In this document: positions 1 to 64,000 of the stretch, one piece after another
Numbering within the stretch: the first letter of the stretch is position 1
Layout of the letters: every line of letters starts with the position of its first letter
DNA from: a virus
Taxonomy: Duplodnaviria > Caudoviricetes
Direction: 5' to 3' (one strand)
DNA length: 64,000 nucleotides
IMG/VR virus record: IMGVR_UViG_3300005512_000026
Coordinates: 588 to 64,587 of that record
Made by a program: the position numbers and the translations under genes
Notes under the pieces: model-generated
Told to the model about the DNA's origin: nothing
Seen by the model: the letters and a program-made list of their open reading frames with translations, nothing else
The model's database searches: none

Positions 1-3000
1 AACGTATCTACGAAGGCTGGGCGTGAGAGTCTTCGGGCTGTGTCGTCTACCCCTGCCGCTGTAGGCAAGGTGGCTAACTTCGCAGATTTCGGAGATGTCT
101 CACGCTCAGTTGATCGTTTGAACGACACTGCTGTTCGTGACTTCATAAAGACCAAAGTTCCAGAACGATTCAAGGGCGCTGTCACAGCCACTCTCAGTGT
201 TGTAAACCCAGTGCGTGTAGTTGACGGAACTCGCGCCGCAGCCAAGGCAATGATTGTCAACGCTAAAGGTCTTGACCAGATAGAGAAGCAATCAGAACTT
301 ACTCTCAGTCTGTTTTTCCGCAGACTACAAAACTCCGGTACTGGAATCGTTGACGATATATCCGAGACAACTGAGAAGGTTACAGGCTTTGTTCCGTCTA
401 CTGGCAAGGTGGAAGGCAAGGCGTTCAGTGTAGGCCCGAACGGGCGAATACTGAATACCGGCGTTGAAGCTATTGATTCAGGTATCAACGGTCAAAACTG
501 GACTTGGAACGAAGTTTTCCAGAACTTGTTTGCAGACATAAACCGTACATCTATTCGTAAACAGTTCGGTGGCGGAAACATTGGTATCTGGGATGAAGGC
601 GCTGGAAAGTATGTTCCAGATGAATCCATTGGCAATGATGTGCCAATAAGGGCTGCTAGGGCTGGCGGTGATGTGCCGTTTGAGCGTGTAGTTGATGATT
701 TTGCGAACTCTCTTTCTGAAAATAGTAGCCTTGCCCACCTAGAGTACATATCGAACAACCTTGTCCCCGATGCGAACACCATTTCCGAATGGCAACAGTC
801 TTCTGCATCACTGCGAAAGCATTTGCTATCTCTCTCCGATGATGGAGAGACGGTTGTTGCTTACCGATCAAGCCCTAATATTGCAAATCAAGAACTTGAA
901 TCATGGACGCTTGATCGTTCTAGGGCACAAATGTTCTCAAACTTGCACTCTCAGGGGCAGTTGCCCATTAGGGAAGAGCGAATTTTAATTGATGACGTTG
1001 TTGCGCCAGGTGCTGCAATGGATTCTGAGTTAATCGTTCGTCGATCTCAACCTAGGAGTGGTCTTAGAGTCGGCGGCACAGTAGACCCAGTAAAAGCATT
1101 TGATGCAAACACAGCAGAACTGGCATCTTATGTACGTCACTTCCAAGACTCTACAGACTCACTGTTGCACGAATACATGCACAAGTCTGGGAAAGTCATA
1201 AAAACAACAGACAAACTGGACGACGCAGCCGCACGGTATGTTCCTCGTCGCCCAGACGGTCTATCTGTATATGACGATGTTCATATCGCCAATGACTCTC
1301 GCCCAACAGGAGCATCACGAACTCCGGGTAAAAAGCCACGAGCGCAACAAGAACGAAGTCTGCGTGATGATGAAGTGCGACAACTCGTAGATTCTGGTGA
1401 ATATTCTCTTACGACTCCAGAGCGGACGTTGATTGAACATGCTCGTGACATGAACAAAGCAGCATGGGATGAGCAGCTTCGCAAGTACATGCAAGCAGAG
1501 TCAAAGCGTCCTGACAGCGGAATTTTGGATATTGGTACTAGTCAGAAAAAAGCAAAGGCTGCTATCAACCGTCTAAAGACAGGGAAAACTAAAACTCTAC
1601 AGCCGAAGACTATATCTGCAATAGAAGAACATCTTCCAGAAACAGCGAAGATTCTGCGACGTGCAAGTGCAGCCGGTGACGATATTGGGCGCACTCAGCA
1701 AATACTAGAAGATGCTACTGCCATCCTGAAGCAAGACGTAGAAACCCTTGGCGACAAGATGTACATACCTACTCGTGGTGGTGCGGTTTCAGGTCGTGCT
1801 GCTGCGAACCCATCTGTTATCCCGCCTCGTGACCGAATGCCTGCGTACACAGGGTTCTTGTTCGAGAGTCACGATGAAGTAAAAGCGCTAATCAACAGAG
1901 CGTATCCAGGCGAAAACCTGAACACTATCGGCAACTTCAACAAGGTTCTTGCTGAGACTGGCGACCTAATGCGTGTCGGTCGAACTGGTTTCGACTTCGG
2001 TTTCTGGATGATTCATGGTCTACCAACTCTAGGACTTGCCGCTTCTAAGACAGTGACCAACCCTAAACTTGGCGCTCGCATGATGGCTTCTTGGGGGAAG
2101 GCTGTAAGAGAAGCAGGGCGTGCAATGGTCGATAACGACCGCATGTTGCTATCACTTGCTGACGATGCGGACATTGTGAACGAAGCAATCGGTAACGGGC
2201 TTCAAGTATCACGAACGTCTACTGACGTGTTCCAAGCAATTCAAAATGGAACGATACTCGCGAAGGCTGGCCCTGTTGGTAGAGCAGCGGACAAGTTGTT
2301 CACTAAGGCAGCGCAGCCGTTTGAAAGCGCATTCGTCGCTCCTGGTGATTACATTCGTATCCAGTATTACAAGGCAATGCGTCCGTCCGCAGCGCTGAAA
2401 GGGCAAGAGGGCTTAGAAGAACTAGCGTCTACCCTGAACAACATGACCGGAGCATTGTCATCATCTGCGCTCGGTATCAATCCAAACTTGCAGCAATTAG
2501 AACGTGGAATCCTATTCTTCTCACCTCGTTACACACGAGCGTCACTTGCTCTTCTAGCCGATGTATTCAAGGGCGGAGTTGCAGGAAGTATGGCGCGCCA
2601 GTCGATGATTGGAATGCTTGGTCTTGGAATGCTTTCGTACCTGATTATGGTGGAAACCAAGAAGGCTGCTGGAGGCAAGCAGGACTACCATCTTGACCCG
2701 TCTAAATCCAGTTTTATGACCATTGATATTGGTGGCGACAAGATTGGATTCGGTGGCTTCTGGACTCAGTTCGCTAAATTGTCCTCTAAGTTAGCATCGC
2801 TATCATGGGATGAGGACGCAAGAGAAGGATTCCTTACAGACGATGTTGCAAGAAAGAACCCTCTTATCAGGTGGGTGCGTTCTCGTTCAGCGCCAACAGC
2901 CGGTATTGGTTGGGACATTGCGATGGGCGAGGACTTCTTAGGTCGTGATATATCTGGCCCTGCTGACTGGACGCAACACATTGGAAAGCAGTCAATTCCT

Positions 3001-4122
3001 ATCTGGCTAGAATCTAACCTTGCTGCTGACCCGTACAAGACCGGAACTGTTGGTACTGGGCTTGAACTTGTTGGTGGAAGAATCCGCCCACTGTCTTCTT
3101 CTGAACGGCGACGAGACCTGCGTAACAGCATCTCTCAAGACGTATACGGAAAAAACTGGGAAGACTTGAACGGCTTGCAGCGTGACCGCATTAATGCTGG
3201 TGACGTGCCAATGGCTCCTGCCGAGTTCGAGGAATTGCAGCGTTTAAATCAAGCAATACTCGATGAAGGTGTGGCGCGTGGTGATGAAGAAGATATTGTC
3301 ATTGAGAAGTACCACCGCCGTCACCAGAACATTGAGGACGAGTGGAACGACCAACTCAAAGAAGGTATTGATCTACTTACCTCGCACCCTGAAGTAATGG
3401 ACTTGCGTAAGTTCCGTGAGATGTATTTGTCTAACGCAAACGCAATCCGCCGTTCACGGCTTGAAGAGTTGAATGACCCAGAAGGAGAGTTCGCCGTTGC
3501 GATTACCTACTTTGAGGAAACCGCTGAGAAGTTTGGCGAAGAGCGCCCAGAAGACATTGCCTACAACGAATATGTCACCGACATCCTGGCGACTGACGAT
3601 TTCGATAAACCGACCGGCTTTGATTACGAAGCCAGAGACATTGCCGTTACTAACTTCCAAAAGAAGTGGGGCAACGAAGTCTACGCCTATGTTCAAGAAA
3701 GATTTGCTACGGGGCGCAATATCCCTGCGCTTGTCAACGAGTTCTGGCAAGGACGATCAAGATTTGAATACTACTGGCGCGACGTAGACGATGCGGTTCT
3801 CGGCTCGATGGCTAACGCTAACGTGTTAGAGCCAGCATATCGAGAATGGAAAGATGCCAGTGCAAATAGGCGTAAAGAGTTAGAACAAGAGACTCCTTCG
3901 TTGAAAACGTTCCTATCTAAACTGTCTCGTGTACGGGTTGCAATGCGTGAGCAAGACCCACTATTAGACGCATGGTTGTTCCGTTGGGGTTACACCGACA
4001 CTATGCGTCATTCACAGAACGCTGTTGCTCCAGATGGAGTAGACGATGCTCGCGACTTCTGGCGAGACCCACAGGTAAAACCCCTTGAAACATTCGGCAT
4101 TCAAAGTGGCATTGTTATTTGA
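1..4122 (+). CDS. Large virion/ejection (polyvalent-type) protein of phage X, 5'-truncated; ART-like domain near 847-1044 and LPD38-like region in the C-terminal third
   Basis: Frame open from base 1 with no stop before 40; >1360 aa; helical; lies beside scaffold/capsid; YR...SWT...SE motif; LPD38-like 'RSRSAPTAGIGWDIAMGEDFLGRDI'. Confidence 0.6.
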   Translation, partial: NVSTKAGRESLRAVSSTPAAVGKVANFADFGDVSRSVDRLNDTAVRDFIKTKVPERFKGAVTATLSVVNPVRVVDGTRAAAKAMIVNAKGLDQIEKQSELTLSLFFRRLQNSGTGIVDDISETTEKVTGFVPSTGKVEGKAFSVGPNGRILNTGVEAIDSGINGQNWTWNEVFQNLFADINRTSIRKQFGGGNIGIWDEGAGKYVPDESIGNDVPIRAARAGGDVPFERVVDDFANSLSENSSLAHLEYISNNLVPDANTISEWQQSSASLRKHLLSLSDDGETVVAYRSSPNIANQELESWTLDRSRAQMFSNLHSQGQLPIREERILIDDVVAPGAAMDSELIVRRSQPRSGLRVGGTVDPVKAFDANTAELASYVRHFQDSTDSLLHEYMHKSGKVIKTTDKLDDAAARYVPRRPDGLSVYDDVHIANDSRPTGASRTPGKKPRAQQERSLRDDEVRQLVDSGEYSLTTPERTLIEHARDMNKAAWDEQLRKYMQAESKRPDSGILDIGTSQKKAKAAINRLKTGKTKTLQPKTISAIEEHLPETAKILRRASAAGDDIGRTQQILEDATAILKQDVETLGDKMYIPTRGGAVSGRAAANPSVIPPRDRMPAYTGFLFESHDEVKALINRAYPGENLNTIGNFNKVLAETGDLMRVGRTGFDFGFWMIHGLPTLGLAASKTVTNPKLGARMMASWGKAVREAGRAMVDNDRMLLSLADDADIVNEAIGNGLQVSRTSTDVFQAIQNGTILAKAGPVGRAADKLFTKAAQPFESAFVAPGDYIRIQYYKAMRPSAALKGQEGLEELASTLNNMTGALSSSALGINPNLQQLERGILFFSPRYTRASLALLADVFKGGVAGSMARQSMIGMLGLGMLSYLIMVETKKAAGGKQDYHLDPSKSSFMTIDIGGDKIGFGGFWTQFAKLSSKLASLSWDEDAREGFLTDDVARKNPLIRWVRSRSAPTAGIGWDIAMGEDFLGRDISGPADWTQHIGKQSIPIWLESNLAADPYKTGTVGTGLELVGGRIRPLSSSERRRDLRNSISQDVYGKNWEDLNGLQRDRINAGDVPMAPAEFEELQRLNQAILDEGVARGDEEDIVIEKYHRRHQNIEDEWNDQLKEGIDLLTSHPEVMDLRKFREMYLSNANAIRRSRLEELNDPEGEFAVAITYFEETAEKFGEERPEDIAYNEYVTDILATDDFDKPTGFDYEARDIAVTNFQKKWGNEVYAYVQERFATGRNIPALVNEFWQGRSRFEYYWRDVDDAVLGSMANANVLEPAYREWKDASANRRKELEQETPSLKTFLSKLSRVRVAMREQDPLLDAWLFRWGYTDTMRHSQNAVAPDGVDDARDFWRDPQVKPLETFGIQSGIVI

Positions 4123-4189
4123 CGTGCCACTTAGGGTTATGCGTAAATACAGTCAGTAAAAATCTTTCGGGATTAGAGGTTTAGGCCCA

Positions 4190-4975
4190 ATGACAATGAA
4201 AAACGAAGTTTCGGCTTCACCAGATGAGGCAGCTATCGCCGCTGAAGTTTCGGCTAATAACGCAGCAGAACAGCAGCCAAAAGAGGGAACGGAAGAACAG
4301 TCCGCTCCTGAACCAACTCAGGGAGTCACCCTCCAAGACCTTGAGAACGCTTTAAGTCGTGTCGAGAAAACAGTAATTGGACGTAACAATAACTGGAACG
4401 CCCAACAAATGGCTCAGATCAAGACCAGTGTTCAATCGCAGCTAGACGAGGCTCTTGCCCCTATTCGGGACATGGCTTCTAAAATCGAGCAGCGTCAAGT
4501 AGAGGAAATGGAACCTGAAGAACAGGTCGAGTATTGGAAAAAGAAGGCAAGCACTCCAGCGCCAGCCCCTACGCCTCAGCCGCAACAGCAGCAACAGGTT
4601 GAGTGGTCGGACGGAGACCGCCTTCGTATAGCAACTGAAGTACAACAGTATGCCGACGCTAATAAAGTCGGGGTTTCGTACCTCGACTCTAAGGTTTGGC
4701 AGAACACGACTACTGCAATGCCTGTCGATCAATTGATTCAGATAGCAAAGCAGAACATCGACGGAATGAAGGGCGCTACTCCAACACCTCAAGCACCTCC
4801 GGTTCAGGCGCAAGCTGCGACACCAACACCTCCCCCTTCCACTCAAGGCGCGTCTGAGGGCGGTTCCGTTACTTACGGCTCTCGCACCGAAGCAAATCAA
4901 GCGCTTCTGAATGGAGACATAGCAAACATAGACGAGTGGACAGCTATCGGCAAAGCCGAAGGCTGGCTCAAGTAA
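4190..4975 (+). CDS. Capsid scaffolding protein (phage X)
   Basis: 261 aa, acidic, coiled-coil with P/Q-rich linkers, directly upstream of capsid gene. Confidence 0.7.
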   Translation: MTMKNEVSASPDEAAIAAEVSANNAAEQQPKEGTEEQSAPEPTQGVTLQDLENALSRVEKTVIGRNNNWNAQQMAQIKTSVQSQLDEALAPIRDMASKIEQRQVEEMEPEEQVEYWKKKASTPAPAPTPQPQQQQQVEWSDGDRLRIATEVQQYADANKVGVSYLDSKVWQNTTTAMPVDQLIQIAKQNIDGMKGATPTPQAPPVQAQAATPTPPPSTQGASEGGSVTYGSRTEANQALLNGDIANIDEWTAIGKAEGWLK

Positions 4976-4990
4976 TAAAGGCTTAGAACA

Positions 4991-5896
4991 ATGGCTGAAG
5001 GTCTTACCCTTTCAAGTTCATCTAACCTGTCTGATATGTCGCTCACCGTAGTCGCTCCTGCGATTGCGAACGTAGAACCAGCAGGCCCTACGGCTTCACT
5101 GGTAACTCGATATGACCTTGCTCAAGGCGAGAAGCAGAAGAACATCCCTCTCTGGGGTCGATTGACTGCTGCTGCTTTGACTGAGGGTGTCGAGATCAAC
5201 GCTGCCCAGCAGGTAACTGTCACTGTTCGTAACGTGACTGCTTCCGAGCATGGTGTGTTGACGTTCGTATCCCGCGTACTGGAGCGAGAAAACTCGGAAG
5301 ATGTTCTTTCTGAGGTTGGAATGATGCAGGGTCTTGCCCTCGGACGACTTCGGGAGTCCGATCTGGTGACTCTGTTTGACTCCGTAACGGGTCTCTCAAT
5401 TCCAGGCGCAGGCGAGAACATTACATTCCCTGACATCGCCGGTGCTGTTGCATACATGCAGACAGACAACAACTCGTCATTTGGCCCAGCGCCAGGTGGC
5501 ACAATCAACGCTGTTCTTCACCCAGAGCAGATTCGCCGACTTGTAGAAGAGGACGCAGGTATTCAGGCAGGTGGTACTGTCATGTCTGCTGGCGCTCGCC
5601 CATCAGGGCCTTCTGAAGAAGTCATCACGAACTACTGGCGTGGACAGGAAAAGCGTTTTGGTGTCCAGATTTGGTCATCGGGAATCATCGCACGAGATGG
5701 TTCTGGTGACGCGAAGGGCGCAATCTTCTCACCACAGGCGTTCGCGCTCTGCATGGCTCAGGAGATTGAAGCCGACGACGACAAGGACATCCGCTCCCGA
5801 GGTACTGACATCGTAACTGTCGGTGTCTGGGGTGAAACTGAAATCGTGGACGAGTGGGCTGTTGAGGCTTACTCTGCCGCAGACGTAGTTAGCTAA
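4991..5896 (+). CDS. Major capsid protein, HK97 fold (phage X)
   Basis: 301 aa; 'LTAAALTEG', 'AVLHPEQ', 'GAIFSPQAFAL...IEADDD' layout typical of HK97-fold capsids; position after scaffold. Confidence 0.8.
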   Translation: MAEGLTLSSSSNLSDMSLTVVAPAIANVEPAGPTASLVTRYDLAQGEKQKNIPLWGRLTAAALTEGVEINAAQQVTVTVRNVTASEHGVLTFVSRVLERENSEDVLSEVGMMQGLALGRLRESDLVTLFDSVTGLSIPGAGENITFPDIAGAVAYMQTDNNSSFGPAPGGTINAVLHPEQIRRLVEEDAGIQAGGTVMSAGARPSGPSEEVITNYWRGQEKRFGVQIWSSGIIARDGSGDAKGAIFSPQAFALCMAQEIEADDDKDIRSRGTDIVTVGVWGETEIVDEWAVEAYSAADVVS

Positions 5897-5902
5897 AGAC
5901 TT

Positions 5903-6352
5903 ATGACTACTGAGACACAAAGCTGGATAGAGGAGCAGGCGCAGCAGGGTAATTCAATTGCCCAGACTGACCGTGGACTTGCTGCTGGTGACAACTATGC
6001 GATTGCCCGTATGTCAGAAACAGAGGATGATTACATCATTCTGTATGACACCAAAGACGGACACCCGCTTAGAGTTCCAATGGCAGACCGGCAGTACATG
6101 CTTGCCAAAATGCTCCCGTTAAATCCAAAAGAGCGCGTCTCTTGGTTCAAGAACCCGAACGGGCGTGGGCTATATCAGTCCGCACCCAGCGGTGTTCGAC
6201 CTGCATATTCTGAGACTCCGCCTGTGCTAGATCAGCAACCGGAAGCTGTTGCTTCGGGCAAATCCAGTTCGGTCGCTCCTACTGGACAAGCCAAAACTGT
6301 TCGGCGCAGACGTAAACGTGGGAAACGCGGCGGTAGAAAGGTTCCATCGTAG
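5903..6352 (+). CDS. Hypothetical protein with Arg/Lys-rich C-terminus
   Basis: 149 aa ORF in tightly packed operon. Confidence 0.6.
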   Translation: MTTETQSWIEEQAQQGNSIAQTDRGLAAGDNYAIARMSETEDDYIILYDTKDGHPLRVPMADRQYMLAKMLPLNPKERVSWFKNPNGRGLYQSAPSGVRPAYSETPPVLDQQPEAVASGKSSSVAPTGQAKTVRRRRKRGKRGGRKVPS

Positions 6353-6849
6353 TGGTATTAGCAAACAATCATTCCAAGCCTCCTATGGAAGTTATGAAGG
6401 CAGCGGCGGAATCGTTGCGAGACTTGTCTCGTTCATCGAGTTCGTTCAAAGTCATTCTTGACGACATAGAGGGCCGTTTCGGCGATATAGAAGCAGCGCT
6501 TCTTAAACTGGATTTTGTATCGGCTGATTCCGCATACCTGCTTCAACCGCAGAAGGATGGTACTTATCAACCTGTCGTCCGCAACGTCCGACCCGGGCAA
6601 CTCGCCACCGCACTAGAGCGCGGTTTTCTTCCTGTAGCGCTGTCCACCTTTGAGGAGGCACAAGCAGCTTCGGAAGATCGCACGAATTCTGGTGAGAGCG
6701 AAGTTAGTCAGGCGGAGTCGCAGCCTTCGGGCGAACGTCAAGTTCGGAAACGAAAACCTCGACCGTTCAAATGTTCTCAGTGTCCAACGTCAACAACTAG
6801 CGAACGACGACTGAATATCCACATAAGCAAGAAACACGGAGACTCCTAA
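6352..6849 (+). CDS. Hypothetical protein with C-terminal C2H2 zinc finger
   Basis: CSQC-x12-HISKKH = C-x2-C-x12-H-x4-H. Confidence 0.65.
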   Translation: MVLANNHSKPPMEVMKAAAESLRDLSRSSSSFKVILDDIEGRFGDIEAALLKLDFVSADSAYLLQPQKDGTYQPVVRNVRPGQLATALERGFLPVALSTFEEAQAASEDRTNSGESEVSQAESQPSGERQVRKRKPRPFKCSQCPTSTTSERRLNIHISKKHGDS

Positions 6850-7173
6850 ATGAGTATCGGAATCCCTCGCATCCGAGATGCGAACACTGAGACTCTTACT
6901 GGGACTAAAACTCTGACTGCTGCTGATGCATATCACCAGAACCTAGACCCAGGCGGGTCGGCTCGAACTGTGGTACTACCATCAGGCACAGGCACTCAGG
7001 GTGGTGCAGTGCTTATTACCAACGCAGCCGATGCTGCTGAAGCAATTACTGTTCAACAGAGCGACGCATCTACAACGTGCATCGTGATTGATCAGGGTGA
7101 ATCAGCCCGAATCGAATGCAACGGCGTTAGTGCCGCTGCTGGATGGCAGGCTGTTGGTATCACTGAGTCCTAA
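6850..7173 (+). CDS. Putative virion decoration/head-fibre protein
   Basis: 107 aa, G/A/T-rich beta-type composition, in head module. Confidence 0.45.
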   Translation: MSIGIPRIRDANTETLTGTKTLTAADAYHQNLDPGGSARTVVLPSGTGTQGGAVLITNAADAAEAITVQQSDASTTCIVIDQGESARIECNGVSAAAGWQAVGITES

Positions 7174-7186
7174 ACAAGACTCTTAG

Positions 7187-7222
7187 GGGGCAGGGCTTCG
7201 GCTCTGCCCCAACTCTTTTATT
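7187..7222 (+). terminator. Rho-independent terminator-like hairpin
   Basis: GGGGCAGGGC-TTCG-GCTCTGCCCC followed by a T-rich tract. Confidence 0.75.
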
Positions 7223-7273
7223 TACCAGCGCAGTGCGTTGCAAGGAAGCGGAACGCACAAACCGGAGGCAGTT

Positions 7274-7687
7274 ATGCCTAAACTAAACTCAATAGACCCC
7301 ATCGAATTTGTAGGCCCTGCTGCCGTGACAGTTCGAGCTGGTCGAAACACAGAAATCCTTACTGTAGTAGACGATAATTCTCAGGACATGACGTTGGCAG
7401 CAGCCGACATTCTTGCAGGAATCAATGTCCACACTTCAGCAACAGGTGCTGGCACAGTCACCACAGATACAGCGGCAAACATTATTGCTGGTGTACCTCT
7501 GGGAAAAGACAATGAATCCATCACCAGTTATTACATCAACGACGGAACCCAAACGGTTACTTTTGCTGGTGGAACTGGTGTCACTGTTGCAGATACAGGA
7601 AACACGATTCTGACTAACGAAGCAGCGGTACTGGTATGGCGGAGAACATCTGCTACAGCCGTTACTCTGTACATTGTTAGCAGTTAG
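7274..7687 (+). CDS. Putative virion decoration protein
   Basis: ATG 7274 with GGAGG upstream; 137 aa, T/A/G-rich. Confidence 0.5.
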   Translation: MPKLNSIDPIEFVGPAAVTVRAGRNTEILTVVDDNSQDMTLAAADILAGINVHTSATGAGTVTTDTAANIIAGVPLGKDNESITSYYINDGTQTVTFAGGTGVTVADTGNTILTNEAAVLVWRRTSATAVTLYIVSS

Positions 7688-7697
7688 CACATAAACT

Positions 7698-7729
7698 GTG
7701 GGGGAGAGGGAGCAATTCTTCTCCCTCAC
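7698..7729 (+). other. 14-bp GNRA-capped hairpin in intergenic space
   Basis: GTGGGGGAGAGGGA-GCAA-TTCTTCTCCCTCAC pairs fully with G:U wobbles. Confidence 0.55.
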
Positions 7730-7754
7730 TACATACTTGAAGAAGAGGTCACAG

Positions 7755-8597
7755 ATGCCCACTCAGACAATTGGAGCGGTGGATAACGAAGTCAGGCTGG
7801 CTGGATATGTAGCCGGTGGACTAGCCGCAACTACCACTGTAAAAACCACAGGTCTCCCCAAAGGTACACGAAACCTTTACCTGTCCTGCCACAATCTCTC
7901 AACGGCTACCGTTGTGGAGTACGCACTAAACTCTTGGCTCACAGTTCTTGTGACTCAGGATGGCGGGGCAACATTTACTGATTACTCAGAAGAAGCCCAG
8001 AACGACCCTGGAACTGCTGACGATATTAGTCTCGACTCACTGAATACGCTTGCTAACGGAGACGCTATCTTCCTTGGCTCGCACTTGCCGTTCCGTGGCG
8101 TTCAGATAGACGTAGAGGCAGCCAACAGTACAACCAACACCTTGACGGCTGATTACTACAACGGCACTACGTGGGTTGACTTGGACGAAACAGACGGCAC
8201 TGCATCTGGTGGTGTTTCACTTGCACAAGACGGTGCTATCACGTTTGCTTCAGTCCCTGCCGCATGGGTAGCAGCCCCTCTCAGAGACGTAATGGCTAAG
8301 GACAACGAACCGTTCAAGCCAACCTACGTTCAGCCAACAGGCGCACGAGAGCATGTAAGTCCTTTGTACTGGGCAAGACTCAAGGTTGGTACGGCAGCAA
8401 TGGACTCCGACACCACCCTCAACTCGATTCATATTTTGAACAGATCTGAGCGATACGCACAACTTGTGCCTAATCAAGAAAAGGCTCAAGCATTCAAGCG
8501 CGGATTTGGTGGCTTTGGTTCTATTGAGTACAGCACTGACGCTGGTACAGCAGACTTTCTTGCCAACGTAGGAAGCGGGAACGGTTACTTTGGCTAA
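7755..8597 (+). CDS. Virion structural protein
   Basis: ATG 7755 after GAGGT; 280 aa beta-rich; between head and tail genes. Confidence 0.5.
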   Translation: MPTQTIGAVDNEVRLAGYVAGGLAATTTVKTTGLPKGTRNLYLSCHNLSTATVVEYALNSWLTVLVTQDGGATFTDYSEEAQNDPGTADDISLDSLNTLANGDAIFLGSHLPFRGVQIDVEAANSTTNTLTADYYNGTTWVDLDETDGTASGGVSLAQDGAITFASVPAAWVAAPLRDVMAKDNEPFKPTYVQPTGAREHVSPLYWARLKVGTAAMDSDTTLNSIHILNRSERYAQLVPNQEKAQAFKRGFGGFGSIEYSTDAGTADFLANVGSGNGYFG

Positions 8598-9078
8598 ACA
8601 CATCAGGACTACCGTTGAGGCTCCACGTATAGTCACATCTACTGTTGAAGCTCCCGGTGGGATTACCCTCAAGGACGGGCGACGCATTACTGGAACCGTA
8701 GTAATTCCTGATGGGCGTGTCGGTTACGGTGATAAGCAGTCGCACGCTCTCATGGCTGGTGACACTGTAGACCGTGTATCGACAGACTCGACTGCTGGTG
8801 ACAGGGCTTACGAAGAGACCTTGCAGCAGTGGGACGTTGACCCGATGAAGCGCGCTGCTGATGTAAAACTAGCCAAACTGTTCTCAAAGAACCCTGCTGT
8901 CAAGATGTTTTACAACCCAGCGGATAAGACTTGGGATGTTCATTATCTGCACGCAGACGAGAATACTGGCGTTGTAGTTCCTCACAGCAAGAAACTTACT
9001 GATGCCCAAGCGGGTAATCTTTACGAGCAGTATCAAGAGGCACAACTGAAGAAACTTCTTCAGAAACCACAGGAGTAG
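8590..9078 (+). CDS. Hypothetical protein
   Basis: 162 aa ORF overlapping neighbours in operon. Confidence 0.55.
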   Translation: MAKHIRTTVEAPRIVTSTVEAPGGITLKDGRRITGTVVIPDGRVGYGDKQSHALMAGDTVDRVSTDSTAGDRAYEETLQQWDVDPMKRAADVKLAKLFSKNPAVKMFYNPADKTWDVHYLHADENTGVVVPHSKKLTDAQAGNLYEQYQEAQLKKLLQKPQE

Positions 9079-9080
9079 GT

Positions 9081-10373
9081 ATGCCAACAACCACCCTGAA
9101 CACGGCACTTCCTGGATTTGCTCGTCATATAGGCGCGTATATCGGTCAGTTCGCAACGACAACTGACATTGCTGCGTCTACCGCACTTATCTCCACAGAC
9201 ATCACAAACCTCACGGAAGATGATGATGTCTACTCTGATGCCTACGCACGCATCTTGGGAACTAACAATGATGACGTTAGGCGGCGTGTAAACGATCACA
9301 CAGGCGCTACAGGCGCATTAGACCTACTTGGCACTAACCTCACTGCCGAAAGCGGCTCTGTGAACTTCCAGTTATACCGATATGACCCCGATCAGTTGCA
9401 GGACGCACTGAATGATGCGGTAGCAGCGGTGTTCCCTTCTGTGTACCAAGTTGTCTACGACCGAACGCTATACGGTGTACTGGCACAGCGAGAGTACGCA
9501 CGACCTTCTTCTATTCAGCCTGGATATGTCCGCAAGATTTGGGTAGAGAAAAGACTCGACGCTAACTCGTTCGGTGACAACATCGTGAAAGACCTCGACT
9601 GTGATTTCGAGGGAGCGCTCACGGACTGGACTACATCTAATATCACACTAACGGCTGAAGCTGAAACGAACGAACCGGATAACTTGATGGTGTTCGCTGG
9701 CGATCAGTCGGGAAAGATGGTGGTCACAGCATCCAATGTCGGAACAGCTTACCTATCTGCCAACAATCCTACTAATTACGATGGAGAAGAACTCAACGTC
9801 ACCGTCTGGGTCTACTGTCGAACCGCAAGCCGTGTCTCCGCAGCAATCAGTGTGGATAGCGGTACAGCCGTTACCGGAACCACTCATTCTGGAGGTGGCT
9901 GGGAGCGTTTGTCCGTATCCACAAACCTTGGTGCAGTCTCTAGCACAATCGAAGTTGGACTCCATGCTACTTCAGGAACCGCTATCACTTTCTATGCGGA
10001 TGAACTGATTGCAACTGCTGGACGTACAGAGCCGCCTCGACCTTACAGCGATTCACTTCCATACTGGGAAGAACGTGGTGACAACATCTACATTCCATAC
10101 ACCATTGGTACTGGAGACCAGATTCTTGTAGAAGGCATGGGTCTTCTTAGTACGATGACATCTGGGACTGACACTATCGAGATCAACGGCCCTCAACTGG
10201 ACAGGCTGTACGATTACGCAGCACTTGAGTTCTTTGAAGGCCCTGAGATAGACCAGTTCGATGATGAAGAGCAGCGCATTGCACTTCGGAAGTTGACTCA
10301 CTTCAGAAACAAGATCAACTCAGGGCAGGGCTACAAGGCTTCTAAGTCCCGCCGAAAGGTTCCAACCTACTAA
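9081..10373 (+). CDS. Podovirus tail adaptor (tubular protein A-like) with CBM-like insertion
   Basis: Helical N/C parts ('QLQDALNDAVAAVFP', 'LYDYAALEFF') flank a jelly-roll-like insert; precedes nozzle-sized gene. Confidence 0.55.
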   Translation: MPTTTLNTALPGFARHIGAYIGQFATTTDIAASTALISTDITNLTEDDDVYSDAYARILGTNNDDVRRRVNDHTGATGALDLLGTNLTAESGSVNFQLYRYDPDQLQDALNDAVAAVFPSVYQVVYDRTLYGVLAQREYARPSSIQPGYVRKIWVEKRLDANSFGDNIVKDLDCDFEGALTDWTTSNITLTAEAETNEPDNLMVFAGDQSGKMVVTASNVGTAYLSANNPTNYDGEELNVTVWVYCRTASRVSAAISVDSGTAVTGTTHSGGGWERLSVSTNLGAVSSTIEVGLHATSGTAITFYADELIATAGRTEPPRPYSDSLPYWEERGDNIYIPYTIGTGDQILVEGMGLLSTMTSGTDTIEINGPQLDRLYDYAALEFFEGPEIDQFDDEEQRIALRKLTHFRNKINSGQGYKASKSRRKVPTY

Positions 10374-12859
10374 TGCCGAACGCAGGATACGACTCAGACA
10401 TAGTTGTTTCCAACGCAGACGGTACTACCAATCTGCTGAAACTAACGCTGTGGAACAACGACCCGAACCGACCTGGTGGTTGGGAAGAAGTACCTGTTCC
10501 TACTACGCCAGTTCCACAAGCGCAGGGAGACAGCAACTACTCCGCTATTGACCCTGTATACGGGCGTGTCTACTCACAGGTGGACTGGTCTGGTGGCTTC
10601 GGTTTGTCGCGCTGCTCACAGTTGTCATCGTGTGATGAGTACGGATACACAGACGGTGTTCTTGCAATGTTCGAGGGAGAGTTGATTCCTTCGTACAAAG
10701 AAGATGAAGTAGACGCTATTGTGCGTAACGGTCGCTTCGAGACTGGCAACACTACTGGATGGACTGACGGTACGAACACAACAGTCGCATCATCCACTAA
10801 CTCTCGTTCAGGCACGTACTCTCTATCTATAACCGCTGACGCTAATAGTGGCACATGCACACAGAACTACGTGGGAACGGACACGGTTCTTCGCAGTCGA
10901 GAGATAACTGCTGTTGCTTACGCACGGCGAGTATCTGGAACTGGAAATATCTCTCTTGGAGTTGCAGATGGTGTTGGCACAAGTACCTCGTCAACTTCTA
11001 CAGATTCAGACTGGGCGCTGCTCGAAGTAACCCGAACGATAGATGCTTCGGCTACAGCCATACAATTTATCTTTACTCTATCTGTCAGTGGTGACGAGTT
11101 CGAGATTGATGACGTTGCCGTAATTCTGACAGGTGGTAGCGAGTGGAAGTCTCGACCTGTTGAGTTTGGCGGTAACTACTACGCCTCTATGGGCAGAGCT
11201 ATCGTCAAGTGGGACGAATCCAACGATGTCTTCTTGCCGGTATACGTTGATGACACCAATGAGATCACCTCAGTAGTTCCATACGAAGGCACTTTATATG
11301 CTGGGCGTGGCACTGCTGATAACTATTTGATTAGCACTGACGGTACAACGTGGAGTGACCCGACTACAAACTCTGGGAACAGCCGCCTTGCTACTTTCTT
11401 TGGCAGAGTGAAGAACTCTCGTGGCGACTGGGCGCTAATGAAAACCCGCGCCAACCAAGTGTCTATATCTGTATCCCCTTCTGATACTGCGAATTGGGGT
11501 GCAGAGATACAGGCTGGTGACTCAGATCGTGCAATTACCAGCCTTACCCCAGCAGCAGGAACCGCTTACGTTGGGCGTGAAGACGGCTTGTTCGTATACA
11601 ACAGCCGCACAAATCTGTTTGAAGACGTAGAACCGGACGCTAACTTCTTCCCGTCCACGAACAACTTCAGCCGTGCTATCGGTCGAGGTGGTGCTATATG
11701 GGCTTCAGGAGGTCAGCAGACGTTCTGGACAGTGACCCCAACGGGTAGAGGTGCTAACCACCAATGGAGCGATGTCTCTCACATGTTCCAGGCTGCGGCT
11801 TACAAGGGCTTCGGCGGAACAGTTGCAGGGTTGGCACAAGATCGCTCCAACGTATTCGTAGCGCTTGCGGATAACGCTGCCAGTGCAACTAACTCGTTTC
11901 CGTACACGTTCCCGTTCCTGTTCTCTACAGCAGGTATATCCGAGCGTGTTCGCCTTATCTCTATACGGAACATTCGCCGTGACGACGACTCCGCACAAGC
12001 GTTTACTGAGTTTGCTTCTGGTGTTGCTGTTCACACAATGACATCGTTTGCCGTGTCCACGATAGACCAACTTGGCAGACATGACGATGGAAGCACGTCG
12101 TCGTTGTTTGCGCTTGGGACGTACACAGACAGTACGATCTCGGCAACAGACAAGGACACCCCAAGAGCTGTACGACTCACCATTCCTCGTGATAACGAAA
12201 ACCCGCGCCGTGCCACTACTCCTAACGTGCGTTTAGAGGGAGATTATTTTTCGTCTTGGATTGACTTCAACTATCCAGACACCGAAAAGGCAGAAGGGAC
12301 ACTTACGCTTGGTTCCAGGAACTTTTCTAGTGGCTCCAAGTATGTGACTGTGTGGTACAAAACAGATGACGCTACGGATGATGATGGTACTGGCTGGACT
12401 CTCTGGGGTGACGACGGTGTATTTGATACGTCGCCATCAGAAACAAAAGCAGCGGTTCTTACCACGCCGGTAACATTCAAGCGCATCCGTTTCCGTGTTC
12501 GGTTTACTACAGACTCAGCGACTGACGACCCGCCAGCAGTTACCTCTATGGTGTTCAAGGCTGTCTGGAACGAAACAGAACCACGCAAGTTTAGGGGCTC
12601 CGTAAAACTGTCTGATAGGCGTTCACAAATGTTGCGTAGACAGCCTAAGAAGTCTCTGCGTTCTGCTGATGTAACTAAGTTAGACAGTCTTCGTAAACAG
12701 CCGTTCATTCAATTGGTGACACCTGACGGGGAAACACTGAACGCATCGCTTGCTATTCGTCGTCGGCGTACTGGGGCGAGAGTAAGTTCTACTCGTGGTG
12801 TTCCGATTGACCAGACTAATGTAATTGACCTAGAGTTCACAGAACTGTTGACCAGCTAA
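10373..12859 (+). CDS. Podovirus tail nozzle (tubular protein B-like) with CBM4/9-like insertion
   Basis: 828 aa beta-propeller-like; insert 'VRNGRFETGNTTGWT...FEIDDVAV'. Confidence 0.55.
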   Translation: MPNAGYDSDIVVSNADGTTNLLKLTLWNNDPNRPGGWEEVPVPTTPVPQAQGDSNYSAIDPVYGRVYSQVDWSGGFGLSRCSQLSSCDEYGYTDGVLAMFEGELIPSYKEDEVDAIVRNGRFETGNTTGWTDGTNTTVASSTNSRSGTYSLSITADANSGTCTQNYVGTDTVLRSREITAVAYARRVSGTGNISLGVADGVGTSTSSTSTDSDWALLEVTRTIDASATAIQFIFTLSVSGDEFEIDDVAVILTGGSEWKSRPVEFGGNYYASMGRAIVKWDESNDVFLPVYVDDTNEITSVVPYEGTLYAGRGTADNYLISTDGTTWSDPTTNSGNSRLATFFGRVKNSRGDWALMKTRANQVSISVSPSDTANWGAEIQAGDSDRAITSLTPAAGTAYVGREDGLFVYNSRTNLFEDVEPDANFFPSTNNFSRAIGRGGAIWASGGQQTFWTVTPTGRGANHQWSDVSHMFQAAAYKGFGGTVAGLAQDRSNVFVALADNAASATNSFPYTFPFLFSTAGISERVRLISIRNIRRDDDSAQAFTEFASGVAVHTMTSFAVSTIDQLGRHDDGSTSSLFALGTYTDSTISATDKDTPRAVRLTIPRDNENPRRATTPNVRLEGDYFSSWIDFNYPDTEKAEGTLTLGSRNFSSGSKYVTVWYKTDDATDDDGTGWTLWGDDGVFDTSPSETKAAVLTTPVTFKRIRFRVRFTTDSATDDPPAVTSMVFKAVWNETEPRKFRGSVKLSDRRSQMLRRQPKKSLRSADVTKLDSLRKQPFIQLVTPDGETLNASLAIRRRRTGARVSSTRGVPIDQTNVIDLEFTELLTS

Positions 12860-12871
12860 AGGCGGCAAGAA

Positions 12872-14335
12872 ATGGCATTCAAACATTCCAGTGTAGGAAC
12901 TGAATTAACTCAGGCAGAGTACGAGGCAACAACAGCGCACGTACTAGACTCTCAGGCAACAGGCGATCTCATTTACGCTGACGCAGCGACAACAATGACG
13001 CGCCTCGGAATTGGCTCTGCTGCACAGTATCTATCGGTTACTGGCGGTGTTCCTGCGTGGAAGTCGATTCTCGATGAAGACAACATGGCATCTAATAGTG
13101 CTACTGATGTCGCGTCCCAGCAATCCATCAAGGCATACGTGGACTCCCAGATTGGCTCCAACAACGAGTTGTCTGAAGTTCTTGCCAACGGGAACACCAC
13201 TGGTGCTAACGACATCATCGTTTCATCAGGGCAAGCGATCACCACGAACACCATCAGCGAGACTACTGCTGCATCTGGTGTCACGATTGACTCGGTGGTA
13301 CTCAAAGATGGTGGCTTTACTACCGCTGGTGATTCCTTTATTGGTAACGGCAACGGACTCGTTGTAGGGCACACGGCGCAGGAGTCAATCGGTGGTGCGG
13401 GTGTTTCCGAGTTGCAAGTATTGGGTACTGCTGGCGGGGATGCTGCCATTGGTGTTATTCGGGTATCAAACGATACTGGCGGAGCCTCGATAACCCTCGC
13501 AAAGTCTCGTGGTGCTTCTATTGGAGCGCATACTGTTGTCCAAGATAACGACCCGCTTGGGCGTATCGACTTTGCTGGTGATGATGGTGCTGACTACAAC
13601 GCTGTCGGAGCAGCCATTCACGCAGAGGTAGACGGAACCCCTGGCACAAACGATATGCCGGGCAGGCTGGTGTTCAAAACGACAGCAGACGGCGCTCAAG
13701 CAGCAACAGAAGCCCTCCGTATCGACTCGTCGCAGAACACCATCATCCCAGCGACAAAACGTTTGTATCTCGACGGTGGCTCCAATACCTACCTAGTCGA
13801 ATCAGCCGGAGACGTTATCGACATCGTTGTAGGTGGCGGGGCGACTATGGCGGTCGGTGCTGCCGGTGCGTGGATGGCAAGTGGTCACAACTTCACGATC
13901 CAGTCTGGGGACAAGCTCTACCTCGACGGCGGATCCAACACGTACTTCACTGAGGCAGCAGCCGGCACCGTGGATCTCTACGTTGGCGGATCTCAGGAGT
14001 TCCGGTTTGAATCAGACGGCGATTTCCACGCAGATGGAGACGTTTATGCCTTCTCGACGACCACAAGCTCCGACATTAGGTTGAAGAAAAACGTCGTCCA
14101 GTTTGAAAACGCTCTGGACACGGTGAAAGCTCTCCGTGGTGTCGAGTGGGACTGGATCCGAGAGGAGAAGGGTCATTCTGCCGGCTTGATCGCACAAGAG
14201 GTCGAGGAGGTTATGCCATACCTCGTCAAGACTGGCGGGATTGCCAAGGGCGAACCCATGAAAACGCTGAACTATAACGGTCTGATTGGTCTGATGGTCG
14301 AGGCAATCAAGGAACTTGCTGAGAGGATCAACTAA
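12872..14335 (+). CDS. Tail fibre with C-terminal peptidase S74 intramolecular chaperone (X N-terminus + shared block + Y C-terminus)
   Basis: 'SDIRLKKNV...GLIAQEVEEVMPYLV...NYNGLIGLMVEAIKEL' S74 signature; spans repeat copy 1. Confidence 0.85.
   Translation: MAFKHSSVGTELTQAEYEATTAHVLDSQATGDLIYADAATTMTRLGIGSAAQYLSVTGGVPAWKSILDEDNMASNSATDVASQQSIKAYVDSQIGSNNELSEVLANGNTTGANDIIVSSGQAITTNTISETTAASGVTIDSVVLKDGGFTTAGDSFIGNGNGLVVGHTAQESIGGAGVSELQVLGTAGGDAAIGVIRVSNDTGGASITLAKSRGASIGAHTVVQDNDPLGRIDFAGDDGADYNAVGAAIHAEVDGTPGTNDMPGRLVFKTTADGAQAATEALRIDSSQNTIIPATKRLYLDGGSNTYLVESAGDVIDIVVGGGATMAVGAAGAWMASGHNFTIQSGDKLYLDGGSNTYFTEAAAGTVDLYVGGSQEFRFESDGDFHADGDVYAFSTTTSSDIRLKKNVVQFENALDTVKALRGVEWDWIREEKGHSAGLIAQEVEEVMPYLVKTGGIAKGEPMKTLNYNGLIGLMVEAIKELAERIN
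13108..13734 (+). repeat. Direct repeat copy 1 (627 bp; exact core 13197-13734)
   Basis: Base-by-base match to 55583-56209; 6 mismatches, all in 13171-13196. Confidence 0.95.
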
Positions 14336-15036
14336 TGGCGATTGGCACAGGGCAAGTCTCTCTGAGCGATATCCAGACAGAATACGGTGGGTCGTATCCG
14401 ATCCAGCTTTCCGAGTATTACTCCAAAGGGAACGCACCTGCGTCCGGTGAGATTCAGCTATGGGCTGACTTTCAAGGAACATCGGCTGACGCTCATACGC
14501 TGATCAGTTCACAAACGGCTAGCGCAAGTTCTTCAATCGACTTCACATCTGGAATCGACTCTACTTACGACGTATACGAGTTGCGTGTGGTCAACGCCCA
14601 CGGCTCAGTAGACCACGCAGAGTTCGGATGCCAGTTCAACCAGTCAGGCGGTAGTGGCTGGAACGAAACAATCCAGTCCGTGTTCTTTGAGTATTACAAC
14701 CGTGAGGACGGGGGGAACCAAGCACTCACGATTCGAGACACGATGGATCAGGCGAACGGGACAGCTCTACAACCGCTTGCCCGAGATGTGTCTCACGACA
14801 GCGACTCAGGGGTGAACCTTATCATGAACATATTTGGGCCATCGAGCACCACGTACGTGACAAACTTCTACTCGGTATCAGTCGAAATGCAGCATCAAGA
14901 TGCCTACCCTGCCTATGCCCGGCAGTCGTTTGCCAGCGGGTACATCAATACGACAGCAGCGATCGACGAGATTCAATTTAGGTTCTCCTCCGGGAACATA
15001 GCCTCAGGTGAGTTCTACCTGTTCGGAGTCAGCTAA
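14335..15036 (+). CDS. Fibre-tip/adhesin-like protein, paralogue 1 (extra N-terminal fibre-attachment domain)
   Basis: N-term 'QVSLSDIQTEYGGSYPIQLSEYY'; then ~180-aa domain shared with next two genes. Confidence 0.55.
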   Translation: MAIGTGQVSLSDIQTEYGGSYPIQLSEYYSKGNAPASGEIQLWADFQGTSADAHTLISSQTASASSSIDFTSGIDSTYDVYELRVVNAHGSVDHAEFGCQFNQSGGSGWNETIQSVFFEYYNREDGGNQALTIRDTMDQANGTALQPLARDVSHDSDSGVNLIMNIFGPSSTTYVTNFYSVSVEMQHQDAYPAYARQSFASGYINTTAAIDEIQFRFSSGNIASGEFYLFGVS

Positions 15037-15575
15037 TGGCACACACTCTGATCTCATCACAAACCGCCTCCACCAGTGCGACGATCGACTTCACATCTGG
15101 AATCGACTCGACCTACGACATATATGAATTTCATTTCATAAACTGCCATCCTGCTACCGACCTTGTTCACTTCCAGATGCAAGCGAATATCGTCGGTGGC
15201 ACAGGCTGGAATGAAACGATCACATCAGGGTTTTACATCTCGTACTACAACGAAGGCGGGACTGACGGGGGTGTGACTTACAACGCCACATACGATCAAG
15301 ACCAAGACACGGCGTTTCAGTCGCTGTTTTACAACGCCAGCAACGGAAGTGACGAATCTCTCTCAGGAATCCTCACGCTTTACAACCCGTCGAGCACAAC
15401 CTTCGTCAAATACTTCACCGCTCGAACTGAGGGACTTCATCACAATGGTCCATATACGATGGACGCTTTTGCTGGCGGTTACTTCAACACAACTTCTGCT
15501 ATCGACGAAATCCGGTTTAAATACTCCTCCGGGAACATCGACGCTGGTGAGTTCAAGCTATACGGAGTCAGCTAA
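15036..15575 (+). CDS. Fibre-tip-like protein, paralogue 2
   Basis: 'TLISSQTAS...IDFTSGIDSTYD.YE' and 'AIDEIRFKYSSGNIDAGEFKLYGVS' shared with neighbours. Confidence 0.55.
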   Translation: MAHTLISSQTASTSATIDFTSGIDSTYDIYEFHFINCHPATDLVHFQMQANIVGGTGWNETITSGFYISYYNEGGTDGGVTYNATYDQDQDTAFQSLFYNASNGSDESLSGILTLYNPSSTTFVKYFTARTEGLHHNGPYTMDAFAGGYFNTTSAIDEIRFKYSSGNIDAGEFKLYGVS

Positions 15576-16114
15576 TGGCATACACGCTTATCTCAGAACA
15601 AACAGCATCGGCAAGTGCGACGCTTGATTTCACCACAGGGATCGACAGCACCTATGACCTGTATGAGTTTCACGTGATCAACGCCCACCCTGCCACCAAC
15701 GCTAAAGACCTCGGCTTCCAAGCCAACGCTGCCGGGCAGACTGGTTTCAACGAGCAGATCACATCATCCCATTACAGGGCGTACCACAATGAGGCAGATA
15801 CCGCAGCATATTTATGGTCAGGCTATCCGGGGCAATCCCAGAGTAACGGAACGGCGTACCAAACCCTGTTCCACGAAGTCGGTAATGGCGCAGACGAGTG
15901 TGCGAGCGGGATTCTCAAAATCTGGCAGCCGAGTTCATCGACTTATCTCACGCACTTCCAAGCGACGTTCACAGGGTATTATGCCGCGAACTTCGTAATG
16001 TTCTCGTTCACGAACGGTTACATTCATACCGCTACTGCGATCGACGAGATCAGCTTCAAGTTTTCTTCGGGGAACATCGACGATGGAACATTCAAACTAT
16101 ATGGAGTCACCTAA
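15575..16114 (+). CDS. Fibre-tip-like protein, paralogue 3
   Basis: Same N- and C-terminal motifs as paralogues 1-2. Confidence 0.55.
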   Translation: MAYTLISEQTASASATLDFTTGIDSTYDLYEFHVINAHPATNAKDLGFQANAAGQTGFNEQITSSHYRAYHNEADTAAYLWSGYPGQSQSNGTAYQTLFHEVGNGADECASGILKIWQPSSSTYLTHFQATFTGYYAANFVMFSFTNGYIHTATAIDEISFKFSSGNIDDGTFKLYGVT

Positions 16115-16440
16115 TGCCAACACTTCAAGAATGGAAAACACAATTCGAGAACGACAACCCTACCCTCACCAAAATGGTGAACGGCGAGTCGATTACGCTC
16201 ACGCCAGACGAGTACGAAAAGACCATCAACGAATGGGCGCAAAACTCCTTCAATCAGCAGCAAGAGAGCAATGTGCAGGAGAACGGTGGAGTGTCTGCTA
16301 ACTACGCTGAGTACCGCAGGGAAGCCTACAGCACCATCGGCGACCAGCTAGATATGCAGTACCATGACTCTGTAAACGGCACGACAACTTGGAAAGACCA
16401 CATCGCAGCGGTCAAAAACAAATACAGGAAGCCGAGCTAA
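16114..16440 (+). CDS. Tail-fibre assembly-like protein
   Basis: 108 aa; 'YAEYRREAYSTIGDQLDMQYHD...TWKDHIAAVKNKY' motif typical after fibre genes; ATG overlaps previous stop. Confidence 0.55.
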   Translation: MPTLQEWKTQFENDNPTLTKMVNGESITLTPDEYEKTINEWAQNSFNQQQESNVQENGGVSANYAEYRREAYSTIGDQLDMQYHDSVNGTTTWKDHIAAVKNKYRKPS

Positions 16441-16886
16441 TGCCACGTGATTTAGAATCCACACAAGAGATCGTTCCAGCGGTTAGCGCAACCAAGATCT
16501 TCTGCACAAGGGTCGAGGTGTTCACGCCGATCCACCGAAGCTCGCAAGCTGCTGTGGCTGCACAGGCGGAGATCCCTGAGAAGCGCGACGACGACGGCAA
16601 TATCACTCAGGAGTACGTGCCAGCAGTTGAGGCAGTTCCGGGTTGGAATTTCGGGGATCCGATCATCGAACAACGCAAAGCGTTCTTTGACTACGTGACC
16701 GACGACAACCGTGAGTACCGGGTGAACGGGATCCTTGTCTCAGATCTCGCTGCTGGCGAAGGTGTGGACGTCCAGACGGCTCACGATGCGGTCAAGACCC
16801 TCGCCTACTCCGCCACCGCTCTAGGGGCTGCTGTGGACTTTCAGGGAAATGCTGTAGGATTGCCAAGCACAGGCTCAATCGTTTAG
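16440..16886 (+). CDS. Hypothetical protein
   Basis: 148 aa, start overlaps previous stop. Confidence 0.55.
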   Translation: MPRDLESTQEIVPAVSATKIFCTRVEVFTPIHRSSQAAVAAQAEIPEKRDDDGNITQEYVPAVEAVPGWNFGDPIIEQRKAFFDYVTDDNREYRVNGILVSDLAAGEGVDVQTAHDAVKTLAYSATALGAAVDFQGNAVGLPSTGSIV

Positions 16887-16917
16887 AAGCAACTTAGTCA
16901 CGACGGGAGACTAATCA

Positions 16918-17412
16918 ATGCCTAATAAGAAGATCGATGTTCAGTCGCCGATTCTGGCGTTCCACGGACGGCAGTATCGTTTTCAAGTCCGGGACGCAGT
17001 AACCGGTGAGGTCAAGGTTCGGGACGAAGATCTCGACAAGCCTTTGGAAGGACAGCGAGCGCAGACCCGAGAGGGTGACACTTGCGATCTCATCGAAAAC
17101 CTGTTCACCTCGATTCCTAAGTGGGGTTTTTGGGCGGGTGACTCAGCACACATCAACCGGATCCAAACAGCAGTCAACGACACCCGAGCTAACAAGCTCG
17201 ACGTGATCACGCTCCCGGAGGGAGAATACATCTGGCTCCTCGGGACAGACAGCACCCCCGGATTCCTTGACCGAAAAATGCCGAAATCTGCCTATGATGA
17301 GAACGGATACAAGGACGCAGGGGAAGCGGAGATCCCGACCGTCGGAATGGACGTGTGGAGCCTCAACGAAGATCACTTCCGCACCACATATCTCAAAGCG
17401 AGAACGAGGTAA
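16918..17412 (+). CDS. Hypothetical protein
   Basis: 164 aa ORF. Confidence 0.55.
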   Translation: MPNKKIDVQSPILAFHGRQYRFQVRDAVTGEVKVRDEDLDKPLEGQRAQTREGDTCDLIENLFTSIPKWGFWAGDSAHINRIQTAVNDTRANKLDVITLPEGEYIWLLGTDSTPGFLDRKMPKSAYDENGYKDAGEAEIPTVGMDVWSLNEDHFRTTYLKARTR

Positions 17413-17416
17413 TCGC

Positions 17417-17770
17417 ATGGTTGAACCGCCAAAACAAACTCTCGTAAATGGCAAGCCTGTCGAGGACGAGGATCCCGATGAAACAACAGATAGCACAGTG
17501 GATCAAGGATCTGGCGATCTTCACGGCGAGGGAGCTACTAACGGCAGCGAGGAACAGGCTGGAACCGGAGCAAGATCCGGTAGTGATTCAGCCGACGAAA
17601 CGCAGACTATCCCCACGTCTAAGCAGGAAATCAAAGAGCGAGCCAAAGGCGTAGTCGAACGACTCAGAAGGGATGGGCCAGAGCCGGTTCGGAGGCAAGC
17701 GAAAGGTCTTGTCGACAAGGCGTTCGATGCTATCGACGCTGGCTTTGATCGCTGGTTCGGCGATAAGTAA
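17417..17770 (+). CDS. Acidic disordered N-terminus plus amphipathic C-terminal helices; first gene of Y TatC cassette
   Basis: ATG 17417 after GAGGT; 117 aa; positional analogue of 58911-59273. Confidence 0.6.
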   Translation: MVEPPKQTLVNGKPVEDEDPDETTDSTVDQGSGDLHGEGATNGSEEQAGTGARSGSDSADETQTIPTSKQEIKERAKGVVERLRRDGPEPVRRQAKGLVDKAFDAIDAGFDRWFGDK

Positions 17771-17880
17771 TGGGGACGATTGCCGGGCTGTTCCTAGCGA
17801 TAGGCGGGGCTGTCTACATCCTCGTCAATATCGTCATGAGTTTCGGTGACGACGCTCGGAGCAAGCTCGGCAAGAAGTAA
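17770..17880 (+). CDS. 36-aa single-TM peptide (MGTIAGLFLAIGGAVYILVNIVMSFGDDARSKLGKK)
   Basis: Hand-translated; TAATG coupling at both ends. Confidence 0.6.
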   Translation: MGTIAGLFLAIGGAVYILVNIVMSFGDDARSKLGKK

Positions 17881-18119
17881 TGGGAACATTCTTCACAATC
17901 TTCTTAGTTTCATTCATCGCTGCCTCGGCAGGATCGAACGCGTTGTTCTGGATCTGGAATGATGCCCACCACACGATCGGCTGGCTCATCTTCACCGGGA
18001 TCTTCGTTGCCGTCGCCTACTTCATGGCGGAGATGAAAACCCGAGGAGTTGCCCGAGTGTGGGAACCTCGCTTCCTAAAAGCAAGAAAAGTTGTAGACTC
18101 ACTGACACGACGGGGATAG
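17880..18119 (+). CDS. 79-aa two-TM protein with basic tail (holin-like topology)
   Basis: Two hydrophobic segments, short loop, K/R-rich C-terminus. Confidence 0.6.
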   Translation: MGTFFTIFLVSFIAASAGSNALFWIWNDAHHTIGWLIFTGIFVAVAYFMAEMKTRGVARVWEPRFLKARKVVDSLTRRG

Positions 18120-18141
18120 ATCTCCCCAAAGGAGAAAAATC

Positions 18142-18309
18142 ATGGACAACACATTAGTAATCATCGGAATCATCGCTTTCGTCGTCGCTCTTGGTGGCGG
18201 TGGCTGGCTCTACCGCCGAGGCTTCCTGAGAGGCAAGGCGAAAGAGAACGAGACTGCTGTCGCTGCTGCCGAGGCAGCCGTGGCACAGATGCGCGAAGAA
18301 TCCGCATAA
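18142..18309 (+). CDS. 55-aa single-TM peptide with post-TM RRGFLR motif
   Basis: AAGGAG RBS; MDNTLVIIGIIAFVVALGGGGWLYRRGFLRGKAKENETAVAAAEAAVAQMREESA; stop abuts TatC start. Confidence 0.65.
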   Translation: MDNTLVIIGIIAFVVALGGGGWLYRRGFLRGKAKENETAVAAAEAAVAQMREESA

Positions 18310-19128
18310 TTGCCGCGCTGGTTCTGGCGCTATTTCAGATGGATCGTTCTACCGTTCCTGACGGCTATGGGGACGGCACTTTACTATAGTGCCGACATAT
18401 TCCAGTTCCTCATTGGCCCGGCAGTGGACGCTCTATCGCCATTTGACGGGAAGCCCACCATCACCACGCCGGGCGGGATGGTTTCACAAACCGTCTGGCT
18501 CGGGATCAAGGCGGGAATCGCTGCGTCGATTCCTTCTGTCTGGATTCGACTTCTCTTAGATCTCAGGCATGAAGGTTGGTTTCCCCGTCATTTTTGGTGG
18601 AGGCTTATCGCTTTCACCGGAGCCGGGGCGCTCAGCGCACTAGCTGGACTGTCATTCGTCTATTACGTGATGATGCCGTTCGGCTTGCGGTTCTTGCTCG
18701 GCTTCGGGAATGAAGTCGTTGTCCCGCTGATCACGCTCCCGTCCTATATAGGACTCGTCACCTCGATGGCGTTGTCGGTGGCCATATTCTTTGAGATCCC
18801 GCTGATAATGTTCATAGTCTCCAACATAGGATTGATCGGCTACCAGCGATTCAGAAGGCTCCGGAAGTTCTGGATCCCCACAGCCCTGATCTTTGGAGCG
18901 ATCCTGTCGCCCGGCACAGATCTCGTCAACGCTGCGCTTCTGATCATCCCGCTCATCCTGCTTTACGAGGTTGGAATGTTCATCGTCTGGATCTCCAAAC
19001 CTGCCGACGGTAACTACCTCTGGATCAAGACAATTTGGGGTGCTGTATTCTGGATAGCAACGCGTCCAGTCAGGGCATACCGGAAAGTCGAGAGAGAGCT
19101 AGTCAGGCATGGGATTATTTCGTGGTAG
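18310..19128 (+). CDS. tatC: TatC-family membrane protein, divergent (phage Y)
   Basis: Six TM segments; 'FVYYVMMPFGLRFLL', 'FEIPL', 'GAILSPGTD...IPLILLYEVG' TatC motifs. Confidence 0.8.
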   Translation: MPRWFWRYFRWIVLPFLTAMGTALYYSADIFQFLIGPAVDALSPFDGKPTITTPGGMVSQTVWLGIKAGIAASIPSVWIRLLLDLRHEGWFPRHFWWRLIAFTGAGALSALAGLSFVYYVMMPFGLRFLLGFGNEVVVPLITLPSYIGLVTSMALSVAIFFEIPLIMFIVSNIGLIGYQRFRRLRKFWIPTALIFGAILSPGTDLVNAALLIIPLILLYEVGMFIVWISKPADGNYLWIKTIWGAVFWIATRPVRAYRKVERELVRHGIISW

Positions 19129-19222
19129 GAAACTCTGGACAATCCCCATCGTCTTAGTCGCTGCTTACTACGCAGTTGACCACTGGCTCGAAATAGTCTA
19201 CTACTCCGGCAAGAAGTCGTGA
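19109..19222 (+). CDS. 37-aa TM peptide (MGLFRGRKLWTIPIVLVAAYYAVDHWLEIVYYSGKKS)
   Basis: Hand-translated; overlaps tatC end and next gene (GTGA). Confidence 0.45.
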   Translation: MGLFRGRKLWTIPIVLVAAYYAVDHWLEIVYYSGKKS

Positions 19223-19320
19223 AACGGGTGTGGTTTCACCTCTGGCCACTCCTCCTCCTAGCAGCAGTTTATGGATCCGCAGCGTACGTCGGCGTGTACG
19301 TCTGCTCATGGTGCGGGTAG
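19219..19320 (+). CDS. 33-aa TM micropeptide ending in CSWC
   Basis: MKRVWFHLWPLLLLAAVYGSAAYVGVYVCSWCG; clear homologue at 60715-60810. Confidence 0.75.
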   Translation: MKRVWFHLWPLLLLAAVYGSAAYVGVYVCSWCG

Positions 19321-19358
19321 ACAAAAAGTTGACAAACGCTGTCCGGCTCCCATAGAAT
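19316..19358 (+). promoter_or_regulatory. Sigma70-type early promoter P1 with tandem GTAGAC/GTTGAC repeat
   Basis: TTGACA(19329)-18 bp-TAGAAT(19353); GGTAGACAAAAAGTTGACAAA. Confidence 0.75.
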
Positions 19359-19402
19359 ACTTAGGTCGGGAGATTCCCGATCAAGGTAACAAGGAACCAC
19401 AG

Positions 19403-19624
19403 ATGGAAACTAAAGTAATCGAACACGGCATCGAACTCGATAAAGATGCCAACGGTCTTTACGGTGCATACGCTCCAACTGGCTTTTACTTCCGATTCTC
19501 AGGGCTACACACGATTGGGTATGCAGGTAGCACTATGAAAGAGGTTCGCCAGTCGATCAAAGAAGATGGCGGACTGTCCGCCTGTCCAGAGGGCTGCAAC
19601 GGGACAGGCGAACACGCCATCTAA
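19403..19624 (+). CDS. Early hypothetical protein
   Basis: ATG 19403 after AAGGA; 73 aa; downstream of P1. Confidence 0.55.
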   Translation: METKVIEHGIELDKDANGLYGAYAPTGFYFRFSGLHTIGYAGSTMKEVRQSIKEDGGLSACPEGCNGTGEHAI

Positions 19625-19655
19625 CCAATATCAATACAAGTAAGAGGTGACACAG

Positions 19656-20009
19656 ATGATGGACAAAGAAACGCTTACAACCGCTCTCCTCGATCCGGAA
19701 GTCGTAGCAGGATGCCTAGTCGTTCTCTACGCCTCTCAGACGGCAGAGGAGCAGGGGTCGCACACGACTCGCGAGCGTAACGGTATGGGATTCAACGCTT
19801 TCGACGCAGCGTTTGGATCCAGCCTCGCCGAGCAGGTAATCGGCAAGGGCAAGCTCACGACCACACAGGTCGCCGTTGGACGCAAGATCCTCCGGAAGTA
19901 CGTGAATCAGATCTGCGCCCGTGTGGACGAGCCTCCACGCCAACCGCTGAACGTCCGGACGATCATGGATCATCCGATTGAATCAGATCTCACGGAGATA
20001 CCACTGTAA
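19656..20009 (+). CDS. Early hypothetical protein
   Basis: GAGGTGA RBS; 117 aa. Confidence 0.6.
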   Translation: MMDKETLTTALLDPEVVAGCLVVLYASQTAEEQGSHTTRERNGMGFNAFDAAFGSSLAEQVIGKGKLTTTQVAVGRKILRKYVNQICARVDEPPRQPLNVRTIMDHPIESDLTEIPL

Positions 20010-20218
20010 TGATCAACTTTTACGGCAAGGAAATTGAACCGGGCGAAGTAGTCATCGAAGTCCGGTGGCACAAGCCGATCCTCGACGGAGTGGAACAGGA
20101 GCTGGGAGTCTGGAAAAAGGATTTCCGGATCACGTCCCAAGACCTAGCGGATCACGCATCGGAACTGCTAGAGGGGTCTCCGTGGGAGCACTCTGAATAC
20201 CGGATCCAAACTCGGTAG
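20009..20218 (+). CDS. Early hypothetical protein
   Basis: 69 aa, TAATG coupling. Confidence 0.55.
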   Translation: MINFYGKEIEPGEVVIEVRWHKPILDGVEQELGVWKKDFRITSQDLADHASELLEGSPWEHSEYRIQTR

Positions 20219-20256
20219 ACAAAAAGTTGACAAACCCCTGATGCGTCCCATATAAT
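20214..20256 (+). promoter_or_regulatory. Sigma70-type early promoter P2
   Basis: TTGACA(20227)-18 bp-TATAAT(20251); same upstream GGTAGACAAAAAG. Confidence 0.8.
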
Positions 20257-20308
20257 AGACGTATCAGCCGGGGGAGTCCCGGTCAGGATCGAGGGAAAGG
20301 GAAGCCCA

Positions 20309-21133
20309 ATGAAATTCGCACAGCACAAAGAAAACACGTCCACCGTCGGAACAAATATCAACGATCAGTTCTGGAAAGACATAAGAACCATTTACGAGGC
20401 TGAATCAGCCGAGCGAGGAATCAGCGTTCCGGTGATCTCGCTTTACGACGGATACCTCTCGACAAAGGGGTGGACACGGACTCTCGGTGACTACAGCAAT
20501 TTCCAAGAGCAGATCAGAATATTCGGACTACTCACACGACCACGACGCGAGGTGTGGCTCACCGCTCTCCACGAATACGCACACCACATCGTCAACAAAG
20601 AGCGCAAGGAGGCTATCCGCCAAGGTGACAACGACAGATACAACGAATTGAAAGTAGGAGGTCGAGCGCACGGCAAGGCGTTCAAAATCGCACTAGCAGA
20701 ACTGGAACACAAATACTATGAGGAGGGTCACTCCTCAGAGGGGTCGGCAGGATGCCGAGGTTCATCCCGACGACACCGCAGCGACTACAACAACGAGAAC
20801 AAAATTTGCGAGGTAATCATGGCAGCTAAGAACGGCACGAAAGCCACCACGAAAAAATCAAATACTGCAACCAAAACCAAGACTGAACTTCCATACTTCG
20901 AGGTCACGATCACGGTGGGAAAACCATTCTCCTCGATGATCAAGGGAGTGGTCTACCAGCCAGCAGCATTTACCATCGTCGCTCAGGCTCGCGACGAGAT
21001 CGCTGCACAGAACAAGGCTCTCCGATCATTCGGGATTGCACACCGTCTCGACGTTCAGCACACGGTCGAGGTCAAGCCTATCGACAAGGCTCCTCGCACC
21101 AAGGCGTACCAGCCGAACCAGAAAGCTGCATAG
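20309..21133 (+). CDS. SprT-like zinc metalloprotease domain plus a probably separate C-terminal protein (internal start 20819)
   Basis: 'LHEYAHH...AHGKAFK' HExxH+H motif; GAGGT-ATG at 20810-20821. Confidence 0.55.
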   Translation: MKFAQHKENTSTVGTNINDQFWKDIRTIYEAESAERGISVPVISLYDGYLSTKGWTRTLGDYSNFQEQIRIFGLLTRPRREVWLTALHEYAHHIVNKERKEAIRQGDNDRYNELKVGGRAHGKAFKIALAELEHKYYEEGHSSEGSAGCRGSSRRHRSDYNNENKICEVIMAAKNGTKATTKKSNTATKTKTELPYFEVTITVGKPFSSMIKGVVYQPAAFTIVAQARDEIAAQNKALRSFGIAHRLDVQHTVEVKPIDKAPRTKAYQPNQKAA

Positions 21134-21276
21134 ACGACGAGCAGCGAGTTCGAGGGTACTTACACCCTCGGCTCCTGCGGGGAGGGTCGGAGCGTCGGGT
21201 ACAGGCTTCCCAACCGCCTCCGCTCCGGCACTCCCCGCAGGGGATTCCTGCAAAGACAAGTCAAGAGGTGACACAA

Positions 21277-21633
21277 ATGGGTTACAAAAGACTCACACCA
21301 GCTACGTTCACATCGCTCAACGCTTTCGTAGTTGTTCCATACAATCCCGATACTCCATACCAGCAGTACCGTGAGTTCACAGGGGGCGAGGTCAGGGCTG
21401 TCCGGGATCGAGACGGAGACGCTCTCAAAGCCTTACAGGGCATGGTAGGCGGTCTAATCGAACCGCTGTACTTCTACGACGCAGATCTGGACAAGGAATG
21501 GACGGTCTACGGCAATGAAGAGGCTCGCATTTACGGGATGGAGATCAACGCTGCTGCAACAGCGATGCTCGGTCACGTCATTTGTGGACCAGTCGTTTTC
21601 CACCCGGCTAGCTGGACACAGTGGGGCGACTAA
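21277..21633 (+). CDS. DUF3846-like protein
   Basis: 'LQGMVGGLIEP...YGNEEAR...NAAAT...ICGPVVF'; GAGGTGA RBS. Confidence 0.6.
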   Translation: MGYKRLTPATFTSLNAFVVVPYNPDTPYQQYREFTGGEVRAVRDRDGDALKALQGMVGGLIEPLYFYDADLDKEWTVYGNEEARIYGMEINAAATAMLGHVICGPVVFHPASWTQWGD

Positions 21634-22277
21634 TGACTACCGTAGTAACTATCACCGTCCCTACGTCTATGGGCAAGCCGTGGACGCTAGCGGACGCACA
21701 GGGAGCGCACAGGGCTGTCCGGGTACGGAAGATCGACGACTCCGCCACGGTACTCTTTGAAGCCGGTAACAGCCGGTGCGCCGTCGAGACGCGAGTGGAC
21801 AACGCAGTCTCGAATCACGACAAGACCCGGTGGGAATACTGGATCCCGGCAGGATTGCTCAAAGCGATGAAAGCCTATCGAATCCACTCGAAAACACCGT
21901 GGCACTACAGGATCGAGATCTTGGTCGAGGAGCGACGGGCAAGGGTGAGCTTCGGCGACTACAGCCTGTCCGGGGATCTCGTCTCGTCCTCACAGTTGCC
22001 GAGGTTCGACGCAGTGTGGGATCGACTCAAGCATGATGCAAAGAAGCTGGATCCAACCGAGCCTCGAATCGGTTTCCGGGGCAGCGAAATGGTCAAGGTT
22101 CTAAACGCCATGACCCGTATAACTGACCCGACAGAATTCTTCGTCCTGCCGGACTCCGGAATATTCAGCGAGGCAATCGGGATGCGCCGATTTATGACAG
22201 GCGTTGGATCCCGCTCAAAAGCGGCACTCATGCCGATATCCGTGGAGGATCACCGATTTCCGGTAGACAAACGGTAG
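21633..22277 (+). CDS. Hypothetical protein, weak resemblance to sliding-clamp (DnaN-like) fragment
   Basis: 'LPRFDAVW...IGFRGSEMVKVLNAM' pattern only; low confidence in function. Confidence 0.4.
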   Translation: MTTVVTITVPTSMGKPWTLADAQGAHRAVRVRKIDDSATVLFEAGNSRCAVETRVDNAVSNHDKTRWEYWIPAGLLKAMKAYRIHSKTPWHYRIEILVEERRARVSFGDYSLSGDLVSSSQLPRFDAVWDRLKHDAKKLDPTEPRIGFRGSEMVKVLNAMTRITDPTEFFVLPDSGIFSEAIGMRRFMTGVGSRSKAALMPISVEDHRFPVDKR

Positions 22278-22293
22278 ACAAATAGGTTAGACT
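22261..22293 (+). promoter_or_regulatory. Tandem CGGTAGACAAA x2 and promoter-like TAGACA-18-TAGACT upstream of HTH gene
   Basis: Exact 11-bp tandem repeat at 22261-22282. Confidence 0.55.
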
Positions 22294-22323
22294 GAAATCG
22301 TCAGTTTTAGTAGGAGATAGCCA

Positions 22324-22599
22324 ATGACAACAGCATCGTTCGAGTGGACACCGAAGCGCATCAAAGCGTTGCGTTCAAAAGTCCGCATGACACAAGCAGC
22401 CTTCGCCAAGCAGATCGGGGTGTCCCGGCTCACGATTGCGAACTGGGAGACGGAGTTCAAGTCACCGAGCTTGAACCATCAGGCGCACCTCGACAAGATT
22501 GCCGGGGACAACGGGATCACACGATCCATGCTCGACTCTCACACCAGCAATCAGAGGCACCCGGATCGCCCACGGCGAAAGATCCAGCGAGGTTCATAA
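22324..22599 (+). CDS. XRE/Cro-family HTH transcriptional regulator
   Basis: 'IKALRSKVRMTQAAFAKQIGVSRLTIANWETE'. Confidence 0.85.
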   Translation: MTTASFEWTPKRIKALRSKVRMTQAAFAKQIGVSRLTIANWETEFKSPSLNHQAHLDKIAGDNGITRSMLDSHTSNQRHPDRPRRKIQRGS

Positions 22600-24248
22600 T
22601 GCCGGTCGAGGTGACAGCAAGAGCAGCTACCGGAGAGATCCGGGCAAAGGCTCGGTATCCAGAGGGTCTATACCTAAAGCAGATCCCCGGAGCAAAGTGG
22701 GACAAAGCCGACAAAGCGTGGGTCATTCCCGCTACACCAGCCGGAGCCTTGAATCTTCGGTTAGCCACAAAAGAACGTGGATACGTCCTCAAAGGTGACT
22801 CACACATGGCGGAGCTTATCCGCATCGCCAAAGGGCAGTCCGAGGCGTTTGAGAACGTCAAAAAATCCGGGACGCTCGAACAGCCTGAGATCAGGAATTT
22901 CGACGCTTGGAGACACCAGCTTGAAGCGTTCAACTTCGCCAAGAATCTCGACGCAGTAATGCTCAACATGGAGATGGGTACGGGCAAAACTAAGGTCACG
23001 ATCGACGTGATCCAGAATGACCCAAACCTTCGCAGGATCCTCATTCTCTGCCCGGTCAGCGTTATCGGGGTGTGGCACAGGGAGATTCAGAAACACGGCG
23101 TTGGATTCTGGAACGTCCCGGTGCTACAGGGAGCGGTCAAGAAACGGGCTGAGTTATCCGCACAGGCGTTAGCGGACAACTCCGGGCGTACCGTCCTAAT
23201 CGTCAACTACGAGGCAGCGTGGAGAGAGCCACTCGCCAAGCTCCTCAAAGGTGAACAATTCGACGCAGTAGTGTTCGACGAGATCCACAAGATCAAGGCT
23301 CCGGGTGGAGTAGCTTCACGGTTCTGCCAAGCTCTCGCCAAGACAGCTCGCAAGAAGTTCGGGCTTACAGGGACGATGATGCCCGGCAGTCCGATGGATA
23401 TCTACGCTCAATTCCGAGCCTTGAACAGCGGGATCTTCGGAACTAGCTTTGCGAAGTTCAGATCCCGGTACGCAATCATGGGCGGGTACGGCGGGTATGA
23501 AGTCGTCGATTATCAGAACCAAGAGGAGCTTCGTGAGAAGATCCGGTTTATGACATACGAGGTTGGAGCCGACGTTCTGGATCTTCCAGAGGCGATACAT
23601 ACCTACCGGGAGTGTCAGCTTGGTCGGGACGCTCTCCGGGCGTACAGGGGCGTAGAAAACGACTTCTTTGCACAGGTCGAGTCAGGAGAGATCACCGCTT
23701 CAAACGCATTGGTCAAGCTCCTACGGATGAGGCAGATCACCGGAGGTCACGTAACCGACGACGACGGTGTAACAACCCAAATCGACAAAGCCAAAGAGAA
23801 GCTACTGGACGACACGCTGGAAGATCTCGGCGGTGAACCAACGGTTATCTTCTGCCAGTTCGTCGCCGACATAGACACGATCCGCAGGGTTGGCGAGGCG
23901 CGAGGGTTGAAAGTCCTAGAGCTATCAGGGCGGGTAAAACAGAACTTCGAGTTCCAAGAGGGTGAGGGAGACATCCTCGTCGTCCAGATCCAATCCGGAG
24001 GTGTGGGCATCGACCTGACTAGGGCAAGGTACTGCATCTATTACAGCGTTGGATTCAACCTCGGCGAATACCTCCAATCTCTCGCTCGCGTACACCGTCC
24101 GGGACAGGAGAGGAGCGTCACGTACATTCACCTCCTAGCAGCCGGGACGGTCGATCAAGCGGTCTATAACGCTCTCCAAAAGAAGCAGGACATTGTGGAA
24201 CACGTACTCCACGGTGATCTAGCGACAGAGGAGGTAGACAAGAAGTAA
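22599..24248 (+). CDS. SNF2-family DNA helicase
   Basis: 'EMGTGKT', 'FDEIHKIK', 'LTGT', 'QSLARVHRPGQ'; ATG 22599 coupled to HTH stop. Confidence 0.9.
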   Translation: MPVEVTARAATGEIRAKARYPEGLYLKQIPGAKWDKADKAWVIPATPAGALNLRLATKERGYVLKGDSHMAELIRIAKGQSEAFENVKKSGTLEQPEIRNFDAWRHQLEAFNFAKNLDAVMLNMEMGTGKTKVTIDVIQNDPNLRRILILCPVSVIGVWHREIQKHGVGFWNVPVLQGAVKKRAELSAQALADNSGRTVLIVNYEAAWREPLAKLLKGEQFDAVVFDEIHKIKAPGGVASRFCQALAKTARKKFGLTGTMMPGSPMDIYAQFRALNSGIFGTSFAKFRSRYAIMGGYGGYEVVDYQNQEELREKIRFMTYEVGADVLDLPEAIHTYRECQLGRDALRAYRGVENDFFAQVESGEITASNALVKLLRMRQITGGHVTDDDGVTTQIDKAKEKLLDDTLEDLGGEPTVIFCQFVADIDTIRRVGEARGLKVLELSGRVKQNFEFQEGEGDILVVQIQSGGVGIDLTRARYCIYYSVGFNLGEYLQSLARVHRPGQERSVTYIHLLAAGTVDQAVYNALQKKQDIVEHVLHGDLATEEVDKK

Positions 24249-24305
24249 ACAAATCGGGTACGCTTTACGACCCGGAATTTCCGGGGACGAGGTCAAGAGG
24301 TGACA

Positions 24306-24704
24306 ATGGATACAGACATCCTGCGGGAGTTCGTTCGGATCACAAAAGAGAAGGATGAACTAGACGCAAGGCTCACAGCTAAGAAGGCTGAACAGTCTCG
24401 CTTAGAGCAGCAAGTTCTCTACGAGCTTGCACAGAGCGGGATCCAGAACATCAAGATCGACGGCAAGACGCTCTACATGCGAGCGGACACCTACGTTTCG
24501 GTCAAGGAGGGTGTGGATCCCGAGGCAGCGATGAAAGTCCTAGACGACTTGGATCTAGGCGATTTCCACAAAGAGCGCATTACTCTCCAATCCGTATCTG
24601 CTTGGGTTCGGGAGCGTCGGCGTGAGGAGGAACAAATCCCGGCGGAATTTGAAGCAGTATTCAACACTAGCCCGGTTTACAGAATCGGGATAACGAGCAG
24701 CTAA
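24306..24704 (+). CDS. Gp157-like / recombination-associated small protein
   Basis: Coiled-coil N-term then 'GIQNIKIDGKTLYM'; GAGGTGACA RBS. Confidence 0.45.
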   Translation: MDTDILREFVRITKEKDELDARLTAKKAEQSRLEQQVLYELAQSGIQNIKIDGKTLYMRADTYVSVKEGVDPEAAMKVLDDLDLGDFHKERITLQSVSAWVRERRREEEQIPAEFEAVFNTSPVYRIGITSS

Positions 24705-24705
24705 G

Positions 24706-25488
24706 TTGACAAAGAAAACAAAGACAGAAGAAACAGCGATTGCAACGCTGGACACGATAGCGGACTACGCTATTGCGAACATAGATCCCGGTCTGAACAT
24801 CAAGGAGATCGTGGAAGCAAACACAGGCGGAGAGATCACACTAGGTCAACTCCCGCAGGTAACGATCCCGGCAGGGGGTGGAACAGTCTTCGAGATCCCG
24901 TCAGCTCTCGGCGACGACGAGGCGACCAAGGAGATCGAGGGTGTACTCATCTTCTGGAACGACCGACGCTCTTACTGGCGCACGTCACTCGACGAGGCTA
25001 GCGAGGACGACGACCGATCACCGGACTGCTTCTCGGCAAACAGCAAGGTAGGCGTAGGCACTCCCGGCGGAGACTGCTCCACATGCCAGTTCGCTAAGTG
25101 GGGATCCGATCCTAACGGCGGACAGGCTTGCAAAAGTCAGCGATTGTTCTTCCTCCTGCGACCGAACAACGTTATGCCTCTAGTCGTCCGGGCTGCACCA
25201 ACCTCGATAGCACCGAGCAAGAAATACCTGTTCGGACTAGCGTCAGAGCTGGTGCCTTACTGGGCGATCACTACGAAGCTCACGCTATCGAAACAGGGCG
25301 GTGGGAACATCGCTTACTCAACCCTCAACTTCTCGGCAGGGACACGTCTCAAAGACGGGGACTTGGCAGCGATTACCAAGTACCGAGACGAAATGCTCCC
25401 GGCACTAGAAGCCTCGACAGTCAACCCTCCGCCGCGGGCAACGGCGGAAGTCGGGGCAGTTGACGACAGCGATCTTCAGAGCCTATAG
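24706..25488 (+). CDS. Putative ssDNA-binding/annealing protein
   Basis: 'PDCFSANSKVG...CSTCQFAKWGS...ACKSQRL', acidic C-terminal tail. Confidence 0.55.
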   Translation: MTKKTKTEETAIATLDTIADYAIANIDPGLNIKEIVEANTGGEITLGQLPQVTIPAGGGTVFEIPSALGDDEATKEIEGVLIFWNDRRSYWRTSLDEASEDDDRSPDCFSANSKVGVGTPGGDCSTCQFAKWGSDPNGGQACKSQRLFFLLRPNNVMPLVVRAAPTSIAPSKKYLFGLASELVPYWAITTKLTLSKQGGGNIAYSTLNFSAGTRLKDGDLAAITKYRDEMLPALEASTVNPPPRATAEVGAVDDSDLQSL

Positions 25489-25505
25489 AAGATCAGTCGT
25501 TAGCG

Positions 25506-25533
25506 GGGGCGGATCCCGGACAGGATCCGCCCC
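25506..25533. terminator. Intergenic hairpin
   Basis: GGGGCGGATCC-CGGACA-GGATCCGCCCC, perfect 11-bp stem. Confidence 0.55.
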
Positions 25534-25547
25534 ACCGGGAAGCCTAA

Positions 25548-27218
25548 ATGCAAGTAACTCGTCAATTCTTAGAACACCTATATCCAGACAACATACCGTC
25601 CGGGAATCACGTCCTCGTCTGGACGATCCCCGGCAAGACAAGCTATTGGTTCACCGACACCGAGGAGCTAACTAACTCACTCGAACTGTTCGGGAACCGG
25701 AACATCTACATCGGGTGTGGACTCAGCCCGAAAAATTACGGGTCAACGAAACGGGCAAGAGCCAATCAGATCTCAGGGATCCCCGGACTGTGGGCAGATA
25801 TCGACTACGGCGATACGGGTCACAAGGGCAAGACCTATCCACCGACCGAAGCTGCAGCAATCCAGATCCTCGACGAGCTAGCCGTCAGACCATCAATCGT
25901 GATCCACTCCGGGAACGGGCTTCAAGCGTGGTGGTTATGGGACGAGCCGTGGATCTTCAAAGACAAGATCGAACGCGAACACGCAGCAGAGATCTCGAAA
26001 GCGTGGGGAGCGATCCTCAACGAAGCAGCCGGGGAATACACGGTCGACTCTGTATCAGACCTGTCTCGGGTACTCAGGCTTCCGGGATCGAACAACGTCA
26101 AGGATCCTGATAACCCGAAACCCGTCCGAATAATTAGCGAGGATGGTCCACGGTGGGGGTCTCACGAGGATTTCATCAGCCAAGCGGGGATAACCCTCGA
26201 CCCGGCTAGATCAAACGCCTCTCCGAAGCCTAGCACTACAAAGGAGCCGTCAAGCGAAATTCCACAGGGGGATCCGCCAGTCGCACGAATGACACTCCTA
26301 TGGTCAGTCGATCCCAAAGCGCAAGACGTTTGGATGGGCAAGGACGCTCCGTGGCTCAAAGACCAATCCGACAGCTCTCGGGATCTCAGCGTTGCGACTA
26401 GGGCAGCGTTAGCCGGGTGGCCAGCGTTAGAGATAGGTCAGCTCATTCGATCCGGTCGAGAGCTTCGTGGAGCAGATCTAAAGCATCCTCAGTATTACGA
26501 CCTGACCATCCGGAAAGCGATGGATAAATCCAAGGAGCCGGGACACGTTAGGGACGCGGATGAGGCTCTAGGAGTGGATCCAGATAACGCTACACCGGAG
26601 CTACGCCTAGAACGGATCTCCGAGCTAATTGGAGTGGCTCCTCCGATCACCCGCATAACTAAGACTGATTCAGATCCGGTGATCTACCGTCTCTACTGGC
26701 AGGGCAGGAGGATGGAAATCGGGGACAGCTCCGGGATCCTCGAACAAAACAAGTTCCGACGGGTCATGGCTGATATCGCAGGTGTGGTCGTCACAAGGCG
26801 CAAGGCTCCGGAGTGGGACAAGATTGCACAGATGTTCCTCAACTGCGTCACGATTCTGAAAGTCGGAGCCGAGGGCGAAGCAGTCGCACAGATGGAAGCC
26901 TTCATGGATGAGTATTTCGAGCAGTTCGGTGGGGATCTCTCGGCGGACTGGAAAACAAGATGCCGGAACCGGGAGCCATTTATCATCCCGAGCAAGGACG
27001 TCAGCGATGGAGATCTGGATCGGGTCTGCTTCGCCACTACAGGATCCCGAGGTCTGTCAGCTTGGATATGGGCGCACCATAACCTCCGCCCGACAACAGC
27101 TAAGCTCGTCGCAATCCTCCGGGAACTAGGCTGGACACCAGCCAAGCGAACGGTCAGGGATGGGGACGACGTGTTCAAGCGATCCTTCTGGTTCAAGGAG
27201 GTAAAAGTCGATGTGTAA
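25548..27218 (+). CDS. RepB/AEP-type DNA primase
   Basis: 'WADID', 'IHSGNGLQAWW', 'DLSRVLRLPGSNNVK'. Confidence 0.8.
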   Translation: MQVTRQFLEHLYPDNIPSGNHVLVWTIPGKTSYWFTDTEELTNSLELFGNRNIYIGCGLSPKNYGSTKRARANQISGIPGLWADIDYGDTGHKGKTYPPTEAAAIQILDELAVRPSIVIHSGNGLQAWWLWDEPWIFKDKIEREHAAEISKAWGAILNEAAGEYTVDSVSDLSRVLRLPGSNNVKDPDNPKPVRIISEDGPRWGSHEDFISQAGITLDPARSNASPKPSTTKEPSSEIPQGDPPVARMTLLWSVDPKAQDVWMGKDAPWLKDQSDSSRDLSVATRAALAGWPALEIGQLIRSGRELRGADLKHPQYYDLTIRKAMDKSKEPGHVRDADEALGVDPDNATPELRLERISELIGVAPPITRITKTDSDPVIYRLYWQGRRMEIGDSSGILEQNKFRRVMADIAGVVVTRRKAPEWDKIAQMFLNCVTILKVGAEGEAVAQMEAFMDEYFEQFGGDLSADWKTRCRNREPFIIPSKDVSDGDLDRVCFATTGSRGLSAWIWAHHNLRPTTAKLVAILRELGWTPAKRTVRDGDDVFKRSFWFKEVKVDV

Positions 27219-27385
27219 CCCCCAAAAAAAGTCCCCTATACGCGGGCGCGGGAGAAACAGAAAAAAAATATTTTTGGGGGTTACAGGGGTTACAATCAAC
27301 TCTGTGTCAACCGAAACGAGAACGAAAACAGGTGTAACCCCCGGCGACGGAAGTGGGGGTTACAAGGGGGTTACAGGGGGTTACA
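27214..27385. repeat. Iteron-like GGGG(G)TTACA cluster, candidate replication origin
   Basis: + copies at 27276, 27286, 27355, 27366, 27376; inverted copies at 27214 and 27333; A/T tracts; between primase and helicase. Confidence 0.7.
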
Positions 27386-27418
27386 AATTCCGTGAAACCG
27401 AATTCTTAGAGGTGACAA

Positions 27419-29041
27419 ATGGCTGAAACTGAGTTTCGCGTTATAGGGCCACCCGGCTGTGGAAAGACAACATTTCTCAGTCGTGAGGCATCAAAAGCTG
27501 TGGAACGCTACGGGTCTGAACAAGTGATGATTACGTCACTCACCCGGACTGCTGCAGCGGAGGTAGCCGGGCGGGATATAGCTATCAACCCGGACAGGAT
27601 CGGGACGCTACACGCTCACGCATTTAGGGCGTTGGGATTCCCGGAGATCGCAGAGGATAAGAAACGGATCGAACAGTGGAACGAGGAGACTCCGGCGTGG
27701 AAAATGACACCGCCCGACAGCTCTCCGAGTGCCGACGGCGACGACGGTGCGGACAAGAGCTTTGGAGATCTCCCCGGCGATGAAGCATTCTCCTCTCTGA
27801 ACAGGCTCCGGGCGATGAAGATCCCGGAAGAATACTGGCCAACGATAGTCAGGAAATTCGCAGGGCGGTGGAAAGAGTGGAAGGATGCTCACGGCTACTA
27901 CGACTTCACGGATCTGATCCACCACGCTCGGGACATATGGCAAGCTCCCGGCAAGCCCAAGGTGATCTTCGTAGACGAGGCACAGGATCACGACCGACTG
28001 GAACTAGATCTCGTCAGGCGGTGGGGCTCAGAGGATCGAGGCGTAGAGCGATTGATCATCGTCGGAGATCCCGATCAGAATCTTTACGAGTGGCGAGGAT
28101 CCGAGCCAGAGGCGTTTTATGCAACAGAGATCCCGGACAGCAATAAGCTCACGCTGAGCCAGTCCTACCGTGTACCTCACGCAGTCTGGCACCGGGCAAC
28201 GGAGTGGATCGAAAAGATCCCCGGCAGGGATCCCGTCGAATACTGGCCAACCGATGAAGCAGGGGACAGCCGGGAAGATGCGTATCTCATGCTGAAAGAT
28301 TCACCGGGGTTGCTCCGGGACGCTGAGCAATATCTGGCGGAGGGCAAGTCGGTAATGTTTCTCACGACTTGCGCCTACATGCTTGAACCGCTGAGACAGG
28401 AGCTACGAGCTGCGGGGATCCCGTTTCATAACCCGTACAGGCGTAGGGCTGATTGGAATCCGCTAAACCCTCCGGTGAGAGGGACAGCGACTATCGACCG
28501 ATTCCGCTCCTACGTCTCGCCTATGATCGAATCAGAGCCGTACAAGTATCCGTGGAGCGTCGGCGAAGTCCAGTCATGGAGCGAAGCACTCGTTCGGATC
28601 TTCCCGAGGGGTGGGAGACAGCAGTTCATGGATCTCCAACCGGATCAGGCTTTCACCCCGGAAATGATCGACAAATACTTCAAGCCTGATTCAGACCCGT
28701 ACATGATGTATAACGTCGAGGCGGGCGATACAGAGTGGTACAGATCCCACTTACGGTCAGGAGCGAATCTTGACTACGCAGCTCGGGTGCTACAGGCACA
28801 GGGAGCCAGCGCATTATTTGAAGCACCTCAAATCCAGATCGGAACTATCCATTCGGTCAAGGGAGGTGAAGCGGACGTGGTTTATCTATTCCCGGATATC
28901 AGCTATCAGGGACGGAACGCGAACCTCACCCGAGAGGGAGCGAATGCCACGATCCGGCAGTTTTACGTCGGGATGACTCGGGCAAAGGAGACGCTCATCC
29001 TTGCCGGAGCAAGTAGCAAACTAGGAGTTAGTTGGAGGTGA
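27419..29041 (+). CDS. UvrD/Rep-like SF1 helicase
   Basis: 'GPPGCGKTT', 'DEAQD', 'GDPDQNLYEWRG', 'TIHSVKGGEAD', 'YVGMTRAK'. Confidence 0.9.
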   Translation: MAETEFRVIGPPGCGKTTFLSREASKAVERYGSEQVMITSLTRTAAAEVAGRDIAINPDRIGTLHAHAFRALGFPEIAEDKKRIEQWNEETPAWKMTPPDSSPSADGDDGADKSFGDLPGDEAFSSLNRLRAMKIPEEYWPTIVRKFAGRWKEWKDAHGYYDFTDLIHHARDIWQAPGKPKVIFVDEAQDHDRLELDLVRRWGSEDRGVERLIIVGDPDQNLYEWRGSEPEAFYATEIPDSNKLTLSQSYRVPHAVWHRATEWIEKIPGRDPVEYWPTDEAGDSREDAYLMLKDSPGLLRDAEQYLAEGKSVMFLTTCAYMLEPLRQELRAAGIPFHNPYRRRADWNPLNPPVRGTATIDRFRSYVSPMIESEPYKYPWSVGEVQSWSEALVRIFPRGGRQQFMDLQPDQAFTPEMIDKYFKPDSDPYMMYNVEAGDTEWYRSHLRSGANLDYAARVLQAQGASALFEAPQIQIGTIHSVKGGEADVVYLFPDISYQGRNANLTREGANATIRQFYVGMTRAKETLILAGASSKLGVSWR

Positions 29042-29044
29042 CCA

Positions 29045-29305
29045 ATGGAGCGTTCTAAGCGGTGCTGGGGATCCGGTAGCCGGACGACTTCTTACAAGGA
29101 TCGTGGCAAGTATTACGCCACCGGATCCTGCGGGAAGTGCGGACGAGCAGGGATCCGGCTAACAGTGGACGAGCGGGTGTATCAGCACTACCCGAACACG
29201 CTCCCGTCAGCGATGGGAGTTACCCGCAAGATGCAACGAGAGTGGCCAATCGACCACTTGAAATTCGACCCGGTGTGGAAGCCGGACAGAGAGGTGACAA
29301 ATTGA
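29045..29305 (+). CDS. Small hypothetical protein (CxxC)
   Basis: GGAGGTG RBS; 86 aa. Confidence 0.55.
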   Translation: MERSKRCWGSGSRTTSYKDRGKYYATGSCGKCGRAGIRLTVDERVYQHYPNTLPSAMGVTRKMQREWPIDHLKFDPVWKPDREVTN

Positions 29306-29508
29306 CTAGCGGATTCGACAGGGCGCAAGCCCAATACGACGCTGCGGAGCCAGCGGATCCCGTCCCATGCGACGACGGGCATCACTCGCTCGGGCTTGGA
29401 TCTCAGATGCAGAGCGTCGAGTTTGACGGCGACCACGATATCTCGGTCGTTTGCGTAGATTGCGGGGCTTCCGCGATCTTCGCTCGGTCAGGGGAGTGGG
29501 AGCTATGA
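29302..29508 (+). CDS. Small hypothetical protein
   Basis: GAGGTGACA RBS, TTG start; 68 aa. Confidence 0.5.
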   Translation: MTSGFDRAQAQYDAAEPADPVPCDDGHHSLGLGSQMQSVEFDGDHDISVVCVDCGASAIFARSGEWEL

Positions 29509-29753
29509 GCGATTGGAGCTTCAACGATGAGTGCAAGCGGTGTGGTCATAAGAGATCCCTACACAAGTTCCCGTACCACGAGCGCAAGTATTGGAAGACT
29601 TCACCTTGGGGACGTGAATCAAACGATCCGGGATGCCGGGTGAACCACACCAAGAACGTCGGGTCGGTCAAGGAGAGGGCAGAATACGTCATGCACAGGG
29701 ATCCAAAGCTCGACGCACCATGCCCATGCGAGGATTTCGTAAATGAATCGTAA
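29505..29753 (+). CDS. Small Cys/His-rich hypothetical protein
   Basis: ATGA overlap; 82 aa. Confidence 0.5.
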   Translation: MSDWSFNDECKRCGHKRSLHKFPYHERKYWKTSPWGRESNDPGCRVNHTKNVGSVKERAEYVMHRDPKLDAPCPCEDFVNES

Positions 29754-29937
29754 GTATTGCCTGTATCAGTACAGCGACGGGATCTGCGGGATCAACCGGG
29801 CTGTTCACAAACGCCACGGTGTCGCCCGGACGGGACACGTTTTCGTTACTTCAAATGACTGCCGGAAATCCAAGGACTGCGCTCTAGCGAGCCAGCACAT
29901 CGGATCCTGCGTCACGCGGGCTGGTGGAGGGGTATGA
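29743..29937 (+). CDS. Small Cys/His-rich hypothetical protein
   Basis: 64 aa, overlapping operon. Confidence 0.45.
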   Translation: MNRKYCLYQYSDGICGINRAVHKRHGVARTGHVFVTSNDCRKSKDCALASQHIGSCVTRAGGGV

Positions 29938-30125
29938 GCAGGAAGAAGATCCGTCACTACCCCGGACACGTTGGGCAGAACGGCAACAATCAATTCCGTC
30001 TGATTCACGATCAGGGGAGAGTCATAACTGAATATCGCAATCAATGGCGCAAGCTCGGGGTCAAGGAGCAGGAAGCTCCGAAGGATTGCCGGGAGTTAGT
30101 CAAGAGGAGGCAGGATGGGGATTGA
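29934..30125 (+). CDS. Small hypothetical protein
   Basis: 63 aa, ATGA overlap. Confidence 0.45.
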   Translation: MSRKKIRHYPGHVGQNGNNQFRLIHDQGRVITEYRNQWRKLGVKEQEAPKDCRELVKRRQDGD

Positions 30126-30381
30126 AATCAAGTTCGGAGCCGGGACGCAGATCCCGGCAGGAACGGTCATTGAATACGCCGGAGAGCGTCAGGTCTTGGT
30201 CAACGGGATCTCGCTACCGGAGTGCGACCACGCCGAGCTAGCTGAGCGGGTCACGACGCTGGTCTCAGCGTTGGTCAGGATCCGGGACGAGAGCGATAAC
30301 TGGGAGGGTTATGAAGCCGGGGTTGCGCTCGGCATCGACGAGAAGTCGTATGGCAAAGAACAAGACACAAACAAGGACTAA
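30115..30381 (+). CDS. Small hypothetical protein
   Basis: GGAGG RBS; 88 aa. Confidence 0.5.
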   Translation: MGIEIKFGAGTQIPAGTVIEYAGERQVLVNGISLPECDHAELAERVTTLVSALVRIRDESDNWEGYEAGVALGIDEKSYGKEQDTNKD

Positions 30382-30453
30382 GACCAAATGCCCGGTCTGC
30401 GGGTATTGGGTAGTCCATCAGAGGTTTGACGAACACCTCAGAAAGAAGCACCC

Positions 30454-31215
30454 ATGAGCAAGGAATGGTACGAGGGAATTATCTGCGGATTCGATTTGGA
30501 GACAACCAGCCCGGATCCGCATGAAGCGATCCCGGTTCAGATTGGATTCCACACGACGATGATGTGGAAAGGTGGCGAGGTCGAGCTAAACCACTTCTCG
30601 TATGAGCGGATCGTGGATCCAGAGGTGGAGATTACAAACTCTGATATCCACGGCATAACGACCGAGTACGCGAAAGCTCACGGCGCACCACTGAAAGAGG
30701 CGACTGAGGAAATGGTGTGGTTCATCCGGGCTATCGCAGCCGCGAGGATCCCGTTCGTGATCTACAACGCAGCTTACGACTGGACAATCGTGAAACGCTA
30801 CGCAGGGGGCGATCAGAGCATTGACGATATCAGGCTCCTCGACCCACTCGTGATCGACCGGGCGGTGGATCGATACGTCAAAGGCAAGGGTGCGAGACAG
30901 CTCGGTAACACCATCATGCGGTACGGGTTGCCGGAGCCGTCAGGAGAGCTTCACTCGGCGAAGTACGACGCTTCCCTAACCGTGACCCTCATGCGAGCTA
31001 TGGGACGCAAGCACGACCGATTGAAACGAGGCTCGGACTTCGCTCACCTGCAGCCGGAATGGGCGCTCGCTCAGCAGCGGAGCTTGCAAGCGTACTTTGA
31101 TAAGACTCCGGGCAATACACGGAAAGTCGCATTGGGGTGGCCAGTGCAGGAACAACAGCGGACGGACGATTGGGCAAAGGATGCCCCGAAGTACGTCGTA
31201 AAGGACAAGATGTAG
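30454..31215 (+). CDS. DEDDh 3'-5' exonuclease (DnaQ-like)
   Basis: 'GFDLETT', 'YNAAYD', 'LDPL', 'HSAKYDA'. Confidence 0.85.
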   Translation: MSKEWYEGIICGFDLETTSPDPHEAIPVQIGFHTTMMWKGGEVELNHFSYERIVDPEVEITNSDIHGITTEYAKAHGAPLKEATEEMVWFIRAIAAARIPFVIYNAAYDWTIVKRYAGGDQSIDDIRLLDPLVIDRAVDRYVKGKGARQLGNTIMRYGLPEPSGELHSAKYDASLTVTLMRAMGRKHDRLKRGSDFAHLQPEWALAQQRSLQAYFDKTPGNTRKVALGWPVQEQQRTDDWAKDAPKYVVKDKM

Positions 31216-31334
31216 TGACCTGCCAATCTTCAAAAAGTAACTTTCAAAACTGTCCCGACGTATTTCAAGCTGATGCCAAACTGTCCCTCAGTTTGGAACG
31301 CCGGTAGACAGGTTGTAGACCAATTTTGAAAATC

Positions 31335-31376
31335 GGTTGACAAAAAGTTGACAAGGGCTGAAACGTCCCATATAAT
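31335..31376 (+). promoter_or_regulatory. Sigma70-type promoter P3 heading a second early-type gene island
   Basis: TTGACA(31348)-17 bp-TATAAT(31371); GGTTGACAAAAAGTTGACAA. Confidence 0.8.
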
Positions 31377-31427
31377 ATAGGTAGAGCGAGGGGACGATCC
31401 CCCCGCCGAGGGAAAAGGGAAGCCCAA

Positions 31428-31730
31428 ATGACAGTAGTAACTCTAAAAGAATCACGACAGTACACGATCAGCTACCACACCAACTACCACGTAGAACTCA
31501 AGGCTCACTACGGCGACGACAAGCTCCCGACGAAGTTCAGCGTCAGCCGATTCATCAACGACAACCTCGTCAATCGCACCGAGTTCGACGGCAACGACCT
31601 CACCGGAGCTAACAACGACTTCGAGTCACTTCGGGCGGAGGCGTTCGCCAAGGCGGACGAGTACGACCACGAAGCAAACGCTTTTCTGCAAAGAGTCGAG
31701 GAATACAGGGTCGCAGGAGCACTCAAATAA
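31428..31730 (+). CDS. Hypothetical protein
   Basis: 100 aa after P3. Confidence 0.55.
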   Translation: MTVVTLKESRQYTISYHTNYHVELKAHYGDDKLPTKFSVSRFINDNLVNRTEFDGNDLTGANNDFESLRAEAFAKADEYDHEANAFLQRVEEYRVAGALK

Positions 31731-31757
31731 TCAAGAACCAATCAAGAACCAATCAAG
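31729..31757 (+). repeat. Short tandem repeat AATCAAGAACC x2.6
   Basis: Seen directly, intergenic, before GAGGTGACA RBS. Confidence 0.7.
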
Positions 31758-31773
31758 CTCAGAGGTGACAACA

Positions 31774-32067
31774 ATGACAACGAACAAATGGCAACTTTAC
31801 TCAACAGACGAATACGGCAACGATAACCCACTCTGCCCACAGGGCAACGAGATCCTCGATCAGGTCATGAAAGTATCCATCGAGAACCGAGATCCGTCGA
31901 TCATCGCCAACCTAATGCACACGGCTTTCTTCCGCAGCCTCGGAGCAACCGACTCCGAACCTCGCACCACCTACTACAACCGGTGGGAACAAGCCTTCGG
32001 AGACAAATGGATGGGCGAGGCGGAGCGAGCGTGGTACAACGCATATCAACCAGTGATTCTCAGCTAA
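31774..32067 (+). CDS. Hypothetical protein
   Basis: GAGGTGACA RBS; 97 aa. Confidence 0.6.
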   Translation: MTTNKWQLYSTDEYGNDNPLCPQGNEILDQVMKVSIENRDPSIIANLMHTAFFRSLGATDSEPRTTYYNRWEQAFGDKWMGEAERAWYNAYQPVILS

Positions 32068-32100
32068 CCAATATCAATACAAGTCAGAGGTGACACAGAA

Positions 32101-32541
32101 ATGGCACGACCATACACAACAGAAGAAATCGAAAAAATCGAGCGCATGTTTGCAGAGATCCCCGAGCGGGACACGGTTCACATGCAAATCTTCGACCATC
32201 ATTTCGACAAGGGTGGGGATCACAAGACCAACACCCTGCGACGGTCAAAGCTCTACTGCCCAAGCTGCCGGGGAGTTTTCTCAGCAACCGAATCAATACT
32301 GGACAACAAGTACCGCGGACTCCGGGGGATGATGGACTACAACGGTTGGCTGGACAGGATCACGGACTACGAGCTTGAATCCGTCCTACACATCAAGGCG
32401 ACCAACAAGATCGCAGCTATCAAGGTGCTCCGCACCCTCGCCGAACGAGGCAAGGACACCATGCCTCTCAGCGTCGCAAAGGCTATCGTCGAGCGATGCG
32501 AGATCGTCGCTCACGTCGAGTACGAAGTGATCAGGGGGTAG
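32101..32541 (+). CDS. Protein with C-terminal ribosomal bL12(L7/L12)-CTD-like motif
   Basis: 'KIAAIKVLRTL...PLSVAKAIVE' resembles KI.AIK.VR...LGLKEAK.LVE. Confidence 0.5.
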   Translation: MARPYTTEEIEKIERMFAEIPERDTVHMQIFDHHFDKGGDHKTNTLRRSKLYCPSCRGVFSATESILDNKYRGLRGMMDYNGWLDRITDYELESVLHIKATNKIAAIKVLRTLAERGKDTMPLSVAKAIVERCEIVAHVEYEVIRG

Positions 32542-32543
32542 TC

Positions 32544-32849
32544 ATGGAACGACAGACAGAATTCGGACAGTCACTGGATCTAAAGATTTACACACAGGTT
32601 ATGAAGATCGGCGGAACGGAGGCATTATTCATCCGCTTCACCAGCGGGACAAAGCTGATCAGAAAATCGTTCATCGGTTTCGGACTTCAACAGTTCAAGC
32701 GGATCGACGAACAGGTACGCATCATCGCTGCCCACACAGGAGCGGAGATCGTCCGGCATCAGTCAGACGACTGCGACCGTAGGCACTCCGGTAGGATGTG
32801 CAACACGGACGATGCGTGGCTTCACCCTCGCGACAAGGAATTGAGGTAA
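32544..32849 (+). CDS. Hypothetical protein
   Basis: 101 aa. Confidence 0.5.
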   Translation: MERQTEFGQSLDLKIYTQVMKIGGTEALFIRFTSGTKLIRKSFIGFGLQQFKRIDEQVRIIAAHTGAEIVRHQSDDCDRRHSGRMCNTDDAWLHPRDKELR

Positions 32850-32856
32850 CAACGAA

Positions 32857-33150
32857 ATGACACCGACACCATCAGAGGGCATCGCATGGGGAACACTCCC
32901 TAACGGTGAACACCTCGCCAGCGGATTACAGCTCTACTTGGATCACAAGATCCTGCCCGGAGACTTTCTCACCGGGATGCTCAGCAACAGCATTTCCAAA
33001 GCCGTCGCCCACGCCGACGGGACGAACCGCAACCTGATCCCGGATATCGCTCAGTGGTTATACAACGAATTTCCACTGGACGCGTGGGGATCCGAGGACA
33101 AGGTTCTCGCTTGGATCAGCGACAGGGATAGTGACGGCGAGGAGGAGTAA
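32857..33150 (+). CDS. Hypothetical protein
   Basis: GAGGT RBS; 97 aa. Confidence 0.55.
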   Translation: MTPTPSEGIAWGTLPNGEHLASGLQLYLDHKILPGDFLTGMLSNSISKAVAHADGTNRNLIPDIAQWLYNEFPLDAWGSEDKVLAWISDRDSDGEEE

Positions 33151-33164
33151 ATCGGTTATTGTCT

Positions 33165-33191
33165 ACCGCCCCGGACTTGAACCGGGGCGGT
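33165..33191. terminator. Intergenic hairpin closing second early island
   Basis: ACCGCCCCGG-ACTTGAA-CCGGGGCGGT, perfect 10-bp stem. Confidence 0.6.
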
Positions 33192-33281
33192 GTTACGTTG
33201 TACGCTATGGAGACTTTCAGTTGTCACCTCAACTGACTAGCGGACTCCTCGGCGTTGCATCTGGCGTTGGGGAGTTTTGCT

Positions 33282-33563
33282 ATGAGAGACAAGTCTGAAA
33301 AAGCGATCACGGCTGAGATCCGCAAGTATCTGAAATCACGCGATGATGTGTGGTTCTTCAAAGTCCACGGTGGACCAATGCAACAGGCTGGCGTCCCGGA
33401 CATACTTGTATGTAAGGCTGGCAGGTTTTATGCTTTCGAGGTAAAGACACGGACGGGCAAGACGACGGTGCTACAGGATCGCACCATCCTCTTGATAAAC
33501 GAAGCTGGCGGAGTAGCCGAAGTTGTGCGCTCAGTCGGTGACGTTCAAAGGATCCTTGAATGA
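33282..33563 (+). CDS. VRR-NUC domain nuclease
   Basis: 'SEKAIT..IR..L','GVPDILV','FEVKT..GK.T.LQ'. Confidence 0.85.
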   Translation: MRDKSEKAITAEIRKYLKSRDDVWFFKVHGGPMQQAGVPDILVCKAGRFYAFEVKTRTGKTTVLQDRTILLINEAGGVAEVVRSVGDVQRILE

Positions 33564-34234
33564 CAGACCTTGACGGGACTTTCGGGCTGGTCGAATCAGC
33601 ATATGACAAGGTGGCTGCGGATTACGACAGCGACTACCTCACACCGCTATCCTTAGCCGAGAACCGGGAGATCTCCAAGATCCTCTCTACGTTCAATCTG
33701 AGGCGGTACGTGAACGACGTGGGGTGTGGAACCGGGCTAGCTCTGGACTTGGATCTGATCCCCCACCCTGAGTCTTACATTGGGATCGACGCAAGCGAGG
33801 GGATGCTCAACCGCCTTGTAGAGAAGCACCCCGGAACGACTATCCATCATGGCAACGGATGGGCAAAGATCCACCACCCGGCGCAAGACGTTATCAGCCT
33901 GTTCGGATCTCCAAGTTACACACCAATCGGTGACGTGATCACTGGCGCCAGACACCACCTCCGGGCTGGCGGTCGATTCTTCCTGATGCCGTATGCCCGA
34001 GGCAGGTATCAAACCGCTTGTAAGCACAGCAAGCACGTCGATACCCACTCGAATCTTTGGTTCATGTATTCAGCCGATCAGTGGCGTAGATTCTTCGTCG
34101 ACGCTGGGGCTCAGAACGTCGAGGTGCGAGGCTTCAACCTGCTTCGTAGGGCGAGGCTCCTCGGGATCGAGGCTCCGCTGGCTAAACGCTGGCCAGATCG
34201 CTGCCAGTACCTAATCATCACAGGAGAATTTTGA
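33560..34234 (+). CDS. Class I SAM-dependent methyltransferase
   Basis: 'DVGCGTG','GIDASEGML'. Confidence 0.85.
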   Translation: MTDLDGTFGLVESAYDKVAADYDSDYLTPLSLAENREISKILSTFNLRRYVNDVGCGTGLALDLDLIPHPESYIGIDASEGMLNRLVEKHPGTTIHHGNGWAKIHHPAQDVISLFGSPSYTPIGDVITGARHHLRAGGRFFLMPYARGRYQTACKHSKHVDTHSNLWFMYSADQWRRFFVDAGAQNVEVRGFNLLRRARLLGIEAPLAKRWPDRCQYLIITGEF

Positions 34235-35382
34235 TGCCCGGCTACCGACGACTCAACGGCAAGGACGTGTTCACGTCTGCTATCGACAGGATGGTTGAGC
34301 TTTACTCCAAGCCGGAGGATGAAATCGTTGTCTCGTTCAGCGCGGGCAAGGACAGTATGGCGGTTCTGGAAATCGCAATCATGGCTGCTCAAATGACGGA
34401 CAGGCTCCCGGTCAAAGTCTTGATGCGTGACGAGGAGATCATGTACCCCGGCACGTATGAGTACGCTGAGCGAACGGCAGCTCGCCCGGAGGTAGAGTTT
34501 CACTGGATCTACGCTGGTCAGCCGATCATAAATGTGTTCAACCGTGAGTCACCGTATTTCTGGGTTTTCGATCCCGACGTTGGTGAGGAGAATTGGGTCA
34601 GGAAACCACCCGAGATCGCGTACAAGATCCCGGAGCTGAACATCAACGAAATGATCACGAAGTCCCGGTTCCCCACAGAGGGCGACTTGTGGCAGGTTAC
34701 GGGGATCCGGGCGGGTGAATCAACAGCCCGTCGCTACTCCGTATTCAGCGCAAAAGGGTGGAAAACAAAACCCAACCGACTCGGGACTAGGGCAGCCCGT
34801 CCGATCTTTGACTGGACAGATGGTGATATCTGGAAGGCTGCGAAGGATGGACAGTGGGATTACAACCACGCCTACGACACCCTGTTTCGGATGGGTGTTC
34901 CCGCTTCAAAACTACGGATCGCCCCACCAACCATGAGCGCAGCGGGTGTCGATTCGTTAGCTCTGGCGATGCGAGCGTGGCCACAATGGTTCGACCGAGT
35001 AGCCGAACGTTGTCCCGGTGTGAGGGTCGCAGCCAAGTTCGGCAAGAGGGCTGTTACTCCGACGAGACGAGCCGGAGAGACGTGGCAGGATACTTACCTC
35101 CGTGAGTGCATTGAGGAGGCTCCTGCGTGGATCTCTGATAGGGCAACGAAGGTTATGAACGACATGCTCCGGATGCACCGACGGCACTCAACCGAGCCGT
35201 TCCCGGACACGAAGAATTGCATGAACTGTGTCGGGTCGATGGGAGGCTGGCGACAGCTCGCCAACGCCATGTACGGCGGAGATCCGTTCTGTCTCAAAGT
35301 CGGTAAGCTGGTTCCGTACATCGAGCCTGAGTTCTTCAAGCCCGGATCCGGTACGTGGGGAGGATCTCCGACGTATGGATGA
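34234..35382 (+). CDS. PAPS-reductase-family (PP-loop) protein, IbrA/YbdN-like
   Basis: 'SFSAGKDS','GIRAGES','PIFDWTDGDIW', C-terminal CMNC. Confidence 0.85.
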   Translation: MPGYRRLNGKDVFTSAIDRMVELYSKPEDEIVVSFSAGKDSMAVLEIAIMAAQMTDRLPVKVLMRDEEIMYPGTYEYAERTAARPEVEFHWIYAGQPIINVFNRESPYFWVFDPDVGEENWVRKPPEIAYKIPELNINEMITKSRFPTEGDLWQVTGIRAGESTARRYSVFSAKGWKTKPNRLGTRAARPIFDWTDGDIWKAAKDGQWDYNHAYDTLFRMGVPASKLRIAPPTMSAAGVDSLALAMRAWPQWFDRVAERCPGVRVAAKFGKRAVTPTRRAGETWQDTYLRECIEEAPAWISDRATKVMNDMLRMHRRHSTEPFPDTKNCMNCVGSMGGWRQLANAMYGGDPFCLKVGKLVPYIEPEFFKPGSGTWGGSPTYG

Positions 35383-35995
35383 AATCAAGATCTGTGCGGT
35401 CACGACCGTCCCGGAGCGATTCGATCGTGCCGTGGAGTTGGCGAGATCTCTGGACAACTGCTCAATCATTTCGGATCCCGACGGGCTGTGGAAGGGTGGC
35501 TCACGAAACCAGCTCCGAACATGGGAAGCTCTCCGGGCGGATCCTCCGGGCTGGGCGTTGGCTGTCGAGGATGATGCGATCCTGCACCCTGACTTCTGGA
35601 ACAGGGCGAACGCCTTACTACAGGATGCTCCATCGCCAGTCGTGAGCTTCTATTCGATGGGCTGGAAAAAGGATCCCGTTCACCCGGAGGGGTGGCGAAT
35701 GATCCCCGGCAATCAATATCTTGGAGCCGTCTGCCTTGCGTGGAGGCTCGACTTCTTACAGGGATTCTTGCGTCAGTCGTACAGGCTGATGCGCGAGGCT
35801 GTGGCACTTTGGGGCGATCACGGAAACTATTTCGATGCGATCCAAAAGCTGTACTACGCTGAGCAGAAAATCACCGTCGCTGTCGCGATCCCCAACCTTG
35901 CGGATCACGATCTAAGCGTCCCCTCACTACAAGGGCATCAGCGAACCTTCGGGGGGCATGAACGCAGGAGCTACACCTTTGACCCTACAGTATGA
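35375..35995 (+). CDS. Glycosyltransferase-like protein (GT-A, DxD-type)
   Basis: 'ALAVEDDAILHPDF', 'PNLADH'. Confidence 0.6.
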   Translation: MDEIKICAVTTVPERFDRAVELARSLDNCSIISDPDGLWKGGSRNQLRTWEALRADPPGWALAVEDDAILHPDFWNRANALLQDAPSPVVSFYSMGWKKDPVHPEGWRMIPGNQYLGAVCLAWRLDFLQGFLRQSYRLMREAVALWGDHGNYFDAIQKLYYAEQKITVAVAIPNLADHDLSVPSLQGHQRTFGGHERRSYTFDPTV

Positions 35996-36644
35996 AAAAG
36001 ACGGCGGACTCGAATACCCGGTCAAGCCCGGTGAGACGTGGACGGTAGGCAGCGAGGCTACGCTGATCTGCGGGGATCTCATGGAGGACTGGATCCTCAG
36101 TCGCCTCGTAACTGAACAGCCAGATTTGATCTACTGCGATCCACCGTGGGGGGCTGCGCTCGCTTCGGGGTTCCGTACCAAGGCTGGTGTTGGTGGAAAG
36201 GCTAACTACCCGGAACTTCTGGTTCGAGTGTTCATCCTTGTCCGCAGACTCGGTGCCCCGTCCTACTTCGAGAACGGTGTGAAGTGGACAGAACTGATGA
36301 GAGATATCGCCCAGCAGCAATCCGTGATCCCTCATACGACGTGGGACATTACCTACTACAAGAAACACGCTGCAACGCTGACAGCGTTTGACTTCCACCC
36401 GGCAACCGAACTTCCCGACTACACCGGGATGGACGACGATTTCACTCCGGGACTCGCCATTGATACCCATACCAAGCGAGGGGATCTCGTTCTCGATCCT
36501 ATGACTGGACGAGGACTCACGGCGGTTTCAGCGATAGAGAGGAGCCGACGATTCGTGGGCTCAGAGCTTAGCCCGTACAGGGCGAGCGTCACCCTAAGAA
36601 AACTAAGTGACCTGACAGGTCGAAAGGCGGAGCGAATTGGCTAA
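35958..36644 (+). CDS. N6/N4 DNA methyltransferase-like protein (beta-class order)
   Basis: 'LICGD','IYCDPPW','LVLDPMTGRGLT','FVGSELSP'. Confidence 0.7.
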   Translation: MNAGATPLTLQYEKDGGLEYPVKPGETWTVGSEATLICGDLMEDWILSRLVTEQPDLIYCDPPWGAALASGFRTKAGVGGKANYPELLVRVFILVRRLGAPSYFENGVKWTELMRDIAQQQSVIPHTTWDITYYKKHAATLTAFDFHPATELPDYTGMDDDFTPGLAIDTHTKRGDLVLDPMTGRGLTAVSAIERSRRFVGSELSPYRASVTLRKLSDLTGRKAERIG

Positions 36645-37431
36645 ACGACAAAAGGGACAGAAGCAGGTTGAGACGATTGCTCTTGAACGCCTCGAAGTCA
36701 CCTACGTTGATGTTGAGGAGATCAAGGCGAACCCGTACAACCCGAATCGACAGAGCGACTATGAATTCAACATGCTCCAAGATTCGATCAAAACGGACGG
36801 GTTCACTCAGCCAGTGATCGTGCAGGATCCCTCCGCTGAATTTCTCCCCGGACATATCGTTGACGGTGAACATCGGTGGAGGGCTGCGAACGCTGCCGGG
36901 CTGACACAGATCCCGGTAGTCTACGTTCAGTTCAGCGAAGAACAGATGAAGATCTCCACCATCCGTCACAACACGGCGAGGGGATCCCACGACGTTGAGC
37001 TTGAAGCAGAGATCCTTCGTGACCTCGAAAAGCTCGGGGCGTTGGACTTCGCGCAGGAAGCTCTCGGCATGAGCGATATCGAGATCCAGCGTTTGGTCGA
37101 AGATATCCCTGCACCGGATGGACTAGCCGGAGAGGACTTCGCTGATTCGTGGGATCCCGGTGTTACATCGGATACAGGCGAGACGGGTGCAAACGCAGCG
37201 TCGAAGCGTGTCGTAAGCGGTACTGCCGGAGCCGTAGAAGCTCAGAGACGAGCCGAGGCGAACGCCGCGGCTGCTAAGACGGAGGAGGAACGCCAAGCCG
37301 CTCTCCGTGACGTACAGGTGTTTCGCCTGATGCTGTCCTTCCCGATGGAGGACAAGGCTCTGATAGAGTCGGTATGTGGTAAAGAGCCAGCCGAGAAGAT
37401 TCTGGAACTTATCAAGAAAGAGGCGGGATGA
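36637..37431 (+). CDS. ParB/Srx N-terminal domain protein, IbrB/YbdM-like
   Basis: 'IKANPYNPN','SIKTDGFTQPVIV','IVDGEHRWRA','HNTARG'. Confidence 0.85.
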   Translation: MAKRQKGQKQVETIALERLEVTYVDVEEIKANPYNPNRQSDYEFNMLQDSIKTDGFTQPVIVQDPSAEFLPGHIVDGEHRWRAANAAGLTQIPVVYVQFSEEQMKISTIRHNTARGSHDVELEAEILRDLEKLGALDFAQEALGMSDIEIQRLVEDIPAPDGLAGEDFADSWDPGVTSDTGETGANAASKRVVSGTAGAVEAQRRAEANAAAAKTEEERQAALRDVQVFRLMLSFPMEDKALIESVCGKEPAEKILELIKKEAG

Positions 37432-37565
37432 TGAAAGTTTTTTTGCAGTTCCTAATGTGGGAGTGGCAGGAGCTTGCGCTCAAAGCGATCCTGTTCTCCG
37501 TGCTAGCAGTGATCCTTGTACTCGTTGGCGCTCCAGTCGCGGACTGGTGGGGGATCCTTCCGTGA
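37428..37565 (+). CDS. 45-aa membrane peptide
   Basis: Hand-translated MMKVFLQFLMWEWQELALKAILFSVLAVILVLVGAPVADWWGILP; coupled at both ends. Confidence 0.5.
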   Translation: MMKVFLQFLMWEWQELALKAILFSVLAVILVLVGAPVADWWGILP

Positions 37566-37951
37566 GGCAGCTAGGCTTCTGGATCTACAGGTCAACGGCG
37601 TGGGGTTTGATCTTCGCTTCCGTTTACCTGCTCGTCACCGACGGGAATTGGTACAAGCTCTACGTCTGGATGGACGAGTACGAGGAGTGGCGCACCGGTC
37701 ATTGGGGACTCCGAGAACGATTCTTGGATCTCCTCCTGATGTGGACGCTCATCTTCATGGGCTACTTCGCTGGCGTAGTGTCGTCGGTCAGGAAGCGAAG
37801 TCACCTACCTCGATTCGTGCGATGGTTCGTGCCGACAGAGAAGCTAGATCGCGACGACGAGGGTGAGCCATTCACCCGATGGGATAAGATCTCTGCAGCG
37901 GTGACGGCAATCTTTTTCAGCGTCGCCGTGACATTCGATCTTGGAGGTTGA
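37562..37951 (+). CDS. Membrane protein (about 3 TM)
   Basis: GTG 37562 overlaps previous stop; 129 aa. Confidence 0.55.
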   Translation: MRQLGFWIYRSTAWGLIFASVYLLVTDGNWYKLYVWMDEYEEWRTGHWGLRERFLDLLLMWTLIFMGYFAGVVSSVRKRSHLPRFVRWFVPTEKLDRDDEGEPFTRWDKISAAVTAIFFSVAVTFDLGG

Positions 37952-38044
37952 GGTGGAATACGACATTGAGAGACTTCTATCTCTGCTACTGCTCCTGATC
38001 AAATGGCTCTTGCAGGTTTACGAGGCTATGGAGGTCACGCTCCT

Positions 38045-38680
38045 ATGACGCTAGCGAGGCTCCCTGACAAGTGGGAGCGCATGACTGACGAGAGCACCAA
38101 GGCGTACCTCGCTTTCAATACCTACTTGCAGCTTGGTCCAGACCGTTCGGTGGACGCAGCCTACCGACTGGCAATGAACGAGCCAGCCGGGAGCAGCAAG
38201 CGAGCATCGGGACGCTGGACGAAGTGGGCGAACACTTATGGCTGGGTCGCTCGGGCTGCTGCGTGGGATGAATTCGTTGCTGCCGAGGCACGACGGGGCT
38301 TGCTCAAAACTGCCGAGGAGAATCAGATCCACAGGGTTCGGCAACTGACAAATACGATGAACCTCGGCATGGCAATTTTAGGGAAGGCGGACATAAATTC
38401 CCTATCACCGAATGACGCTCGAAAGCTCCTGCCTACCGCCCTGCGTGCAATAGAGATGGCGTCCGAATCGCTACGTGAAGAATTCGGTGTGGATGCCCGA
38501 CCGACAACGAACCGTGAGCTGAGCGTCCACGCAGATCTTGGAGCAAAAGGAGACGAAGCTCTTGACCAAGAATCACTCCTCGCTCTTATCGTCAGGGACG
38601 AGCTTGGCGCAGGAGCAAACCCTAGCGAGTTCAGAGTCAACGGCGCGGGGAAAGTTGTACCTATCGAGGGAGGCAGCTAA
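38045..38680 (+). CDS. terS: Terminase small subunit
   Basis: 'WER..DES.KAY.AF..YL.LG..RS...W.W..RA.AWD'; directly upstream of TerL. Confidence 0.7.
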   Translation: MTLARLPDKWERMTDESTKAYLAFNTYLQLGPDRSVDAAYRLAMNEPAGSSKRASGRWTKWANTYGWVARAAAWDEFVAAEARRGLLKTAEENQIHRVRQLTNTMNLGMAILGKADINSLSPNDARKLLPTALRAIEMASESLREEFGVDARPTTNRELSVHADLGAKGDEALDQESLLALIVRDELGAGANPSEFRVNGAGKVVPIEGGS

Positions 38681-40049
38681 GGGATCGCTCGCTGCTTTCG
38701 GTGAACACGTTTATCCCGGCTACCTCTCAACGAAATACACCCAAATGCTAGCGTCCACGTTGGAGGGCGCAGTCAAGGGTGACTACAAACGACTGATCGT
38801 GGAGATCCCACCACGCCACTCGAAGTCTGTCCATGTATCTGAATTACTGCCGGCATGGATCCTCGGTCACAATCCTGACCTGAGAATCATCCTCGCCTCG
38901 TACTCGTCAGGTCTTAGTGCGGCGTTTTCTAGGCGAGTCAGAAACACCATAGAGACGGAAAGGTACGGGATGGTGTTTCCGGGGACTCGTCTGGCTCGCG
39001 ACAGTCGTTCAGCGCAAGTATGGGATATCGCTGGACGTCACGGTGGCATGATCGCTGCTGGTGTGGGATCCGGTATCACCGGACACGGAGCTGACGTACT
39101 GATCATCGACGACCCGGTGAAGGATCGACAGGCTGCGGAGTCTACGACGATCCGTGAGGCGACGTGGGATTGGTATACCTCGACAGCTCGCACCCGTCTC
39201 CACCCCGGAGGTGTAATCATCGTCTGTCAAACCCGGTGGCATTACGACGATCTTGCCGGGAGGCTCCTCGAAGGCAAGGACGATGAGGACAAAGAAGATT
39301 GGACAGAGGTGAAGTTTCCTGCGCTAGCGATAGGAGACGGCGATGTGCTGGGGCGACAGGTAGGCGACCCTCTATGGCCAGAACGCTACTCTGCGGACGA
39401 GCTGCGGGTAATCAAGGCGGAAGTCGGGACGAGGGATTGGACGTCACTCTACCAGCAGGAGCCGACTGACGAGGAGGGAGCGATCTTCCCTCTCAAATGG
39501 TGGAAGTATTACGACCCGGATCGCTTTGTGTTCAATACTCGATTCCGGACTGTTCAGTTTTGGGACACCGCTTTCAAAGAGGATGAAGCAAACGATTATT
39601 CAGTCGGTGCGACGTGGACCAAGAATCCGAACGGCGATGTTATGGCTCGGGACTGGTTCAAGAAGCGTCTGCAGTTCCCGGAGTTGAAGCGAGCGGTGAT
39701 AGCACAGTACGATAAGTGGCGACCTGATATCGTCTACATTGAGGACAAGGGTAGTGGACAATCGCTCATACAAGAGCTTCGTAATACAGGGTTGCCGATT
39801 CGTGCGTACAAGCCTGACGGATCGAAAGAAGTCCGCGCCCACGCTGTTACCCCATATATCGAGAACGGGACTGTATTCTTACCCGAGCGACACCCTCTCC
39901 TCGCAGAGTTCTTGGAGGAGCATGGGAAGTTCCCAGCCGGGAAGCATGACGATATGGTGGACACTACGACTATGGCACTTGAACTAATGGCTCGACGGGT
40001 GGCATCTATGCCTAACCTCGGCGGAGCTGTGAAGGAATCAGCATGGTAG
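38538..40049 (+). CDS. terL: Terminase large subunit
   Basis: 'PPRHSKS','IIDDPVK','QTRWHYDD','WDTA','HDDMVDT'; exact start uncertain. Confidence 0.92.
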   Translation: MEQKETKLLTKNHSSLLSSGTSLAQEQTLASSESTARGKLYLSREAAKGSLAAFGEHVYPGYLSTKYTQMLASTLEGAVKGDYKRLIVEIPPRHSKSVHVSELLPAWILGHNPDLRIILASYSSGLSAAFSRRVRNTIETERYGMVFPGTRLARDSRSAQVWDIAGRHGGMIAAGVGSGITGHGADVLIIDDPVKDRQAAESTTIREATWDWYTSTARTRLHPGGVIIVCQTRWHYDDLAGRLLEGKDDEDKEDWTEVKFPALAIGDGDVLGRQVGDPLWPERYSADELRVIKAEVGTRDWTSLYQQEPTDEEGAIFPLKWWKYYDPDRFVFNTRFRTVQFWDTAFKEDEANDYSVGATWTKNPNGDVMARDWFKKRLQFPELKRAVIAQYDKWRPDIVYIEDKGSGQSLIQELRNTGLPIRAYKPDGSKEVRAHAVTPYIENGTVFLPERHPLLAEFLEEHGKFPAGKHDDMVDTTTMALELMARRVASMPNLGGAVKESAW

Positions 40050-42193
40050 ATCAGAGAGTCGAGAAGGCTGTCCCGGAGGGGCGAGATCCACAAGAGGCTC
40101 CGGAGGTTGATTCCGGGAGTGTCCAGAAGATCCTCGGTGATCGAGGGCTGTCGATGTGGGCAGGGTATCTCAACGAGGAGTGGTACTCAGAACTAAAGCC
40201 TTGGACAAACGAAGCCAAGTATGTTCTCGAAGCTCGGGACGATGCGATCATTTCGATGCTCCTCGCAGCGGTGAAGCTCCCAATCGTCAAGGCGGAGATC
40301 TCGGTCGAGCCTGCCTCAGACGACTACGCAGATCTCGTCGCAGCCGACTGGCTCGAAGCAAACCTCGACCAGATGCACAGGCAGTCAAAGCGGAAGTGGA
40401 TCAACGACACGCTTGAATCGATAGAGTTCGGGTTCAGCATTGGCGAGATCGTCTTGGAGAAACGCAGCGACGGTCGAATGTGGCTCCGGAACATCGAGCC
40501 TCGTGGTCAGGAGACGTTGCGCCGATGGGGTCTTGAAGATCAGCAGCACCCGGACATAGTTACCCACTTTGTTCAGCGAGGATTCCGTGGCGGTACACCT
40601 CGTCAGGAAGTAGCGATCCCGCTCGACAAGTGCCTCCACATAACGCTCCAAGCCCGTAAGGGATCTCCGCAGGGTAAGAGCTTCCTGCGCTCGCTCTATA
40701 TCCCTTACAAGTATTTGAAGAATTACCGGGCTTTCGAGGGCATCGGCATTGAGCGAGATATCGGTGGAACGCCGATTCTGAAACTCCCGGAAGGCATCGG
40801 CACGATTGACTCGGCTGAGTTCACGGAGTTGAAGAAACAGATGGAGGGCTTGCGTAATGACCAAGCTCTCTACGTGACGCTCCCGGAGGGGTTTGAGCTT
40901 GACTCGTTCAGCGGGTCGAAGCAGCTCAACATTCGCGACGTGATCAAGGACTACGAGAAGCTAATCCTGATGCGTCTCTTTGCTCAGTTCTTACAGCTCG
41001 GAATGGACAACGTGGGTACTCAGGCGTTGGTCGAGGGATCCCACGATTTCTTTGCTCTCGGGCTGGAAGCAATCCAAGACGAAATCATGGAGCAGGTAAA
41101 CGACCAGCTCGTTCCGTACCTGTTCCGTTTCAACTCGTTCCCCGGAACCACAGGGCTGCCTAAAGTCGTGTGGTCTAAGCCGGGCAAGATGGATATCGAG
41201 AACGTCGTCAAGTGGTTCGAGAATGGTGCGAGGTCTAAGATCTTCACGCCAACCCGAGATGATGAACAACGGCTCCGTGACGAGATGGGTCTTGAACAGC
41301 TCCCGGACGGAGTAGGCGAGGAGCCTCGGGACGTTCCCGGGCAGGTCAACGATATCTTCGGGGGGCTCAACGGCATGGGCTTGCGCTCGACGCTGCGGGG
41401 CATGGTGGCAGAGGAGGTGCGTCATTACGACCACCCGGCGGGTCAGGATCTTCGTGTTACAGGCGGGATCTATGAGCGCTTTACCAACGAGTACCAGCGG
41501 GATCTCGTCGCTGCCTACGACAAGTGGGCAGCGGAAACGTCGCGCTTGATGAACCTGCCCGGCAAGACGCTAGGTGAAGCAGAGCTGACTCTGAATCGCC
41601 GTCTCCCGGTGCTGGAAGCTGACCTAAAGAGCCTTGCAAGAACGCGGGTAGGGGAAGCAACGAACCTCGGGCTTGGGGAGGCTCTAGGAAAGCGTGTGGC
41701 GCATCCAGAGGTACAGACGACCGTTTCCCGGATCCTCAAAGAGACTGACGACGACATAGCTACGAAGATCATCCCGGGCGTGAGGGAGCGATTCAGTCAA
41801 ACGTCTCCGCTTATGCGGGACATGGCTCCTGACGCACGTAAGTCGATGATCGACGATTTGTTTGCCGGGCGGAGATCCCGGATAGCGCAATCCGCTGGTC
41901 AGGCGCAGGTAGCGATTTTCGAGACTCAGCGTGTCGCAGGGAAGGTTGAGAACCAAGAGCGACGACGGCTCGGACAGCCCCTGATCAAAGTCCGATGGGT
42001 CTTAGACGACCGCGCCCACCATTGCGAATCTGACAATTCTCGGGCAACATTTGGCTGTCCCGATTTGGCTCGGGAATACAGCGACGGGTGGGAATCAATG
42101 CCAACAGTTCCGGCGGGTAACGTCTCATGTCTCGGCAACTGCCGATGCTTTATTGAGGCGGATTTTGGGGACGGCTGGAAAAGGATCACCTAG
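40043..42193 (+). CDS. Portal protein (DUF935/Mu gp29-like) fused to MuF-like minor head domain
   Basis: 'GFSIGEIV','GKSFLRSLY','IERDIGGTP' portal motifs; C-terminal 'HC...CP...CLGNCRC'. Confidence 0.8.
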   Translation: MVDQRVEKAVPEGRDPQEAPEVDSGSVQKILGDRGLSMWAGYLNEEWYSELKPWTNEAKYVLEARDDAIISMLLAAVKLPIVKAEISVEPASDDYADLVAADWLEANLDQMHRQSKRKWINDTLESIEFGFSIGEIVLEKRSDGRMWLRNIEPRGQETLRRWGLEDQQHPDIVTHFVQRGFRGGTPRQEVAIPLDKCLHITLQARKGSPQGKSFLRSLYIPYKYLKNYRAFEGIGIERDIGGTPILKLPEGIGTIDSAEFTELKKQMEGLRNDQALYVTLPEGFELDSFSGSKQLNIRDVIKDYEKLILMRLFAQFLQLGMDNVGTQALVEGSHDFFALGLEAIQDEIMEQVNDQLVPYLFRFNSFPGTTGLPKVVWSKPGKMDIENVVKWFENGARSKIFTPTRDDEQRLRDEMGLEQLPDGVGEEPRDVPGQVNDIFGGLNGMGLRSTLRGMVAEEVRHYDHPAGQDLRVTGGIYERFTNEYQRDLVAAYDKWAAETSRLMNLPGKTLGEAELTLNRRLPVLEADLKSLARTRVGEATNLGLGEALGKRVAHPEVQTTVSRILKETDDDIATKIIPGVRERFSQTSPLMRDMAPDARKSMIDDLFAGRRSRIAQSAGQAQVAIFETQRVAGKVENQERRRLGQPLIKVRWVLDDRAHHCESDNSRATFGCPDLAREYSDGWESMPTVPAGNVSCLGNCRCFIEADFGDGWKRIT

Positions 42194-42279
42194 CATGGGG
42201 GATCCGGTGTTCCCTACCCCGTCTTGGGGTACACGGATCCTCCACCAGCTTGCATTAGTCAAGCGATTCGTGAAGAATA

Positions 42280-43599
42280 TTGAGCATGTTTGACAAAGAC
42301 GTAATTGGGCTAGAGATCTTCGCATCCGGTACGCATGTGGATTCTCAGGGCTTTGAAAATACGTTTTCCGATGCGGACGTTGACTACATGGTCGAGACGT
42401 TCCGTGGCGGGATGCCAGAGTTCGTACCTATCAAGCTGGGTCACACCAGCGACGAGTTCAATGCGAAGGTTGCTTCGCAGTTAGGACTGCCTCCCGCCGT
42501 ACTCAACGGCGAGAACGAGGGTCTTGATGGGGTCGCAGCACTTGGACAGGTCGTAGGACTTGAACGGGTGGGCGAGAAATTAGTAGCTGATCTGAAAGTC
42601 CCGCAAGCAATGGCAGAGCTATTCGAGGCGGGATATTTCAGAGATGTTAGCTGCGAGCTTTCGGCAGACCAAGAGGGCAGATGGATACTCGACGGTGTGG
42701 CGATGCTTGGGGCTGAGCGTCCAGCCGTCGATTCCCTTGCAGGGATAGCCGAGGCTGCGATTCTCAAAAAGCGTCCAGCGTTTGCGGGGCGCACGTTTAG
42801 CCGACCGATACCTAAGAAGGTGAAGATGAGCGAGCAAGACCCCAAGGGGATGATGGACAACATCAAATCCTTGTTCAAGTCAGAGCTTGGCGAGTCACTT
42901 ACATTCTCGGAGCTTTCGGATCTCGGTCTGACTTTTGGAGACGAAGCCGACAAGGGTGCGGTGAAAGACGCAGTACGAGAACTGCAAGATCGTTCTCAGA
43001 TGCTCGACGACGTTGTGGCTCTGCTGCAACAGGCAATCGAGATCACGTCTAGCGCAGCCGAGGAGGGTGAGGAGATCATCGAGGACGACGTGGCGAAAGA
43101 GCCAGCCGTCGCAGCGAAAGCACTCGTTGGTCGAATCGAGCGTATGGGATCCACGAATTCCAATTTCAAACAGTCAGCCGATTTCAAGAGCGAGGTCAAG
43201 AAGCAGGTTGATGCAGCCACAGCAGAGTTCCGGGCGCAGCTCGATGAACTTCGTGGCGACAAGACCGTTGCTGCTTACCGAGTCGAGACTGAAAAACTCG
43301 TCGGCATGGAGGGGACTCCACAGGAACTAGCTGAACAGCTAGCCAACCTTGAAGAATCCGCAGGCAAGGAATCCGCAACCGCTATGCTCAGCGCATGGCA
43401 GCAGGTTTCAAAGTACGCCGTCGAATCTGGCGTGACCCGATCCATCGGTCAGAACGGACTCGACGACGACGATCACGAGCCTACAAAGCTCGATGAGGAA
43501 GCAGCAGCCTACAAGAAGGCGAATCCGGGACTCTCTGATCGTGAGGTCAAGAGCCACGTTCGACTCCGGGCTATGCGTCCAGAAAAGGGAGGCGAGTAA
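42280..43599 (+). CDS. Mu-like prohead protease/scaffold
   Basis: 'IFASGTH','PIKLGH','RDVSCEL','GVAMLGAERPAV', coiled-coil C-term. Confidence 0.75.
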   Translation: MSMFDKDVIGLEIFASGTHVDSQGFENTFSDADVDYMVETFRGGMPEFVPIKLGHTSDEFNAKVASQLGLPPAVLNGENEGLDGVAALGQVVGLERVGEKLVADLKVPQAMAELFEAGYFRDVSCELSADQEGRWILDGVAMLGAERPAVDSLAGIAEAAILKKRPAFAGRTFSRPIPKKVKMSEQDPKGMMDNIKSLFKSELGESLTFSELSDLGLTFGDEADKGAVKDAVRELQDRSQMLDDVVALLQQAIEITSSAAEEGEEIIEDDVAKEPAVAAKALVGRIERMGSTNSNFKQSADFKSEVKKQVDAATAEFRAQLDELRGDKTVAAYRVETEKLVGMEGTPQELAEQLANLEESAGKESATAMLSAWQQVSKYAVESGVTRSIGQNGLDDDDHEPTKLDEEAAAYKKANPGLSDREVKSHVRLRAMRPEKGGE

Positions 43600-44016
43600 A
43601 TGAGCAGCCAAGCACTCAAACTCCCCGGTGGACACGTTGGAGCAGACCTTTCTGCAAAGCAGTATCACGCTGTCTACCTGTCGGATAACTACGAGATTTC
43701 GGCAATCACCAACGCCAACGCCGCGAGCTACGCTCAGGCTCCTATTGGGATCCTGCAAGACGATCCAGACGCGGACGGCAAAGCTGCTGAGATAATCTCC
43801 ATCGGCGTGTCCCGCTGCGAAGCGGGAGGTACGATCTCTGCCGGGGATTGGCTCACCACCAACGACGACGGCGAATTGATTGCAGGTGCAATCGAAGCTG
43901 CTGCGGGAACCGCAGACCGAGTGATCATCGGACGGGCATTGGAAGATGCCGTGGACGGTCAGATCTTCAACGCTTTGATCAACTGCATCACTCCGCTTCC
44001 AGTAGACACGGAATAA
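43600..44016 (+). CDS. Capsid cement/decoration protein (DUF2190-like)
   Basis: 'AGGTISAGDWLTTNDDG','IGRALEDA'; between protease and capsid. Confidence 0.7.
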   Translation: MSSQALKLPGGHVGADLSAKQYHAVYLSDNYEISAITNANAASYAQAPIGILQDDPDADGKAAEIISIGVSRCEAGGTISAGDWLTTNDDGELIAGAIEAAAGTADRVIIGRALEDAVDGQIFNALINCITPLPVDTE

Positions 44017-44085
44017 CCGAACTATGTCTAAGCCAACTATGAAACAGCTTCGCCCTGTGAAGCCCGTAGTGGGCGGAAAGTAAAG

Positions 44086-45063
44086 ATGAGCGACTTGAAA
44101 CGAAAGTACGCTTTGCCTACTCAGAACGACTTGCGTCCGGTTGATCCGGTCTTGACCGATCTCTCAATCAGCTACAAGAACCCGGAGTTCATTTGGGATC
44201 TCGTAGCTCCGGTGGTCCCCACCGATGAGAAGTCGGGTACGTTCTTCAAGTGGACTCGGGACTATTGGTTCCGGTCTATGGGTGAAGCACAAGGGAGCAA
44301 GCGTGCTCCCGGTGGCAACTACACGCGAGTTGCCTATGGCGTATCGACCGATACTTACGAGACAGATGAGTACGGTTACGAGAAGCCAACCGACGATCCA
44401 ACTAAGGCATCGTCACAGGCTCCCGAAAACCTCGACAATCAGGACGTTGCTTTCCTGACGAACCTTCTGGAAATGGATCTGGAAGTTGACGTCGCAGCAG
44501 CGTTCTTTACCTCGGGTGTTTGGGGTACTGACAACACTCTCTCTGGCACTAGCCAGTGGAGTGACTACGCCAACTCTGATCCAATCGGAGACTTCAAAAC
44601 GGCGCGATCCACAGTTCGCAAGGCTACTGGTCAAAAGCCCGGTCGTGCGATCATGGGTGTGGAGACTTGGAACGACTTGGCGGAACACCCGCTGATTCTT
44701 GACAAGTACAAGCACACTCAGTCCGGGATCATGACCACAGCTCTCGTAGCTGCAGCACTCGAAGTTGATGAAATCGTTGTTGGTGAGACTGTGAAGAACA
44801 CGGCTAAAGAAGGGCTGTCCTACGTTGGCGCAGACGTGTGGGGCGATAACTGTCTCCTCATCCCTGCTGTCAACGCTCCTGCTCTCGAAACTCCCGCTGC
44901 TGGTTACACCTTCATGTGGGACGAGGTAGGTAATGTGCCGTGGGCTATCCAGAACTACCGTGACGAAGAAATCCGTTCGGACGTAACTCGAATCCTGACG
45001 CACAAAACGCACAAGGTGACGAGTTCTGTTTCGGGCTACATGTTCATCGACACGTCTGCTTAG
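44086..45063 (+). CDS. Major capsid protein (phage Y)
   Basis: 325 aa; 'VDPVLTDLSISYKN..FIWD.VAP.VP','DPIGD'. Confidence 0.8.
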   Translation: MSDLKRKYALPTQNDLRPVDPVLTDLSISYKNPEFIWDLVAPVVPTDEKSGTFFKWTRDYWFRSMGEAQGSKRAPGGNYTRVAYGVSTDTYETDEYGYEKPTDDPTKASSQAPENLDNQDVAFLTNLLEMDLEVDVAAAFFTSGVWGTDNTLSGTSQWSDYANSDPIGDFKTARSTVRKATGQKPGRAIMGVETWNDLAEHPLILDKYKHTQSGIMTTALVAAALEVDEIVVGETVKNTAKEGLSYVGADVWGDNCLLIPAVNAPALETPAAGYTFMWDEVGNVPWAIQNYRDEEIRSDVTRILTHKTHKVTSSVSGYMFIDTSA

Positions 45064-45090
45064 AACTAAAAGTCGAAGGGAACACGACAA

Positions 45091-45438
45091 ATGGCATACG
45101 AGGCATATCGGGTAAATCGCAGGTTCGTTTGGGACGGTTGGCAGTTTGCCCCAAAAGCGGGGGCGCACCGACAGAACTTTCAACTTCTGGAAGGTGTCTC
45201 CCGCGAGGAGCAAGCTCACAACTTGAAGCAGCAGGGATGTTGGGATGAACGATCCTGCGACCCGAGCCTCTATGCCGGAGACATTTGGCTCGTCGAGGAG
45301 AACCACCCACGGAAGGCAGCGATCCTTTCGAGGAACAAGGCAGTCTATGACTCAGGCTTGCCGAGGGTGGACGATCTTCTCGAAGATGAAGAAATCAAAA
45401 AGCTGCTATCGCCACCGTCCGCAGTTGGCGCTCGATAG
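45091..45438 (+). CDS. Hypothetical protein
   Basis: 115 aa in head module. Confidence 0.55.
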   Translation: MAYEAYRVNRRFVWDGWQFAPKAGAHRQNFQLLEGVSREEQAHNLKQQGCWDERSCDPSLYAGDIWLVEENHPRKAAILSRNKAVYDSGLPRVDDLLEDEEIKKLLSPPSAVGAR

Positions 45439-45454
45439 CGGGGAGATCTAACCA

Positions 45455-45871
45455 ATGGTTCAAGAACGAATCCGAGGCAAGGTTGTTCAAGAGAAATCCG
45501 AGCGCAAGGGTGTCCTCGGTTCGATTACTTGGACAGTCGGAACCGAAGCAGCAAACGCCATTACGGTGTCGGGACAGGCTCTTGACGAGGCTGGGAACGA
45601 AATGACTGAGGCGGTTGCTTTTTCGTGGTACTGGGCTAACGACGCTGACGGGCTTACCCCGACAACGGTTGCCCATGACGGCGGGACTGCTGCCGGGACA
45701 GACGGGGCGATTATCGAGCAGGTTGCTAACCTCTCTGGAATCGCTATCACCGAAGCTGACGGCGATATTGATATCGTGGCGACTGACGCAGGGGCGTTTA
45801 CGACGTACCTAGTCGGTGTGATGCCAGACGGAACGCTGTCAATTTCCGGCGCAGTAACACACGCAGCATAA
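45455..45871 (+). CDS. Putative virion structural protein
   Basis: 138 aa A/G/T-rich. Confidence 0.5.
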   Translation: MVQERIRGKVVQEKSERKGVLGSITWTVGTEAANAITVSGQALDEAGNEMTEAVAFSWYWANDADGLTPTTVAHDGGTAAGTDGAIIEQVANLSGIAITEADGDIDIVATDAGAFTTYLVGVMPDGTLSISGAVTHAA

Positions 45872-45890
45872 TCCGGGAGTACACACCAGC

Positions 45891-46235
45891 ATGATCTACA
45901 TCAAAAAAGATCCAACCAACGTAGGGCCATACCAAGTCCTCGTTGTCCCGGCAGACGGCGAGGAATACCGTGTGGATATTACGGAAAATCCGCAGCCGTT
46001 TGAGCAGCAGATCGGTGAGGCGATTCTTGCCGGACATTCCAAGAAGGTTGTCGAGGTAGCGGTGGAGGACGTTTCAAACGATCTCCGCCACCCGGACGAC
46101 CGTGATCGAGTAGCTTGCCCGGCGGAGGTCTGCGACAAGGACTACGCCACTCAGGCGAACCTTGATAAGCACATCAAGTCGTCCCACGGCAACATCATCG
46201 AACAGCTCCTGACGACTGAACCAGTCGAAGCGTAA
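45891..46235 (+). CDS. Protein with C2H2 zinc finger
   Basis: CPAEVC-x12-HIKSSH = C-x4-C-x12-H-x4-H. Confidence 0.65.
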   Translation: MIYIKKDPTNVGPYQVLVVPADGEEYRVDITENPQPFEQQIGEAILAGHSKKVVEVAVEDVSNDLRHPDDRDRVACPAEVCDKDYATQANLDKHIKSSHGNIIEQLLTTEPVEA

Positions 46236-46927
46236 TGGGGGCTTTAGCAGTAATCCCTGCCAGCGGTATCGCAAGCCGTGTTATCGCTGGCAAACCTGCT
46301 GCGCTCTGGACGATGATCGCAGCGGTAGAGGCGGAGATCTTCGACGACGTTCTGTTAGTGACGGATAGCGCAGAGCTTCTAGGGCTGGCGTTTTCGGGTA
46401 TTACCCCTGTCGAACTTCCCGAGAACGTCTCTGGCGGAGCTGACGGGCTAAAAATGGCATATCTGAACGCAGTCCGGAGCCAGACTGTTCCTCACCTTCA
46501 ACTCCCTTCGTTGCAGGTGTGTACGCTTTCACCCTCCACTCCCTTGACCACCTCGGAGCAGATCCGTGAGACGGGTGTAGCGTTTGAGAGATCCGGGAAG
46601 GCTCGGCTGGCGACAATCGTTCACGACCCGTTTGGGTGGAGTATATGTGAAGCACTATGGGGCAGCGGTGGAGCGTCGAATCCCGCAAACGGTGTGGTCA
46701 AGATACTTCCACGCCAGACGGAATCTCCCTTGTTCAAGCCGACAGCAAACATCGTCTGGACTTGGGGAGATCCGGAGGTTGATATATCAAACCTCGACGC
46801 CGAGACTTACGGCTACGTCATACCCGAGGAATCAGCGGTGAATATCGGAACCGAGTTCGGGTATCGAATCGCAGGTATGATTTTGAATCAAAGACGGGCA
46901 GCACACGCCATGCGTGTAGGAGACTGA
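46235..46927 (+). CDS. Degenerate acylneuraminate cytidylyltransferase (NeuA/KdsB)-like protein
   Basis: 'LAVIPAS','IAGKP...WT..AA.EAEIFDDVL.VTDS.E','TLSPSTPL','AVNIGTE'. Confidence 0.6.
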   Translation: MGALAVIPASGIASRVIAGKPAALWTMIAAVEAEIFDDVLLVTDSAELLGLAFSGITPVELPENVSGGADGLKMAYLNAVRSQTVPHLQLPSLQVCTLSPSTPLTTSEQIRETGVAFERSGKARLATIVHDPFGWSICEALWGSGGASNPANGVVKILPRQTESPLFKPTANIVWTWGDPEVDISNLDAETYGYVIPEESAVNIGTEFGYRIAGMILNQRRAAHAMRVGD

Positions 46928-46928
46928 A

Positions 46929-47297
46929 ATGGCTGGATCACTTACGGTCAACGAACATATCGCTCCCAAGCGGAACGGGATCCTCGGGAAGCTGAAATTC
47001 ACATGGACTTGTGACGCTTCCGGTAACGTGAACGGGATCGACCTACCGCCGATCAACGGTCTGATCGAGCGTGTGGCAACGAACCCCACGGATGGGCCAA
47101 CCGCTAACTACGACATAGTTCTCAACGACGAGGACGGAATCGACGTTATGGGCGGAGGTCTAGCCGACCGACACACGACCACATCTGAACAGGTAATCCC
47201 GACGTCGAAACCAGCGGTTGTCGGGGTGCTTACTCCCGTTGTTACCAATGCTGGAGTTTCCAAGACTGGCGTTATCCAGATTTACTACAGCAGGTAA
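46929..47297 (+). CDS. Putative virion structural protein
   Basis: 122 aa beta-rich. Confidence 0.45.
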   Translation: MAGSLTVNEHIAPKRNGILGKLKFTWTCDASGNVNGIDLPPINGLIERVATNPTDGPTANYDIVLNDEDGIDVMGGGLADRHTTTSEQVIPTSKPAVVGVLTPVVTNAGVSKTGVIQIYYSR

Positions 47298-47299
47298 TC

Positions 47300-47824
47300 A
47301 TGGCGATTGGCGCAAACACTTACGCTGAACACGAACGGGTTGAAGCTCGGATCTCCGACGTACTTGTGGGAGGTCTGTTCACCACTGACACCCGCCCGAC
47401 GCTCGCCGAGGCTGAACAGATCCTCGACGATGTAGCAGCGCGAATGAACGCCATTCTTGAATCGAACGGATATACAGCTCCGATTGATTCCGGCGATGAT
47501 GCAATCGCCCATGAGTTCACCGTCGCTGCCAACGCAGCCGGGGCTTGCGTACAGATCTTCCAGAGCTTCCCCACGGAGGCTTGGGATCCACAGGCTCCGG
47601 ATCCGCAACGAAACCGAATTTCCGGTCTAGCAGCGGAGTTTCAAGCGTGGGTAGATATGGTGGAATCCGGAAAGCTGAAAGCGACTCGCTCTGTCTCCCG
47701 GACAGGACGCTTCACTGTGGGATCCGCTCGCGACCGAGCCTCGGGCGATTTGAAGAACCCGGTGTTCACCCGAGACATAGGGGACTTCCCCGGTCGAACC
47801 GACAGGCTGGACGAAACCCAATGA
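47300..47824 (+). CDS. Head-tail connector (adaptor)
   Basis: 174 aa helical; 'AARMNAILESNGY..P'. Confidence 0.6.
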   Translation: MAIGANTYAEHERVEARISDVLVGGLFTTDTRPTLAEAEQILDDVAARMNAILESNGYTAPIDSGDDAIAHEFTVAANAAGACVQIFQSFPTEAWDPQAPDPQRNRISGLAAEFQAWVDMVESGKLKATRSVSRTGRFTVGSARDRASGDLKNPVFTRDIGDFPGRTDRLDETQ

Positions 47825-48279
47825 GTTACGCCACCGTACAGGCTGCGACTCTGGCGGTGCTGCACAAACTTACAGAGCTGGATTCAACCAACTGCACAGA
47901 GAACGACTGGCGTCAGCTCGCCGTGGGCAAGGCGTACCACGTTGTACTCACCCGAGGCGATACCGGGAACCGTTCCATGCAAGATATCCCGGCGAACGGC
48001 GGTGTTTATCAGAGGCGGTCTGACCGTCTTGTGATGATCGAGATTTACTACAGGTACGTGACGGATCTCTACGCCACGAGATCTGGACTCAACGCCTTGA
48101 CTCAGACGATCCTCGACCACCTCGATAAGTGGCCAAACCTCGACCAAGCCGCAGGTGTAATCGAGACGGACGCTGACAACACTCCGAAGCCTGAGACGTT
48201 CGAGGCGGGTCGGTCAACCTACATGGTTCAGAAGATCCCTTTCAACGTCATTGAGTTAGAGGAGCGCACCATCGCATGA
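47821..48279 (+). CDS. Tail completion/terminator-like protein, paralogue 1
   Basis: Aligns along its length with next gene ('RYVTD','LDKWPNLD'). Confidence 0.55.
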   Translation: MSYATVQAATLAVLHKLTELDSTNCTENDWRQLAVGKAYHVVLTRGDTGNRSMQDIPANGGVYQRRSDRLVMIEIYYRYVTDLYATRSGLNALTQTILDHLDKWPNLDQAAGVIETDADNTPKPETFEAGRSTYMVQKIPFNVIELEERTIA

Positions 48280-48809
48280 GCTTCCAGACTGTTCAAGATC
48301 AGGTCGTGACGCTCCTACAGGGAATGACAGACTTCGATACAACTAACTCGGGAGCTGACGACTTCCGGCTGCTCGCTCCGGGGAAATCAAGCTACGGAAT
48401 TGTAATCAAGGGGGCGACGGGTGGTCCCAATTCCGGGCAGGTTGATATCGCCGACGGGAATAAGTCATACGTCAGGCGTGACGACTATTCCGTGGAGATC
48501 CACCTATTCACCCGGTACGTCACGGATCCTTTGCAGACTCGCGGTGATCTTACGACACTCGTCGACGCTGTGGAATCTCACTTTGATAAGTACCCGGATC
48601 TCGACAGCTTCACAGGGGTCATTGACTGCCGGATCGACGTTGTTCCAGAATCTACGGAATGGACGCTTGGATCGGGGAACTACTGGAGACAGGTCATAGT
48701 GGTTCAGGTAGCGGAGCTATCCACTGTCTTTCTTGCCGAAACTCAGGCGGGTGTAATAATGCGATGGGACGGTGAAACTCTTTGGGACGGATCCGGGGAG
48801 TGGGGCTAA
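48276..48809 (+). CDS. Tail completion/terminator-like protein, paralogue 2
   Basis: 'RYVTD','FDKYPDLD'. Confidence 0.55.
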   Translation: MSFQTVQDQVVTLLQGMTDFDTTNSGADDFRLLAPGKSSYGIVIKGATGGPNSGQVDIADGNKSYVRRDDYSVEIHLFTRYVTDPLQTRGDLTTLVDAVESHFDKYPDLDSFTGVIDCRIDVVPESTEWTLGSGNYWRQVIVVQVAELSTVFLAETQAGVIMRWDGETLWDGSGEWG

Positions 48810-49292
48810 ATGACTCAGCAGAAATTTGAATTCGAGGGCGCGAGGGAGCTGGCTCGGAATCTTGACGGAGCCGAGACGATCATCAAGGGAGCTTTGAACA
48901 AAGCTCTCAGGCAGATCGGGAAGCACCTCGTACCTGCGCTCAAAAACAACACACCTCGACGTGTTGGCACACTGGCTAACTCAACGAGGTTTCAAATAAT
49001 TGGTAGTCCGGCGGATCAGAAGTTAGAGATCCGCCAGAGTGCAAGGACTCCGGGCGGAGACTTCTATGGCGCATTTGTGAGGCAGGGAACGCGACCTCAC
49101 GAAATACGTCCGGTGAAGGCGAAGGCTCTGGCGTTTCAAATCGGCAATAGAACTGTGTTCGCTAAGCGTGTCAATCATCCGGGGACTAAGCCGAACCCGT
49201 ACCATATTGACACGATGAACGAAGAACACGGTGAGATTCAGCGGATAGTCACAGAGGCGGGTGTAGATGTGGCAGCAAGGCTGACGAGGTAA
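48810..49292 (+). CDS. HK97 gp10-like neck/tail protein
   Basis: 'TPRRVGTLANS','YGAFVRQGT','HPGTKPNPY'. Confidence 0.75.
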   Translation: MTQQKFEFEGARELARNLDGAETIIKGALNKALRQIGKHLVPALKNNTPRRVGTLANSTRFQIIGSPADQKLEIRQSARTPGGDFYGAFVRQGTRPHEIRPVKAKALAFQIGNRTVFAKRVNHPGTKPNPYHIDTMNEEHGEIQRIVTEAGVDVAARLTR

Positions 49293-49295
49293 AAA

Positions 49296-49736
49296 ATGGC
49301 AGTAAACAGATACCCCGGCAAGGATCTATATTTCGCAATCGACAATGCTGCTGGCTCGCTCCAACAGTTGACGGGTATTACTTCCGTCTCTGGACTGCCC
49401 GGACGGGTGGAGCACCACGACGCTACGGCGATTGGCGATTCCGGGCGCAAACACGCAGCAGCCCTTGAAAACGTCGTGGTCACGATTGAGGGCTGGTATG
49501 ACGACACAGCGACCACTGGTACACAGGTAGTCCTATCAGGACTGGCAGCGGTTCGATCTTCTGATCAGGAATCGTCGATTGAGTATGGTCCAGCGGGAAA
49601 CGGATCAGGAGCTGAAAAGTTCTCTGCGGAAGTCAAGCTAGACGAGCTTGAATATCCCGGTAGGCTCGGGGATCTGATTGGATTCCGGGCGACTCTGCTG
49701 GTGCAGGGCGTGGTCACGGCTGGCACGTTTGCCTAA
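49296..49736 (+). CDS. Major tail tube protein
   Basis: 146 aa; 'ITSVSGLPG','T.IGD.GRK..A.LE'; precedes chaperone and tape measure. Confidence 0.75.
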   Translation: MAVNRYPGKDLYFAIDNAAGSLQQLTGITSVSGLPGRVEHHDATAIGDSGRKHAAALENVVVTIEGWYDDTATTGTQVVLSGLAAVRSSDQESSIEYGPAGNGSGAEKFSAEVKLDELEYPGRLGDLIGFRATLLVQGVVTAGTFA

Positions 49737-49755
49737 ATAGGTCTAAGGCGGGAAC

Positions 49756-50226
49756 ATGGATCTAAAGATTGTCGGGACTTCCAGTGGAGGGATCCCGGTT
49801 TATCGGTATACGTGGAGTGATGGGTCATGGTGGGAGTTTTACGGCGAGCAACCGTGGGTAGTCACCCGACTACTCCGGCAACGTCTAGCCCCGTTGGATC
49901 CAGAGAAGGACGAGGATGCTCAGCAAATGTCAGAGATCTCCCGGACGGTCAGACTGACCTACGGGACGCTGGCATGGTCGTGGGATCTCCCGGTTGTGGA
50001 ATCGTCGCTAGACACTCTGAAATCTACAAAGGTTTTGGAGCTGAGCCGGGTAATGTCCGAGCTTCATTTGAAGTCCGATTTGAACGAGGTTGGAGTAGAG
50101 CAAAAAAAAGCCTACAGTGGGCGTTGGTGGCGCGGGATCCTGTCCCGACTTTCTGGCTGGACGTTCACGATTACACGGCGCAGATCCGAACCGGAATTGT
50201 CTCGCCGTTATCACAGCCAGAGCTAG
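49756..50226 (+). CDS. Tail assembly chaperone (gpG-like)
   Basis: Between tail tube and tape measure; A8 run at 50102-50109. Confidence 0.65.
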   Translation: MDLKIVGTSSGGIPVYRYTWSDGSWWEFYGEQPWVVTRLLRQRLAPLDPEKDEDAQQMSEISRTVRLTYGTLAWSWDLPVVESSLDTLKSTKVLELSRVMSELHLKSDLNEVGVEQKKAYSGRWWRGILSRLSGWTFTITRRRSEPELSRRYHSQS

Positions 50227-50318
50227 ACGAGAAGCCAGCGTGGTGGGTGAACAAGTTGGTCGAGTTCATCAACGTAAGAAACGAAGCTGATCAAGCTATG
50301 AGGGATATGCGGTCGTGA
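49756..50318 (+). CDS. Tail assembly chaperone, -1 frameshift product (gpGT-like)
   Basis: CAA AAA AAA slippery site; -1 frame open to 50318 and coupled to tape measure. Confidence 0.55.
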
Positions 50319-51424
50319 CGCTCAATAACAACGAAGCCGAAGTCGCTATCACTATGAAAGCGAAGGATGAAGCATCCGAGGAAATGGAGGCTGTCCGAGA
50401 TCAAGCGAAGGGGATGGACAAGGACTTCAACCTCCTGTCGAAATCAATGGTGGCGACTACCCTCGGGTTCTTCGGTTTGTCGTTCGGTATGACCAAAACT
50501 TTCGATGCAGTCATGGAAGCTCGGGACTCGGTGTTACAGATCGACTCTGCTATAGCGGTTCTTGGTCCCAACGCCGAGGAGACTATGGCGAAGTTCGAGC
50601 CAGCTATCGGAACGCTCGGCGACATAATGAAAGTCGCTGATCAGGACGTTCGTGCTGCGCTAACAAATATGCTTCGTGGCTCCGGCGGTATCGAACCAAC
50701 GGCGCAGGACATTATCACGGCGTTCGCTCTCGCAGAAGGTTTCGGGATCCCGATTGAGCAAGCGTCTGAGTCAGTCGGTCTTGCGCTCCGTGGAGTGATG
50801 GACAGCGTGAATCAGATCGTAGACCCGACAGGCATGAATCCTGTAGACAGTCTGGAAGAGCTTTACGACGATCTCGTTGGAGTGTTCCTCGATAGCCGGA
50901 CAAGCCTCGACGATATTACTAAGGTCTGGAATGAGCTGTGGAACGCTGTTCTCGGCAAGAACACGACTCCTAAACCGGGCGGAGGGTTGAGCGACATTCC
51001 GGGGGACGTACTCCTAGCTGTCGCAGACCCGATGAGCCAAGTCCCTGATTTCTTGCTGGATCCAAACTCTGAGGAAGCTAAGAGGCGAGAGCGGTTCAAG
51101 GAGCTTGGAGAGGCGTCCCGGATCGAAAATCTCTGGAAAGAGCTGAACGCTGGCGGAGCTTTTGGGATCGACGATTTCGACACGCTACTCCGGAGTGGCG
51201 GGAAAGCACCGAAGCTCATCGATGAAATCGGCAAGACGATCGTTTCGATAGTTGACTCAGACCTCGGGCGCTCATCTACGGTGAACGGCAGTCAAGGGGT
51301 GGTTATCAACATCAACACGCCGACTGGTGAGGAGAGGCGACAGCAGATCCTAGACGAAGTGAACAAGGCTCTCGATGAAGCCCTGCGACGTGCCGGTGGG
51401 CTAGACGGATCTATGGGCAGGTAA
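50315..51424 (+). CDS. Tape measure protein (short, 369 aa)
   Basis: 'VAITMKAKDEASEEMEAV' N-terminus, helical, canonical position. Confidence 0.75.
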   Translation: MTLNNNEAEVAITMKAKDEASEEMEAVRDQAKGMDKDFNLLSKSMVATTLGFFGLSFGMTKTFDAVMEARDSVLQIDSAIAVLGPNAEETMAKFEPAIGTLGDIMKVADQDVRAALTNMLRGSGGIEPTAQDIITAFALAEGFGIPIEQASESVGLALRGVMDSVNQIVDPTGMNPVDSLEELYDDLVGVFLDSRTSLDDITKVWNELWNAVLGKNTTPKPGGGLSDIPGDVLLAVADPMSQVPDFLLDPNSEEAKRRERFKELGEASRIENLWKELNAGGAFGIDDFDTLLRSGGKAPKLIDEIGKTIVSIVDSDLGRSSTVNGSQGVVININTPTGEERRQQILDEVNKALDEALRRAGGLDGSMGR

Positions 51425-53847
51425 TGGTAGCTCCGAAGATTGAAATACATATCGACTTCGACGAGGACGGTGTTTTCGACGACGATGAGGAGATCTCGTC
51501 AGACGTAAAATCGTTCCAGATCACCGAGGGGTTCGACCTGTTTACCCGGCAGCCTCGGGCGCGGTTCGTCACCATGACGGTGAAGAACAAAGACCACAAG
51601 TACACACCGACAAATACCTCGTCCTCGCTGTATCCATTTCAGCTTCCGGGGCCAGACTGCCGGATCCGGTTTGCGTATCCATACGACGGGTTTGCTGCTT
51701 CGGACGGGACAGCTCTCAACGGTCGCGACTTCCCTATGGCGAATGACCAGTCAAAGTCGGATCCAAACTTTGACACTTGGACAGCGGATACTCAGTTCGA
51801 GATCCGATCGAACCATGTGGAAGTGACGAGCGGTGGCGGGGAGCGGATCGCAACAATCGACGCTCCCGGAACGTGGGGGCTTGGAAACAAACTGAAATTC
51901 GGAGCGAGGATCCAGCGCGAGTCTGGAACTATCGCCTACCCGTACAAGCAATCCCTGTTCGTCTATCGCTACGCTGACGACAACAACTATTCAGAGGTCG
52001 CTCTGGAACAGGCAAGCTCCGGCGCAGCACTTGAAATCAAGTTCAACAAAATGGTTGCCGGATCCCTGTCGGCTTACGCTGCGAGCGATATCGAGAACGA
52101 CATAAAGACGATATGGGCAGAAGGCGCGAAAGCTCGGGTTGAGGTTCAGTTATATCACCAAGAGATCATCGTTTGGGTTGACGATCACGTAGCGTCTGTC
52201 AACGACCAACAGACGACGGGGATGCTCAACACTGAGTACGGGATCGGCGGTGAGGAGATCTCGACCAACGGAGCTTCCGGGGCAGCGGGATCCCGGCTGG
52301 TTCAGTGGGAGGATTTCGGCGGGTGGTCAACGAAGTTCTATGGACGGGCTGACCTGATTCGACCGCAGCCTGACACGCAGGAATCGAACGCCATAATCCA
52401 AGCCTATGACGACCTAGAGCGAGCAAGGCTGGATCTCGTCCAAGCGTCGAGCGATACAGACTCACAGATGGACGATATCGCCACGAAGATCCTCGACGGA
52501 ATCGGTGTGGCGACCACGAAGCGTCTTATGACCGATACGAGCTGGCCACTAAACGACACGTACAGGATGCCTATATCACGCGACGGCTACACCGAGCTAG
52601 TCCAAATGGCTACCGATTGGTGGGGCAGGTTTTGGGTGGACGGTCACGGCGTTTACCGGATCGAACAGAACGATCACAGGAGTTCCACACCACATACGAA
52701 CCCTGCGTGGCAAGTCCGGGACACCCGATCCTCAGGGAGCATCATCGGTATGCGGGAGCCGATTGAAATAGATCTTGGCTTGGACAGAGTTGAGAACGAG
52801 ATCTTCTATCAGTATTTTCGGGTGACGGCTGCGACTGCAGCAACCGTGTGGCAACTAGAGGTTGACGACAACCCGATAGTGTCATTCGGAAACGCCCCAG
52901 TGACGGTCGAAACCACAGATTTTCAACTGACTGATATCGGGATCATCGGTCAGGAATCGAACGCTGTCGGATTCCTTGTCCCTGTACCGGGAACCGATTT
53001 CACGATTGACGAAAACTCAGACGGCACAGGGATCGACTGGCTCACACCTCTGATTTCAGAGAGCGGGACTGTCACAATGGCTGGCGACTATTCCAGCATT
53101 GACGACACGACGCAACGGTTTGACCAAAGTACGTCGCTCGGCGGAGGGTTGTGGCCACGCGATGAGGGCTACATAATCGTCGTCGATTCGTCGAACAACC
53201 GCTTGCTATCCAAGATCGTTCCCGGAGACGTTGACGGTGACGGGACTCGGGTGTATCTCAGCAACGGTGACGAAACAGGCTCGGGCAGCGACTACTACAT
53301 CTACAAAGAATCAGGGTTCTCGCTGGCGAATACGCCTCTGACCTACGACGTGTTCATAGGAGCTGCTTACGTCATACCCGGATATGAGGGCAACTTCGTT
53401 GTTTACCGGGTGATGCTCAACGACGGGATCATCAACATTCCCGAGACTGCCTACATCACTTCTGCACAGGCGAGGGCGGAGGAACATACGTCGTCCAGCC
53501 AAACAGCTTCGAGATCTATCGACGCTACCTCGGCGACAAAGTATGGACGCAGACCCGTCACGCATCCCGCCCGGCATATAGACAACCTTTTCTACGCCAA
53601 GATCGTCTCTGACGCTCGCCTAGCCGACCGCAAGGACGAGAAATGGCGCATCAAGTACAACATTCATGGGAATTACTCCTACGCTGATCTCTGGCATTGC
53701 ATTTGGGCAGAACTTGGAGACAGAATCGACCTGTTCTACAGCGGTGCCGGTTTGACTAGCAAGGACTTCTTCCTAGAAACTCAAACCCTGACAGTCCGAG
53801 ACGGGGGACTGTTCATTAGCTCCGATATCGAGGGGATAGAAACCTAA
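51424..53847 (+). CDS. Tail tip/hub protein
   Basis: 807 aa after tape measure; '[14 protein letters not shown]','VENEI'. Confidence 0.6.
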
Positions 53848-56825
53848 TGGCGAACCGATCTGGAACCGTCGCATCAACGAATCCTGCGACCCACACGCAA
53901 TACAACGACCTTCGCCTTGACGCTATTGGCCCATTCCTCGATAACCGCGTGTGGAATGACAACTACGAAGCTCAGTTTGGCACCAACGGAGCCGATGGAA
54001 GGATCCTCTCAGACGGAACCGACTTGATCATCGACGCAAAAGGTGGCGGGGATATCAATCTCCAAGTCTCCGGGGTGACGCGTCTGCAAGTGACGTCCAC
54101 CGGATTCAACCTCATCGGCGACCAGCTATTTGACGACAACGAAAAAGCGACTTTCGGAACCACGAACAAGGGCAGCGTCTATCACGACGGTACGGATCTC
54201 CATATAGACCCTGACGAGGTTGGAATCGGGAACGTGAAAGTCGGAGCCAGTGTGGTTATCGACGCTTCTGAATCGCTGTTCTTTGGAGCAGTCGAGGTGA
54301 TTGCCGACGCTGCGGGTACAACGACGCTCCAAAACATCGACGCTCTGGACGCTACGACAGAGGCGACCATTGAGGCAGCGGTAGATACACTCTCGAATCT
54401 TACGTCTGCTACGTCTCTGTCGATCACAGAGAGCCAAATAAGCGATTTAGGGACGACGGTAGCTCTTGTCGCCGATAACCTCTCTGTGTTCGCAGCAACA
54501 ACCTCTGCTCAACTCGCCTCAGTCATATCCGATGAGACGGGATCCGGTGCGCTTGTGTTTGGGTCAGCTCCCACACTCTCCTCACCTGTCTTGAATACAG
54601 GCGTGTCCGGATCTGCCGTCCAAGACGACGACAGCTTTACGACTCCAAGCGCGACGAAGCTCGCCTCATCTGAATCAATCAAGGCATACGTCGACGCTGC
54701 GATCACGGCAGGAGATCTCGACTTGGCTGCGGACACCGGAACGATTGACGTAGATCACGATTCCGAGATCTTGACCATCGCTGGCGGAACCGGGATCGAC
54801 ACATCTGCCTCGCTCACGACGGTCACGATCGCTATTGACGCTACGGTGGCGACGCTAACTGGCGCTCAGACGTTGACGAACAAGACGATCAACTCAGCGT
54901 CGAACACGATTACGATCACTGAATCAAGCATTTCGGATCTTCAAAGCTACCTCTTGCCGGGAACAGTCACCGAGGCTGATATCTCAGATCTCGGCATAAC
55001 GGTTGCAATGGTCGCTGACAACCTCTCGGTATTCGCTGCGACAACCTCGGCGCAGCTTGCGGGAGTAATCTCAGACGAGACAGGCTCGGGCGCACTCGTT
55101 TTCGGAACCTCTCCAACAATCGCTACCCCATCATTTACAGGTAATGTGACGATGGCGACTAGCACCAACTTGCTGTCCGGTGCTGTAACCATTCTCTCAG
55201 ACTCAGCGGGCACGATGACGCTCTCAAACATTGATGCGTTGGATGCCACCACAGAGGCGACGATAGAAGCGTCCATAGACACACTCGCTAATTTGACCTC
55301 TGCGGCTTCTCTGGCGACAGTAGGCACTATTACGGCTGGTGTATGGCAGGGGACGGACGTTGGTGTTGCTCATGGTGGCACAGGTGCAAGTACAGCAAGC
55401 GCAGCACGATCTAATCTCGGCGTTGCGATTGGTTCTGACGTACAGGCGTATGACATTGAACTGGCTGCGGTTGCGGGGCTGACCTCTGCTGCCAACAAGG
55501 TTCCACGGTTCACGGGATCAGGGACAGCCGACCTTTTAGACTTCCTTGATGAAGATGGGATGACATCTAACAGCGCAAACGCTGTCGCGTCCCAGCAATC
55601 CATCAAGGCATACGTGGACTCCCAGATTGGCTCCAACAACGAGTTATCTGAGGTTCTCGGTAACGGGAACTCCACTGGTGCTAACGACATCATCGTTTCA
55701 TCAGGGCAAGCGATCACCACGAACACCATCAGCGAGACTACTGCTGCATCTGGTGTCACGATTGACTCGGTGGTACTCAAAGATGGTGGCTTTACTACCG
55801 CTGGTGATTCCTTTATTGGTAACGGCAACGGACTCGTTGTAGGGCACACGGCGCAGGAGTCAATCGGTGGTGCGGGTGTTTCCGAGTTGCAAGTATTGGG
55901 TACTGCTGGCGGGGATGCTGCCATTGGTGTTATTCGGGTATCAAACGATACTGGCGGAGCCTCGATAACCCTCGCAAAGTCTCGTGGTGCTTCTATTGGA
56001 GCGCATACTGTTGTCCAAGATAACGACCCGCTTGGGCGTATCGACTTTGCTGGTGATGATGGTGCTGACTACAACGCTGTCGGAGCAGCCATTCACGCAG
56101 AGGTAGACGGAACCCCTGGCACAAACGATATGCCGGGCAGGCTGGTGTTCAAAACGACAGCAGACGGCGCTCAAGCAGCAACAGAAGCCCTCCGTATCGA
56201 CTCGTCGCAACTAGTCGGCATCGGTGCTGCGTCTGGTGGCGCAAGGCTGGAAGTCGTAGACTCTGGGCTGGCTTCATCGACCGTTTTCAAAGTCACAGCC
56301 GACGATGGAAACCCATACGGAATAATCGTTGGTAACGACACGTTTAGCACATCAGACGTTGAGGGACTTGCCCTCTATGTAACCAACGCTGGTGAGTCAA
56401 AGATTCGTGCGCTTGGAACTGGCGGTGTACTCCACTTAGGGACACCGGCAGCATCAGATCAGGTAGTGATCGACAACTCAGGGAATATGACAATCAAGGG
56501 TGACATCAACCCAAATGCAGACGGGACTCTTGACCTAGGTACGCAGACAACTGCTCAGTGGGCAAACGTGTGGGCAGACCTTGTAAACGGTTCTGACATC
56601 GCTATGGCGAACGGTGTACGAATGCTGGAGTCAGAGTTGTATGAAGGCTACGGTCGTGGCTGGGCGGTCGGCTACGATGCTGACTGGGAAGACGGCAAGG
56701 CTATCTGGAAGAACCGTGACATGATTGGCAACGGCAAGCCGATGTTTGCTGTCACTGAAGATTTCATCGAGTTCAACGGGAAACGTATAACTAAGGCACA
56801 ATGGGCTGCATTAGCAAACGCATAG
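53847..56825 (+). CDS. Tail fibre (Y N-terminus + shared block + X C-terminus), with internal repeats
   Basis: Two copies each of '[28 protein letters not shown]' and '[15 protein letters not shown]'; spans repeat copy 2. Confidence 0.8.
55583..56209 (+). repeat. Direct repeat copy 2 (627 bp; exact core 55672-56209)
   Basis: Matches 13108-13734 at constant offset 42,475. Confidence 0.95.
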
Positions 56826-56834
56826 GAGGACACG

Positions 56835-56882
56835 ATGCCTAAAGGTAAAGGTTACGGAAAAGGCAAGAAGGGAAAGCGATAA
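56835..56882 (+). CDS. 15-aa basic micropeptide MPKGKGYGKGKKGKR
   Basis: AGGAGG RBS at ~56824-56829; TAATG coupling to next ORF. Confidence 0.55.
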   Translation: MPKGKGYGKGKKGKR

Positions 56883-57049
56883 TGGGCATCAAAACGTCGC
56901 ATGAAGACCTTGCTGGTGTTATCAGGGATTACGCAATAGAAAATGCACAGTTGCGACTAGATAACGCTAAGTATCTTCGCACGATTACTGAGATGGAAAT
57001 GGCGCAGGCTGCTGAAGCAGAAGAGAAGCCTGTTAAGAAAGCAAAGTAA
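56882..57049 (+). CDS. 55-aa helical hypothetical protein
   Basis: Hand-translated; fills gap exactly between coupled genes. Confidence 0.55.
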   Translation: MGIKTSHEDLAGVIRDYAIENAQLRLDNAKYLRTITEMEMAQAAEAEEKPVKKAK

Positions 57050-57349
57050 ATGTCAGGTATTGCTAACGGGTTGGTAACGGTAAGCAGCGCGGGGACGGCG
57101 GTACGGTTTACGTCTGCTACTACTCCGTTGAAGTCAATACTGGTACACGCTACTACTGGCAATGCAGGGAACGTGTTTGTTGGAGATTCTAGTGTGGACT
57201 CCACAAACACTCCACCTCTTGCTCCAGACGAGACCTTGGAAATTCTGTTCAAGAATGTAGACGGTGAAACTGCGGGAGACTTAGGCGACTTCTATGTTGA
57301 CGCTGCAAACAACGGCGATACAGTAACGTACTTTGCGGTGATCTTGTAA
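57050..57349 (+). CDS. Small beta-rich hypothetical protein
   Basis: 99 aa. Confidence 0.55.
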   Translation: MSGIANGLVTVSSAGTAVRFTSATTPLKSILVHATTGNAGNVFVGDSSVDSTNTPPLAPDETLEILFKNVDGETAGDLGDFYVDAANNGDTVTYFAVIL

Positions 57350-58533
57350 TGTCGGTATCTATAGGTCGCCCGTCTTCAAAGCCTGGTCGTGTATCAGTTG
57401 TGAACTCCAGCACAGCCACGCTTGCTGGGGATGCTGTGTTTACCGGCACAGCGGAAGATGTTTCGTCTTATGGTGGAATTTCGGTCTTTGCTTACTCCGA
57501 TGTGGACAGTGCGAGTGGCGGGTTACTGTTCCAGTCCAGTAGTGACGGAACGAACTGGGACTCGTCGCTTCCAGTAACTCTTACTGGTGGCACTCGTGAG
57601 ATACACACGCTTGCGGTTATTTCAAAGTATTTCCGTGTTGTTTATACCAACGGTAGTTCTGCACAGTCTGAGTTCAGGCTTCAGACCATATTTACAACCA
57701 ATGACGGGAAACTGACCAGTCGTGCCTCTTCTGTTATTTCTGAAGACTATGACGTGCAGCTTACTCGTGTTGTCAGCGAGTACGGCACTGATGTTGCCAA
57801 CGGGCTAAACCCTGAACGATCAGTAGTCTCCAAGTTTGGCGAGGCAGTAAGCCTTACCACCAGTTACACCCCTGTCTCAATAGGACAGGTTTACCAAACG
57901 CCACAGGTTGCTGGTGCTACGACACTCCGTATACGTGCAGGTAATACCAACGATACTGCTGCTGGTAGCGGTGCGAGAGAGATCACGCTTGAAGGGCTAG
58001 ATGAAACAGGTGCGTTTGCAACGGAGACACTTGCTACGGCTGGCACGTCTGCGTCATCCGCAACTACTACCACATGGTTGAGGTTATTCAGGGCTTATGT
58101 GTCCAAGTCTGGTACATACGCTACCGCTGCTGCTGGTTCACACTCGGCTGACATCGACATAGAAACTACAGGTGGCACGTTATGGGCAACGATTTCTTCA
58201 ACAGGGTTCCCTAAGGCTCAAACTCAAATAGGGGTTTATACAATTCCTCTTGGTAAAACAGGGTTCCTACGCGAATACCACTTGACTGTAAATACGTCTG
58301 GGGCAAAAACCGTGGACTTTGCTATGTTCAAGCGTGAGAACATATTAGAGACCAGTGCTCCCTACACAGGCATGACACTACTTCACGAACTAATTGGTAT
58401 CGGGGACACGGTAGATTTCGAGTACAAAATTCCAACGGTGTTACCAGCACTGACGGACTTCGGGTTTATGGCTAAAGGAGCAAGCTCTCCCGACGCAACG
58501 GTAGAGTTTACAATTGAGCTGGTAGATTCTTAG
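57349..58533 (+). CDS. Putative virion structural protein
   Basis: 394 aa S/T/G-rich; 'VSKFG','NDTAAGSGAREITLEGLD'. Confidence 0.5.
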   Translation: MSVSIGRPSSKPGRVSVVNSSTATLAGDAVFTGTAEDVSSYGGISVFAYSDVDSASGGLLFQSSSDGTNWDSSLPVTLTGGTREIHTLAVISKYFRVVYTNGSSAQSEFRLQTIFTTNDGKLTSRASSVISEDYDVQLTRVVSEYGTDVANGLNPERSVVSKFGEAVSLTTSYTPVSIGQVYQTPQVAGATTLRIRAGNTNDTAAGSGAREITLEGLDETGAFATETLATAGTSASSATTTTWLRLFRAYVSKSGTYATAAAGSHSADIDIETTGGTLWATISSTGFPKAQTQIGVYTIPLGKTGFLREYHLTVNTSGAKTVDFAMFKRENILETSAPYTGMTLLHELIGIGDTVDFEYKIPTVLPALTDFGFMAKGASSPDATVEFTIELVDS

Positions 58534-58543
58534 AAGGAGAACT

Positions 58544-58753
58544 ATGGGAAGTGAACAAGAATTCACGCTGGAACAGTGGGTAGCGGACATCTCAGAAGCC
58601 CACAACAACCACGCCAAGATGATCGAGACTCTACAACTGCGCCAAGATAACGTGAACGAGCGCTTGGAAGCTGTAGAAGAATCTGTAAACAGTATTCGCC
58701 AGTCAGTGAACTCCATCTTGGGGTATTTAGACATCACCATTGAAGGGAACTAA
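58544..58753 (+). CDS. Coiled-coil hypothetical protein
   Basis: AAGGAG RBS; 69 aa. Confidence 0.55.
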   Translation: MGSEQEFTLEQWVADISEAHNNHAKMIETLQLRQDNVNERLEAVEESVNSIRQSVNSILGYLDITIEGN

Positions 58754-58779
58754 CGGCGCTGCTACTATAGGGGCATACT

Positions 58780-58914
58780 ATGAAAGCACTAGAACGGAAA
58801 GCGTGTATCAGATGCAAGCACGAGTGGTGGCCTCGAACAACTAGAGAGCCAGTGAGATGCCCTGCTTGCAAATCCCCTTACTGGAACAAGTCACGACAGA
58901 GGAAATCTAAATGA
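58780..58914 (+). CDS. 44-aa zinc-ribbon protein
   Basis: CIRC...WWPR....P..CPACKSPYWN; hand-translated. Confidence 0.6.
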   Translation: MKALERKACIRCKHEWWPRTTREPVRCPACKSPYWNKSRQRKSK

Positions 58915-59273
58915 CAACTAATCCAGAAACACCGGAGACCGACAACACTGAAGAAGAGGTTGTCGAGCCTGCTCCTAAGAAGAAGCCTGTGCGTAAGCGT
59001 AAGCCAGCAGCAAAGAAGCCGACTACTCGTAAAGCATCTCCCAAGAAGGTTCCGACTACACCAAAGGAATTTACTGAGGAAATCAAAGAGAACCTTACCG
59101 AGACTAAAGATCGTGTTGTTGAAGAAGCCGTTCAGCCAGCAAAAGAACTTATAGATAAGTGGGGCGGTATGGCGGACTACGCTGTGGATGCTGTGCTAAA
59201 CGCTAAAGATAATGCTCTTGCTTGGTGGGATGGTTTCGTAGGCAATGAGAAGAAGAAAGAAGAAGACGAGTAA
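58911..59273 (+). CDS. Charged disordered N-terminus plus amphipathic C-terminus; first gene of X TatC cassette
   Basis: 120 aa; analogue of 17417-17770. Confidence 0.6.
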   Translation: MTTNPETPETDNTEEEVVEPAPKKKPVRKRKPAAKKPTTRKASPKKVPTTPKEFTEEIKENLTETKDRVVEEAVQPAKELIDKWGGMADYAVDAVLNAKDNALAWWDGFVGNEKKKEEDE

Positions 59274-59537
59274 TGCACCCTTTAGGCTGGATGCTTCGCT
59301 TCTTTCTAATAGCGCTGCTTGGTGCAGCAACTGCGGAACAGGTTATGTCCTGGCTGCTACCGAATGTAGGTGATCCCGAAAAGGGGGTTACGTTTCGTGG
59401 CAGTGGGAACACTGATCGGAACTGTCGGGACGATGCGTAACTTTACATCATCTGTTCGTGGATACCGTCAAAAGGTTTTTGGCGGGGTAAACAAGTTTGG
59501 CGTTCTGGGTAAATTCAGCCGCCGAAAGGAACTGTAA
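59273..59537 (+). CDS. Two-TM holin-like protein interrupted by a +1 frameshift at a G5 run (59383-59387)
   Basis: Frame 0 stops at 59440; +1 frame gives second TM and basic tail to 59537. Confidence 0.5.
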
Positions 59538-59539
59538 AA

Positions 59540-59662
59540 ATGGATATTCCAATTATGGTCATTGCGGCAGTTTGTGCCACGATCATTGTTGTTGGGTTCG
59601 CTGTTCGGACGTACAACAAGATCAAGAGCAAAGCCGTAGCGGACGCACAGAAAAAGGCATAG
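59540..59662 (+). CDS. 40-aa single-TM peptide (MDIPIMVIAAVCATIIVVGFAVRTYNKIKSKAVADAQKKA)
   Basis: AAGGA RBS; immediately upstream of tatC, as 18142-18309 is in Y. Confidence 0.6.
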   Translation: MDIPIMVIAAVCATIIVVGFAVRTYNKIKSKAVADAQKKA

Positions 59663-59665
59663 CCC

Positions 59666-60718
59666 TTGCACCCTCGTTCATCTTACGAACGGTGGTACAC
59701 AGTCGGGGAACGGTGGCGATGGACGGTAATGCTCTCTATTGCCGCCTTTTTCGCCGCTGCTCTCTCGACGTTTTATTGGCACGAAGAAGTGTTTGCTTTT
59801 CTTCTTGCCCCAGCAGACGGCAAACTATCTCCCTTCGACGGTAAGCCTATCGTCACTGTTCCCACAGGAGGCTTCGGAGCCACCCTGGGAATATCACTAT
59901 CAGCAGGCAAGATAGCTGCTATACCTGTTTTTGCGGTTGGCATTGTTGCCCTTGCAAAACCCCTGATGCCCCACAGTTGGTGGCAGCGCTTCTTAGCCAT
60001 CAATGTGACTGCTGGCTTTACCCTGTTTACTCTTGGTTGCGTGTTCGTTTACTACGTCATGCTTCCGGTGAGTATGAGGTTTCTTCTCTCGTATGCAGAC
60101 GACACCGTTGTATATGTAATAACCCTTGAAGCGTACTTAGAGATGGTGTTCGCCCTGTTCCGGTGGATAGGGCTGATCTTCTTGATTCCGTTGGGAATGA
60201 ACATGCTGGCTCGAACAGGTCAGTTTTCGTATCCAAGAGTCAAAGCGCTCTACAGACTGATCTTTTTTCTGACGTTGTTCTTTTCAGCACTTATCTCCCC
60301 AGGGCTTGACCCTGTGCTTACCGTAATGGTTGCTGTGCCGATGTATTCGCTGTACTTGGTCGGACTCGGTGGCGTGTGGGTCGTTAGGCCAGAGACAGGG
60401 AACTTCTTGTGGTTCTGGACGATGAAGCCTTGGTACGACAGATTGGGAATAACATGGCTGTCGTTGAGGGTTGCGGCTTTGGCGGTCTTGCTGATCGAAG
60501 CTGTTGTGTGGCTAGTAGACGCTGCACTGAGAACTGTTATCGGTCTAATGCGAGCGCTTCGGTCGCTCGTAGCGGCGCTTATTCGGTCTCGCCACGCACT
60601 GTATGCGTCAATCAGGCTGGAACAGCGTCTCTGGCGACTCTGGCTGCGTTTCTGGAGACTACCTGAACGCATTGGCTACTGGCTGGCAGACAAGATTGCT
60701 AATGTATTCTCACGATGA
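59666..60718 (+). CDS. tatC: TatC-family membrane protein, divergent, with long C-terminal extension (phage X)
   Basis: 'LSPFDGKP','FVYYVMLP...RFLL','ALISPGLDP...VPMYSLY'. Confidence 0.8.
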   Translation: MHPRSSYERWYTVGERWRWTVMLSIAAFFAAALSTFYWHEEVFAFLLAPADGKLSPFDGKPIVTVPTGGFGATLGISLSAGKIAAIPVFAVGIVALAKPLMPHSWWQRFLAINVTAGFTLFTLGCVFVYYVMLPVSMRFLLSYADDTVVYVITLEAYLEMVFALFRWIGLIFLIPLGMNMLARTGQFSYPRVKALYRLIFFLTLFFSALISPGLDPVLTVMVAVPMYSLYLVGLGGVWVVRPETGNFLWFWTMKPWYDRLGITWLSLRVAALAVLLIEAVVWLVDAALRTVIGLMRALRSLVAALIRSRHALYASIRLEQRLWRLWLRFWRLPERIGYWLADKIANVFSR

Positions 60719-60810
60719 GATTCCCACGCTGGCTGCTAGACCTGTTGCTGCTGGCGGCAGTGTACGGCATTACTGCGTACTGGGGAGTCTACGTCTGCGG
60801 GTGGTGCTGA
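60715..60810 (+). CDS. 31-aa TM micropeptide ending in CGWC
   Basis: MRFPRWLLDLLLLAAVYGITAYWGVYVCGWC; homologous to 19219-19320. Confidence 0.75.
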   Translation: MRFPRWLLDLLLLAAVYGITAYWGVYVCGWC

Positions 60811-60848
60811 AGCCATGTGGCAGAATGTTCGCAAGAAAGAGGGATTAT

Positions 60849-61088
60849 ATGGGAATGATTAACTGGGCGGGACTTCCGTTCATACTGGGCGGTGAGGCTT
60901 TATCGGCACTGCGCTCGTATAACTTCTGGGCTGCCGTCGCAATGATCGTGGCCATATCTTGGGCGTTCCAAGGGGTCGTGAACAGCGAGGCAATGCTCAA
61001 GTCCACTTATACATGCGAAGACTCCACTGACAAGATGCTTTGGTGGGAAGGCTTCTCAGAAGCCCCAGAATGGTGTTCTAATGACTAA
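60849..61088 (+). CDS. 79-aa membrane protein
   Basis: Hydrophobic segments; last + strand gene before convergent block. Confidence 0.5.
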   Translation: MGMINWAGLPFILGGEALSALRSYNFWAAVAMIVAISWAFQGVVNSEAMLKSTYTCEDSTDKMLWWEGFSEAPEWCSND

Positions 61089-61628
61089 CCAAGAAGACCG
61101 CATCAGACGGGTGGAGGCAAGCCCCTTGACAGATCCTGTAACTCGTATTCCGTCACAGAGTACTGGAAGTCGAATGGAACTCGAAGCCGACGTGTCCGAC
61201 TGGCTGAATCAATCTCCACCAAGTTAACGCAAATAGGGCAAACGTCCGGGCACTGCGGATGGTCTAGTGGTTCAGGAGCTTCTGGCGCGGTGTCGCTATC
61301 GCAGATGCGTAAAGCGACCCCTGTCAGCTGGTCACGGAACCAGAAATGAAGTACAGGCGGCTTTTGATCGGGTAGCACTCCCGGCCACGCGGTGATCTCC
61401 ATATTTTTCTCCCTGCATACAAAAGTAGCCGTTTCGGGAGAGTCGCTCTTAGAGACTCCGTTACCTGATTTGATCAGTACGAAGAATTATGAACGCCCCT
61501 CTATCCGAACACCAATCGTGTTACAGAAAACCCCTCGGAGCGCGGATTGGAGACAACGCTGCTCAACGAGGGGCTTCCAAATATGTACGCCCAGCCTACA
61601 AAGGCGCACACCAACAGAGTACCACGGC

Positions 61629-62048
61629 TTACGTTCCCCACGTAACTGTGATGGCGGTGCGCTCTTCTCCAATTGGACACCGCCACTTCTGTAGGAATAT
61701 CCGGTCTACTTGATTATCGTCTTGCCACACAGAAGCCTCAGAGAGACCGTCCATAATTGGCTTTAGTAGATTGTCACTGTCCGGTTTGCTGACGTGCGCT
61801 GTGGTGCTGTTGGCTACCTTCTTTGGCTTGCCTTTCGCCCACGGCAGATACACGTCAACCATGAGTCCTACTGGCACGTCCTCTGGGGCAGTCTCTACTT
61901 GGTGTTCACGCATCGCTAAGAAGGCTTGTTCTTTTACGACTGCCTTCCAGCGAGCGACGTTCGGAGTATTGTGCATTCCCCGTCCGCCCTTGTTGATGCG
62001 TGGTCTACCGGCTGCTGCCTTGCCCTCTATGGTGAACTCCAGTTTCAT
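61629..62048 (-). CDS. rusA: RusA-family Holliday junction resolvase
   Basis: 'KPDSDNLLKPIMDGL','WQDDNQV'. Confidence 0.85.
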   Translation of the reverse strand: MKLEFTIEGKAAAGRPRINKGGRGMHNTPNVARWKAVVKEQAFLAMREHQVETAPEDVPVGLMVDVYLPWAKGKPKKVANSTTAHVSKPDSDNLLKPIMDGLSEASVWQDDNQVDRIFLQKWRCPIGEERTAITVTWGT

Positions 62049-62180
62049 CTAGTACCACCCAGTAGCCCTGCCGAGTCCAAGGATTGCTAGCCCAAAGAAC
62101 ACGGCAGAGCCACCGTAGACGCTTACCATCATGGACACATGGCGTACTAATGCCCACCCATGCAGGCGTTCGTTACTCAA
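62049..62180 (-). CDS. 43-aa membrane peptide
   Basis: Hand-translated, TTG start, fills gap between S26 gene and rusA. Confidence 0.35.
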   Translation of the reverse strand: MSNERLHGWALVRHVSMMVSVYGGSAVFFGLAILGLGRATGWY

Positions 62181-62712
62181 CGAAGTACCCGTCAGCAATG
62201 CCGACTACTTTGTAGATAACGTTTCGGTTTTCTACGATGCAGCGGTCACTGATGTACGTGTTGTCGCCACGAGTTCGGAAGCCGATGTCACCAGCAACGC
62301 TCGTAACTCGGTGAGTTGCCCGGCAGTCTCCGTAAGGGCTGTCGTTCTGTGCAAACCCAATAACGTCACCAACTCCGACTTCGATGCCGAGTTCCAGCGG
62401 ATGCCAGATCACGAGTAGTAGGTCGGTGTCGTTGATGAACGGAGCCATCGAGGTTCCCTGTACCCGCATGTCGGTGAACCTGCCCTGTGGGGCAAACTCA
62501 GCCTCGAAGACAAAGTACGGAACGATCTCACCGGTGTCTGCTCGGCGTACCGGAGTGTTCGGGTCGAGATGTTCGTAAGCTGGCTGGACTTGTGAAATGT
62601 CCCACTCGCCATTACCTTCGCCCCAGTTGTCGGCGGATACTGTCGCCACAGTGACGGTTGCCAGCATCGCAATGATTGCCAGTACCGGAAGGATTCTAAA
62701 TTTCAGATTCAT
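62173..62712 (-). CDS. S26 signal-peptidase-like protein with its own N-terminal signal peptide
   Basis: 'VQGTSMAP','GDVIGF','ATHRV','RTRGDN'; N-term MNLKFRILPVLAIIAMLATVTVATVSA. Confidence 0.75.
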   Translation of the reverse strand: MNLKFRILPVLAIIAMLATVTVATVSADNWGEGNGEWDISQVQPAYEHLDPNTPVRRADTGEIVPYFVFEAEFAPQGRFTDMRVQGTSMAPFINDTDLLLVIWHPLELGIEVGVGDVIGFAQNDSPYGDCRATHRVTSVAGDIGFRTRGDNTYISDRCIVENRNVIYKVVGIADGYFVE

Positions 62713-63181
62713 TTGTGTTCTCTCTAGTAGTTGTAGTTCAAATAGGTCGCATTAGTTATTTCACTTTCACTCCAATCTTCTTGTAGGAAAATGTTTGCCT
62801 TAGCCCTTTAGATGGTATGAATTGTGGTTCCTGGTGCTAGTTGCGCCTACGGGCGGGAGCATTGCTCAACCAACCCGCACACGACTTCCACTCGAAAGAA
62901 CCACAACGAACAACGAGGGCATTAGTTATTGTAGTGATGGAGCAGATAACGTCTAGCGTCGATGGCGTGTTAGGCGGAGCAGGTGACTCACTTCCCATCT
63001 TCTGGCTTATACGTGGATGTTTACACATGGACTGTGAACACAGCAGTCACAGCAGTATTCTGCTCCAATTGGATAGCCTAGTTCACTGTGATTGAATCCA
63101 CACCACTCTTGAAACTCTTTCCTGTCTGTTTTCTCTGGGCATACATGGTTTTCCATTTCCTATTCCTCTCTCGCTAGCGTG

Positions 63182-63367
63182 TTAGAGAATCCTGTCGGTC
63201 ACCAACCACAGCACAATCAACCGCCACACAGCAGTCGAGTCCAACACGACAGCGACCCATGCAGGGACATACCTGTCGATCAACCCGAACAATATCTGTA
63301 AAGGGTAACTCAGCACCCAGAACACAGGCGCAAAAACACTCTCGGTCATACGCATTACTCTAATCAT
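63182..63367 (-). CDS. Small membrane protein
   Basis: 61 aa hydrophobic; GAGAGGAATAGGA leader shared with a neighbouring start. Confidence 0.45.
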   Translation of the reverse strand: MIRVMRMTESVFAPVFWVLSYPLQILFGLIDRYVPAWVAVVLDSTAVWRLIVLWLVTDRIL

Positions 63368-63627
63368 TTCCTATTCCTCTCTCTCGCTGGCTCACCAGAT
63401 CGTGTATCCGATGCAGAGCGATATCCCTTCTGACTTTCGTTGTGCCGTATGAAGAATCCCTTGCGCGGTTCAGCTTGCTTCACGATGGTTCGTTGCTCGC
63501 AGTAATGACAGGTAGCGAACATCGTCTTACCGTCTGCGCCTAGTTGCGGGTTCCTCGGCTTGAACTGTTGTGGCGATAACCGGATCATGTTCGGCTCACC
63601 AGCGACGCAGTAGTTACCCAACACCAT
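63364..63627 (-). CDS. Hypothetical protein (CxxC)
   Basis: 87 aa. Confidence 0.45.
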   Translation of the reverse strand: MVLGNYCVAGEPNMIRLSPQQFKPRNPQLGADGKTMFATCHYCEQRTIVKQAEPRKGFFIRHNESQKGYRSASDTRSGEPARERNRK

Positions 63628-63630
63628 CGC

Positions 63631-64000
63631 TTATAACTCCATCACCAGTTGACTCATACGTTTCGCTGCGATCTCGCAATAACGTTCTTCTAGTTCTATG
63701 CCGATTGCCTTGCGGTTCAAGTCTTTGGCAGCACGTAGCGTTGTGCCGCTGCCCATGAACGGGTCGAGAACTGTTCCTTCTGGACACCGCAACAGAACGT
63801 CACGCATAAGCCGTATCGGTTTCTGTGAAGGGTGTTCGTTGAACTCGTCACCAGTGAAGTTAGCAGCGACCGTTGAGTTGATAAAGTAACGACTAAATAG
63901 GTCGTGAATACCCTTCCAGTTGAACGAGTAAATCAATTCAAACTTTGCCACGCCTGCTTGCTTATCCCAGACGCTTATTGATTCGTGGTCGTAGGGGAAT
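63631..64000 (-). CDS. N6/N4 DNA methyltransferase, 5'-truncated by window edge
   Basis: 'HPSQKP','VLDPFMGSGTT','AIGIELEERYCEIA'; frame open to base 64000. Confidence 0.9.
   Translation of the reverse strand, partial: FPYDHESISVWDKQAGVAKFELIYSFNWKGIHDLFSRYFINSTVAANFTGDEFNEHPSQKPIRLMRDVLLRCPEGTVLDPFMGSGTTLRAAKDLNRKAIGIELEERYCEIAAKRMSQLVMEL

Follow-up and report, generated by a model that had tools for sequence, protein, structure and literature searches.

A phage cassette centred on a TatC homologue lacking the twin-arginine binding site, and its possible role in endolysin-free lysis

Why should a tailed phage carry a homologue of TatC among a group of small membrane-protein genes at the very end of its late operon? 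The question is raised by a stretch of 64,000 nucleotides of viral DNA (here called the window; positions 588 to 64,587 of IMG/VR record IMGVR_UViG_3300005512_000026). An earlier note on this DNA had described seven tightly coupled genes ending at the first early promoter, and had offered lysis or egress, shut-off of the host Tat system, or superinfection exclusion as their function.

All seven open reading frames are present on the plus strand (Table 1), and comparison with the related cassette of locus L004 gives pN far below pS in each. The dN/dS values are 0.15 for TatC, 0.20 for gene C and 0.18 for the 36-residue peptide, with pS saturated for the rest. In order, the junctions are two TAATG overlaps, a 22-nt gap, an abutting TAA-TTG, a 20-nt overlap and a GTGA. 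The gap, which is the only junction that neither overlaps nor abuts, carries the ribosome-binding site AAGGAG. The TTG start of TatC is backed by homologues that have the same first residues at an ATG. As had been claimed, the cassette runs up to a near-consensus sigma70 promoter, which begins 9 nt past the last stop codon.

Not all seven genes are equally characteristic. The 37-residue product is a genuine reading frame, and its description as a transmembrane (TM) peptide needs qualification, its hydrophobicity being marginal (max KD19 1.47); homologues lie beside the phage TatC in about nine other loci. Relatives of the 33-residue TM-CxWC peptide occur in about a dozen loci as well as in a second cassette within the window, and the peptides downstream of TatC in general vary between loci. 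Only A, B, C and TatC are universal, and the proposed cassette of seven genes is here reduced to a core of four.

Table 1 Features of the two cassettes and of the repeat that joins the two parts of the window
Feature	Position	Strand	Remarks
Gene A (core), 117 aa	17417..17770	+	acidic disordered N-terminus, C-terminal amphipathic helices, no TM
B', 36-aa single-TM peptide	17770..17880	+	repeats the N-terminal half of B; candidate antiholin-like short form
Gene B (core), 79 aa	17880..18119	+	two hydrophobic helices, then a tail both basic and amphipathic; possibly a holin-like effector
Gene C (core), 55 aa	18142..18309	+	single TM between acidic residue and basic tail; topology like TatA/B
Phage TatC, 272 aa, TTG start	18310..19128	+	TatC homologue without twin-arginine binding site
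Accessory 37-aa peptide, weakly hydrophobic	19109..19222	+	not universal; pN < pS
Accessory 33-aa TM peptide, CxWC end (CSWCG)	19219..19320	+	not universal
Sigma70-type promoter TTGACA-18-TAGAAT	19329..19358	+	11/12 consensus matches; opens early region
Tail-fibre repeat, 665 bp	13070..13734	.	second copy 55545-56209; last 538 bp identical
Second cassette, gene A homologue	58911..59273	+	
Second cassette, gene B, in two frames	59273..59537	+	0-frame stop 59440; TTT-CGT 59393-59398; +1 frame end 59537
Second cassette, gene C homologue, 40 aa	59540..59662	+	
Second cassette, phage TatC, 350 aa	59666..60718	+	34% identical to first phage TatC
Second cassette, 31-aa TM-CxWC peptide	60715..60810	+	

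The record is viral, with two structural gene sets joined by the 665-bp repeat, both copies of which lie inside two tail-fibre genes. The GC content is 50–51% in the flanks and 53–55% in the middle. When the fibre halves are swapped at the repeat, both frames stay open, and IMG/VR record G002 is syntenic with window positions 38562–55545, followed by the cassette and 19659–30125. The contig is probably a chimeric assembly of two phages joined at the repeat, in which the first cassette would belong to a sipho-type circle of 42,475 bp (with terminase, portal, protease and capsid genes) and the second (58911–60810) to a podo-type phage. The earlier placement of the first cassette after fibre and assembly genes holds in that it closes a late operon; the tail genes further upstream, at 40–13069, are probably those of the other phage. 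Nearer to the cassette, at 14335–16114, are three tandem paralogous tail genes (about 179 aa) and a 107-aa gene, an arrangement that also precedes the cassette in many related phages, L001, L002, L013, L028 and L117 among them. The early region contains two pairs of intergenic repeats (19618–19656 with 32061–32099, and 20208–20309 with 31329–31427), which are likely to be shared promoter or leader elements.

The 272-residue product is a TatC homologue, as had been recognised. It matches Pfam PF00902 at 94 bits (cut-off 25.1), and its AF2 model (pLDDT 79.6) superimposes on Aquifex TatC (4b4a) with a Z score of 19.5 and an rmsd of 3.4 Å over 222 aligned residues. By profile and predicted fold, it is a member of the TatC family. 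The E. coli structure shows the twin-arginine motif bound by H12, E15, F94 and E103, and a bond between T208 and E8 of TatB (PMC13323110). Equivalent positions were set by motif and by alignment to 4b4a, and were compared over the 87 non-redundant sequences of the clade to which the protein belongs. The HLxELR and FxxPGLxxxE motifs are found in none of the 87. F94 is present in 2% of them, against 93% of cellular TatC, and E103 in under 11%, against 87%; position 103 is now R (37%), S (15%), K (11%) or H (11%). By contrast P48, P85, F124, Y126, P131, Y154, F169, P172, T/S208, P209, D211 and P221 are kept in 95–100% (T/S208 in 99%, D211 in 95%), and E227 is retained. E/Q170 is kept in 72%, being Leu in the X group (cassettes of two types, X and Y, are distinguished here), and Q215 is mostly lost, with Q in 14%, where cellular TatC has Q in 63% and M in 26%. 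The dN/dS is 0.10–0.21 across five pairs. The selective loss of binding residues, the kept scaffold and these dN/dS values show that the gene was not simply captured intact and is not in decay. With H12, E15, F94 and E103 lost, the protein would not be a working Tat receptor.

The 87 sequences form one clade, which is viral wherever context is seen, although most of the proteins come without genomic context. IQ-TREE analysis of 57 sequences recovers the clade (UFBoot 98) as sister to a canonical TatC named as SAR202 (100), the two together lying inside a group with named Dehalococcoidia proteins (UFBoot 98), a placement that carries long-branch caveats; in a FastTree analysis of 207 sequences the origin is weakly supported (0.45). 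For 75 of the 87, the best cellular match is MBM3946417.1 from a SAR202 cluster bacterium, with an identity of 30% for the first-cassette copy and up to 50% for basal members. The phylogeny suggested in the earlier note thus places the phage proteins within SAR202/Dehalococcoidia TatC. These analyses indicate that a SAR202-type tatC was captured once, lost its cargo-recognition site, and has been under purifying selection since, alongside three fixed partner genes in phages of different types. Two TatC proteins near the base of the clade, P0079 and P0085, have partly eroded motifs (PSPNP replaces TPTFD), and are possibly intermediates or cellular paralogues. Among cultured phages there are only weak partial matches near 30% identity, none spanning the protein. 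A single BFVD match was dismissed as an artefact, its 418 residues being the length of the TatC-lysozyme crystallography fusion 4htt.

On the evidence of TatC alone, the host of these phages is probably SAR202/Dehalococcoidia. A capsid homologue search gave no host signal, only inconsistent MAG labels. SAR202 and the marine Dehalococcoidia radiation are described as lacking peptidoglycan and having S-layers (PMC11994032, PMC10284905); sialic acid production (PMC11994032) and growth in culture (PMC10444878) have been reported for SAR202. Record G006 carries NeuB and CTP_transf_3, and the window has, at 33560–37431 and 46235–46927, a cluster of methyltransferase, PAPS-reductase-like, DNA methylase and ParB-like genes, together with a gene that by eye looks like a cytidylyltransferase.

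The phage TatC is found in about 60 metagenomic loci, many of them redundant, and in five IMG/VR records, one of which is complete; further viral scans added no loci. The order A-B-C-TatC is seen in 42 of the 43 loci with enough upstream sequence, a count made with profiles partly trained on the same loci, and the one exception looks misassembled. Other phage genes are present on 23 of the 30 loci of at least 4 kb. One of these, L084 (JADFGE010000070.1), is a phage contig in a Planctomycetota MAG whose other TatC match is on a different contig; it is probably mis-binned. In both sipho- and podo-type phages the late operon finishes with the cassette, and either the early promoter or a convergent early block comes next. 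In L004, a Y-type cassette lies beside genes (compared over L004:5143-6679) 88–100% identical to those of the X-type phage (window 62173–63627). A Y-type cassette in a near-identical X-phage background indicates that the two types are exchangeable between phages, as lysis modules are. A DedA/YqaA-like membrane protein (identified by eye) adjoins the cassette, on either strand, in several loci (L002:6232-6681, L054:2585-3025).

The partners of TatC have been further analysed. The product of gene A is soluble and amphipathic (max KD19 0.09, hydrophobic moment 0.65), and has a homologue upstream of TatC in 42/43 loci. In X-type loci (L001 and L002 included) a 44-aa CxxC...CxxC zinc-ribbon peptide stands just before it, at 58780–58914 in the window. 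Gene C has an acidic residue (D/E) immediately before the TM segment in 27 of 28 peptides, and a basic tail. Its uncharged span (median 20) is longer than the short helix of TatA/B. C and TatC are translationally coupled, TatC starting between −1 and +3 nt from the C stop in 28/29 loci; 16 of 28 of these starts are GTG or TTG rather than ATG. The idea that the small peptides are TatA/B subunits gained no support: PF02416 (TatA) has no match in the 28 C peptides or in three viral records, and hhalign to alphaproteobacterial TatB gives 22% for C, 1.4% for B and 1.8% for A. C is probably not a true TatA, its likeness to TatA/B being in topology only. PHROG matches that might make C an Rz-like spanin are weak (E 0.008–0.04) and were treated as generic TM noise. 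None of A, B and C matches a holin, spanin or TatA family above noise.

The AF2 model of the gene B product (pLDDT 66) has helices at residues 2–25, 31–54 and 58–78. Gene B has 42 unnamed homologues and falls in no Pfam or PHROG family, and a set of 44 B homologues gave no PHROG or Pfam holin match, although holin diversity is too great for this to be an exclusion. In the first cassette B is intact, and the 36-aa gene preceding it duplicates its N-terminal half: the peptide scores 62 against the N-half of B from L007, a score that none of 2000 shuffles reaches, while the best of the 28 C peptides scores 36. This peptide also occurs in L004–L006 and L009. In another group of loci, which includes the second cassette, B is split, and in all 18 distinct sequences the split is at TTT-CGT. 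Read in the 0-frame, the protein terminates with a short, charged tail; shifting by +1 would give back a full-length B homologue over 78 columns (shifted against intact B, hhalign 98.3%, E 1.8e-14). In the TatC genes of the same phages, TTT makes up 36% of Phe codons and CGT 13% of Arg codons. An internal start for the +1 part was rejected, since many loci have GTA, GTC or GTT as its first codon. We conclude from the sequences that UUU-CGU in B is a putative programmed +1 frameshift site joining the two frames.

Three further B genes (L051:404, L060:890 and L118:9618) are split at T-TTT-TTA/C, where a −1 shift would repair them, and the products match the intact-B profile over their length (E 3e-24 for two and 1e-6 for the third). 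The B gene of L062 is split too, at CCCCCTTTTTG. Many other B genes (the L003, L014 and L039 groups) are unbroken and show no sign of a short form. Short and long B would thus appear to have been reached by three separate routes, namely a +1 shift, a −1 shift and a duplicated 36-aa gene. That there are three routes to a one-helix and a two-helix B suggests selection on their ratio, by analogy with holin/antiholin timing.

The cassette occupies the position of lysis genes, and a search was made for the enzymes expected there. Peptidoglycan-hydrolase Pfam families are absent from the 79 ORFs of the window, from the 132 ORFs of the complete 38.8-kb G001, G002 and three late regions, and from the 68 ORFs of G005, G006 and two further loci; Amidase_2 is found in 0/5 IMG/VR records. 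Such scans could miss a divergent lysin or S-layer protease, and the complete genomes covered are G001 and the inferred 42.5-kb circle. One scan gave a weak XhlA match (E 1.6e-4), and the seven families not listed for that scan all had E above 4e-4. By Pfam, then, the cassette recurs in phages with no detectable endolysin (the window, G001, G002, G005 and G006), an outcome that the earlier note had named as support for its reading, and with no peptidoglycan hydrolase it would not be classed as a holin-endolysin system.

On the basis of these observations, we favour the reading that A, B, C and TatC form a late, endolysin-free, membrane-breaching lysis module of phages of peptidoglycan-less SAR202/Dehalococcoidia, and would put its probability at roughly 0.55. 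Simulations of the Tat core complex show the bilayer thinned from 38 to 26 Å (PMC13323110), and local, TatA-dependent disruption of the membrane is considered part of Tat transport (PMC13673990). Since a phage leaving a wall-less cell has mainly the membrane to breach, such strong thinning makes a lysis module the preferred reading. The module is, as had been suggested, Tat-derived and repurposed, and lysis or egress is the best fit among the functions offered, host Tat shut-off and superinfection exclusion fitting less well. The SAR202 origin, the lost signal-binding site, the two forms of B and the chimeric contig do not figure in the earlier note.

How such a module might work is a matter on which we are more tentative, at a little below even odds. 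We suggest a domesticated, substrate-independent Tat core, in which TatC and C would thin the membrane and the frameshift-timed two-helix protein would open it, lysing the SAR202 cell. TatC would assemble with C in the TatA/B slot, the acidic residue of C lying against T/S208, and this membrane-thinning core would need no substrate trigger. The two-helix B would gather at the core and open a lasting lesion. The short one-helix B, produced by non-shifted translation or from the duplicated 36-aa gene, may damp or time the lesion in an antiholin-like manner, and the amphipathic A may help to widen or hold it. Counting against a lysis module are the lack of holin, spanin or TatA family matches for A, B and C, the loss in most members of Q215 from the TatA/B polar site, the uncharged span of C, the capsid search without a host signal, and the many B genes without a short form.

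Other functions have to be weighed against this one. The complete predicted fold, with D211, E227 and T/S208 kept, would suit a private translocase or insertase, in which TatC and a TatA-like C export or insert a protein of the phage, be it A, an S-layer-degrading enzyme or the second helix of B, by way of a non-twin-arginine signal. The strict coupling of C to TatC and the frequent non-ATG starts suggest an excess of C over TatC, as TatA exceeds TatC, and TatC has signal-peptide insertase activity (both PMC13673990). Such a translocase is nonetheless unlikely: the old binding surface is variable at position 103, not newly conserved, E170 is Leu in the X group, there is no S/T-R-R-x-F-type motif among 203 phage proteins, and no candidate cargo enzyme was found in the Pfam scans. 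Somewhat less likely again is a poison of the host Tat system or a superinfection exclusion factor, a cargo-blind TatC that joins host Tat or soaks up TatA/B and so blocks export of receptors or surface proteins. F94A/E103A TatC blocks substrate interaction (PMC5201420); a TatC without these residues, derived from the host's own and with T/S208 kept, would be a natural dominant-negative. The late-operon position does not fit this, nor does the lack of any integrase family in G001 or the window; Q215 is eroded, identity to the host protein has drifted to 30–50%, and A, B and the frameshifts are left unaccounted for. A twin-arginine mimic in C (YRRGFLR) was rejected, being present in only 1/28 peptides.

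The cassette is co-transcribed with tail and fibre genes, and its proteins might instead anchor assembly at the membrane or aid DNA crossing at infection. We regard such a virion-linked entry or assembly module as improbable, since one would hardly expect a membrane protein with six helices in an HK97-type virion, which has no lipid, and the cassette is common to different tail types. The possibility that most nearly disappears is that of a host tat fragment captured recently or now in decay, or of a cellular paralogue on contigs wrongly called viral. It could appeal to the many clade members without genomic context and to L084 in its bacterial MAG, but is largely refuted by the single deep clade, the low dN/dS, the selective loss of binding residues alone, the IMG/VR records and the phage genes beside so many of the longer loci.

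If these phages do lyse their hosts with such a substrate-independent Tat core, lysis of a new class would have been found, and with it a natural test, always switched on, of the model in which Tat transport works by membrane weakening. SAR202 abound in the ocean, and the cassette offers a concrete candidate for the exit of their phages as well as a gene by which to mark them; to our knowledge, how tailed phages leave bacteria without peptidoglycan is largely an open question. The phage TatC is also a natural experiment on Tat, with cargo recognition removed and the rest kept, which could show the scaffold's own effect on the membrane. To this gene B adds what look like programmed frameshifts that arose more than once, independently, in a gene for a phage membrane protein.

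The earlier note knew of no characterised phage system of this kind, and we agree: neither full-text searches of the literature nor a review of Tat evolution from 2026 gave a paper on a phage-encoded TatC, and cultured phages show no full-length relative. With canonical TatC (PF00902; MBM3946417.1; 4b4a, 9dzz) the phage protein shares the six-helix fold, the scaffold residues, T/S208 and D211, and an adjoining single-TM gene. It differs in lacking HLxELR, F94, E103 and, mostly, Q215, in having a new C-terminal GNYLW and amphipathic extension, in its viral late-operon context, and in having partners not recognisable as TatA/B. A TatC that has lost signal binding has its closest precedent in haloarchaeal TatCt, which contains TatC domains without F94/E103 and is thought to act only as a scaffold (PMC13673990). 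TatCt is a cellular 14-TM fusion paired with an active TatC, whereas the phage protein is viral, has six TM helices and is of Chloroflexota origin.

For gene B the natural comparison is with the S105/S107 holin/antiholin pair of lambda, small late membrane proteins that are two products of one gene with dual starts. B is likewise a small late membrane protein with, it appears, two products and a lysis-cassette position, but it is linked to TatC, matches no known family and has neither an endolysin nor a spanin detected beside it; its products differ by a C-terminal helix, by way of frameshift or duplication, and not by dual starts. The putative shift site also has a counterpart, the +1 frameshift of influenza PA-X at UCC-UUU-CGU (PMC8310308). 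In gene B the ribosomes are bacterial and the shifted product, as read from the sequence, is the full-length ancestral protein, while the same UUU-CGU core is shared by 18 distinct phage sequences.

Follow-up and report, generated by a model that had tools for sequence, protein, structure and literature searches.

What use could a phage make of a TatC protein whose signal-reading pocket has been replaced? Within the Tat pathway, the export signal is read by TatC alone, and the pocket used for this ranks with the best-conserved features of the protein family. The question is raised by two genes in a 64,587-base virus record from IMG/VR (IMGVR_UViG_3300005512_000026), nearly all of which is covered by the stretch of 64,000 nucleotides analyzed here (hereafter called the window). 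Our literature search found no description of phage or viral TatC proteins, and the main paper on TatC diversity does not mention phages. The two genes and the TatC-like proteins that they encode are called Y and X.

18310..19128, plus strand: Y, a TatC-like protein of 272 amino acids with a TTG start, a six-helix TatC core and a C-terminal helix.
59666..60718, plus strand: X, a TatC-like protein of 350 amino acids with a TTG start, a TatC core and a long helical C-terminal extension.

Two TatC-like proteins from one virus record

The Y and X proteins are 34% identical to each other and share their non-canonical motifs. The helix that is appended to the six-helix core of Y comprises 40 residues and is rich in Trp and Arg. 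Both proteins match the Pfam family for TatC (PF00902) with scores of 94 bits for Y and 107 bits for X, where the cut-off is 25.1. Scores for the NCBIfam equivalog that defines a functional tatC (TIGR00945) are 81 bits for Y and 94.6 bits for X, both of which fall below the cut-off of 132.7, and with the archaeal model (TIGR01912) the scores of 70.9 and 68.8 bits, respectively, do not reach the cut-off of 192.6. The cellular TatCs that were found are at most ~30-37% identical to the phage protein.

Structure prediction places the two proteins in the same family. AlphaFold (AF2) models built on 30-sequence alignments have pLDDT values of 84.5 for Y and 85.8 for X. The Y model matches solved TatC structures with Z scores of 15.8-17.0, and its next unrelated match has a Z score of 5.1. 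The X model reaches a Z score of 18.3 with E. coli TatC as found within the TatBC-MdoD complex. When both models were compared with seven TatC entries by using VIA-align, Z scores of 14.5-18.3 were obtained over ~225 residues, with rmsd values of 4.3-8.1. All strong structural matches are TatC entries, and unrelated entries score between 5 and 7. Judged by these predicted models, Y and X are true structural relatives of TatC.

The N-termini of Y and X deserve particular attention, because part of the signal pocket of TatC is located there. The TTG start of Y abuts the TAA stop of an upstream 55-amino-acid ORF, and the TTG start of X is located one codon past an in-frame TAG. Therefore, neither reading frame can be extended upstream, and the possibility raised in the initial annotation that an earlier in-frame start restores the N-terminus can be set aside, as none can add an HLxELR motif to Y or X. 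Moreover, close homologues of Y (76% identical) open with the same PRWFWRYFRW segment, and Y[ED]RGYSVGRRWRW is conserved at the start of the X homologues. These shared openings indicate that the N-termini of Y and X are translated sequence rather than artefacts of ORF calling.

The twin-arginine signal pocket

A cryo-EM structure of substrate-bound E. coli TatBC from 2026 reveals that the signal is contacted by H12, E15, F94, Y100 and E103 (PMC13323110). The first arginine forms a water-mediated bond to E15 and is stacked under F94, the second is salt-bridged to E103 and packed against Y100, and the consensus phenylalanine of the signal occupies a pocket made of F94, L9, H12 and L13 (PMC13323110). 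In E. coli, the E103A change abolishes binding, and single changes at E15 have the same effect (PMC13323110).

The corresponding regions of the phage proteins look quite different. The N-terminus is MPRWFWRYFRW in Y and MHPRSSYERW... in X, and the first cytoplasmic loop is LDLRHEGWFPRHFWW in Y and AKPLMPHSWWQRF in X. The fourth transmembrane segment (TM4) carries FFEIPL in Y and FLIP in X, and the loop between TM5 and TM6 carries SPGTD in Y and SPGLD in X. Residue equivalences were derived from MAFFT alignments (60-200 sequences), from phmmer alignments to the Aquifex and Nitratifractor TatC proteins, and from a profile-profile alignment to TatC (probability 100%, E 5e-57), and all four alignments are concordant. 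Residues were then counted in the 82 tips of the viral clade described below and in 113 canonical TatCs that this search had also retrieved. The positions, in E. coli numbering, are as follows.

H12: no counterpart in Y, which starts near the position of R17; V in X; H in 2 of 58 clade sequences versus 109 of 111 canonical sequences.
E15: no counterpart in Y, for the same reason; R in X; E or D in 2 of 82 versus 109 of 111.
F94: D84 in Y; L in X; F or Y in 2 of 80 versus 113 of 113.
Y100: P in Y; P in X.
E103: F95 in Y; W in X; E or D in 2 of 79 versus 88 of 113.
E170 (TM4): E kept in Y; L in X; E or Q in 51 of 82 versus 112 of 113.
T208: kept as Ser in Y and X; S or T in 81 of 82 versus 106 of 109.
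D211: kept in Y and X; D in 78 of 82 versus 108 of 112.
Q215: A in Y; T in X; Q in 11 of 81 versus 79 of 112, where canonical sequences also carry M or L.

Much of what the initial annotation had read from the letters is borne out by these alignments. It had noted that the HLxELR motif is missing from both proteins, that the canonical pattern is missing from both first loops, that X carries FLIP at the site of the conserved TM4 glutamate, and that the SPGxD sequence in TM5-6 is kept. All five signal contacts are replaced in Y, in X and throughout the clade, where the equivalent of E15 is a conserved Arg or, in the larger MAFFT alignment, a gap. In Y and X, no equivalent acidic residues are retained at the E15 or E103 positions, and the proposed loss of twin-arginine recognition is in agreement with this pattern. 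The further claim that the scaffold and the TatA/B-docking side are kept finds partial support, with M205, T208 and Q215 as the polar-cluster and TM5-6 docking residues considered, alongside D211. The fold is retained, as are P48, Y126, F169/P172, the Ser equivalent of T208, and D211 in both proteins, but Q215 is replaced in both Y and X, and E170 is lost from X.

The canonical residues have given way to motifs that are characteristic of the clade, namely GxRx[RK]W in the N-terminal segment and [KR]PxxPxxWWRF in the loop. Net charge in the N-terminal segment comes to +3.7 for the clade versus -0.24 for canonical TatCs, and Trp makes up 3.95% of residues versus 1.28%, which is a threefold enrichment. 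Some acidic residues are present near the former pocket. D84 of Y aligns precisely with F94, and its conservation is confined to the Y subfamily, whereas members of the X subfamily have a conserved E or D at residue 8. Residue E15 of X, in its own numbering, aligns with I14 of E. coli, which is one residue before the E15 equivalent. These acidic residues are not shared across the subfamilies and are set in a strongly basic surface. They could in principle hold an arginine in a different manner, but the sequence comparison makes this unlikely. Across the clade, the conservation of the two former pocket segments is 0.45 and 0.48, compared with a protein average of 0.56, and these segments may simply be a surface on which change is tolerated, and not a newly formed binding site.

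Thus, the conclusion that canonical twin-arginine recognition is gone from Y and X is well supported by the alignments. Given that the contacts have been replaced across a branch apparently confined to viruses, the two proteins almost certainly have a role different from ordinary Tat export.

The viral clade and its gene cassette

A profile search of 1.84 billion representative proteins yielded ~45 clusters with scores above 200 bits, for which the alignment reaches into the non-canonical C-terminal tail, and canonical TatCs begin to appear at ~190 bits. Trees place X and Y in one clade with a support of 100 (FastTree with 195 sequences; IQ-TREE with 58 sequences), and in the IQ-TREE analysis the SH-aLRT value is 100 and the stem branch of the clade has a length of 0.54. 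The clade, with ~80 sequences, is apparently restricted to viruses, and the nearest ESM Atlas clusters are composed of 83-100% viruses. Only one weak and partial match was found among cultured phages (50,697 records). In IMG/VR, 28 contigs were identified, mostly of 35-45 kb, and each carries one TatC-like copy. The record with both Y and X is probably a 42.5-kb phage carrying Y that is nested in a fragment of another phage carrying X, whether by recombination or by misassembly, and this arrangement fits the finding that relatives have one TatC-like gene per 35-45-kb genome.

Comparisons between close pairs of viral genes give dN/dS values of 0.12-0.17 over the gene and of 0.05-0.27 in the N-terminal and loop segments. 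These low values indicate that the genes, including the N-terminal and loop segments, are under purifying selection. The subfamily that includes X and Y is old and virus-specific, with its own replacement motifs and a clade-specific C-terminal extension.

Several observations bear on the identity of the host. A search of one genome per prokaryotic species uncovered a single clade member, on a 10-kb contig in a Planctomycetota bin. Among Planctomycetota, this corresponds to 1 of 401 genomes, and the other 400 have none. The housekeeping TatCs of that bin and of eleven other Planctomycetota retain the SFGDHLEELR sequence, and the housekeeping TatC of the bin also retains the F...YHHERR loop. The initial annotation had allowed for a host lineage whose own TatC likewise lacks the motifs. 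Because the housekeeping TatCs of Planctomycetota, the only candidate host lineage, keep them, this scenario is without support. The closest canonical TatCs in the tree come from SAR202 and Dehalococcoidia genome bins, and the large terminase has one named relative, at 47% identity, in a Methanomassiliicoccus bin. A related locus encodes a sigma-70 region 4 domain, which together with the putative sigma-70-like promoter described below would point to bacteria.

The genes around Y and X were compared with those at 15 related loci from IMG/VR. In the window and at all 15 loci, a gene for a single-helix protein of 30-65 amino acids is located directly upstream of the TatC-like gene. The cassette typically encodes, in order, a charged protein of ~110-140 amino acids, a hydrophobic protein of 55-92 amino acids, the single-helix protein, the TatC-like protein and, in several cases, a CxxC peptide of ~30 amino acids, and the starts and stops of these genes overlap or abut. 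The charged first product, with its acidic N-terminal part, is encoded at 9 of the 15 loci, the hydrophobic second product, with one or two predicted helices, is encoded at 12 of the 15, and at several loci the TatC-like gene is followed by the ~30-amino-acid membrane peptide that ends in CxxC. The features of the two cassettes, other than the TatC-like genes themselves, are as follows.

17267..17770, plus strand: low-complexity charged protein, acidic in its N-terminal part and with an amphipathic helix at the C-terminus; first gene of the Y cassette.
17770..17880, plus strand: putative ORF of 36 amino acids with one predicted membrane helix, the start of which overlaps the previous stop.
17880..18119, plus strand: protein of 79 amino acids, holin-like in build, which is predicted to have two membrane helices and has a basic tail at its C-terminus.
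18142..18309, plus strand: single-helix membrane protein of 55 amino acids, called from the ORF and its hydropathy, directly upstream of Y.
19109..19222, plus strand: putative hydrophobic ORF of 37 amino acids that overlaps the end of Y.
19219..19320, plus strand: membrane micropeptide of 33 amino acids ending in CxWC; last gene of the Y cassette.
19329..19358, plus strand: putative sigma-70-like promoter (TTGACA, 18 nucleotides, TAGAAT), called only from its 11/12 match to the consensus.
58911..59273, plus strand: charged protein of 120 amino acids with an acidic N-terminal end in the X cassette, with no family above threshold.
59273..59440, plus strand: hydrophobic protein of 55 amino acids in the X cassette, with a homologue in locus L018.
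59540..59662, plus strand: single-helix protein of 40 amino acids directly upstream of X, of the same build as the 55-amino-acid partner of Y.
60715..60810, plus strand: membrane micropeptide of 31 amino acids ending in CGWC, the start of which overlaps the stop of X.

The first ORF of the Y cassette has counterparts of 107-138 amino acids at 9 of the 15 loci and matches no family, and its true start is probably internal. The 79-amino-acid protein has counterparts of 73-92 amino acids at 9 of the 15 loci, and membrane ORFs of 55-64 amino acids are present at 3 more; it likewise matches no family, and its ESM Atlas scores (<0.9) are uninformative. A C-terminal sequence similar to that of the 37-amino-acid ORF is found in frames after the TatC-like gene at loci L005 and L032. 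Homologues of the 33-amino-acid micropeptide that end in CxxC follow the TatC-like gene in the X cassette and at loci L015, L018 and L025, and L015 carries a peptide nearly identical to the X micropeptide. The promoter-like site directly after the Y cassette, as predicted from its sequence, marks the end of the late unit.

Tail-fibre genes are located upstream of the cassette. Two tail-fibre genes of the record also contain a 627-bp direct repeat (13108-13734 and 55583-56209), the copies of which differ by 6 mismatches and are offset by 42,475 nucleotides, and the two phages that probably make up the record would be joined at this repeat.

In the single-helix protein that precedes Y, an acidic or polar N-terminal end is followed by ~13 hydrophobic residues, then by a GGGG hinge and finally by a basic tail. 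An alignment of 16 such partners reveals N, D or E within the first 8 residues, 13-16 hydrophobic residues and a tail rich in K and R, and the GGG(G) hinge is a feature of the Y type. These proteins have the build of TatA and are predicted by the positive-inside rule to be oriented N-out. However, the single-helix partner does not match PF02416, and an hhalign comparison of the 16 partners with 11 TatAs gives a probability of 10% that reflects the helix only. By this analysis, the likeness to TatA is architectural, with no detectable homology. The YRRGFLR sequence in the 55-amino-acid protein was also considered as a twin-arginine mimic and rejected, as the RR pair is not conserved and homologues carry sequences such as KFFKGK and RVFKGK.

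Other components that might be expected near a tatC gene or in a lysis cassette were sought in the same genomes. The TatA family (PF02416) has no match in the record even at an E value of 10, and in no ORF of at least 60 amino acids in the record does an RR motif precede a hydrophobic stretch, as it would in a twin-arginine cargo. No endolysin family is found among the Pfam matches listed for record ORFs of at least 95 amino acids. The same holds for the 25 families listed for 150 ORFs around the cassette of ten related phages, with these searches covering the best 25 of 28 and the best 25 of 41 matched families. Lysis families appear below threshold only, as Phage_holin_3_6 at an E value of 0.18 and Rz-like spanin PHROGs at E values of 0.008-0.009. 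By its position, the cassette is the last part of the late operon, and this is where lysis genes are usually located.

Candidate functions and known systems

The explanation we prefer, while holding it tentatively, is that Y and X represent a re-purposed, signal-blind TatC scaffold that acts together with phage partners during a late event at the membrane. We favor this reading because the clade is old and constrained, has its own motifs and C-terminal extension, and is accompanied by small membrane proteins. Viruses would have captured a cellular tatC gene in a single ancestral event, and the cytoplasmic signal-peptide pocket would have been rebuilt on the stem of the clade. In the process, the acidic and aromatic contacts for arginine would have been exchanged for a conserved basic and Trp-rich surface formed by GxRx[RK]W, PxxPxxWWRF and the Trp/Arg-rich C-terminal helix. 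The six-helix glove and the TM5-6 loop would have been retained, and the known mode of twin-arginine reading would have been lost.

In cellular Tat systems, the TM5-6 loop holds the single-helix partner TatA or TatB. The TatC-like protein presumably would not plug into the host Tat system as a normal receptor, and the phage would supply partners of its own. A candidate for this role is the upstream protein of ~40 amino acids, whose acidic N-terminal end, short helix, glycine hinge and basic tail correspond to the build of TatA. The late function might be to thin or perforate the cytoplasmic membrane locally, or to let through a phage product that lacks a twin-arginine signal.

A second and less probable explanation is that the protein is a retargeted receptor, in which the rebuilt pocket reads a non-twin-arginine signal on a phage protein and recruits host TatA, so that folded cargo is exported before or at lysis. 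In favor of such a receptor, each subfamily conserves its replacement motifs under purifying selection, and the T208 equivalent and D211 are retained in the docking loop. Moreover, the product of the first cassette gene is always strongly acidic in its N-terminal part and is thus complementary in charge to the new surface. However, this acidic protein has no membrane-inserting region, and we found neither a candidate cargo with a hydrophobic signal-like segment nor a cargo motif common to the clade. The loss of Q215 and, in X, of E170 also dampens our enthusiasm for this possibility, which we consider unlikely.

Somewhat more doubtful is the idea that the phage protein is a dominant-negative inhibitor that mixes with host TatC or soaks up host TatB and TatA, and thereby stops host Tat export with consequences such as a weaker envelope or a block to superinfection. 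This was the first of two options in the initial annotation, the other being a substrate-independent protein that deforms membranes. Loss of the signal pocket with retention of the fold, S/T208 and D211 is what such an inhibitor would look like. In addition, TatC is oligomeric, with TatB wedged between neighbours (PMC13323110), and so a blind subunit could poison host TatC. A poison subunit, however, would be expected to stay near the host sequence, whereas the phage proteins share at most ~30-37% identity with cellular TatCs and are separated from them by a long stem branch. The gene is also found at the end of the late operon rather than among early takeover genes. The clade's own motifs, its C-terminal extension and its conserved small partners are more easily understood as signs of a re-specialised machine than of a simple poison subunit.

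We assign a very low probability to the proposal that Y and X are still twin-arginine receptors, each serving as a spare TatC in which D84 of Y, or E8 and E15 of X, takes over the binding of arginine. The precise placement of D84 and its conservation in the Y subfamily are in keeping with this idea, as is the conserved E or D at residue 8 in the X subfamily. Yet the two subfamilies do not share the substitute residues, a conserved Arg stands at the E15 position within a strongly basic surface, and the scores of both proteins are below the NCBIfam equivalog cut-off. A receptor of this kind would also have to tolerate changes at positions where single substitutions (E103A or changes at E15) abolish binding in E. 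coli (PMC13323110), and the record encodes no twin-arginine cargo. Finally, a decaying passenger gene without function might have lost the hallmark site of the family and, in X, also E170, but this has a negligible chance of being correct given dN/dS values of 0.12-0.17, ~80 intact relatives with conserved synteny, and the high confidence of the structure models.

The re-purposed scaffold that we favor could be taken one step further. The TatC-like scaffold, the TatA-like helix and the micropeptides might together constitute a self-contained, twin-arginine-independent machine derived from Tat, which serves as the egress or lysis device of a widespread group of uncultured, endolysin-less phages of 35-45 kb, possibly on hosts that have no conventional wall. 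We regard this fuller version as rather improbable, but if true it would mean that phages have turned a protein translocase into a lysis system of a new class.

Regardless of its exact role, the viral branch has kept the TatC fold and, in part, the partner-docking loop, has inverted the charge of the pocket, and has stayed under purifying selection. It is therefore a natural separation-of-function variant of TatC. Such a variant could expose the effect that the TatC scaffold has on membranes when no signal is bound, and so bears on how Tat thins or opens membranes. Likewise, the TatC-like cassette may reveal how common environmental phages exit the cell without a recognisable endolysin.

Among phage protein families, X and Y match only phrog_36238 of PHROGs (E values of 1e-10 and 6e-10, respectively). 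This is a weak match, to a family that is unannotated and has no function assigned in PHROGs. Holin-based lysis cassettes resemble the Y and X cassettes in that they also are located at the end of the late operon and encode, from tightly overlapping genes, a number of small membrane proteins whose C-terminal tails are charged. They differ in that no holin family is found above threshold here, and no endolysin or spanin was found. As far as the literature searched shows, no lysis cassette with a TatC-type protein is known.

Bacterial TatC, as represented by the proteins of E. coli and Aquifex aeolicus, belongs to the same HMM family (PF00902, TIGR00945) and has the same six-helix glove (Z 16-18). 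P48, Y126, F169/P172, the T208 equivalent and D211 are common to the bacterial and phage proteins, whereas the extra Trp/Arg-rich C-terminal helix of the phage proteins is missing from bacterial TatC. Bacterial TatC also has a recognisable TatA, in contrast to the phage genes, which reside in a late cassette with no recognisable TatA. Even so, bacterial tatA/B-tatC operons likewise carry a gene for a small single-helix protein directly upstream of tatC.

The minimal TatAC systems of Bacillus subtilis, TatAd-TatCd and TatAy-TatCy, provide another point of comparison. Unlike X and Y, the Bacillus TatCs keep HxxELR, F94 and E103 (P0036), and the Bacillus TatA partners match PF02416, whereas the phage single-helix partner does not. 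The Bacillus systems are sometimes accompanied by a dedicated cargo. Nevertheless, they follow the same two-component logic as the phage cassettes, in which a polytopic TatC-type protein is paired with an adjacent, short, N-out single-helix protein.

Organization of the record

A direct repeat of 627 bp occurs at positions 13108-13734 and 55583-56209, with six mismatches between copies, which are offset by 42,475 bases. Each copy lies within a tail-fibre gene, one copy per gene. In this record, a complete phage of 42.5 kb seems to sit within a fragment of another phage related to it, an arrangement that could reflect either a cointegrate or a chimeric assembly. The two portions, probably joined at the repeat, are called the Y part and the X part after the TatC-like proteins they encode.

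Three tandem paralogous genes (14335-16114), coding for proteins of 233, 179 and 179 aa, follow the tail-fibre gene of the Y part. These paralogues share repeated 110-nt segments that are 66-74% identical and retain the C-terminal motif SSGNI..G.F.LYGV, and they are probably interchangeable fibre tips.

Genes accompanying the TatC-like proteins

Small membrane-protein genes surround each TatC-like gene at the end of the late operon. The features of this cassette and its vicinity are as follows, with those prefixed by L located in related phage loci.

17267-17770 and 58911-59273; also in L006, L015, L018, L025 and L032: first gene of the cassette, coding for a low-complexity protein
19219-19320; 60715-60810; L015:8720-8914; L018:6893-6979; L025:8925-9011: membrane micropeptide of about 30 aa with CxxC at its end
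62173-62712, minus strand: protein of 179 aa whose N-terminus carries a membrane or signal segment, and which also contains the motif GTSMxP

Where the first gene is present, the N-terminal stretch of its product is strongly acidic, and the C-terminal part forms a conserved amphipathic helix whose tail runs from K/R to D/E. The acidic end and the basic surface rebuilt in the TatC-like protein have complementary charges. The CxxC micropeptide follows the TatC-like gene at five loci, and both the X and Y subfamilies are represented. Compared with its nearest homologues of 280-300 aa, the X protein of the window has about 60 additional residues inserted in its C-terminal extension (60420-60640), and the predicted model shows this insertion as a single long helix (residues 262-330).

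The top NCBIfam match of the 62173-62712 protein is archaeal-type signal peptidase I (TIGR02228), at 36 bits, below the cut-off of 51.85. This putative peptidase gene is a second gene of the X part related to protein export. No Pfam endolysin (lysozyme, amidase, M15/M23 peptidase or transglycosylase) appeared among the first 25 families listed for window ORFs of at least 95 aa, nor among the first 25 listed for 150 cassette-flanking ORFs from ten related phages (loci L005-L026).

Possible host signals

Thousands of metagenomic relatives exist for the large terminase encoded in the Y part (38538-40049), and its sole named relative (47% identity) resides in a Methanomassiliicoccus genome bin, on a contig of 665 kb. 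This relative conflicts with the bacterial-type promoter in the record.

Housekeeping TatCs of Planctomycetota occupy ORFs of about 400-490 codons, counted as open-frame lengths, and the canonical HLxELR motif is kept in all 12 examined. In the one example read through (L112, from contig C240 of a Planctomycetota bin; 401 codons), TM3 and TM4 are separated by a large insertion, as in the Myxococcus TatC structure 9e03.

Follow-up and report, generated by a model that had tools for sequence, protein, structure and literature searches.

A putative new family of CxxC-ended transmembrane micropeptides encoded beside TatC in tailed phages

The locus described here raises the question whether an open reading frame of about 30 codons beside a phage-borne TatC gene encodes a protein and, if so, what such a peptide could contribute to the membrane machine next to it. 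The window, by which we mean the whole stretch of 64,000 nucleotides that was analysed, covers almost the entire IMG/VR virus record from which it comes (64,587 nt) and holds two phages, termed X and Y. The only blastn match between its two halves is a tail-fibre segment of 665 bp (13070-13734 and 55545-56209) that is 97% identical. This is consistent with X and Y being related phages joined at the repeat by recombination or by assembly, and because of the shared tail-fibre segment they probably have the same host. A sequence-only reading of this DNA had proposed an unannotated, conserved transmembrane (TM) micropeptide ending in a CxWC motif, encoded after TatC in both phages. Both reading frames are present on the + strand, each with a single TM segment and the terminal CxWC, and the two peptides, pepD_X and pepD_Y, are homologous. 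The features of the two cassettes are as follows.

17417-18119, +, 5' part of the Y cassette: 117-aa charged protein, 36-aa TM ORF (17770-17880) and 79-aa two-TM ORF (17880-18119)
18142-18309, +, pepA_Y, 55-aa TM protein directly upstream of TatC_Y
18310-19128, +, TatC_Y, TatC homologue of phage Y, 272 aa (Pfam PF00902, E 1.4e-26)
19109-19222, +, pepB_Y, 37-aa TM ORF between TatC_Y and pepD_Y, overlapping the TatC_Y end by 20 nt
19219-19320, +, pepD_Y, 33 aa, single-TM, GTG start, ends CSWCG (family HMM 59.9 bits)
19320-19358, +, repeated 18-mer and sigma-70-type promoter, starting at the last base of the pepD_Y stop codon
58911-59440, +, 5' part of the X cassette: 120-aa charged protein and 55-aa TM protein
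59540-59662, +, pepA_X, 40-aa TM protein directly upstream of TatC_X
59666-60718, +, TatC_X, TatC homologue of phage X, 350 aa with a long C-terminal extension (PF00902, E 1.8e-30)
60715-60810, +, pepD_X, 31 aa, single-TM, ATG start, ends CGWC (family HMM 63.4 bits)
60849-61088, +, membrane protein 3' of pepD_X, 79 aa, two C-terminal cysteines
61629-62048, -, RusA Holliday-junction resolvase (PF05866, 2e-19), convergent with the X cassette

Both cassettes lie 3' of tail-fibre genes, and each is composed of a charged protein of about 120 residues, small TM proteins, TatC and further micro-TM ORFs. The pepD start codons overlap the upstream stop codons by 4 nt: read from the sequence, the GTG of pepD_Y forms a GTGA overlap with the stop (TGA) of pepB_Y, and the ATG of pepD_X an ATGA overlap with the TatC_X stop. 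The placement after TatC therefore applies directly to X, whereas pepD_Y is reached from TatC_Y only past one ORF, since pepB_Y intervenes. The gene upstream of TatC_Y, pepA_Y, has the position of tatA in a tat operon, and the Pfam search gave no PF02416 (TatA) match for it at E values up to 1. TM ORFs of about 40 aa upstream of TatC form a blastp cluster in 14 related loci, seven with pepD and seven without; pepA_X and pepA_Y both fall outside this cluster. The 5' part of the Y cassette shows a weak match to the holin family PF07332 (E 0.18). For the 79-aa protein at 60849-61088 the Pfam and PHROG searches returned no family match, and the stretch of about 400 nt between the X cassette and RusA (61228-61628) holds no convincing ORF. 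By eye, ORFs like pepB_Y start inside the TatC stop region in the related loci L022, L024, L027 and L029-31. Numerous phage TatCs terminate in Trp-Trp-stop, and in five lineages the next micro-ORF starts 9 nt before the TatC ORF end (L022 at 3771, L024 at 1320, L027 at 3287, L029-31 at 3756 and L023 at 3756); the start inside the Trp-Trp-stop stretch gives these ORFs a conserved Met-Val-Val beginning. This arrangement looks like a fixed translational-coupling junction.

In phage Y, pepD is the last gene of the late operon and is followed by a promoter (TTGACA, 18 nt, TAGAAT) that agrees with the sigma-70 consensus at 11 of 12 positions. The 18-mer GACAAAAAGTTGACAAAC, which carries the consensus -35 box, occurs at 19320-19337, 20218-20235 and 31339-31356, with 0.07 matches expected by chance. 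Its first and second copies each precede a near-consensus -10 box, TAGAAT and TATAAT, respectively, and these elements are probably early or middle promoters of phage Y.

pepD is a genuine protein-coding gene. Between pepD_X and pepD_Y the synonymous sites are saturated (pS 0.94, pN 0.32; 12, 9 and 23 differences at the three codon positions) and still 20-21 of 31 aligned residues (68%) are identical, while blastn of the two cassette loci against each other detects no DNA similarity. Close pairs point in the same direction, with five synonymous and no nonsynonymous changes between the pepD genes of L010 and L009, five and two between pepD_X and L010, and five and four between L130 and L131. 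Pooled, 15 of 21 changes are synonymous against 24% expected (p 6e-6), and pN/pS lies between 0.13 and 0.67 in ten further pairs. The sequence-only reading had allowed for homologous loci that conserve the DNA without synonymous-site bias, and this is clearly not what is found. An Rfam family or tRNA is absent from the window and from 9-12 related loci. That the stretch acts as conserved regulatory DNA or RNA closing the operon, or that the ORF arose by chance, could be argued from the length of the ORF below the usual size cut-offs, from the repeated 18-mer and promoter directly after the stop codon in Y, and from the unusual likeness of X and L010 DNA across pepD, but this reading is refuted by the substitution pattern and by 15 lineages that are conserved solely at the protein level.

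The relatives of pepD were collected with searches seeded with TatC and not with the peptide, which recovered 34 metagenome loci and 15 IMG/VR loci; members were found in these loci by a regular expression and then by a peptide HMM. The final alignment contains 16 sequences of 28-34 residues from 15 lineages, TatC-linked in all known contexts. The HMM separates them well from other six-frame segments: in the first 715 kb of loci members reach 46 bits or more, against a maximum of 8.9 for other segments, and in the IMG/VR loci they range from 22.8 to 63 bits, against a maximum of 8.2. Together with the undetectable DNA similarity in blastn, this separation excludes chance similarity. Homologues without the cysteines were not encountered, and small TM ORFs that take its place (for example in L011/L019, L013 and L010) reach at most 8.2 bits.

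The description of the peptide as unannotated is borne out. The exact pepD_X and pepD_Y peptides are absent from a collection of 15 billion proteins and pepD is therefore effectively unannotated; among 1.84 billion representative proteins a profile search returned just five clusters of relatives. Three of these clusters were new additions, and each lies beside TatC or a TatC 3' end (P0003 in L135, P0004 in L121 and P0005 in L122). Pfam, NCBIfam and PHROG hold no family model for any of the 16 members (E up to 1 in Pfam and PHROG), and hits in the ESM Atlas stayed below threshold (best 0.82). Judged by these searches, pepD is the founder of a previously undescribed protein family.

Across the 16 sequences C28 and C31 (X numbering) alone are invariant, and the cysteine pair is thus likely to be the functional core. 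The CxxC motif always ends 0-2 residues before the C-terminus. V/I16, Y/F17, G24 and an aromatic residue at position 26 are frequent, whereas position 30 is mostly W and may also be G, T, R, D or Q. Most N-termini carry 1-3 basic residues, a proline (P9) often stands at the start of the helix, and the hydrophobic helix is about 20 residues long. Conservation follows a 100-degree periodicity that 3.4% of shuffles reach, and the conserved face holds both cysteines: L13, V16/Y17, G24, C28 and C31 come to lie on one helical face. Since the conserved residues share a face, pepD most likely packs against another helix. In L121 (105-335) a CxxC peptide is fused in frame behind another cassette peptide consisting of an Arg/Trp-rich helix and a TM segment. 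The contig has 567 nt and 1.9x coverage, and the fusion could be real or a sequencing error. The AF2 model of the fusion from a single sequence (pLDDT 77, pTM 0.41) consists of two helices and a loop; because its helix runs to the residue before the C-terminus, the pepD part is predicted to be helical through the cysteine pair.

In every known context pepD and the 3' end of a phage-type TatC are less than 1 kb apart (about 0.9 kb at most). There is an overlap with the TatC stop in X, L023/26, L122 and L131; in Y, L022, L024, L032, L136 and L139 one or two further micro-TM ORFs precede pepD. The arrangement in L135 is different: there pepD (2349-2438, -) lies opposite to the TatC strand, 92 nt downstream, as the final gene of a convergent operon of small soluble proteins. 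Co-expression with TatC is therefore not obligatory. Upstream of pepD in L135 we noted a Cys/His-rich ORF that is HNH-like by eye. A DNA motif scan that was blind to TatC and covered 2.9 million viral contigs of IMG/VR gave nine hits, of which six are true members, all TatC-adjacent. The other three proved to be out-of-frame, low-complexity artefacts that are not TM segments. TM ORFs ending in CxxC were not found around 80 cellular tatC genes, for which the searched neighbourhoods add up to about 0.5 Mb.

A profile of 19 phage TatCs matches the Aquifex TatC 4B4A with an E value of 5e-34 over the whole core (profile positions 14-240 of 287, residues 8-232 of the 249-residue chain). A GTDB genome scan with a TatC profile retrieved cellular TatCs alone, at 24-34% identity, and no prophage copy, and gave no pointer to a host. 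A sample of 201 Chloroflexota genomes (best score 147 bits) did no better than a Hyphomonas genome (134 bits). Scanning viral sequence again, this time for the L022-type TatC clade, brought in no further lineage. Just 3' of the cassette, in loci that have otherwise diverged, we observed blocks that are 79-87% identical and have no convincing ORF and no Rfam or tRNA match (L030 4047-4114 and L027 3421-3491; L030 4312-4380 and L024 2042-2109).

While the linkage is strict from the side of pepD, it is not so from the side of TatC. pepD is present in 14 of 28 evaluable TatC lineages and absent from 14, where absence calls rest on 0.4-3 kb of flank in some loci and L034 and L035/36 are short. The expectation of a conserved ORF at homologous loci thus holds for half of them, and since the other half are without it pepD is accessory and not a core subunit. 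On the TatC tree its state changes at least six times on well-supported branches and eight times on the best tree, and close relatives differ in its presence (L010 and L007; L022/L024 and L027). The sequence-only reading had regarded pepD as the best-conserved part of the cassette. This is true for the comparison of X and Y, with 21 of 31 identical residues in the peptide against 17 of 31 in the best 31-residue window of TatC and 31% identity of the TatCs overall, but not for L022 and L023, whose TatCs are 79% and whose peptides are 31% identical. As far as these comparisons show, there is no co-evolution of pepD with TatC. An island of 182 bp that comprises the TatC tail and pepD is 92.9% identical in DNA between X (60641-60822) and L010 (3778-3959), compared with 68% for the TatC body, which points to recent transfer of this module from phage to phage. 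The presence of pepD shows no correlation with any gene upstream in the cassette, and the families of the 120-aa charged and the 55-aa TM protein of X are equally frequent in lineages with and without it. Fusions of TatC and pepD were not observed among 54 phage-type TatC clusters. As 32 of the 54 phage-type TatCs are free of cysteine, a disulfide between pepD and TatC is unlikely to be a general mechanism. Among the roles that the sequence-only reading had considered for the terminal CxxC (a redox or metal switch, or a crosslinking site), crosslinking to TatC is thus an unlikely version.

The lineages without pepD often carry another gene. In eight lineages the 3' end of TatC has a DedA/VTT-family gene (PF09335) at a distance of no more than about 1 kb, never alongside pepD.

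L002 5396-5845, -, DedA/VTT-family gene
L013 2585-3025, +, DedA/VTT-family gene
L016, L017, L027/28, L128/129, L132 and L134, homologues of these genes

The VTT gene is thus found in none of 14 pepD carriers and in eight of 14 non-carriers (Fisher p 0.002). Among near-complete records it is absent throughout from all four pepD carriers and present in the single pepD-free one. When relatedness is allowed for, about four independent contrasts are left, all opposite in direction (sign-test p ~0.125), and the mutual exclusivity of pepD and VTT is suggestive. It would not merely reflect rivalry for one insertion slot, since the VTT gene of L007 is located in a convergent operon beyond RusA. The pattern suggests a complementation experiment.

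Several classes of small membrane protein invite comparison. The micro-subunits KdpF, CydX and AcrZ are, like pepD, about 30 residues long, contain one TM helix and are often missed by annotation, and their genes adjoin that of a polytopic membrane protein and are often translationally coupled to it. In all known contexts pepD likewise lies less than 1 kb from TatC, L135 being exceptional in that pepD is on the opposite strand there. However, it is unrelated to them in sequence, its invariant C-terminal CxxC has no counterpart there, and it is found in only half of its partner's lineages and does not co-evolve with it; binding to TatC would be hypothetical. TatA, TatB and TatE (PF02416) are also small single-TM proteins from a tat-like gene cluster. 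In contrast to them pepD has neither a hinge glycine nor an amphipathic helix and ends four residues past the TM segment. There is no room for such a helix, because the peptide ends 0-2 residues after a CxxC that abuts the hydrophobic segment. Its predicted orientation (N-in) is the opposite one, and neither the window peptides nor any of the 16 family members matches PF02416 at E values up to 1.

Holins, pinholins and antiholins (lambda S105/S107, phage 21 S68, T4 T/RI) share with pepD the small size, the membrane location the place at the late-operon end and a helix face made up of small residues, a sign of helix packing. Thiols or disulfides matter in some lysis systems, as in the periplasmic disulfide of the T4 holin, the disulfide caging of P1 Lyz and the Rz-Rz1 links. 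Unlike holins, pepD has a single TM helix in about 30 residues and ends in CxxC instead of a charged cytoplasmic tail. It also lacks a holin match in Pfam and PHROG, is optional in its cassette and has no recognisable endolysin partner. The amurins (phiX174 E, phage M LysM) and type I toxins (Hok/Gef, TisB) are tiny membrane peptides as well. They kill or lyse without an endolysin, and Hok has conserved periplasmic cysteines. However, these peptides come from ssDNA or ssRNA phages or toxin-antitoxin loci and act alone, whereas pepD occurs only beside TatC in tailed phages; this strict linkage argues against an autonomous toxin. DsbB and VKOR offer an analogy of placement, with a CxxC at the TM exit on the oxidising side, near aromatic residues, but both are enzymes of four helices that possess a quinone site as well as a second cysteine pair. 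pepD has the CxxC motif of an oxidoreductase, while a thioredoxin fold or a four-helix core is absent (28-34 residues, one predicted helix). Judged on sequence, pepD fails the testable defining features of TatA/B/E, of holins and of thiol oxidoreductases.

The six major endolysin Pfam families PF00959, PF01510, PF01464, PF13539, PF01520 and PF01183 have no match in five TatC-phage records (G000, which is the window, and G203, G204, G205 and G206), each at least 97% complete, and no lysin domain above threshold was found in 20 window ORFs. A TatC-centred cassette appears to hold the lysis-gene position in marine phages without a recognisable endolysin. A lysis role for the whole cassette is what we infer from this position and the lack of an endolysin.

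We tentatively favour, with a probability approaching even, the reading that pepD is an accessory membrane module that tunes this TatC-centred, endolysin-free cassette via its packed helix face and an outward-facing cysteine pair. Topology, oligomerisation and disulfide chemistry are, like the lysis role, what we infer. Following the positive-inside rule, the basic N-termini would give an N-in/C-out topology and place the thiols at the outer, periplasm-facing surface of the membrane. A DsbA-type oxidising compartment in the host is assumed here. The helix may pack against further copies of pepD or against another small protein of the cassette, and through disulfide or thiol-dependent links the two thiols might lock or gate the assembly. 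As an optional and often exchanged module pepD could then tune the timing or the efficiency of membrane breaching. Several observations stand against this tuner. The peptide does not co-evolve with TatC, in L135 it is encoded on the opposite strand in a convergent operon, and cassettes without it presumably still work. The residue between the cysteines varies, so that the signature of a tight redox motif is missing. If the L121 fusion is real, a hairpin in it would place the CxxC on the side of the Arg-rich N-terminus, contrary to the predicted topology.

Some of these observations fit a peptide directed against the host, which we consider somewhat unlikely. Here pepD would bind or poison a component of the host inner membrane, for example a lipid-carrier-cycle enzyme or flippase in the manner of amurins, the quinone/Dsb redox chain, or the proton gradient in the manner of Hok- or TisB-type toxins, and would be encoded near TatC as both serve killing or lysis, without contact between the two. 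The discordance between peptide and TatC similarity (68% against 31% for X and Y, 31% against 79% for L022 and L023) agrees with this, all the more as X and Y probably have the same host and their peptides are the similar ones; the similarity of X and Y could, however, equally stem from old recombination between co-infecting phages. Frequent gain and loss, possible transcription from another operon (L135), mutual exclusivity with the DedA/VTT-family gene and a life without recognisable endolysins, like that of amurin-using phages, would also be in line with a host target. A self-sufficient toxin should nevertheless not be bound to one neighbour, and all genuine members are TatC-adjacent, including those from the TatC-blind scan.

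For pepD as a stoichiometric partner of TatC itself speak this strict linkage, the start codons overlapping the TatC stop in X, L023, L122 and L131, and the X/L010 island across the TatC C-terminal tail and pepD. The peptide would sit in a helix-binding site of TatC (at TM5-TM6, where TatA/TatB bind, or in the groove for signal peptides) as a built-in ligand of a TatC that has given up its normal cargo, and its basic N-terminus and hydrophobic helix are loosely signal-anchor-like. We regard this as decidedly unlikely. There is no co-evolution, half of the lineages including close relatives of carriers do without pepD, fusions are missing among the 54 phage-type TatC clusters, and most phage-type TatCs have no cysteine to pair with. 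In addition, features of the TatC tail do not, by eye, set the carriers apart.

It is very improbable that pepD is a thiol sensor in its own right, in which two or more peptides bind a metal via four thiolates, or in which electron exchange between a membrane-edge CxxC and quinone reports the energy state of the host to the cassette. In DsbB and VKOR a CxxC located where a TM helix reaches the outer membrane face exchanges electrons with quinone, and by this analogy the invariant CxxC at the helix end and the conserved aromatics (Y17, the aromatic residue at 26, usually W30) might be read in that way. However, a second cysteine pair, His or Asp ligands and a conserved residue between the cysteines are all missing, and a peptide of 30 residues has no quinone pocket of its own.

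The literature that we searched holds little on such systems. A TatC gene is listed for a circular marine virus, unremarked, in a figure legend (PMC10564846). A 2026 Tat review does not mention phage TatC, and our searches for phage TatC, for lysis cassettes with TatC and for holins with a CxxC gave nothing relevant beyond this annotation. One apparent match turned out to be the letters TATC inside primer sequences.

On present data pepD is a micro-protein beside a membrane machine, the family appearing to be new and the cassette itself barely described. It provides a defined part, tractable by mutagenesis, of a cassette that has hitherto been annotated merely in passing, and its small size and two invariant cysteines make redox control of the cassette quickly checkable. 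A more far-reaching scenario is one that we hold to be quite improbable: endolysin-free marine tailed phages would lyse their hosts via a repurposed TatC, VTT and pepD would be interchangeable accessories for one step of this pathway, and pepD would be a minimal thiol-gated trigger at the outer membrane face, coupling rupture of the membrane to the redox or energy state of the host. If true, pepD would represent a new class of lysis regulator, and the Tat receptor would have acquired a new use. More generally, conserved genes of about 30 codons are still overlooked in viral metagenomes, and if the cassette really is an endolysin-free lysis system, pepD would be a handle on the way in which abundant marine phages exit their hosts.

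Follow-up and report, generated by a model that had tools for sequence, protein, structure and literature searches.

The window analysed here is a 64,000-nucleotide stretch of a viral record (IMG/VR IMGVR_UViG_3300005512_000026) in which two different marine phages, both uncultured and referred to below as X and Y, have probably been merged into a chimera by the assembly; the alternative of a single 64.6-kb phage with two cassettes was considered and set aside, the preferred reading being two phages that meet at a fibre repeat. TatC is the cargo receptor of a cellular export machine, and both phages carry a gene for a TatC-like protein among a run of very small genes. The X cassette consists of six tightly coupled genes, A to F (window positions 58911-60810; Table 1), five of the six products being membrane proteins, and the Y cassette (17267-19320) has the same gene order. 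An earlier note on this DNA had reported this recurring order as one of five genes; the order stands but the count does not, because the 'two-TM' gene listed there is really two overlapping one-helix genes, B and C, each conserved in other loci.

Table 1. Features of the X cassette and its flanks (window positions).
Feature	Position	Strand	Basis
Zinc-ribbon peptide, 44 aa, two CxxC pairs	58780-58914	+	ORF; Pfam zinc-ribbon matches weak only
Gene A, 120 aa, basic protein	58911-59273	+	ORF; homologues in other loci
Gene B, 55 aa, one-helix peptide	59273-59440	+	ORF; conserved in other loci
Gene C, ~45-55 aa, one-helix peptide	~59370-59537, exact start uncertain	+	ORF; homologues
Gene D, 40 aa, membrane peptide	59540-59662	+	Alignment of 16 loci
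Gene E, viral TatC-like, 350 aa, TTG start	59666-60718	+	PF00902, PDB matches, AlphaFold2 model
Gene F, 31 aa, membrane micropeptide ending CGWC	60715-60810	+	ORF; Y copy 76% identical
Possible seventh gene G, 79 aa	60849-61088	+	ORF; good ribosome-binding site GAGGG, 8 nt upstream
Convergent terminator block, end of late operon	61525-61640		Near-identity to L003; predicted fold

In the window and in about 20 related loci, the cassette is the final coding block of the late operon, with fibre-like genes before it and a convergent terminator after it. The terminator block is a 115-nt stretch nearly identical between the window and a related locus (L003); its minus strand, with a predicted fold of -47.8 kcal/mol (z -2.66), has a GC-rich hairpin and then a U-run. 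All six cassette genes are under purifying selection (pN/pS 0.13-0.55), and searches of the cassette and related loci for tRNAs and Rfam families gave no match. The zinc-ribbon peptide encoded immediately upstream is 80% identical to its counterpart in L003 (5106-5240; pN/pS 0.37), and since the stop of its ORF overlaps the start of gene A we regard it as a coupled neighbour that may or may not belong to the cassette. Also just upstream of the cassette is a gene (58544-58753) with a weak match to an XhlA-like coiled coil (E 1.6e-4, under the Pfam cut-off). On the other side, the possible gene G encodes two hydrophobic segments followed by a polar tail with Cys, a holin-like architecture that could make it the real holin of X. 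No counterpart was found in the related loci and it has no Pfam family, and L003 has an unrelated 43-aa TM peptide in its place.

The gene A product has an acidic N-terminus, a basic middle rich in Lys, Pro and Ala and an amphipathic C-terminus that ends in WWDGFVGNEKKKEEDE. It belongs to no Pfam family, but homologues precede TatC in about 18 loci and have in common a ..VEPA.E.. stretch and the ending G.[FL][LI]G[NS]K[KR][KR][DE] (pN/pS 0.36 against L003); among Atlas clusters the closest ones, with scores of 0.84-0.86, are viral without exception, which we take as a lead only. Gene B, the start of which overlaps the stop of A, encodes a product that opens with MHPLGWM and has one hydrophobic helix and an acidic tail (..RDDA), the opening and an RDD[EG] end being kept in about 12 loci (pN/pS 0.48). 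Gene C overlaps the end of B in another frame, and its product combines a hydrophobic N-terminus with a conserved basic core, RGYRQKVFGGVNKFGVLGKF; homologues occur in L003, L004, L010 and L031 and, as a shorter peptide without the TM segment, in the L012-type loci, the common motif being RG[FY]RR[NK][VI]FG[KR][IV]NKLG (pN/pS 0.38).

The gene D product has a single transmembrane helix between an acidic N-terminal segment (MDIP) and a basic tail, and the positive-inside rule predicts an N-out, C-in topology for it. The junction between D and TatC consists of a stop, three nucleotides and a start, with TatC in frame, in 17 of 19 loci, and judged from this spacing the translation of D is coupled to that of TatC. 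Likeness to TatA is limited to topology and gene position: none of 16 D homologues matched PF02416 (TatA/B/E) at E <= 10, and the FG-KKLP motif was not found in them. A TatA-like 'short helix' was also considered for D and rejected, about 19-20 hydrophobic residues being counted; with a helix of normal length, a TatA-like hydrophobic mismatch cannot be claimed. Gene F, which starts within the end of TatC, encodes a peptide with a single transmembrane helix, preceded by a basic segment and followed by a terminal CGWC that is predicted by charge to lie outside the cytoplasm. It follows TatC in 12 loci, where the ending varies as CxWC, CDRC, CNDC or CDQC.

The TM-CxWC peptide noticed earlier in both copies is borne out by comparison: the X and Y (19219-19320) peptides are 76% identical over 25 residues, with pS 0.83 against pN 0.23, and pN/pS in close pairs is 0.03-0.16, as under purifying selection. 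Compared pairwise, the products of A, B/C and D are barely alike between X and Y, and their homology is visible only via intermediate loci. With B and C overlapping and the CxxC peptide only 28-33 aa long, much of this conserved coding sequence falls below the usual limits of gene calling.

Assignment of the central gene to TatC is firm in both phages. The X protein matches PF00902 with E 1.8e-30 (106.8 bits, cut-off 25.1), a six-frame search with the same family scored X at 107.7 bits and Y at 95.0 bits, confirming the Y gene at 18310-19128, and sequence matches of the X protein in the PDB are to 4hts and 4b4a. The AlphaFold2 model of the X protein (mean pLDDT 79.9) matched seven PDB entries at E <= 1e-3, all of them TatC, the best being 4b4a (E 9e-8; Foldseek TM 0.66, normalised to 4b4a). 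Its six-helix core spans approximately residues 17-240 and is followed, from PETGNFLW, by a family-specific C-terminal extension, within which X alone has an insertion of about 63 aa (roughly residues 256-325) that is lacking in its closest relative and that accounts for the length of the protein. As the earlier note had observed, the X and Y TatCs share an LSPFDGKP motif and the P..GN[YF]LW that opens the extension but diverge elsewhere (34% identity over 241 residues, E 7e-39). Identity to the nearest cellular TatCs, the named ones being from Dehalococcoidia, is only about 30%. A search of BFVD matched only a TatC-T4 lysozyme crystallisation chimera.

The earlier note had read the cassette as an old module kept behind the fibres of different phages and, by conjecture, tied to the host envelope, to be recognised in further phages by the same gene order. 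About 20 further marine viral loci do carry it in that order, at the same late-operon end behind fibre-like genes, with the small flanking ORFs conserved in order and under purifying selection. These loci support its presence in at least two unrelated genome types. Three X-type records (G001, G003 and G005) encode a giant protein but nothing closely related to the terminase of Y, the one faint match being in G003 (E 4e-6, 25% identity), while G006 is of Y type, with the Y capsid at 74% identity. A further locus, L003, has an X-type cassette behind fibre-tip genes of Y type, a mixed arrangement which indicates that the cassette moves between phages. In another (L006), a gene with a VTT/DedA domain lies downstream of the TatC locus.

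In a tree of 74 TatCs, X and Y share a clade that consists of 29 rows, all viral (SH-aLRT 97), so that independent captures, the outcome that would have undone the notion of a common module, are not what is seen; the tree fits a single old capture. The split between viral and cellular TatCs has an SH-aLRT of 98, with two rows out of place, one presumed cellular among the viral rows and one presumed viral among the cellular rows, and the viral clade comprises about 44 clusters at 50% identity. In a search for isolated phages, tblastn with the Y TatC as query over 50,697 phage records found a single match, weak and partial, in an unannotated gut contig. A scan of GTDB genomes with a single peptide pattern found mostly ordinary alphaproteobacterial TatCs, and its only family member was L031, a phage-like contig of 10 kb that had been assigned to a Planctomycetota MAG, which is too weak a basis for naming a host; a terminase search gave no host clue.

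We compared key residues in 40 viral TatCs and the 65 nearest cellular TatCs, the E15 column being represented by 27 viral and 62 cellular rows. At the E15 equivalent, 60 of the 62 cellular rows have an acidic residue (58 E, 2 D) and none of the 27 viral rows does, R (17) or K (3) being found in most. The F94 equivalent is F or Y in 64 of 65 cellular proteins but F in just two of the 40 viral ones, and the E103 equivalent is E in 57 of 65 cellular proteins against none of the 40 viral ones, three of which have D. X has R16, L96 and W106 at these three positions and Y has W, D and F. F94 and E103 are the key residues for binding the twin-arginine (RR) signal (PMC13673990), and from these alignments all three twin-arginine-binding residues are replaced across the viral clade. 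A twin-arginine scan of all window ORFs returned two matches, both in alternative frames and both set aside; the one at 17673-17849 is not conserved in L008 or L026.

Much else of the canonical protein, as known from Aquifex aeolicus (4B4A, 4HTS) and E. coli TatBC (9DZZ, 9E01), is kept in the viral clade, including the six-helix fold, P87, G124, FxY..P, F.LL, Y157, F172.P175, T/S-P..D, P225 and the TM5/6 aspartate. The last of these (D211) is D or E in 39 of 40 viral proteins (D215 in X), and as many have T or S at the position of T208 (S211 in X). The buried TM4 glutamate (E170, in the FE.P motif) is more variable, being conserved in 20 of the 40 and replaced by Q in 11 and by other residues in nine; X has L173 (IFLIPL) and Y keeps the glutamate (FFEIPL). 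The Q215 equivalent is mostly lost, being Q in seven of 40 viral rows; if this position is part of the polar cluster that holds TatA/B, canonical recruitment of host TatA would be doubtful. The clade further differs from canonical TatC in its LSPFDGKP loop motif, in a C-terminal extension that comprises GNYLW and a Trp/Arg-rich helix, and in genomic setting, the viral gene being phage-encoded at the end of a late operon with no TatA or TatB gene nearby.

The best reading of the cassette, which we put forward tentatively from sequence comparison, is that it encodes a Tat-derived complex that breaches the host membrane at lysis. In such a phage-specific membrane complex of Tat descent, the viral TatC would have given up cargo selection to serve as a scaffold, and its partners would be the small membrane peptides encoded with it: D, made in step with TatC by way of their stop-3nt-start junction; F, presenting its CxxC pair on the outer face; and B and C as additional partners, with A as a cytoplasmic amphipathic protein. 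Its genes come last in the late operon, the expected place of lysis genes in genomes where no endolysin was found, and the complex would most likely act like a holin, weakening or opening the cytoplasmic membrane at a moment set by A, by C or by the CxxC pair. It may do so alone or with host TatA drawn in; a search of five TatC-bearing phage records for a TatA/B/E gene of their own gave no PF02416 match at E <= 1, against matches in 13 of 14 cellular control genomes.

The cassette resembles the lysis genes of lambda (S-R-Rz-Rz1) and PBSX (xhlA-xhlB-xlyA) in its small membrane proteins with charged tails, its place at the end of the late genes, which holds for the window and the related loci, and its overlapping, coupled frames. 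It differs from them in that its central gene encodes a 6-TM TatC homologue and that it has neither an endolysin nor a recognisable holin or spanin family; such a homologue is not known from any lysis cassette, and literature searches gave none. The muralytic enzyme expected in or near such a cassette was sought without success: endolysin families PF00959, PF01510, PF13539 and PF01464 are absent from five TatC-bearing phage records, and muralytic Pfam families were found neither in the scanned window ORFs nor in the 40 ORFs of the complete X-type genome G001. This search has power in Y, the terminase, portal and capsid genes of which are well recognised, but detection power is low in the X-type lineage, where absence is weak evidence because Pfam named neither the large terminase nor the portal of G001. 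Weighing against the lysis reading are the lack of TatA homology in D, the holin-like gene G, which could be the real holin of X, and the consideration that membrane damage alone gives no lysis if the host has ordinary peptidoglycan. A more specific form of the proposal, which we consider unlikely, holds that an RR-blind TatC scaffold, rebuilt with Arg and aromatic residues in place of the signal-binding glutamates, forms a lysis or host-membrane device with four micropeptides, one bearing an RR-like decoy motif and another an extracytoplasmic CxxC switch. This device would replace the holin-endolysin pair by a cargo-free Tat-style opening, perhaps in hosts such as Dehalococcoidia/SAR202 whose peptidoglycan may be unusual or absent.

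Retention of the TatC fold and of the TM5/6 Asp would also be expected if the viral TatC and D formed a minimal two-part exporter or insertase like the Gram-positive TatAC, with a changed signal, an explanation that we judge unlikely. Simple decay does not describe the E15 position, where Arg or Lys is conserved in 20 of 27 rows, and the rebuilt site (Arg for Glu15, aromatics for Glu103) might read a non-RR tag, perhaps an acidic one, although such a tag is pure inference. A small-TM gene followed by a translationally coupled tatC mirrors tatAd-tatCd (PMC13673990), and in Bacillus subtilis both tatAd-tatCd and tatAy-tatCy have, like the cassette, a small N-out single-helix gene directly 5' of tatC and translated with it; D, however, differs from these partners in having no detectable similarity to TatA/B/E or FG-KKLP hinge, and no RR cargo gene is linked to the cassette. 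The cargo would be a phage protein put on or across the membrane late in infection, for which A and B, always directly upstream and with conserved charged C-terminal motifs (acidic ends), or a fibre-associated protein would be candidates, but no window ORF has a credible Tat-type signal, and none was seen that combines a folded domain with a hydrophobic, signal-like start, as a candidate cargo should.

Distinctly unlikely, in our estimate, is interference with the host Tat system, whereby either the viral TatC, being RR-blind, would join the TatBC oligomers of the host, or C (RG[FY]RRN[VI]FGK) and the D peptide of Y (YRRGFLR) would fill the receptor site, so that export of folded proteins is blocked or falsely triggered for takeover, phage exclusion or lysis timing. 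There is a precedent in TatCt of haloarchaea (PMC13673990): this paralogue of TatC has neither F94 nor E103, so that its RR-binding sites are inactive, and it needs an active TatC as partner and is inferred to work only within a larger assembly. That protein is a cellular 14-helix fused double TatC paired with active TatCo, whereas the phage protein is a single six-helix unit with small partners of its own and no active TatC gene adjoining. In favour of interference are also the absence of a TatA gene from the five phage records searched and the basic motifs with RR in C, which in two clades are conserved better than the rest of the peptide. Yet C resembles the Tat consensus moderately, with RQ in two loci and no RR in one; the low identity to the nearest cellular TatCs makes mixed oligomers uncertain; a late-operon position is odd for takeover; and five conserved partner genes exceed the needs of a simple poison. 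That the gene is an ordinary auxiliary one, a working TatC that boosts host Tat export amid unrelated or spurious small ORFs, we regard as very improbable. The Pfam match is strong, and the sole mention that our literature search found, a figure legend, gives a DRAM-v style annotation simply as TatC (PMC10564846); against this, the three RR-binding residues are replaced across the entire viral clade, the loop motif and C-terminal extension set that clade apart from cellular TatC, and the small genes on either side keep their order and show purifying selection in about 20 loci.

Across the whole viral clade, then, the TatC fold and its voltage-linked aspartate are kept and cargo recognition appears to be lost, with the same micropeptides alongside and at the site of lysis genes. 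If the Tat-derived complex does open membranes at lysis, it would constitute a new class of holin-like device and a natural experiment on membrane thinning by Tat without a substrate, and it could explain how abundant marine phages that have no recognisable endolysin exit their hosts.

The window covers bases 588-64587 of a 64,587-bp IMG/VR virus record. Six plus-strand genes at 58911-60810, whose consecutive stops and starts overlap or almost touch, form the cassette of phage X, which occupies the outer part of the record, and the same gene order is found in phage Y, which occupies the inner part. This synteny had been claimed in an earlier note and is borne out, as are the motifs LSPFDGKP and P..GN[YF]LW, which both TatC proteins carry; the ‘two-TM’ gene of that note is instead an overlapping pair, B and C, each with homologues in other loci.

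Features of the TatC cassettes of phages X and Y (window coordinates)
Feature	Position	Strand	Description
X gene A	58911-59273	+	120 aa; acidic head, Lys/Pro/Ala-rich middle, amphipathic tail
X gene B	59273-59440	+	55 aa; MHPLGWM start, one helix, acidic end
X gene C	about 59370-59537	+	frame differs from B, overlaps B
X gene D	59540-59662	+	40 aa; one helix, basic tail
X TatC	59666-60718	+	350 aa; TTG start
X gene F	60715-60810	+	31 aa; one helix, CGWC end
Y cassette	17267-19320		gene order as in X, around 272-aa TatC

The identity of the X gene as TatC is certain, with a match to Pfam PF00902 (E = 1.8e-30), PDB sequence matches to Aquifex and E. coli TatC, and an AlphaFold2 model (mean pLDDT 79.9) that matches no PDB entries other than TatC chains at E <= 1e-3. 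Its C-terminal tail holds a Leu/Arg/Ala-rich insertion of ~63 aa (60431-60640), predicted as one long helix and present in X alone; it is absent from the TatC of the nearest relative, contig locus L003 (63% identical to X TatC), and the last 25 residues, beyond the insertion, are again common to the two. Directly after X gene F lies a 79-aa ORF (60849-61088) preceded by a good ribosome-binding site; its product has two hydrophobic segments and a polar tail that contains Cys, a holin-like architecture for which related loci showed no counterpart.

Between X and Y, the TatC proteins share 34% identity over 241 residues (E = 7e-39), pairwise alignment of the products of A, B/C and D is barely possible, and the F peptides (19219-19320 in Y) are 76% identical over 25 residues (19/25). 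Because pN between the two F genes is low (0.23) against a saturated pS (0.83), and pN/pS in close pairs is 0.03-0.16, F is a real gene; the same saturation of synonymous sites means that the likeness reflects constraint rather than recent transfer. Across all six genes pN/pS between X and L003 is 0.13-0.55, with F the most constrained. Compared with the type represented by locus L014, X matches at about 10/25 F residues, fewer than the 19/25 it shares with Y, while TatC shows the opposite trend (41-44% with the L014 type, 34% with Y). F is far more alike than TatC between X and Y, and the two phages probably have a host in common; what F faces may therefore be a component of the host and not TatC, a shared host partner being one possibility.

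A word-indexed search returned 26 relatives, every one an unnamed metagenome protein, and a profile search of 1.84 billion representatives returned about 44 clusters (50% identity, E < 1e-46) whose matches reach into the C-terminal extension, after which scores drop to ordinary TatCs matching the core only. Twenty-one loci lie in IMG/VR and further ones on ENA and JGI contigs, including a TARA Oceans scaffold. The cassette was found in no isolated phage of the 50,697 records searched, BFVD contains no genuine viral TatC, and only one mention turned up in the literature, an annotation in a figure legend (PMC10564846). Related loci repeat the order A-B-(C)-D-TatC, invariably behind large fibre-like genes. 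In 12 of them an F gene comes after TatC, its cysteine motif being CxWC, CDRC, CNDC or CDQC, and two loci have a cysteine-free version. D and TatC always share a reading frame, and in 17 of 19 loci (59660-59668 and 18 related) their junction consists of a single stop (TAG or TAA), a single sense codon and the start, TTG in about half, which suggests termination-reinitiation coupling; a read-through D-TatC fusion would be topologically possible as well. In L003 a cassette of the X type stands behind fibre-tip genes of the Y type, so the module recombines between phages.

The record itself contains two different phages. At 13067-13735 and again 42,475 nt further on, at 55542-56210, two fibre genes have a near-identical stretch in common (97% protein identity). 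Outside the interval so bounded G+C is 0.49-0.52, against 0.54-0.57 across most of its interior. The outer part has relatives among complete genomes of 37-39 kb, which possess terminal repeats and encode both a giant protein and a cassette of the X type; in none of these genomes is there a close relative of the Y terminase, the genome G003 giving one faint match (E = 4e-6). The inner part is related to G006, whose capsid is 74% identical to that of Y and whose cassette is of the Y type. Most simply, and probably, the assembly has placed the complete Y genome (42.5 kb) inside an incomplete X genome (22 kb) via the shared fibre repeat, or else the record is a cointegrate; either way, each phage has its own cassette. 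The X-type structural region begins with the giant protein (40-4122; 1360 aa). Neither Pfam nor PHROG gives any match for this protein, and its relatives (G001:C1:7-4407, and in G003 and G005) are reading frames of 1468-2153 aa at 27% identity.

In E. coli TatC, twin-arginine signals are bound by a site that includes E15, F94 and E103. PMC13673990 singles out F94 and E103 as the key residues for RR-motif binding. The comparison set 40 viral rows against the 65 cellular rows nearest to them. At the E15 equivalent, the Glu of HL.ELR.R, none of 27 viral rows has E or D (R in 17, K in 3), compared with 60/62 cellular rows. The F94 equivalent is F in 2/40 viral rows (L in 24) and F or Y in 64/65 cellular rows; that of E103 is E in 0/40 and D in 3/40 viral rows, and E in 57/65 cellular rows. 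Most viral rows have also lost the equivalent of Q215 (Q in 7/40), and the TM4 Glu is present in Y and replaced in X. The equivalents of T208 (T or S) and D211 (D or E) are each kept in 39/40, and the viral proteins gain L54, S55, P56, G59 and P61 in the first outer loop, W238 and a Trp/Arg-rich tail. Haloarchaeal TatCt has been inferred to be signal-blind from missing F94 and E103 (PMC13673990), and the viral clade likewise has both positions replaced.

In a midpoint-rooted maximum-likelihood tree of 74 TatC rows, the cellular ones being only the best scorers against the viral profile, X and Y fall together inside a 29-row clade that is viral throughout (SH-aLRT 97) and not in unrelated host clades, the outcome that the earlier note had said would point to independent captures. 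The viral/cellular split (SH-aLRT 98) has two exceptions, the low-scoring, presumed cellular P0110 on the viral side and the presumed viral P0064 on the cellular side. The tree is consistent with TatC having been captured once, long ago, rather than twice. Among named cellular TatCs, the nearest come from Dehalococcoidia. Host hints are weak: a phage-like contig is binned in a Planctomycetota MAG, and a k-mer link to Porticoccus exists for one of two circular viruses, the text being silent on which has TatC (PMC10564846).

The cassette stands at the end of the late operon and closes at a conserved convergent terminator. A 115-nt block at 61525-61640 is near-identical to L003:7140-7265, neighbouring genes having pS 0.5-0.7; its minus strand folds into a GC-rich hairpin followed by UUUUCUGU (-47.8 kcal/mol, z -2.66), and the block is a probable terminator, standing where the late and early operons converge. 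Separately, a non-coding block of ~90 nt lies between TatC and F in L012, L014, L016 (1990-2090), L017, L018, L020, L022, L024 and L030. About 35 of its columns are invariant, against a similarity of only about 40-60% in the proteins on either side; its 5' half contains GGTCG..CGACC and its 3' half a GC-rich hairpin then TTTG. The window lacks this block, which matches neither an Rfam family nor a tRNA.

The six-gene module is conserved, under selection and phage-specific, and we infer that it forms a membrane complex acting late. Quite possibly, if short of probably, this complex breaches the membrane in a holin-like manner. No muralytic Pfam family was found in the window ORFs scanned, nor any of four common endolysin families in five phage records; this absence carries little weight for X-type phages, because Pfam named neither large terminase nor portal in the complete genome G001, and more for Y, because its head genes are well recognised. 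That the module is instead a translocase with a new signal seems unlikely, though the E15 position holds a conserved Arg or Lys and is not random. No TatA gene accompanies the module: a TatA/B/E protein is encoded in none of five TatC-bearing phage records, gene D has no TatA likeness in sequence, and no credible Tat signal occurs among window ORFs.

Interference with host Tat is a decidedly doubtful reading, to which two peptides lend something. The best-conserved part of peptide C, RG[FY]RR[NK][VI]FG[KR][IV]NKLG (59440-59500; L003, L004, L010, L012-L024, L031), with RG[FY]RRN[VI]FGK within it, resembles the Tat signal consensus RRxFLK but has no hydrophobic region behind it, and in the L012-type clade the peptide is without its N-terminal helix; D of Y carries YRRGFLR. 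It is very improbable that the protein is a plain working TatC; judged from alignment and tree, the viral clade is monophyletic and its RR site is replaced.

The finding is genuine, the X and Y cassettes being two instances of it within one record. The TatC family is already known; what was so far undescribed is its viral form, together with the partners and the probable use of that form.
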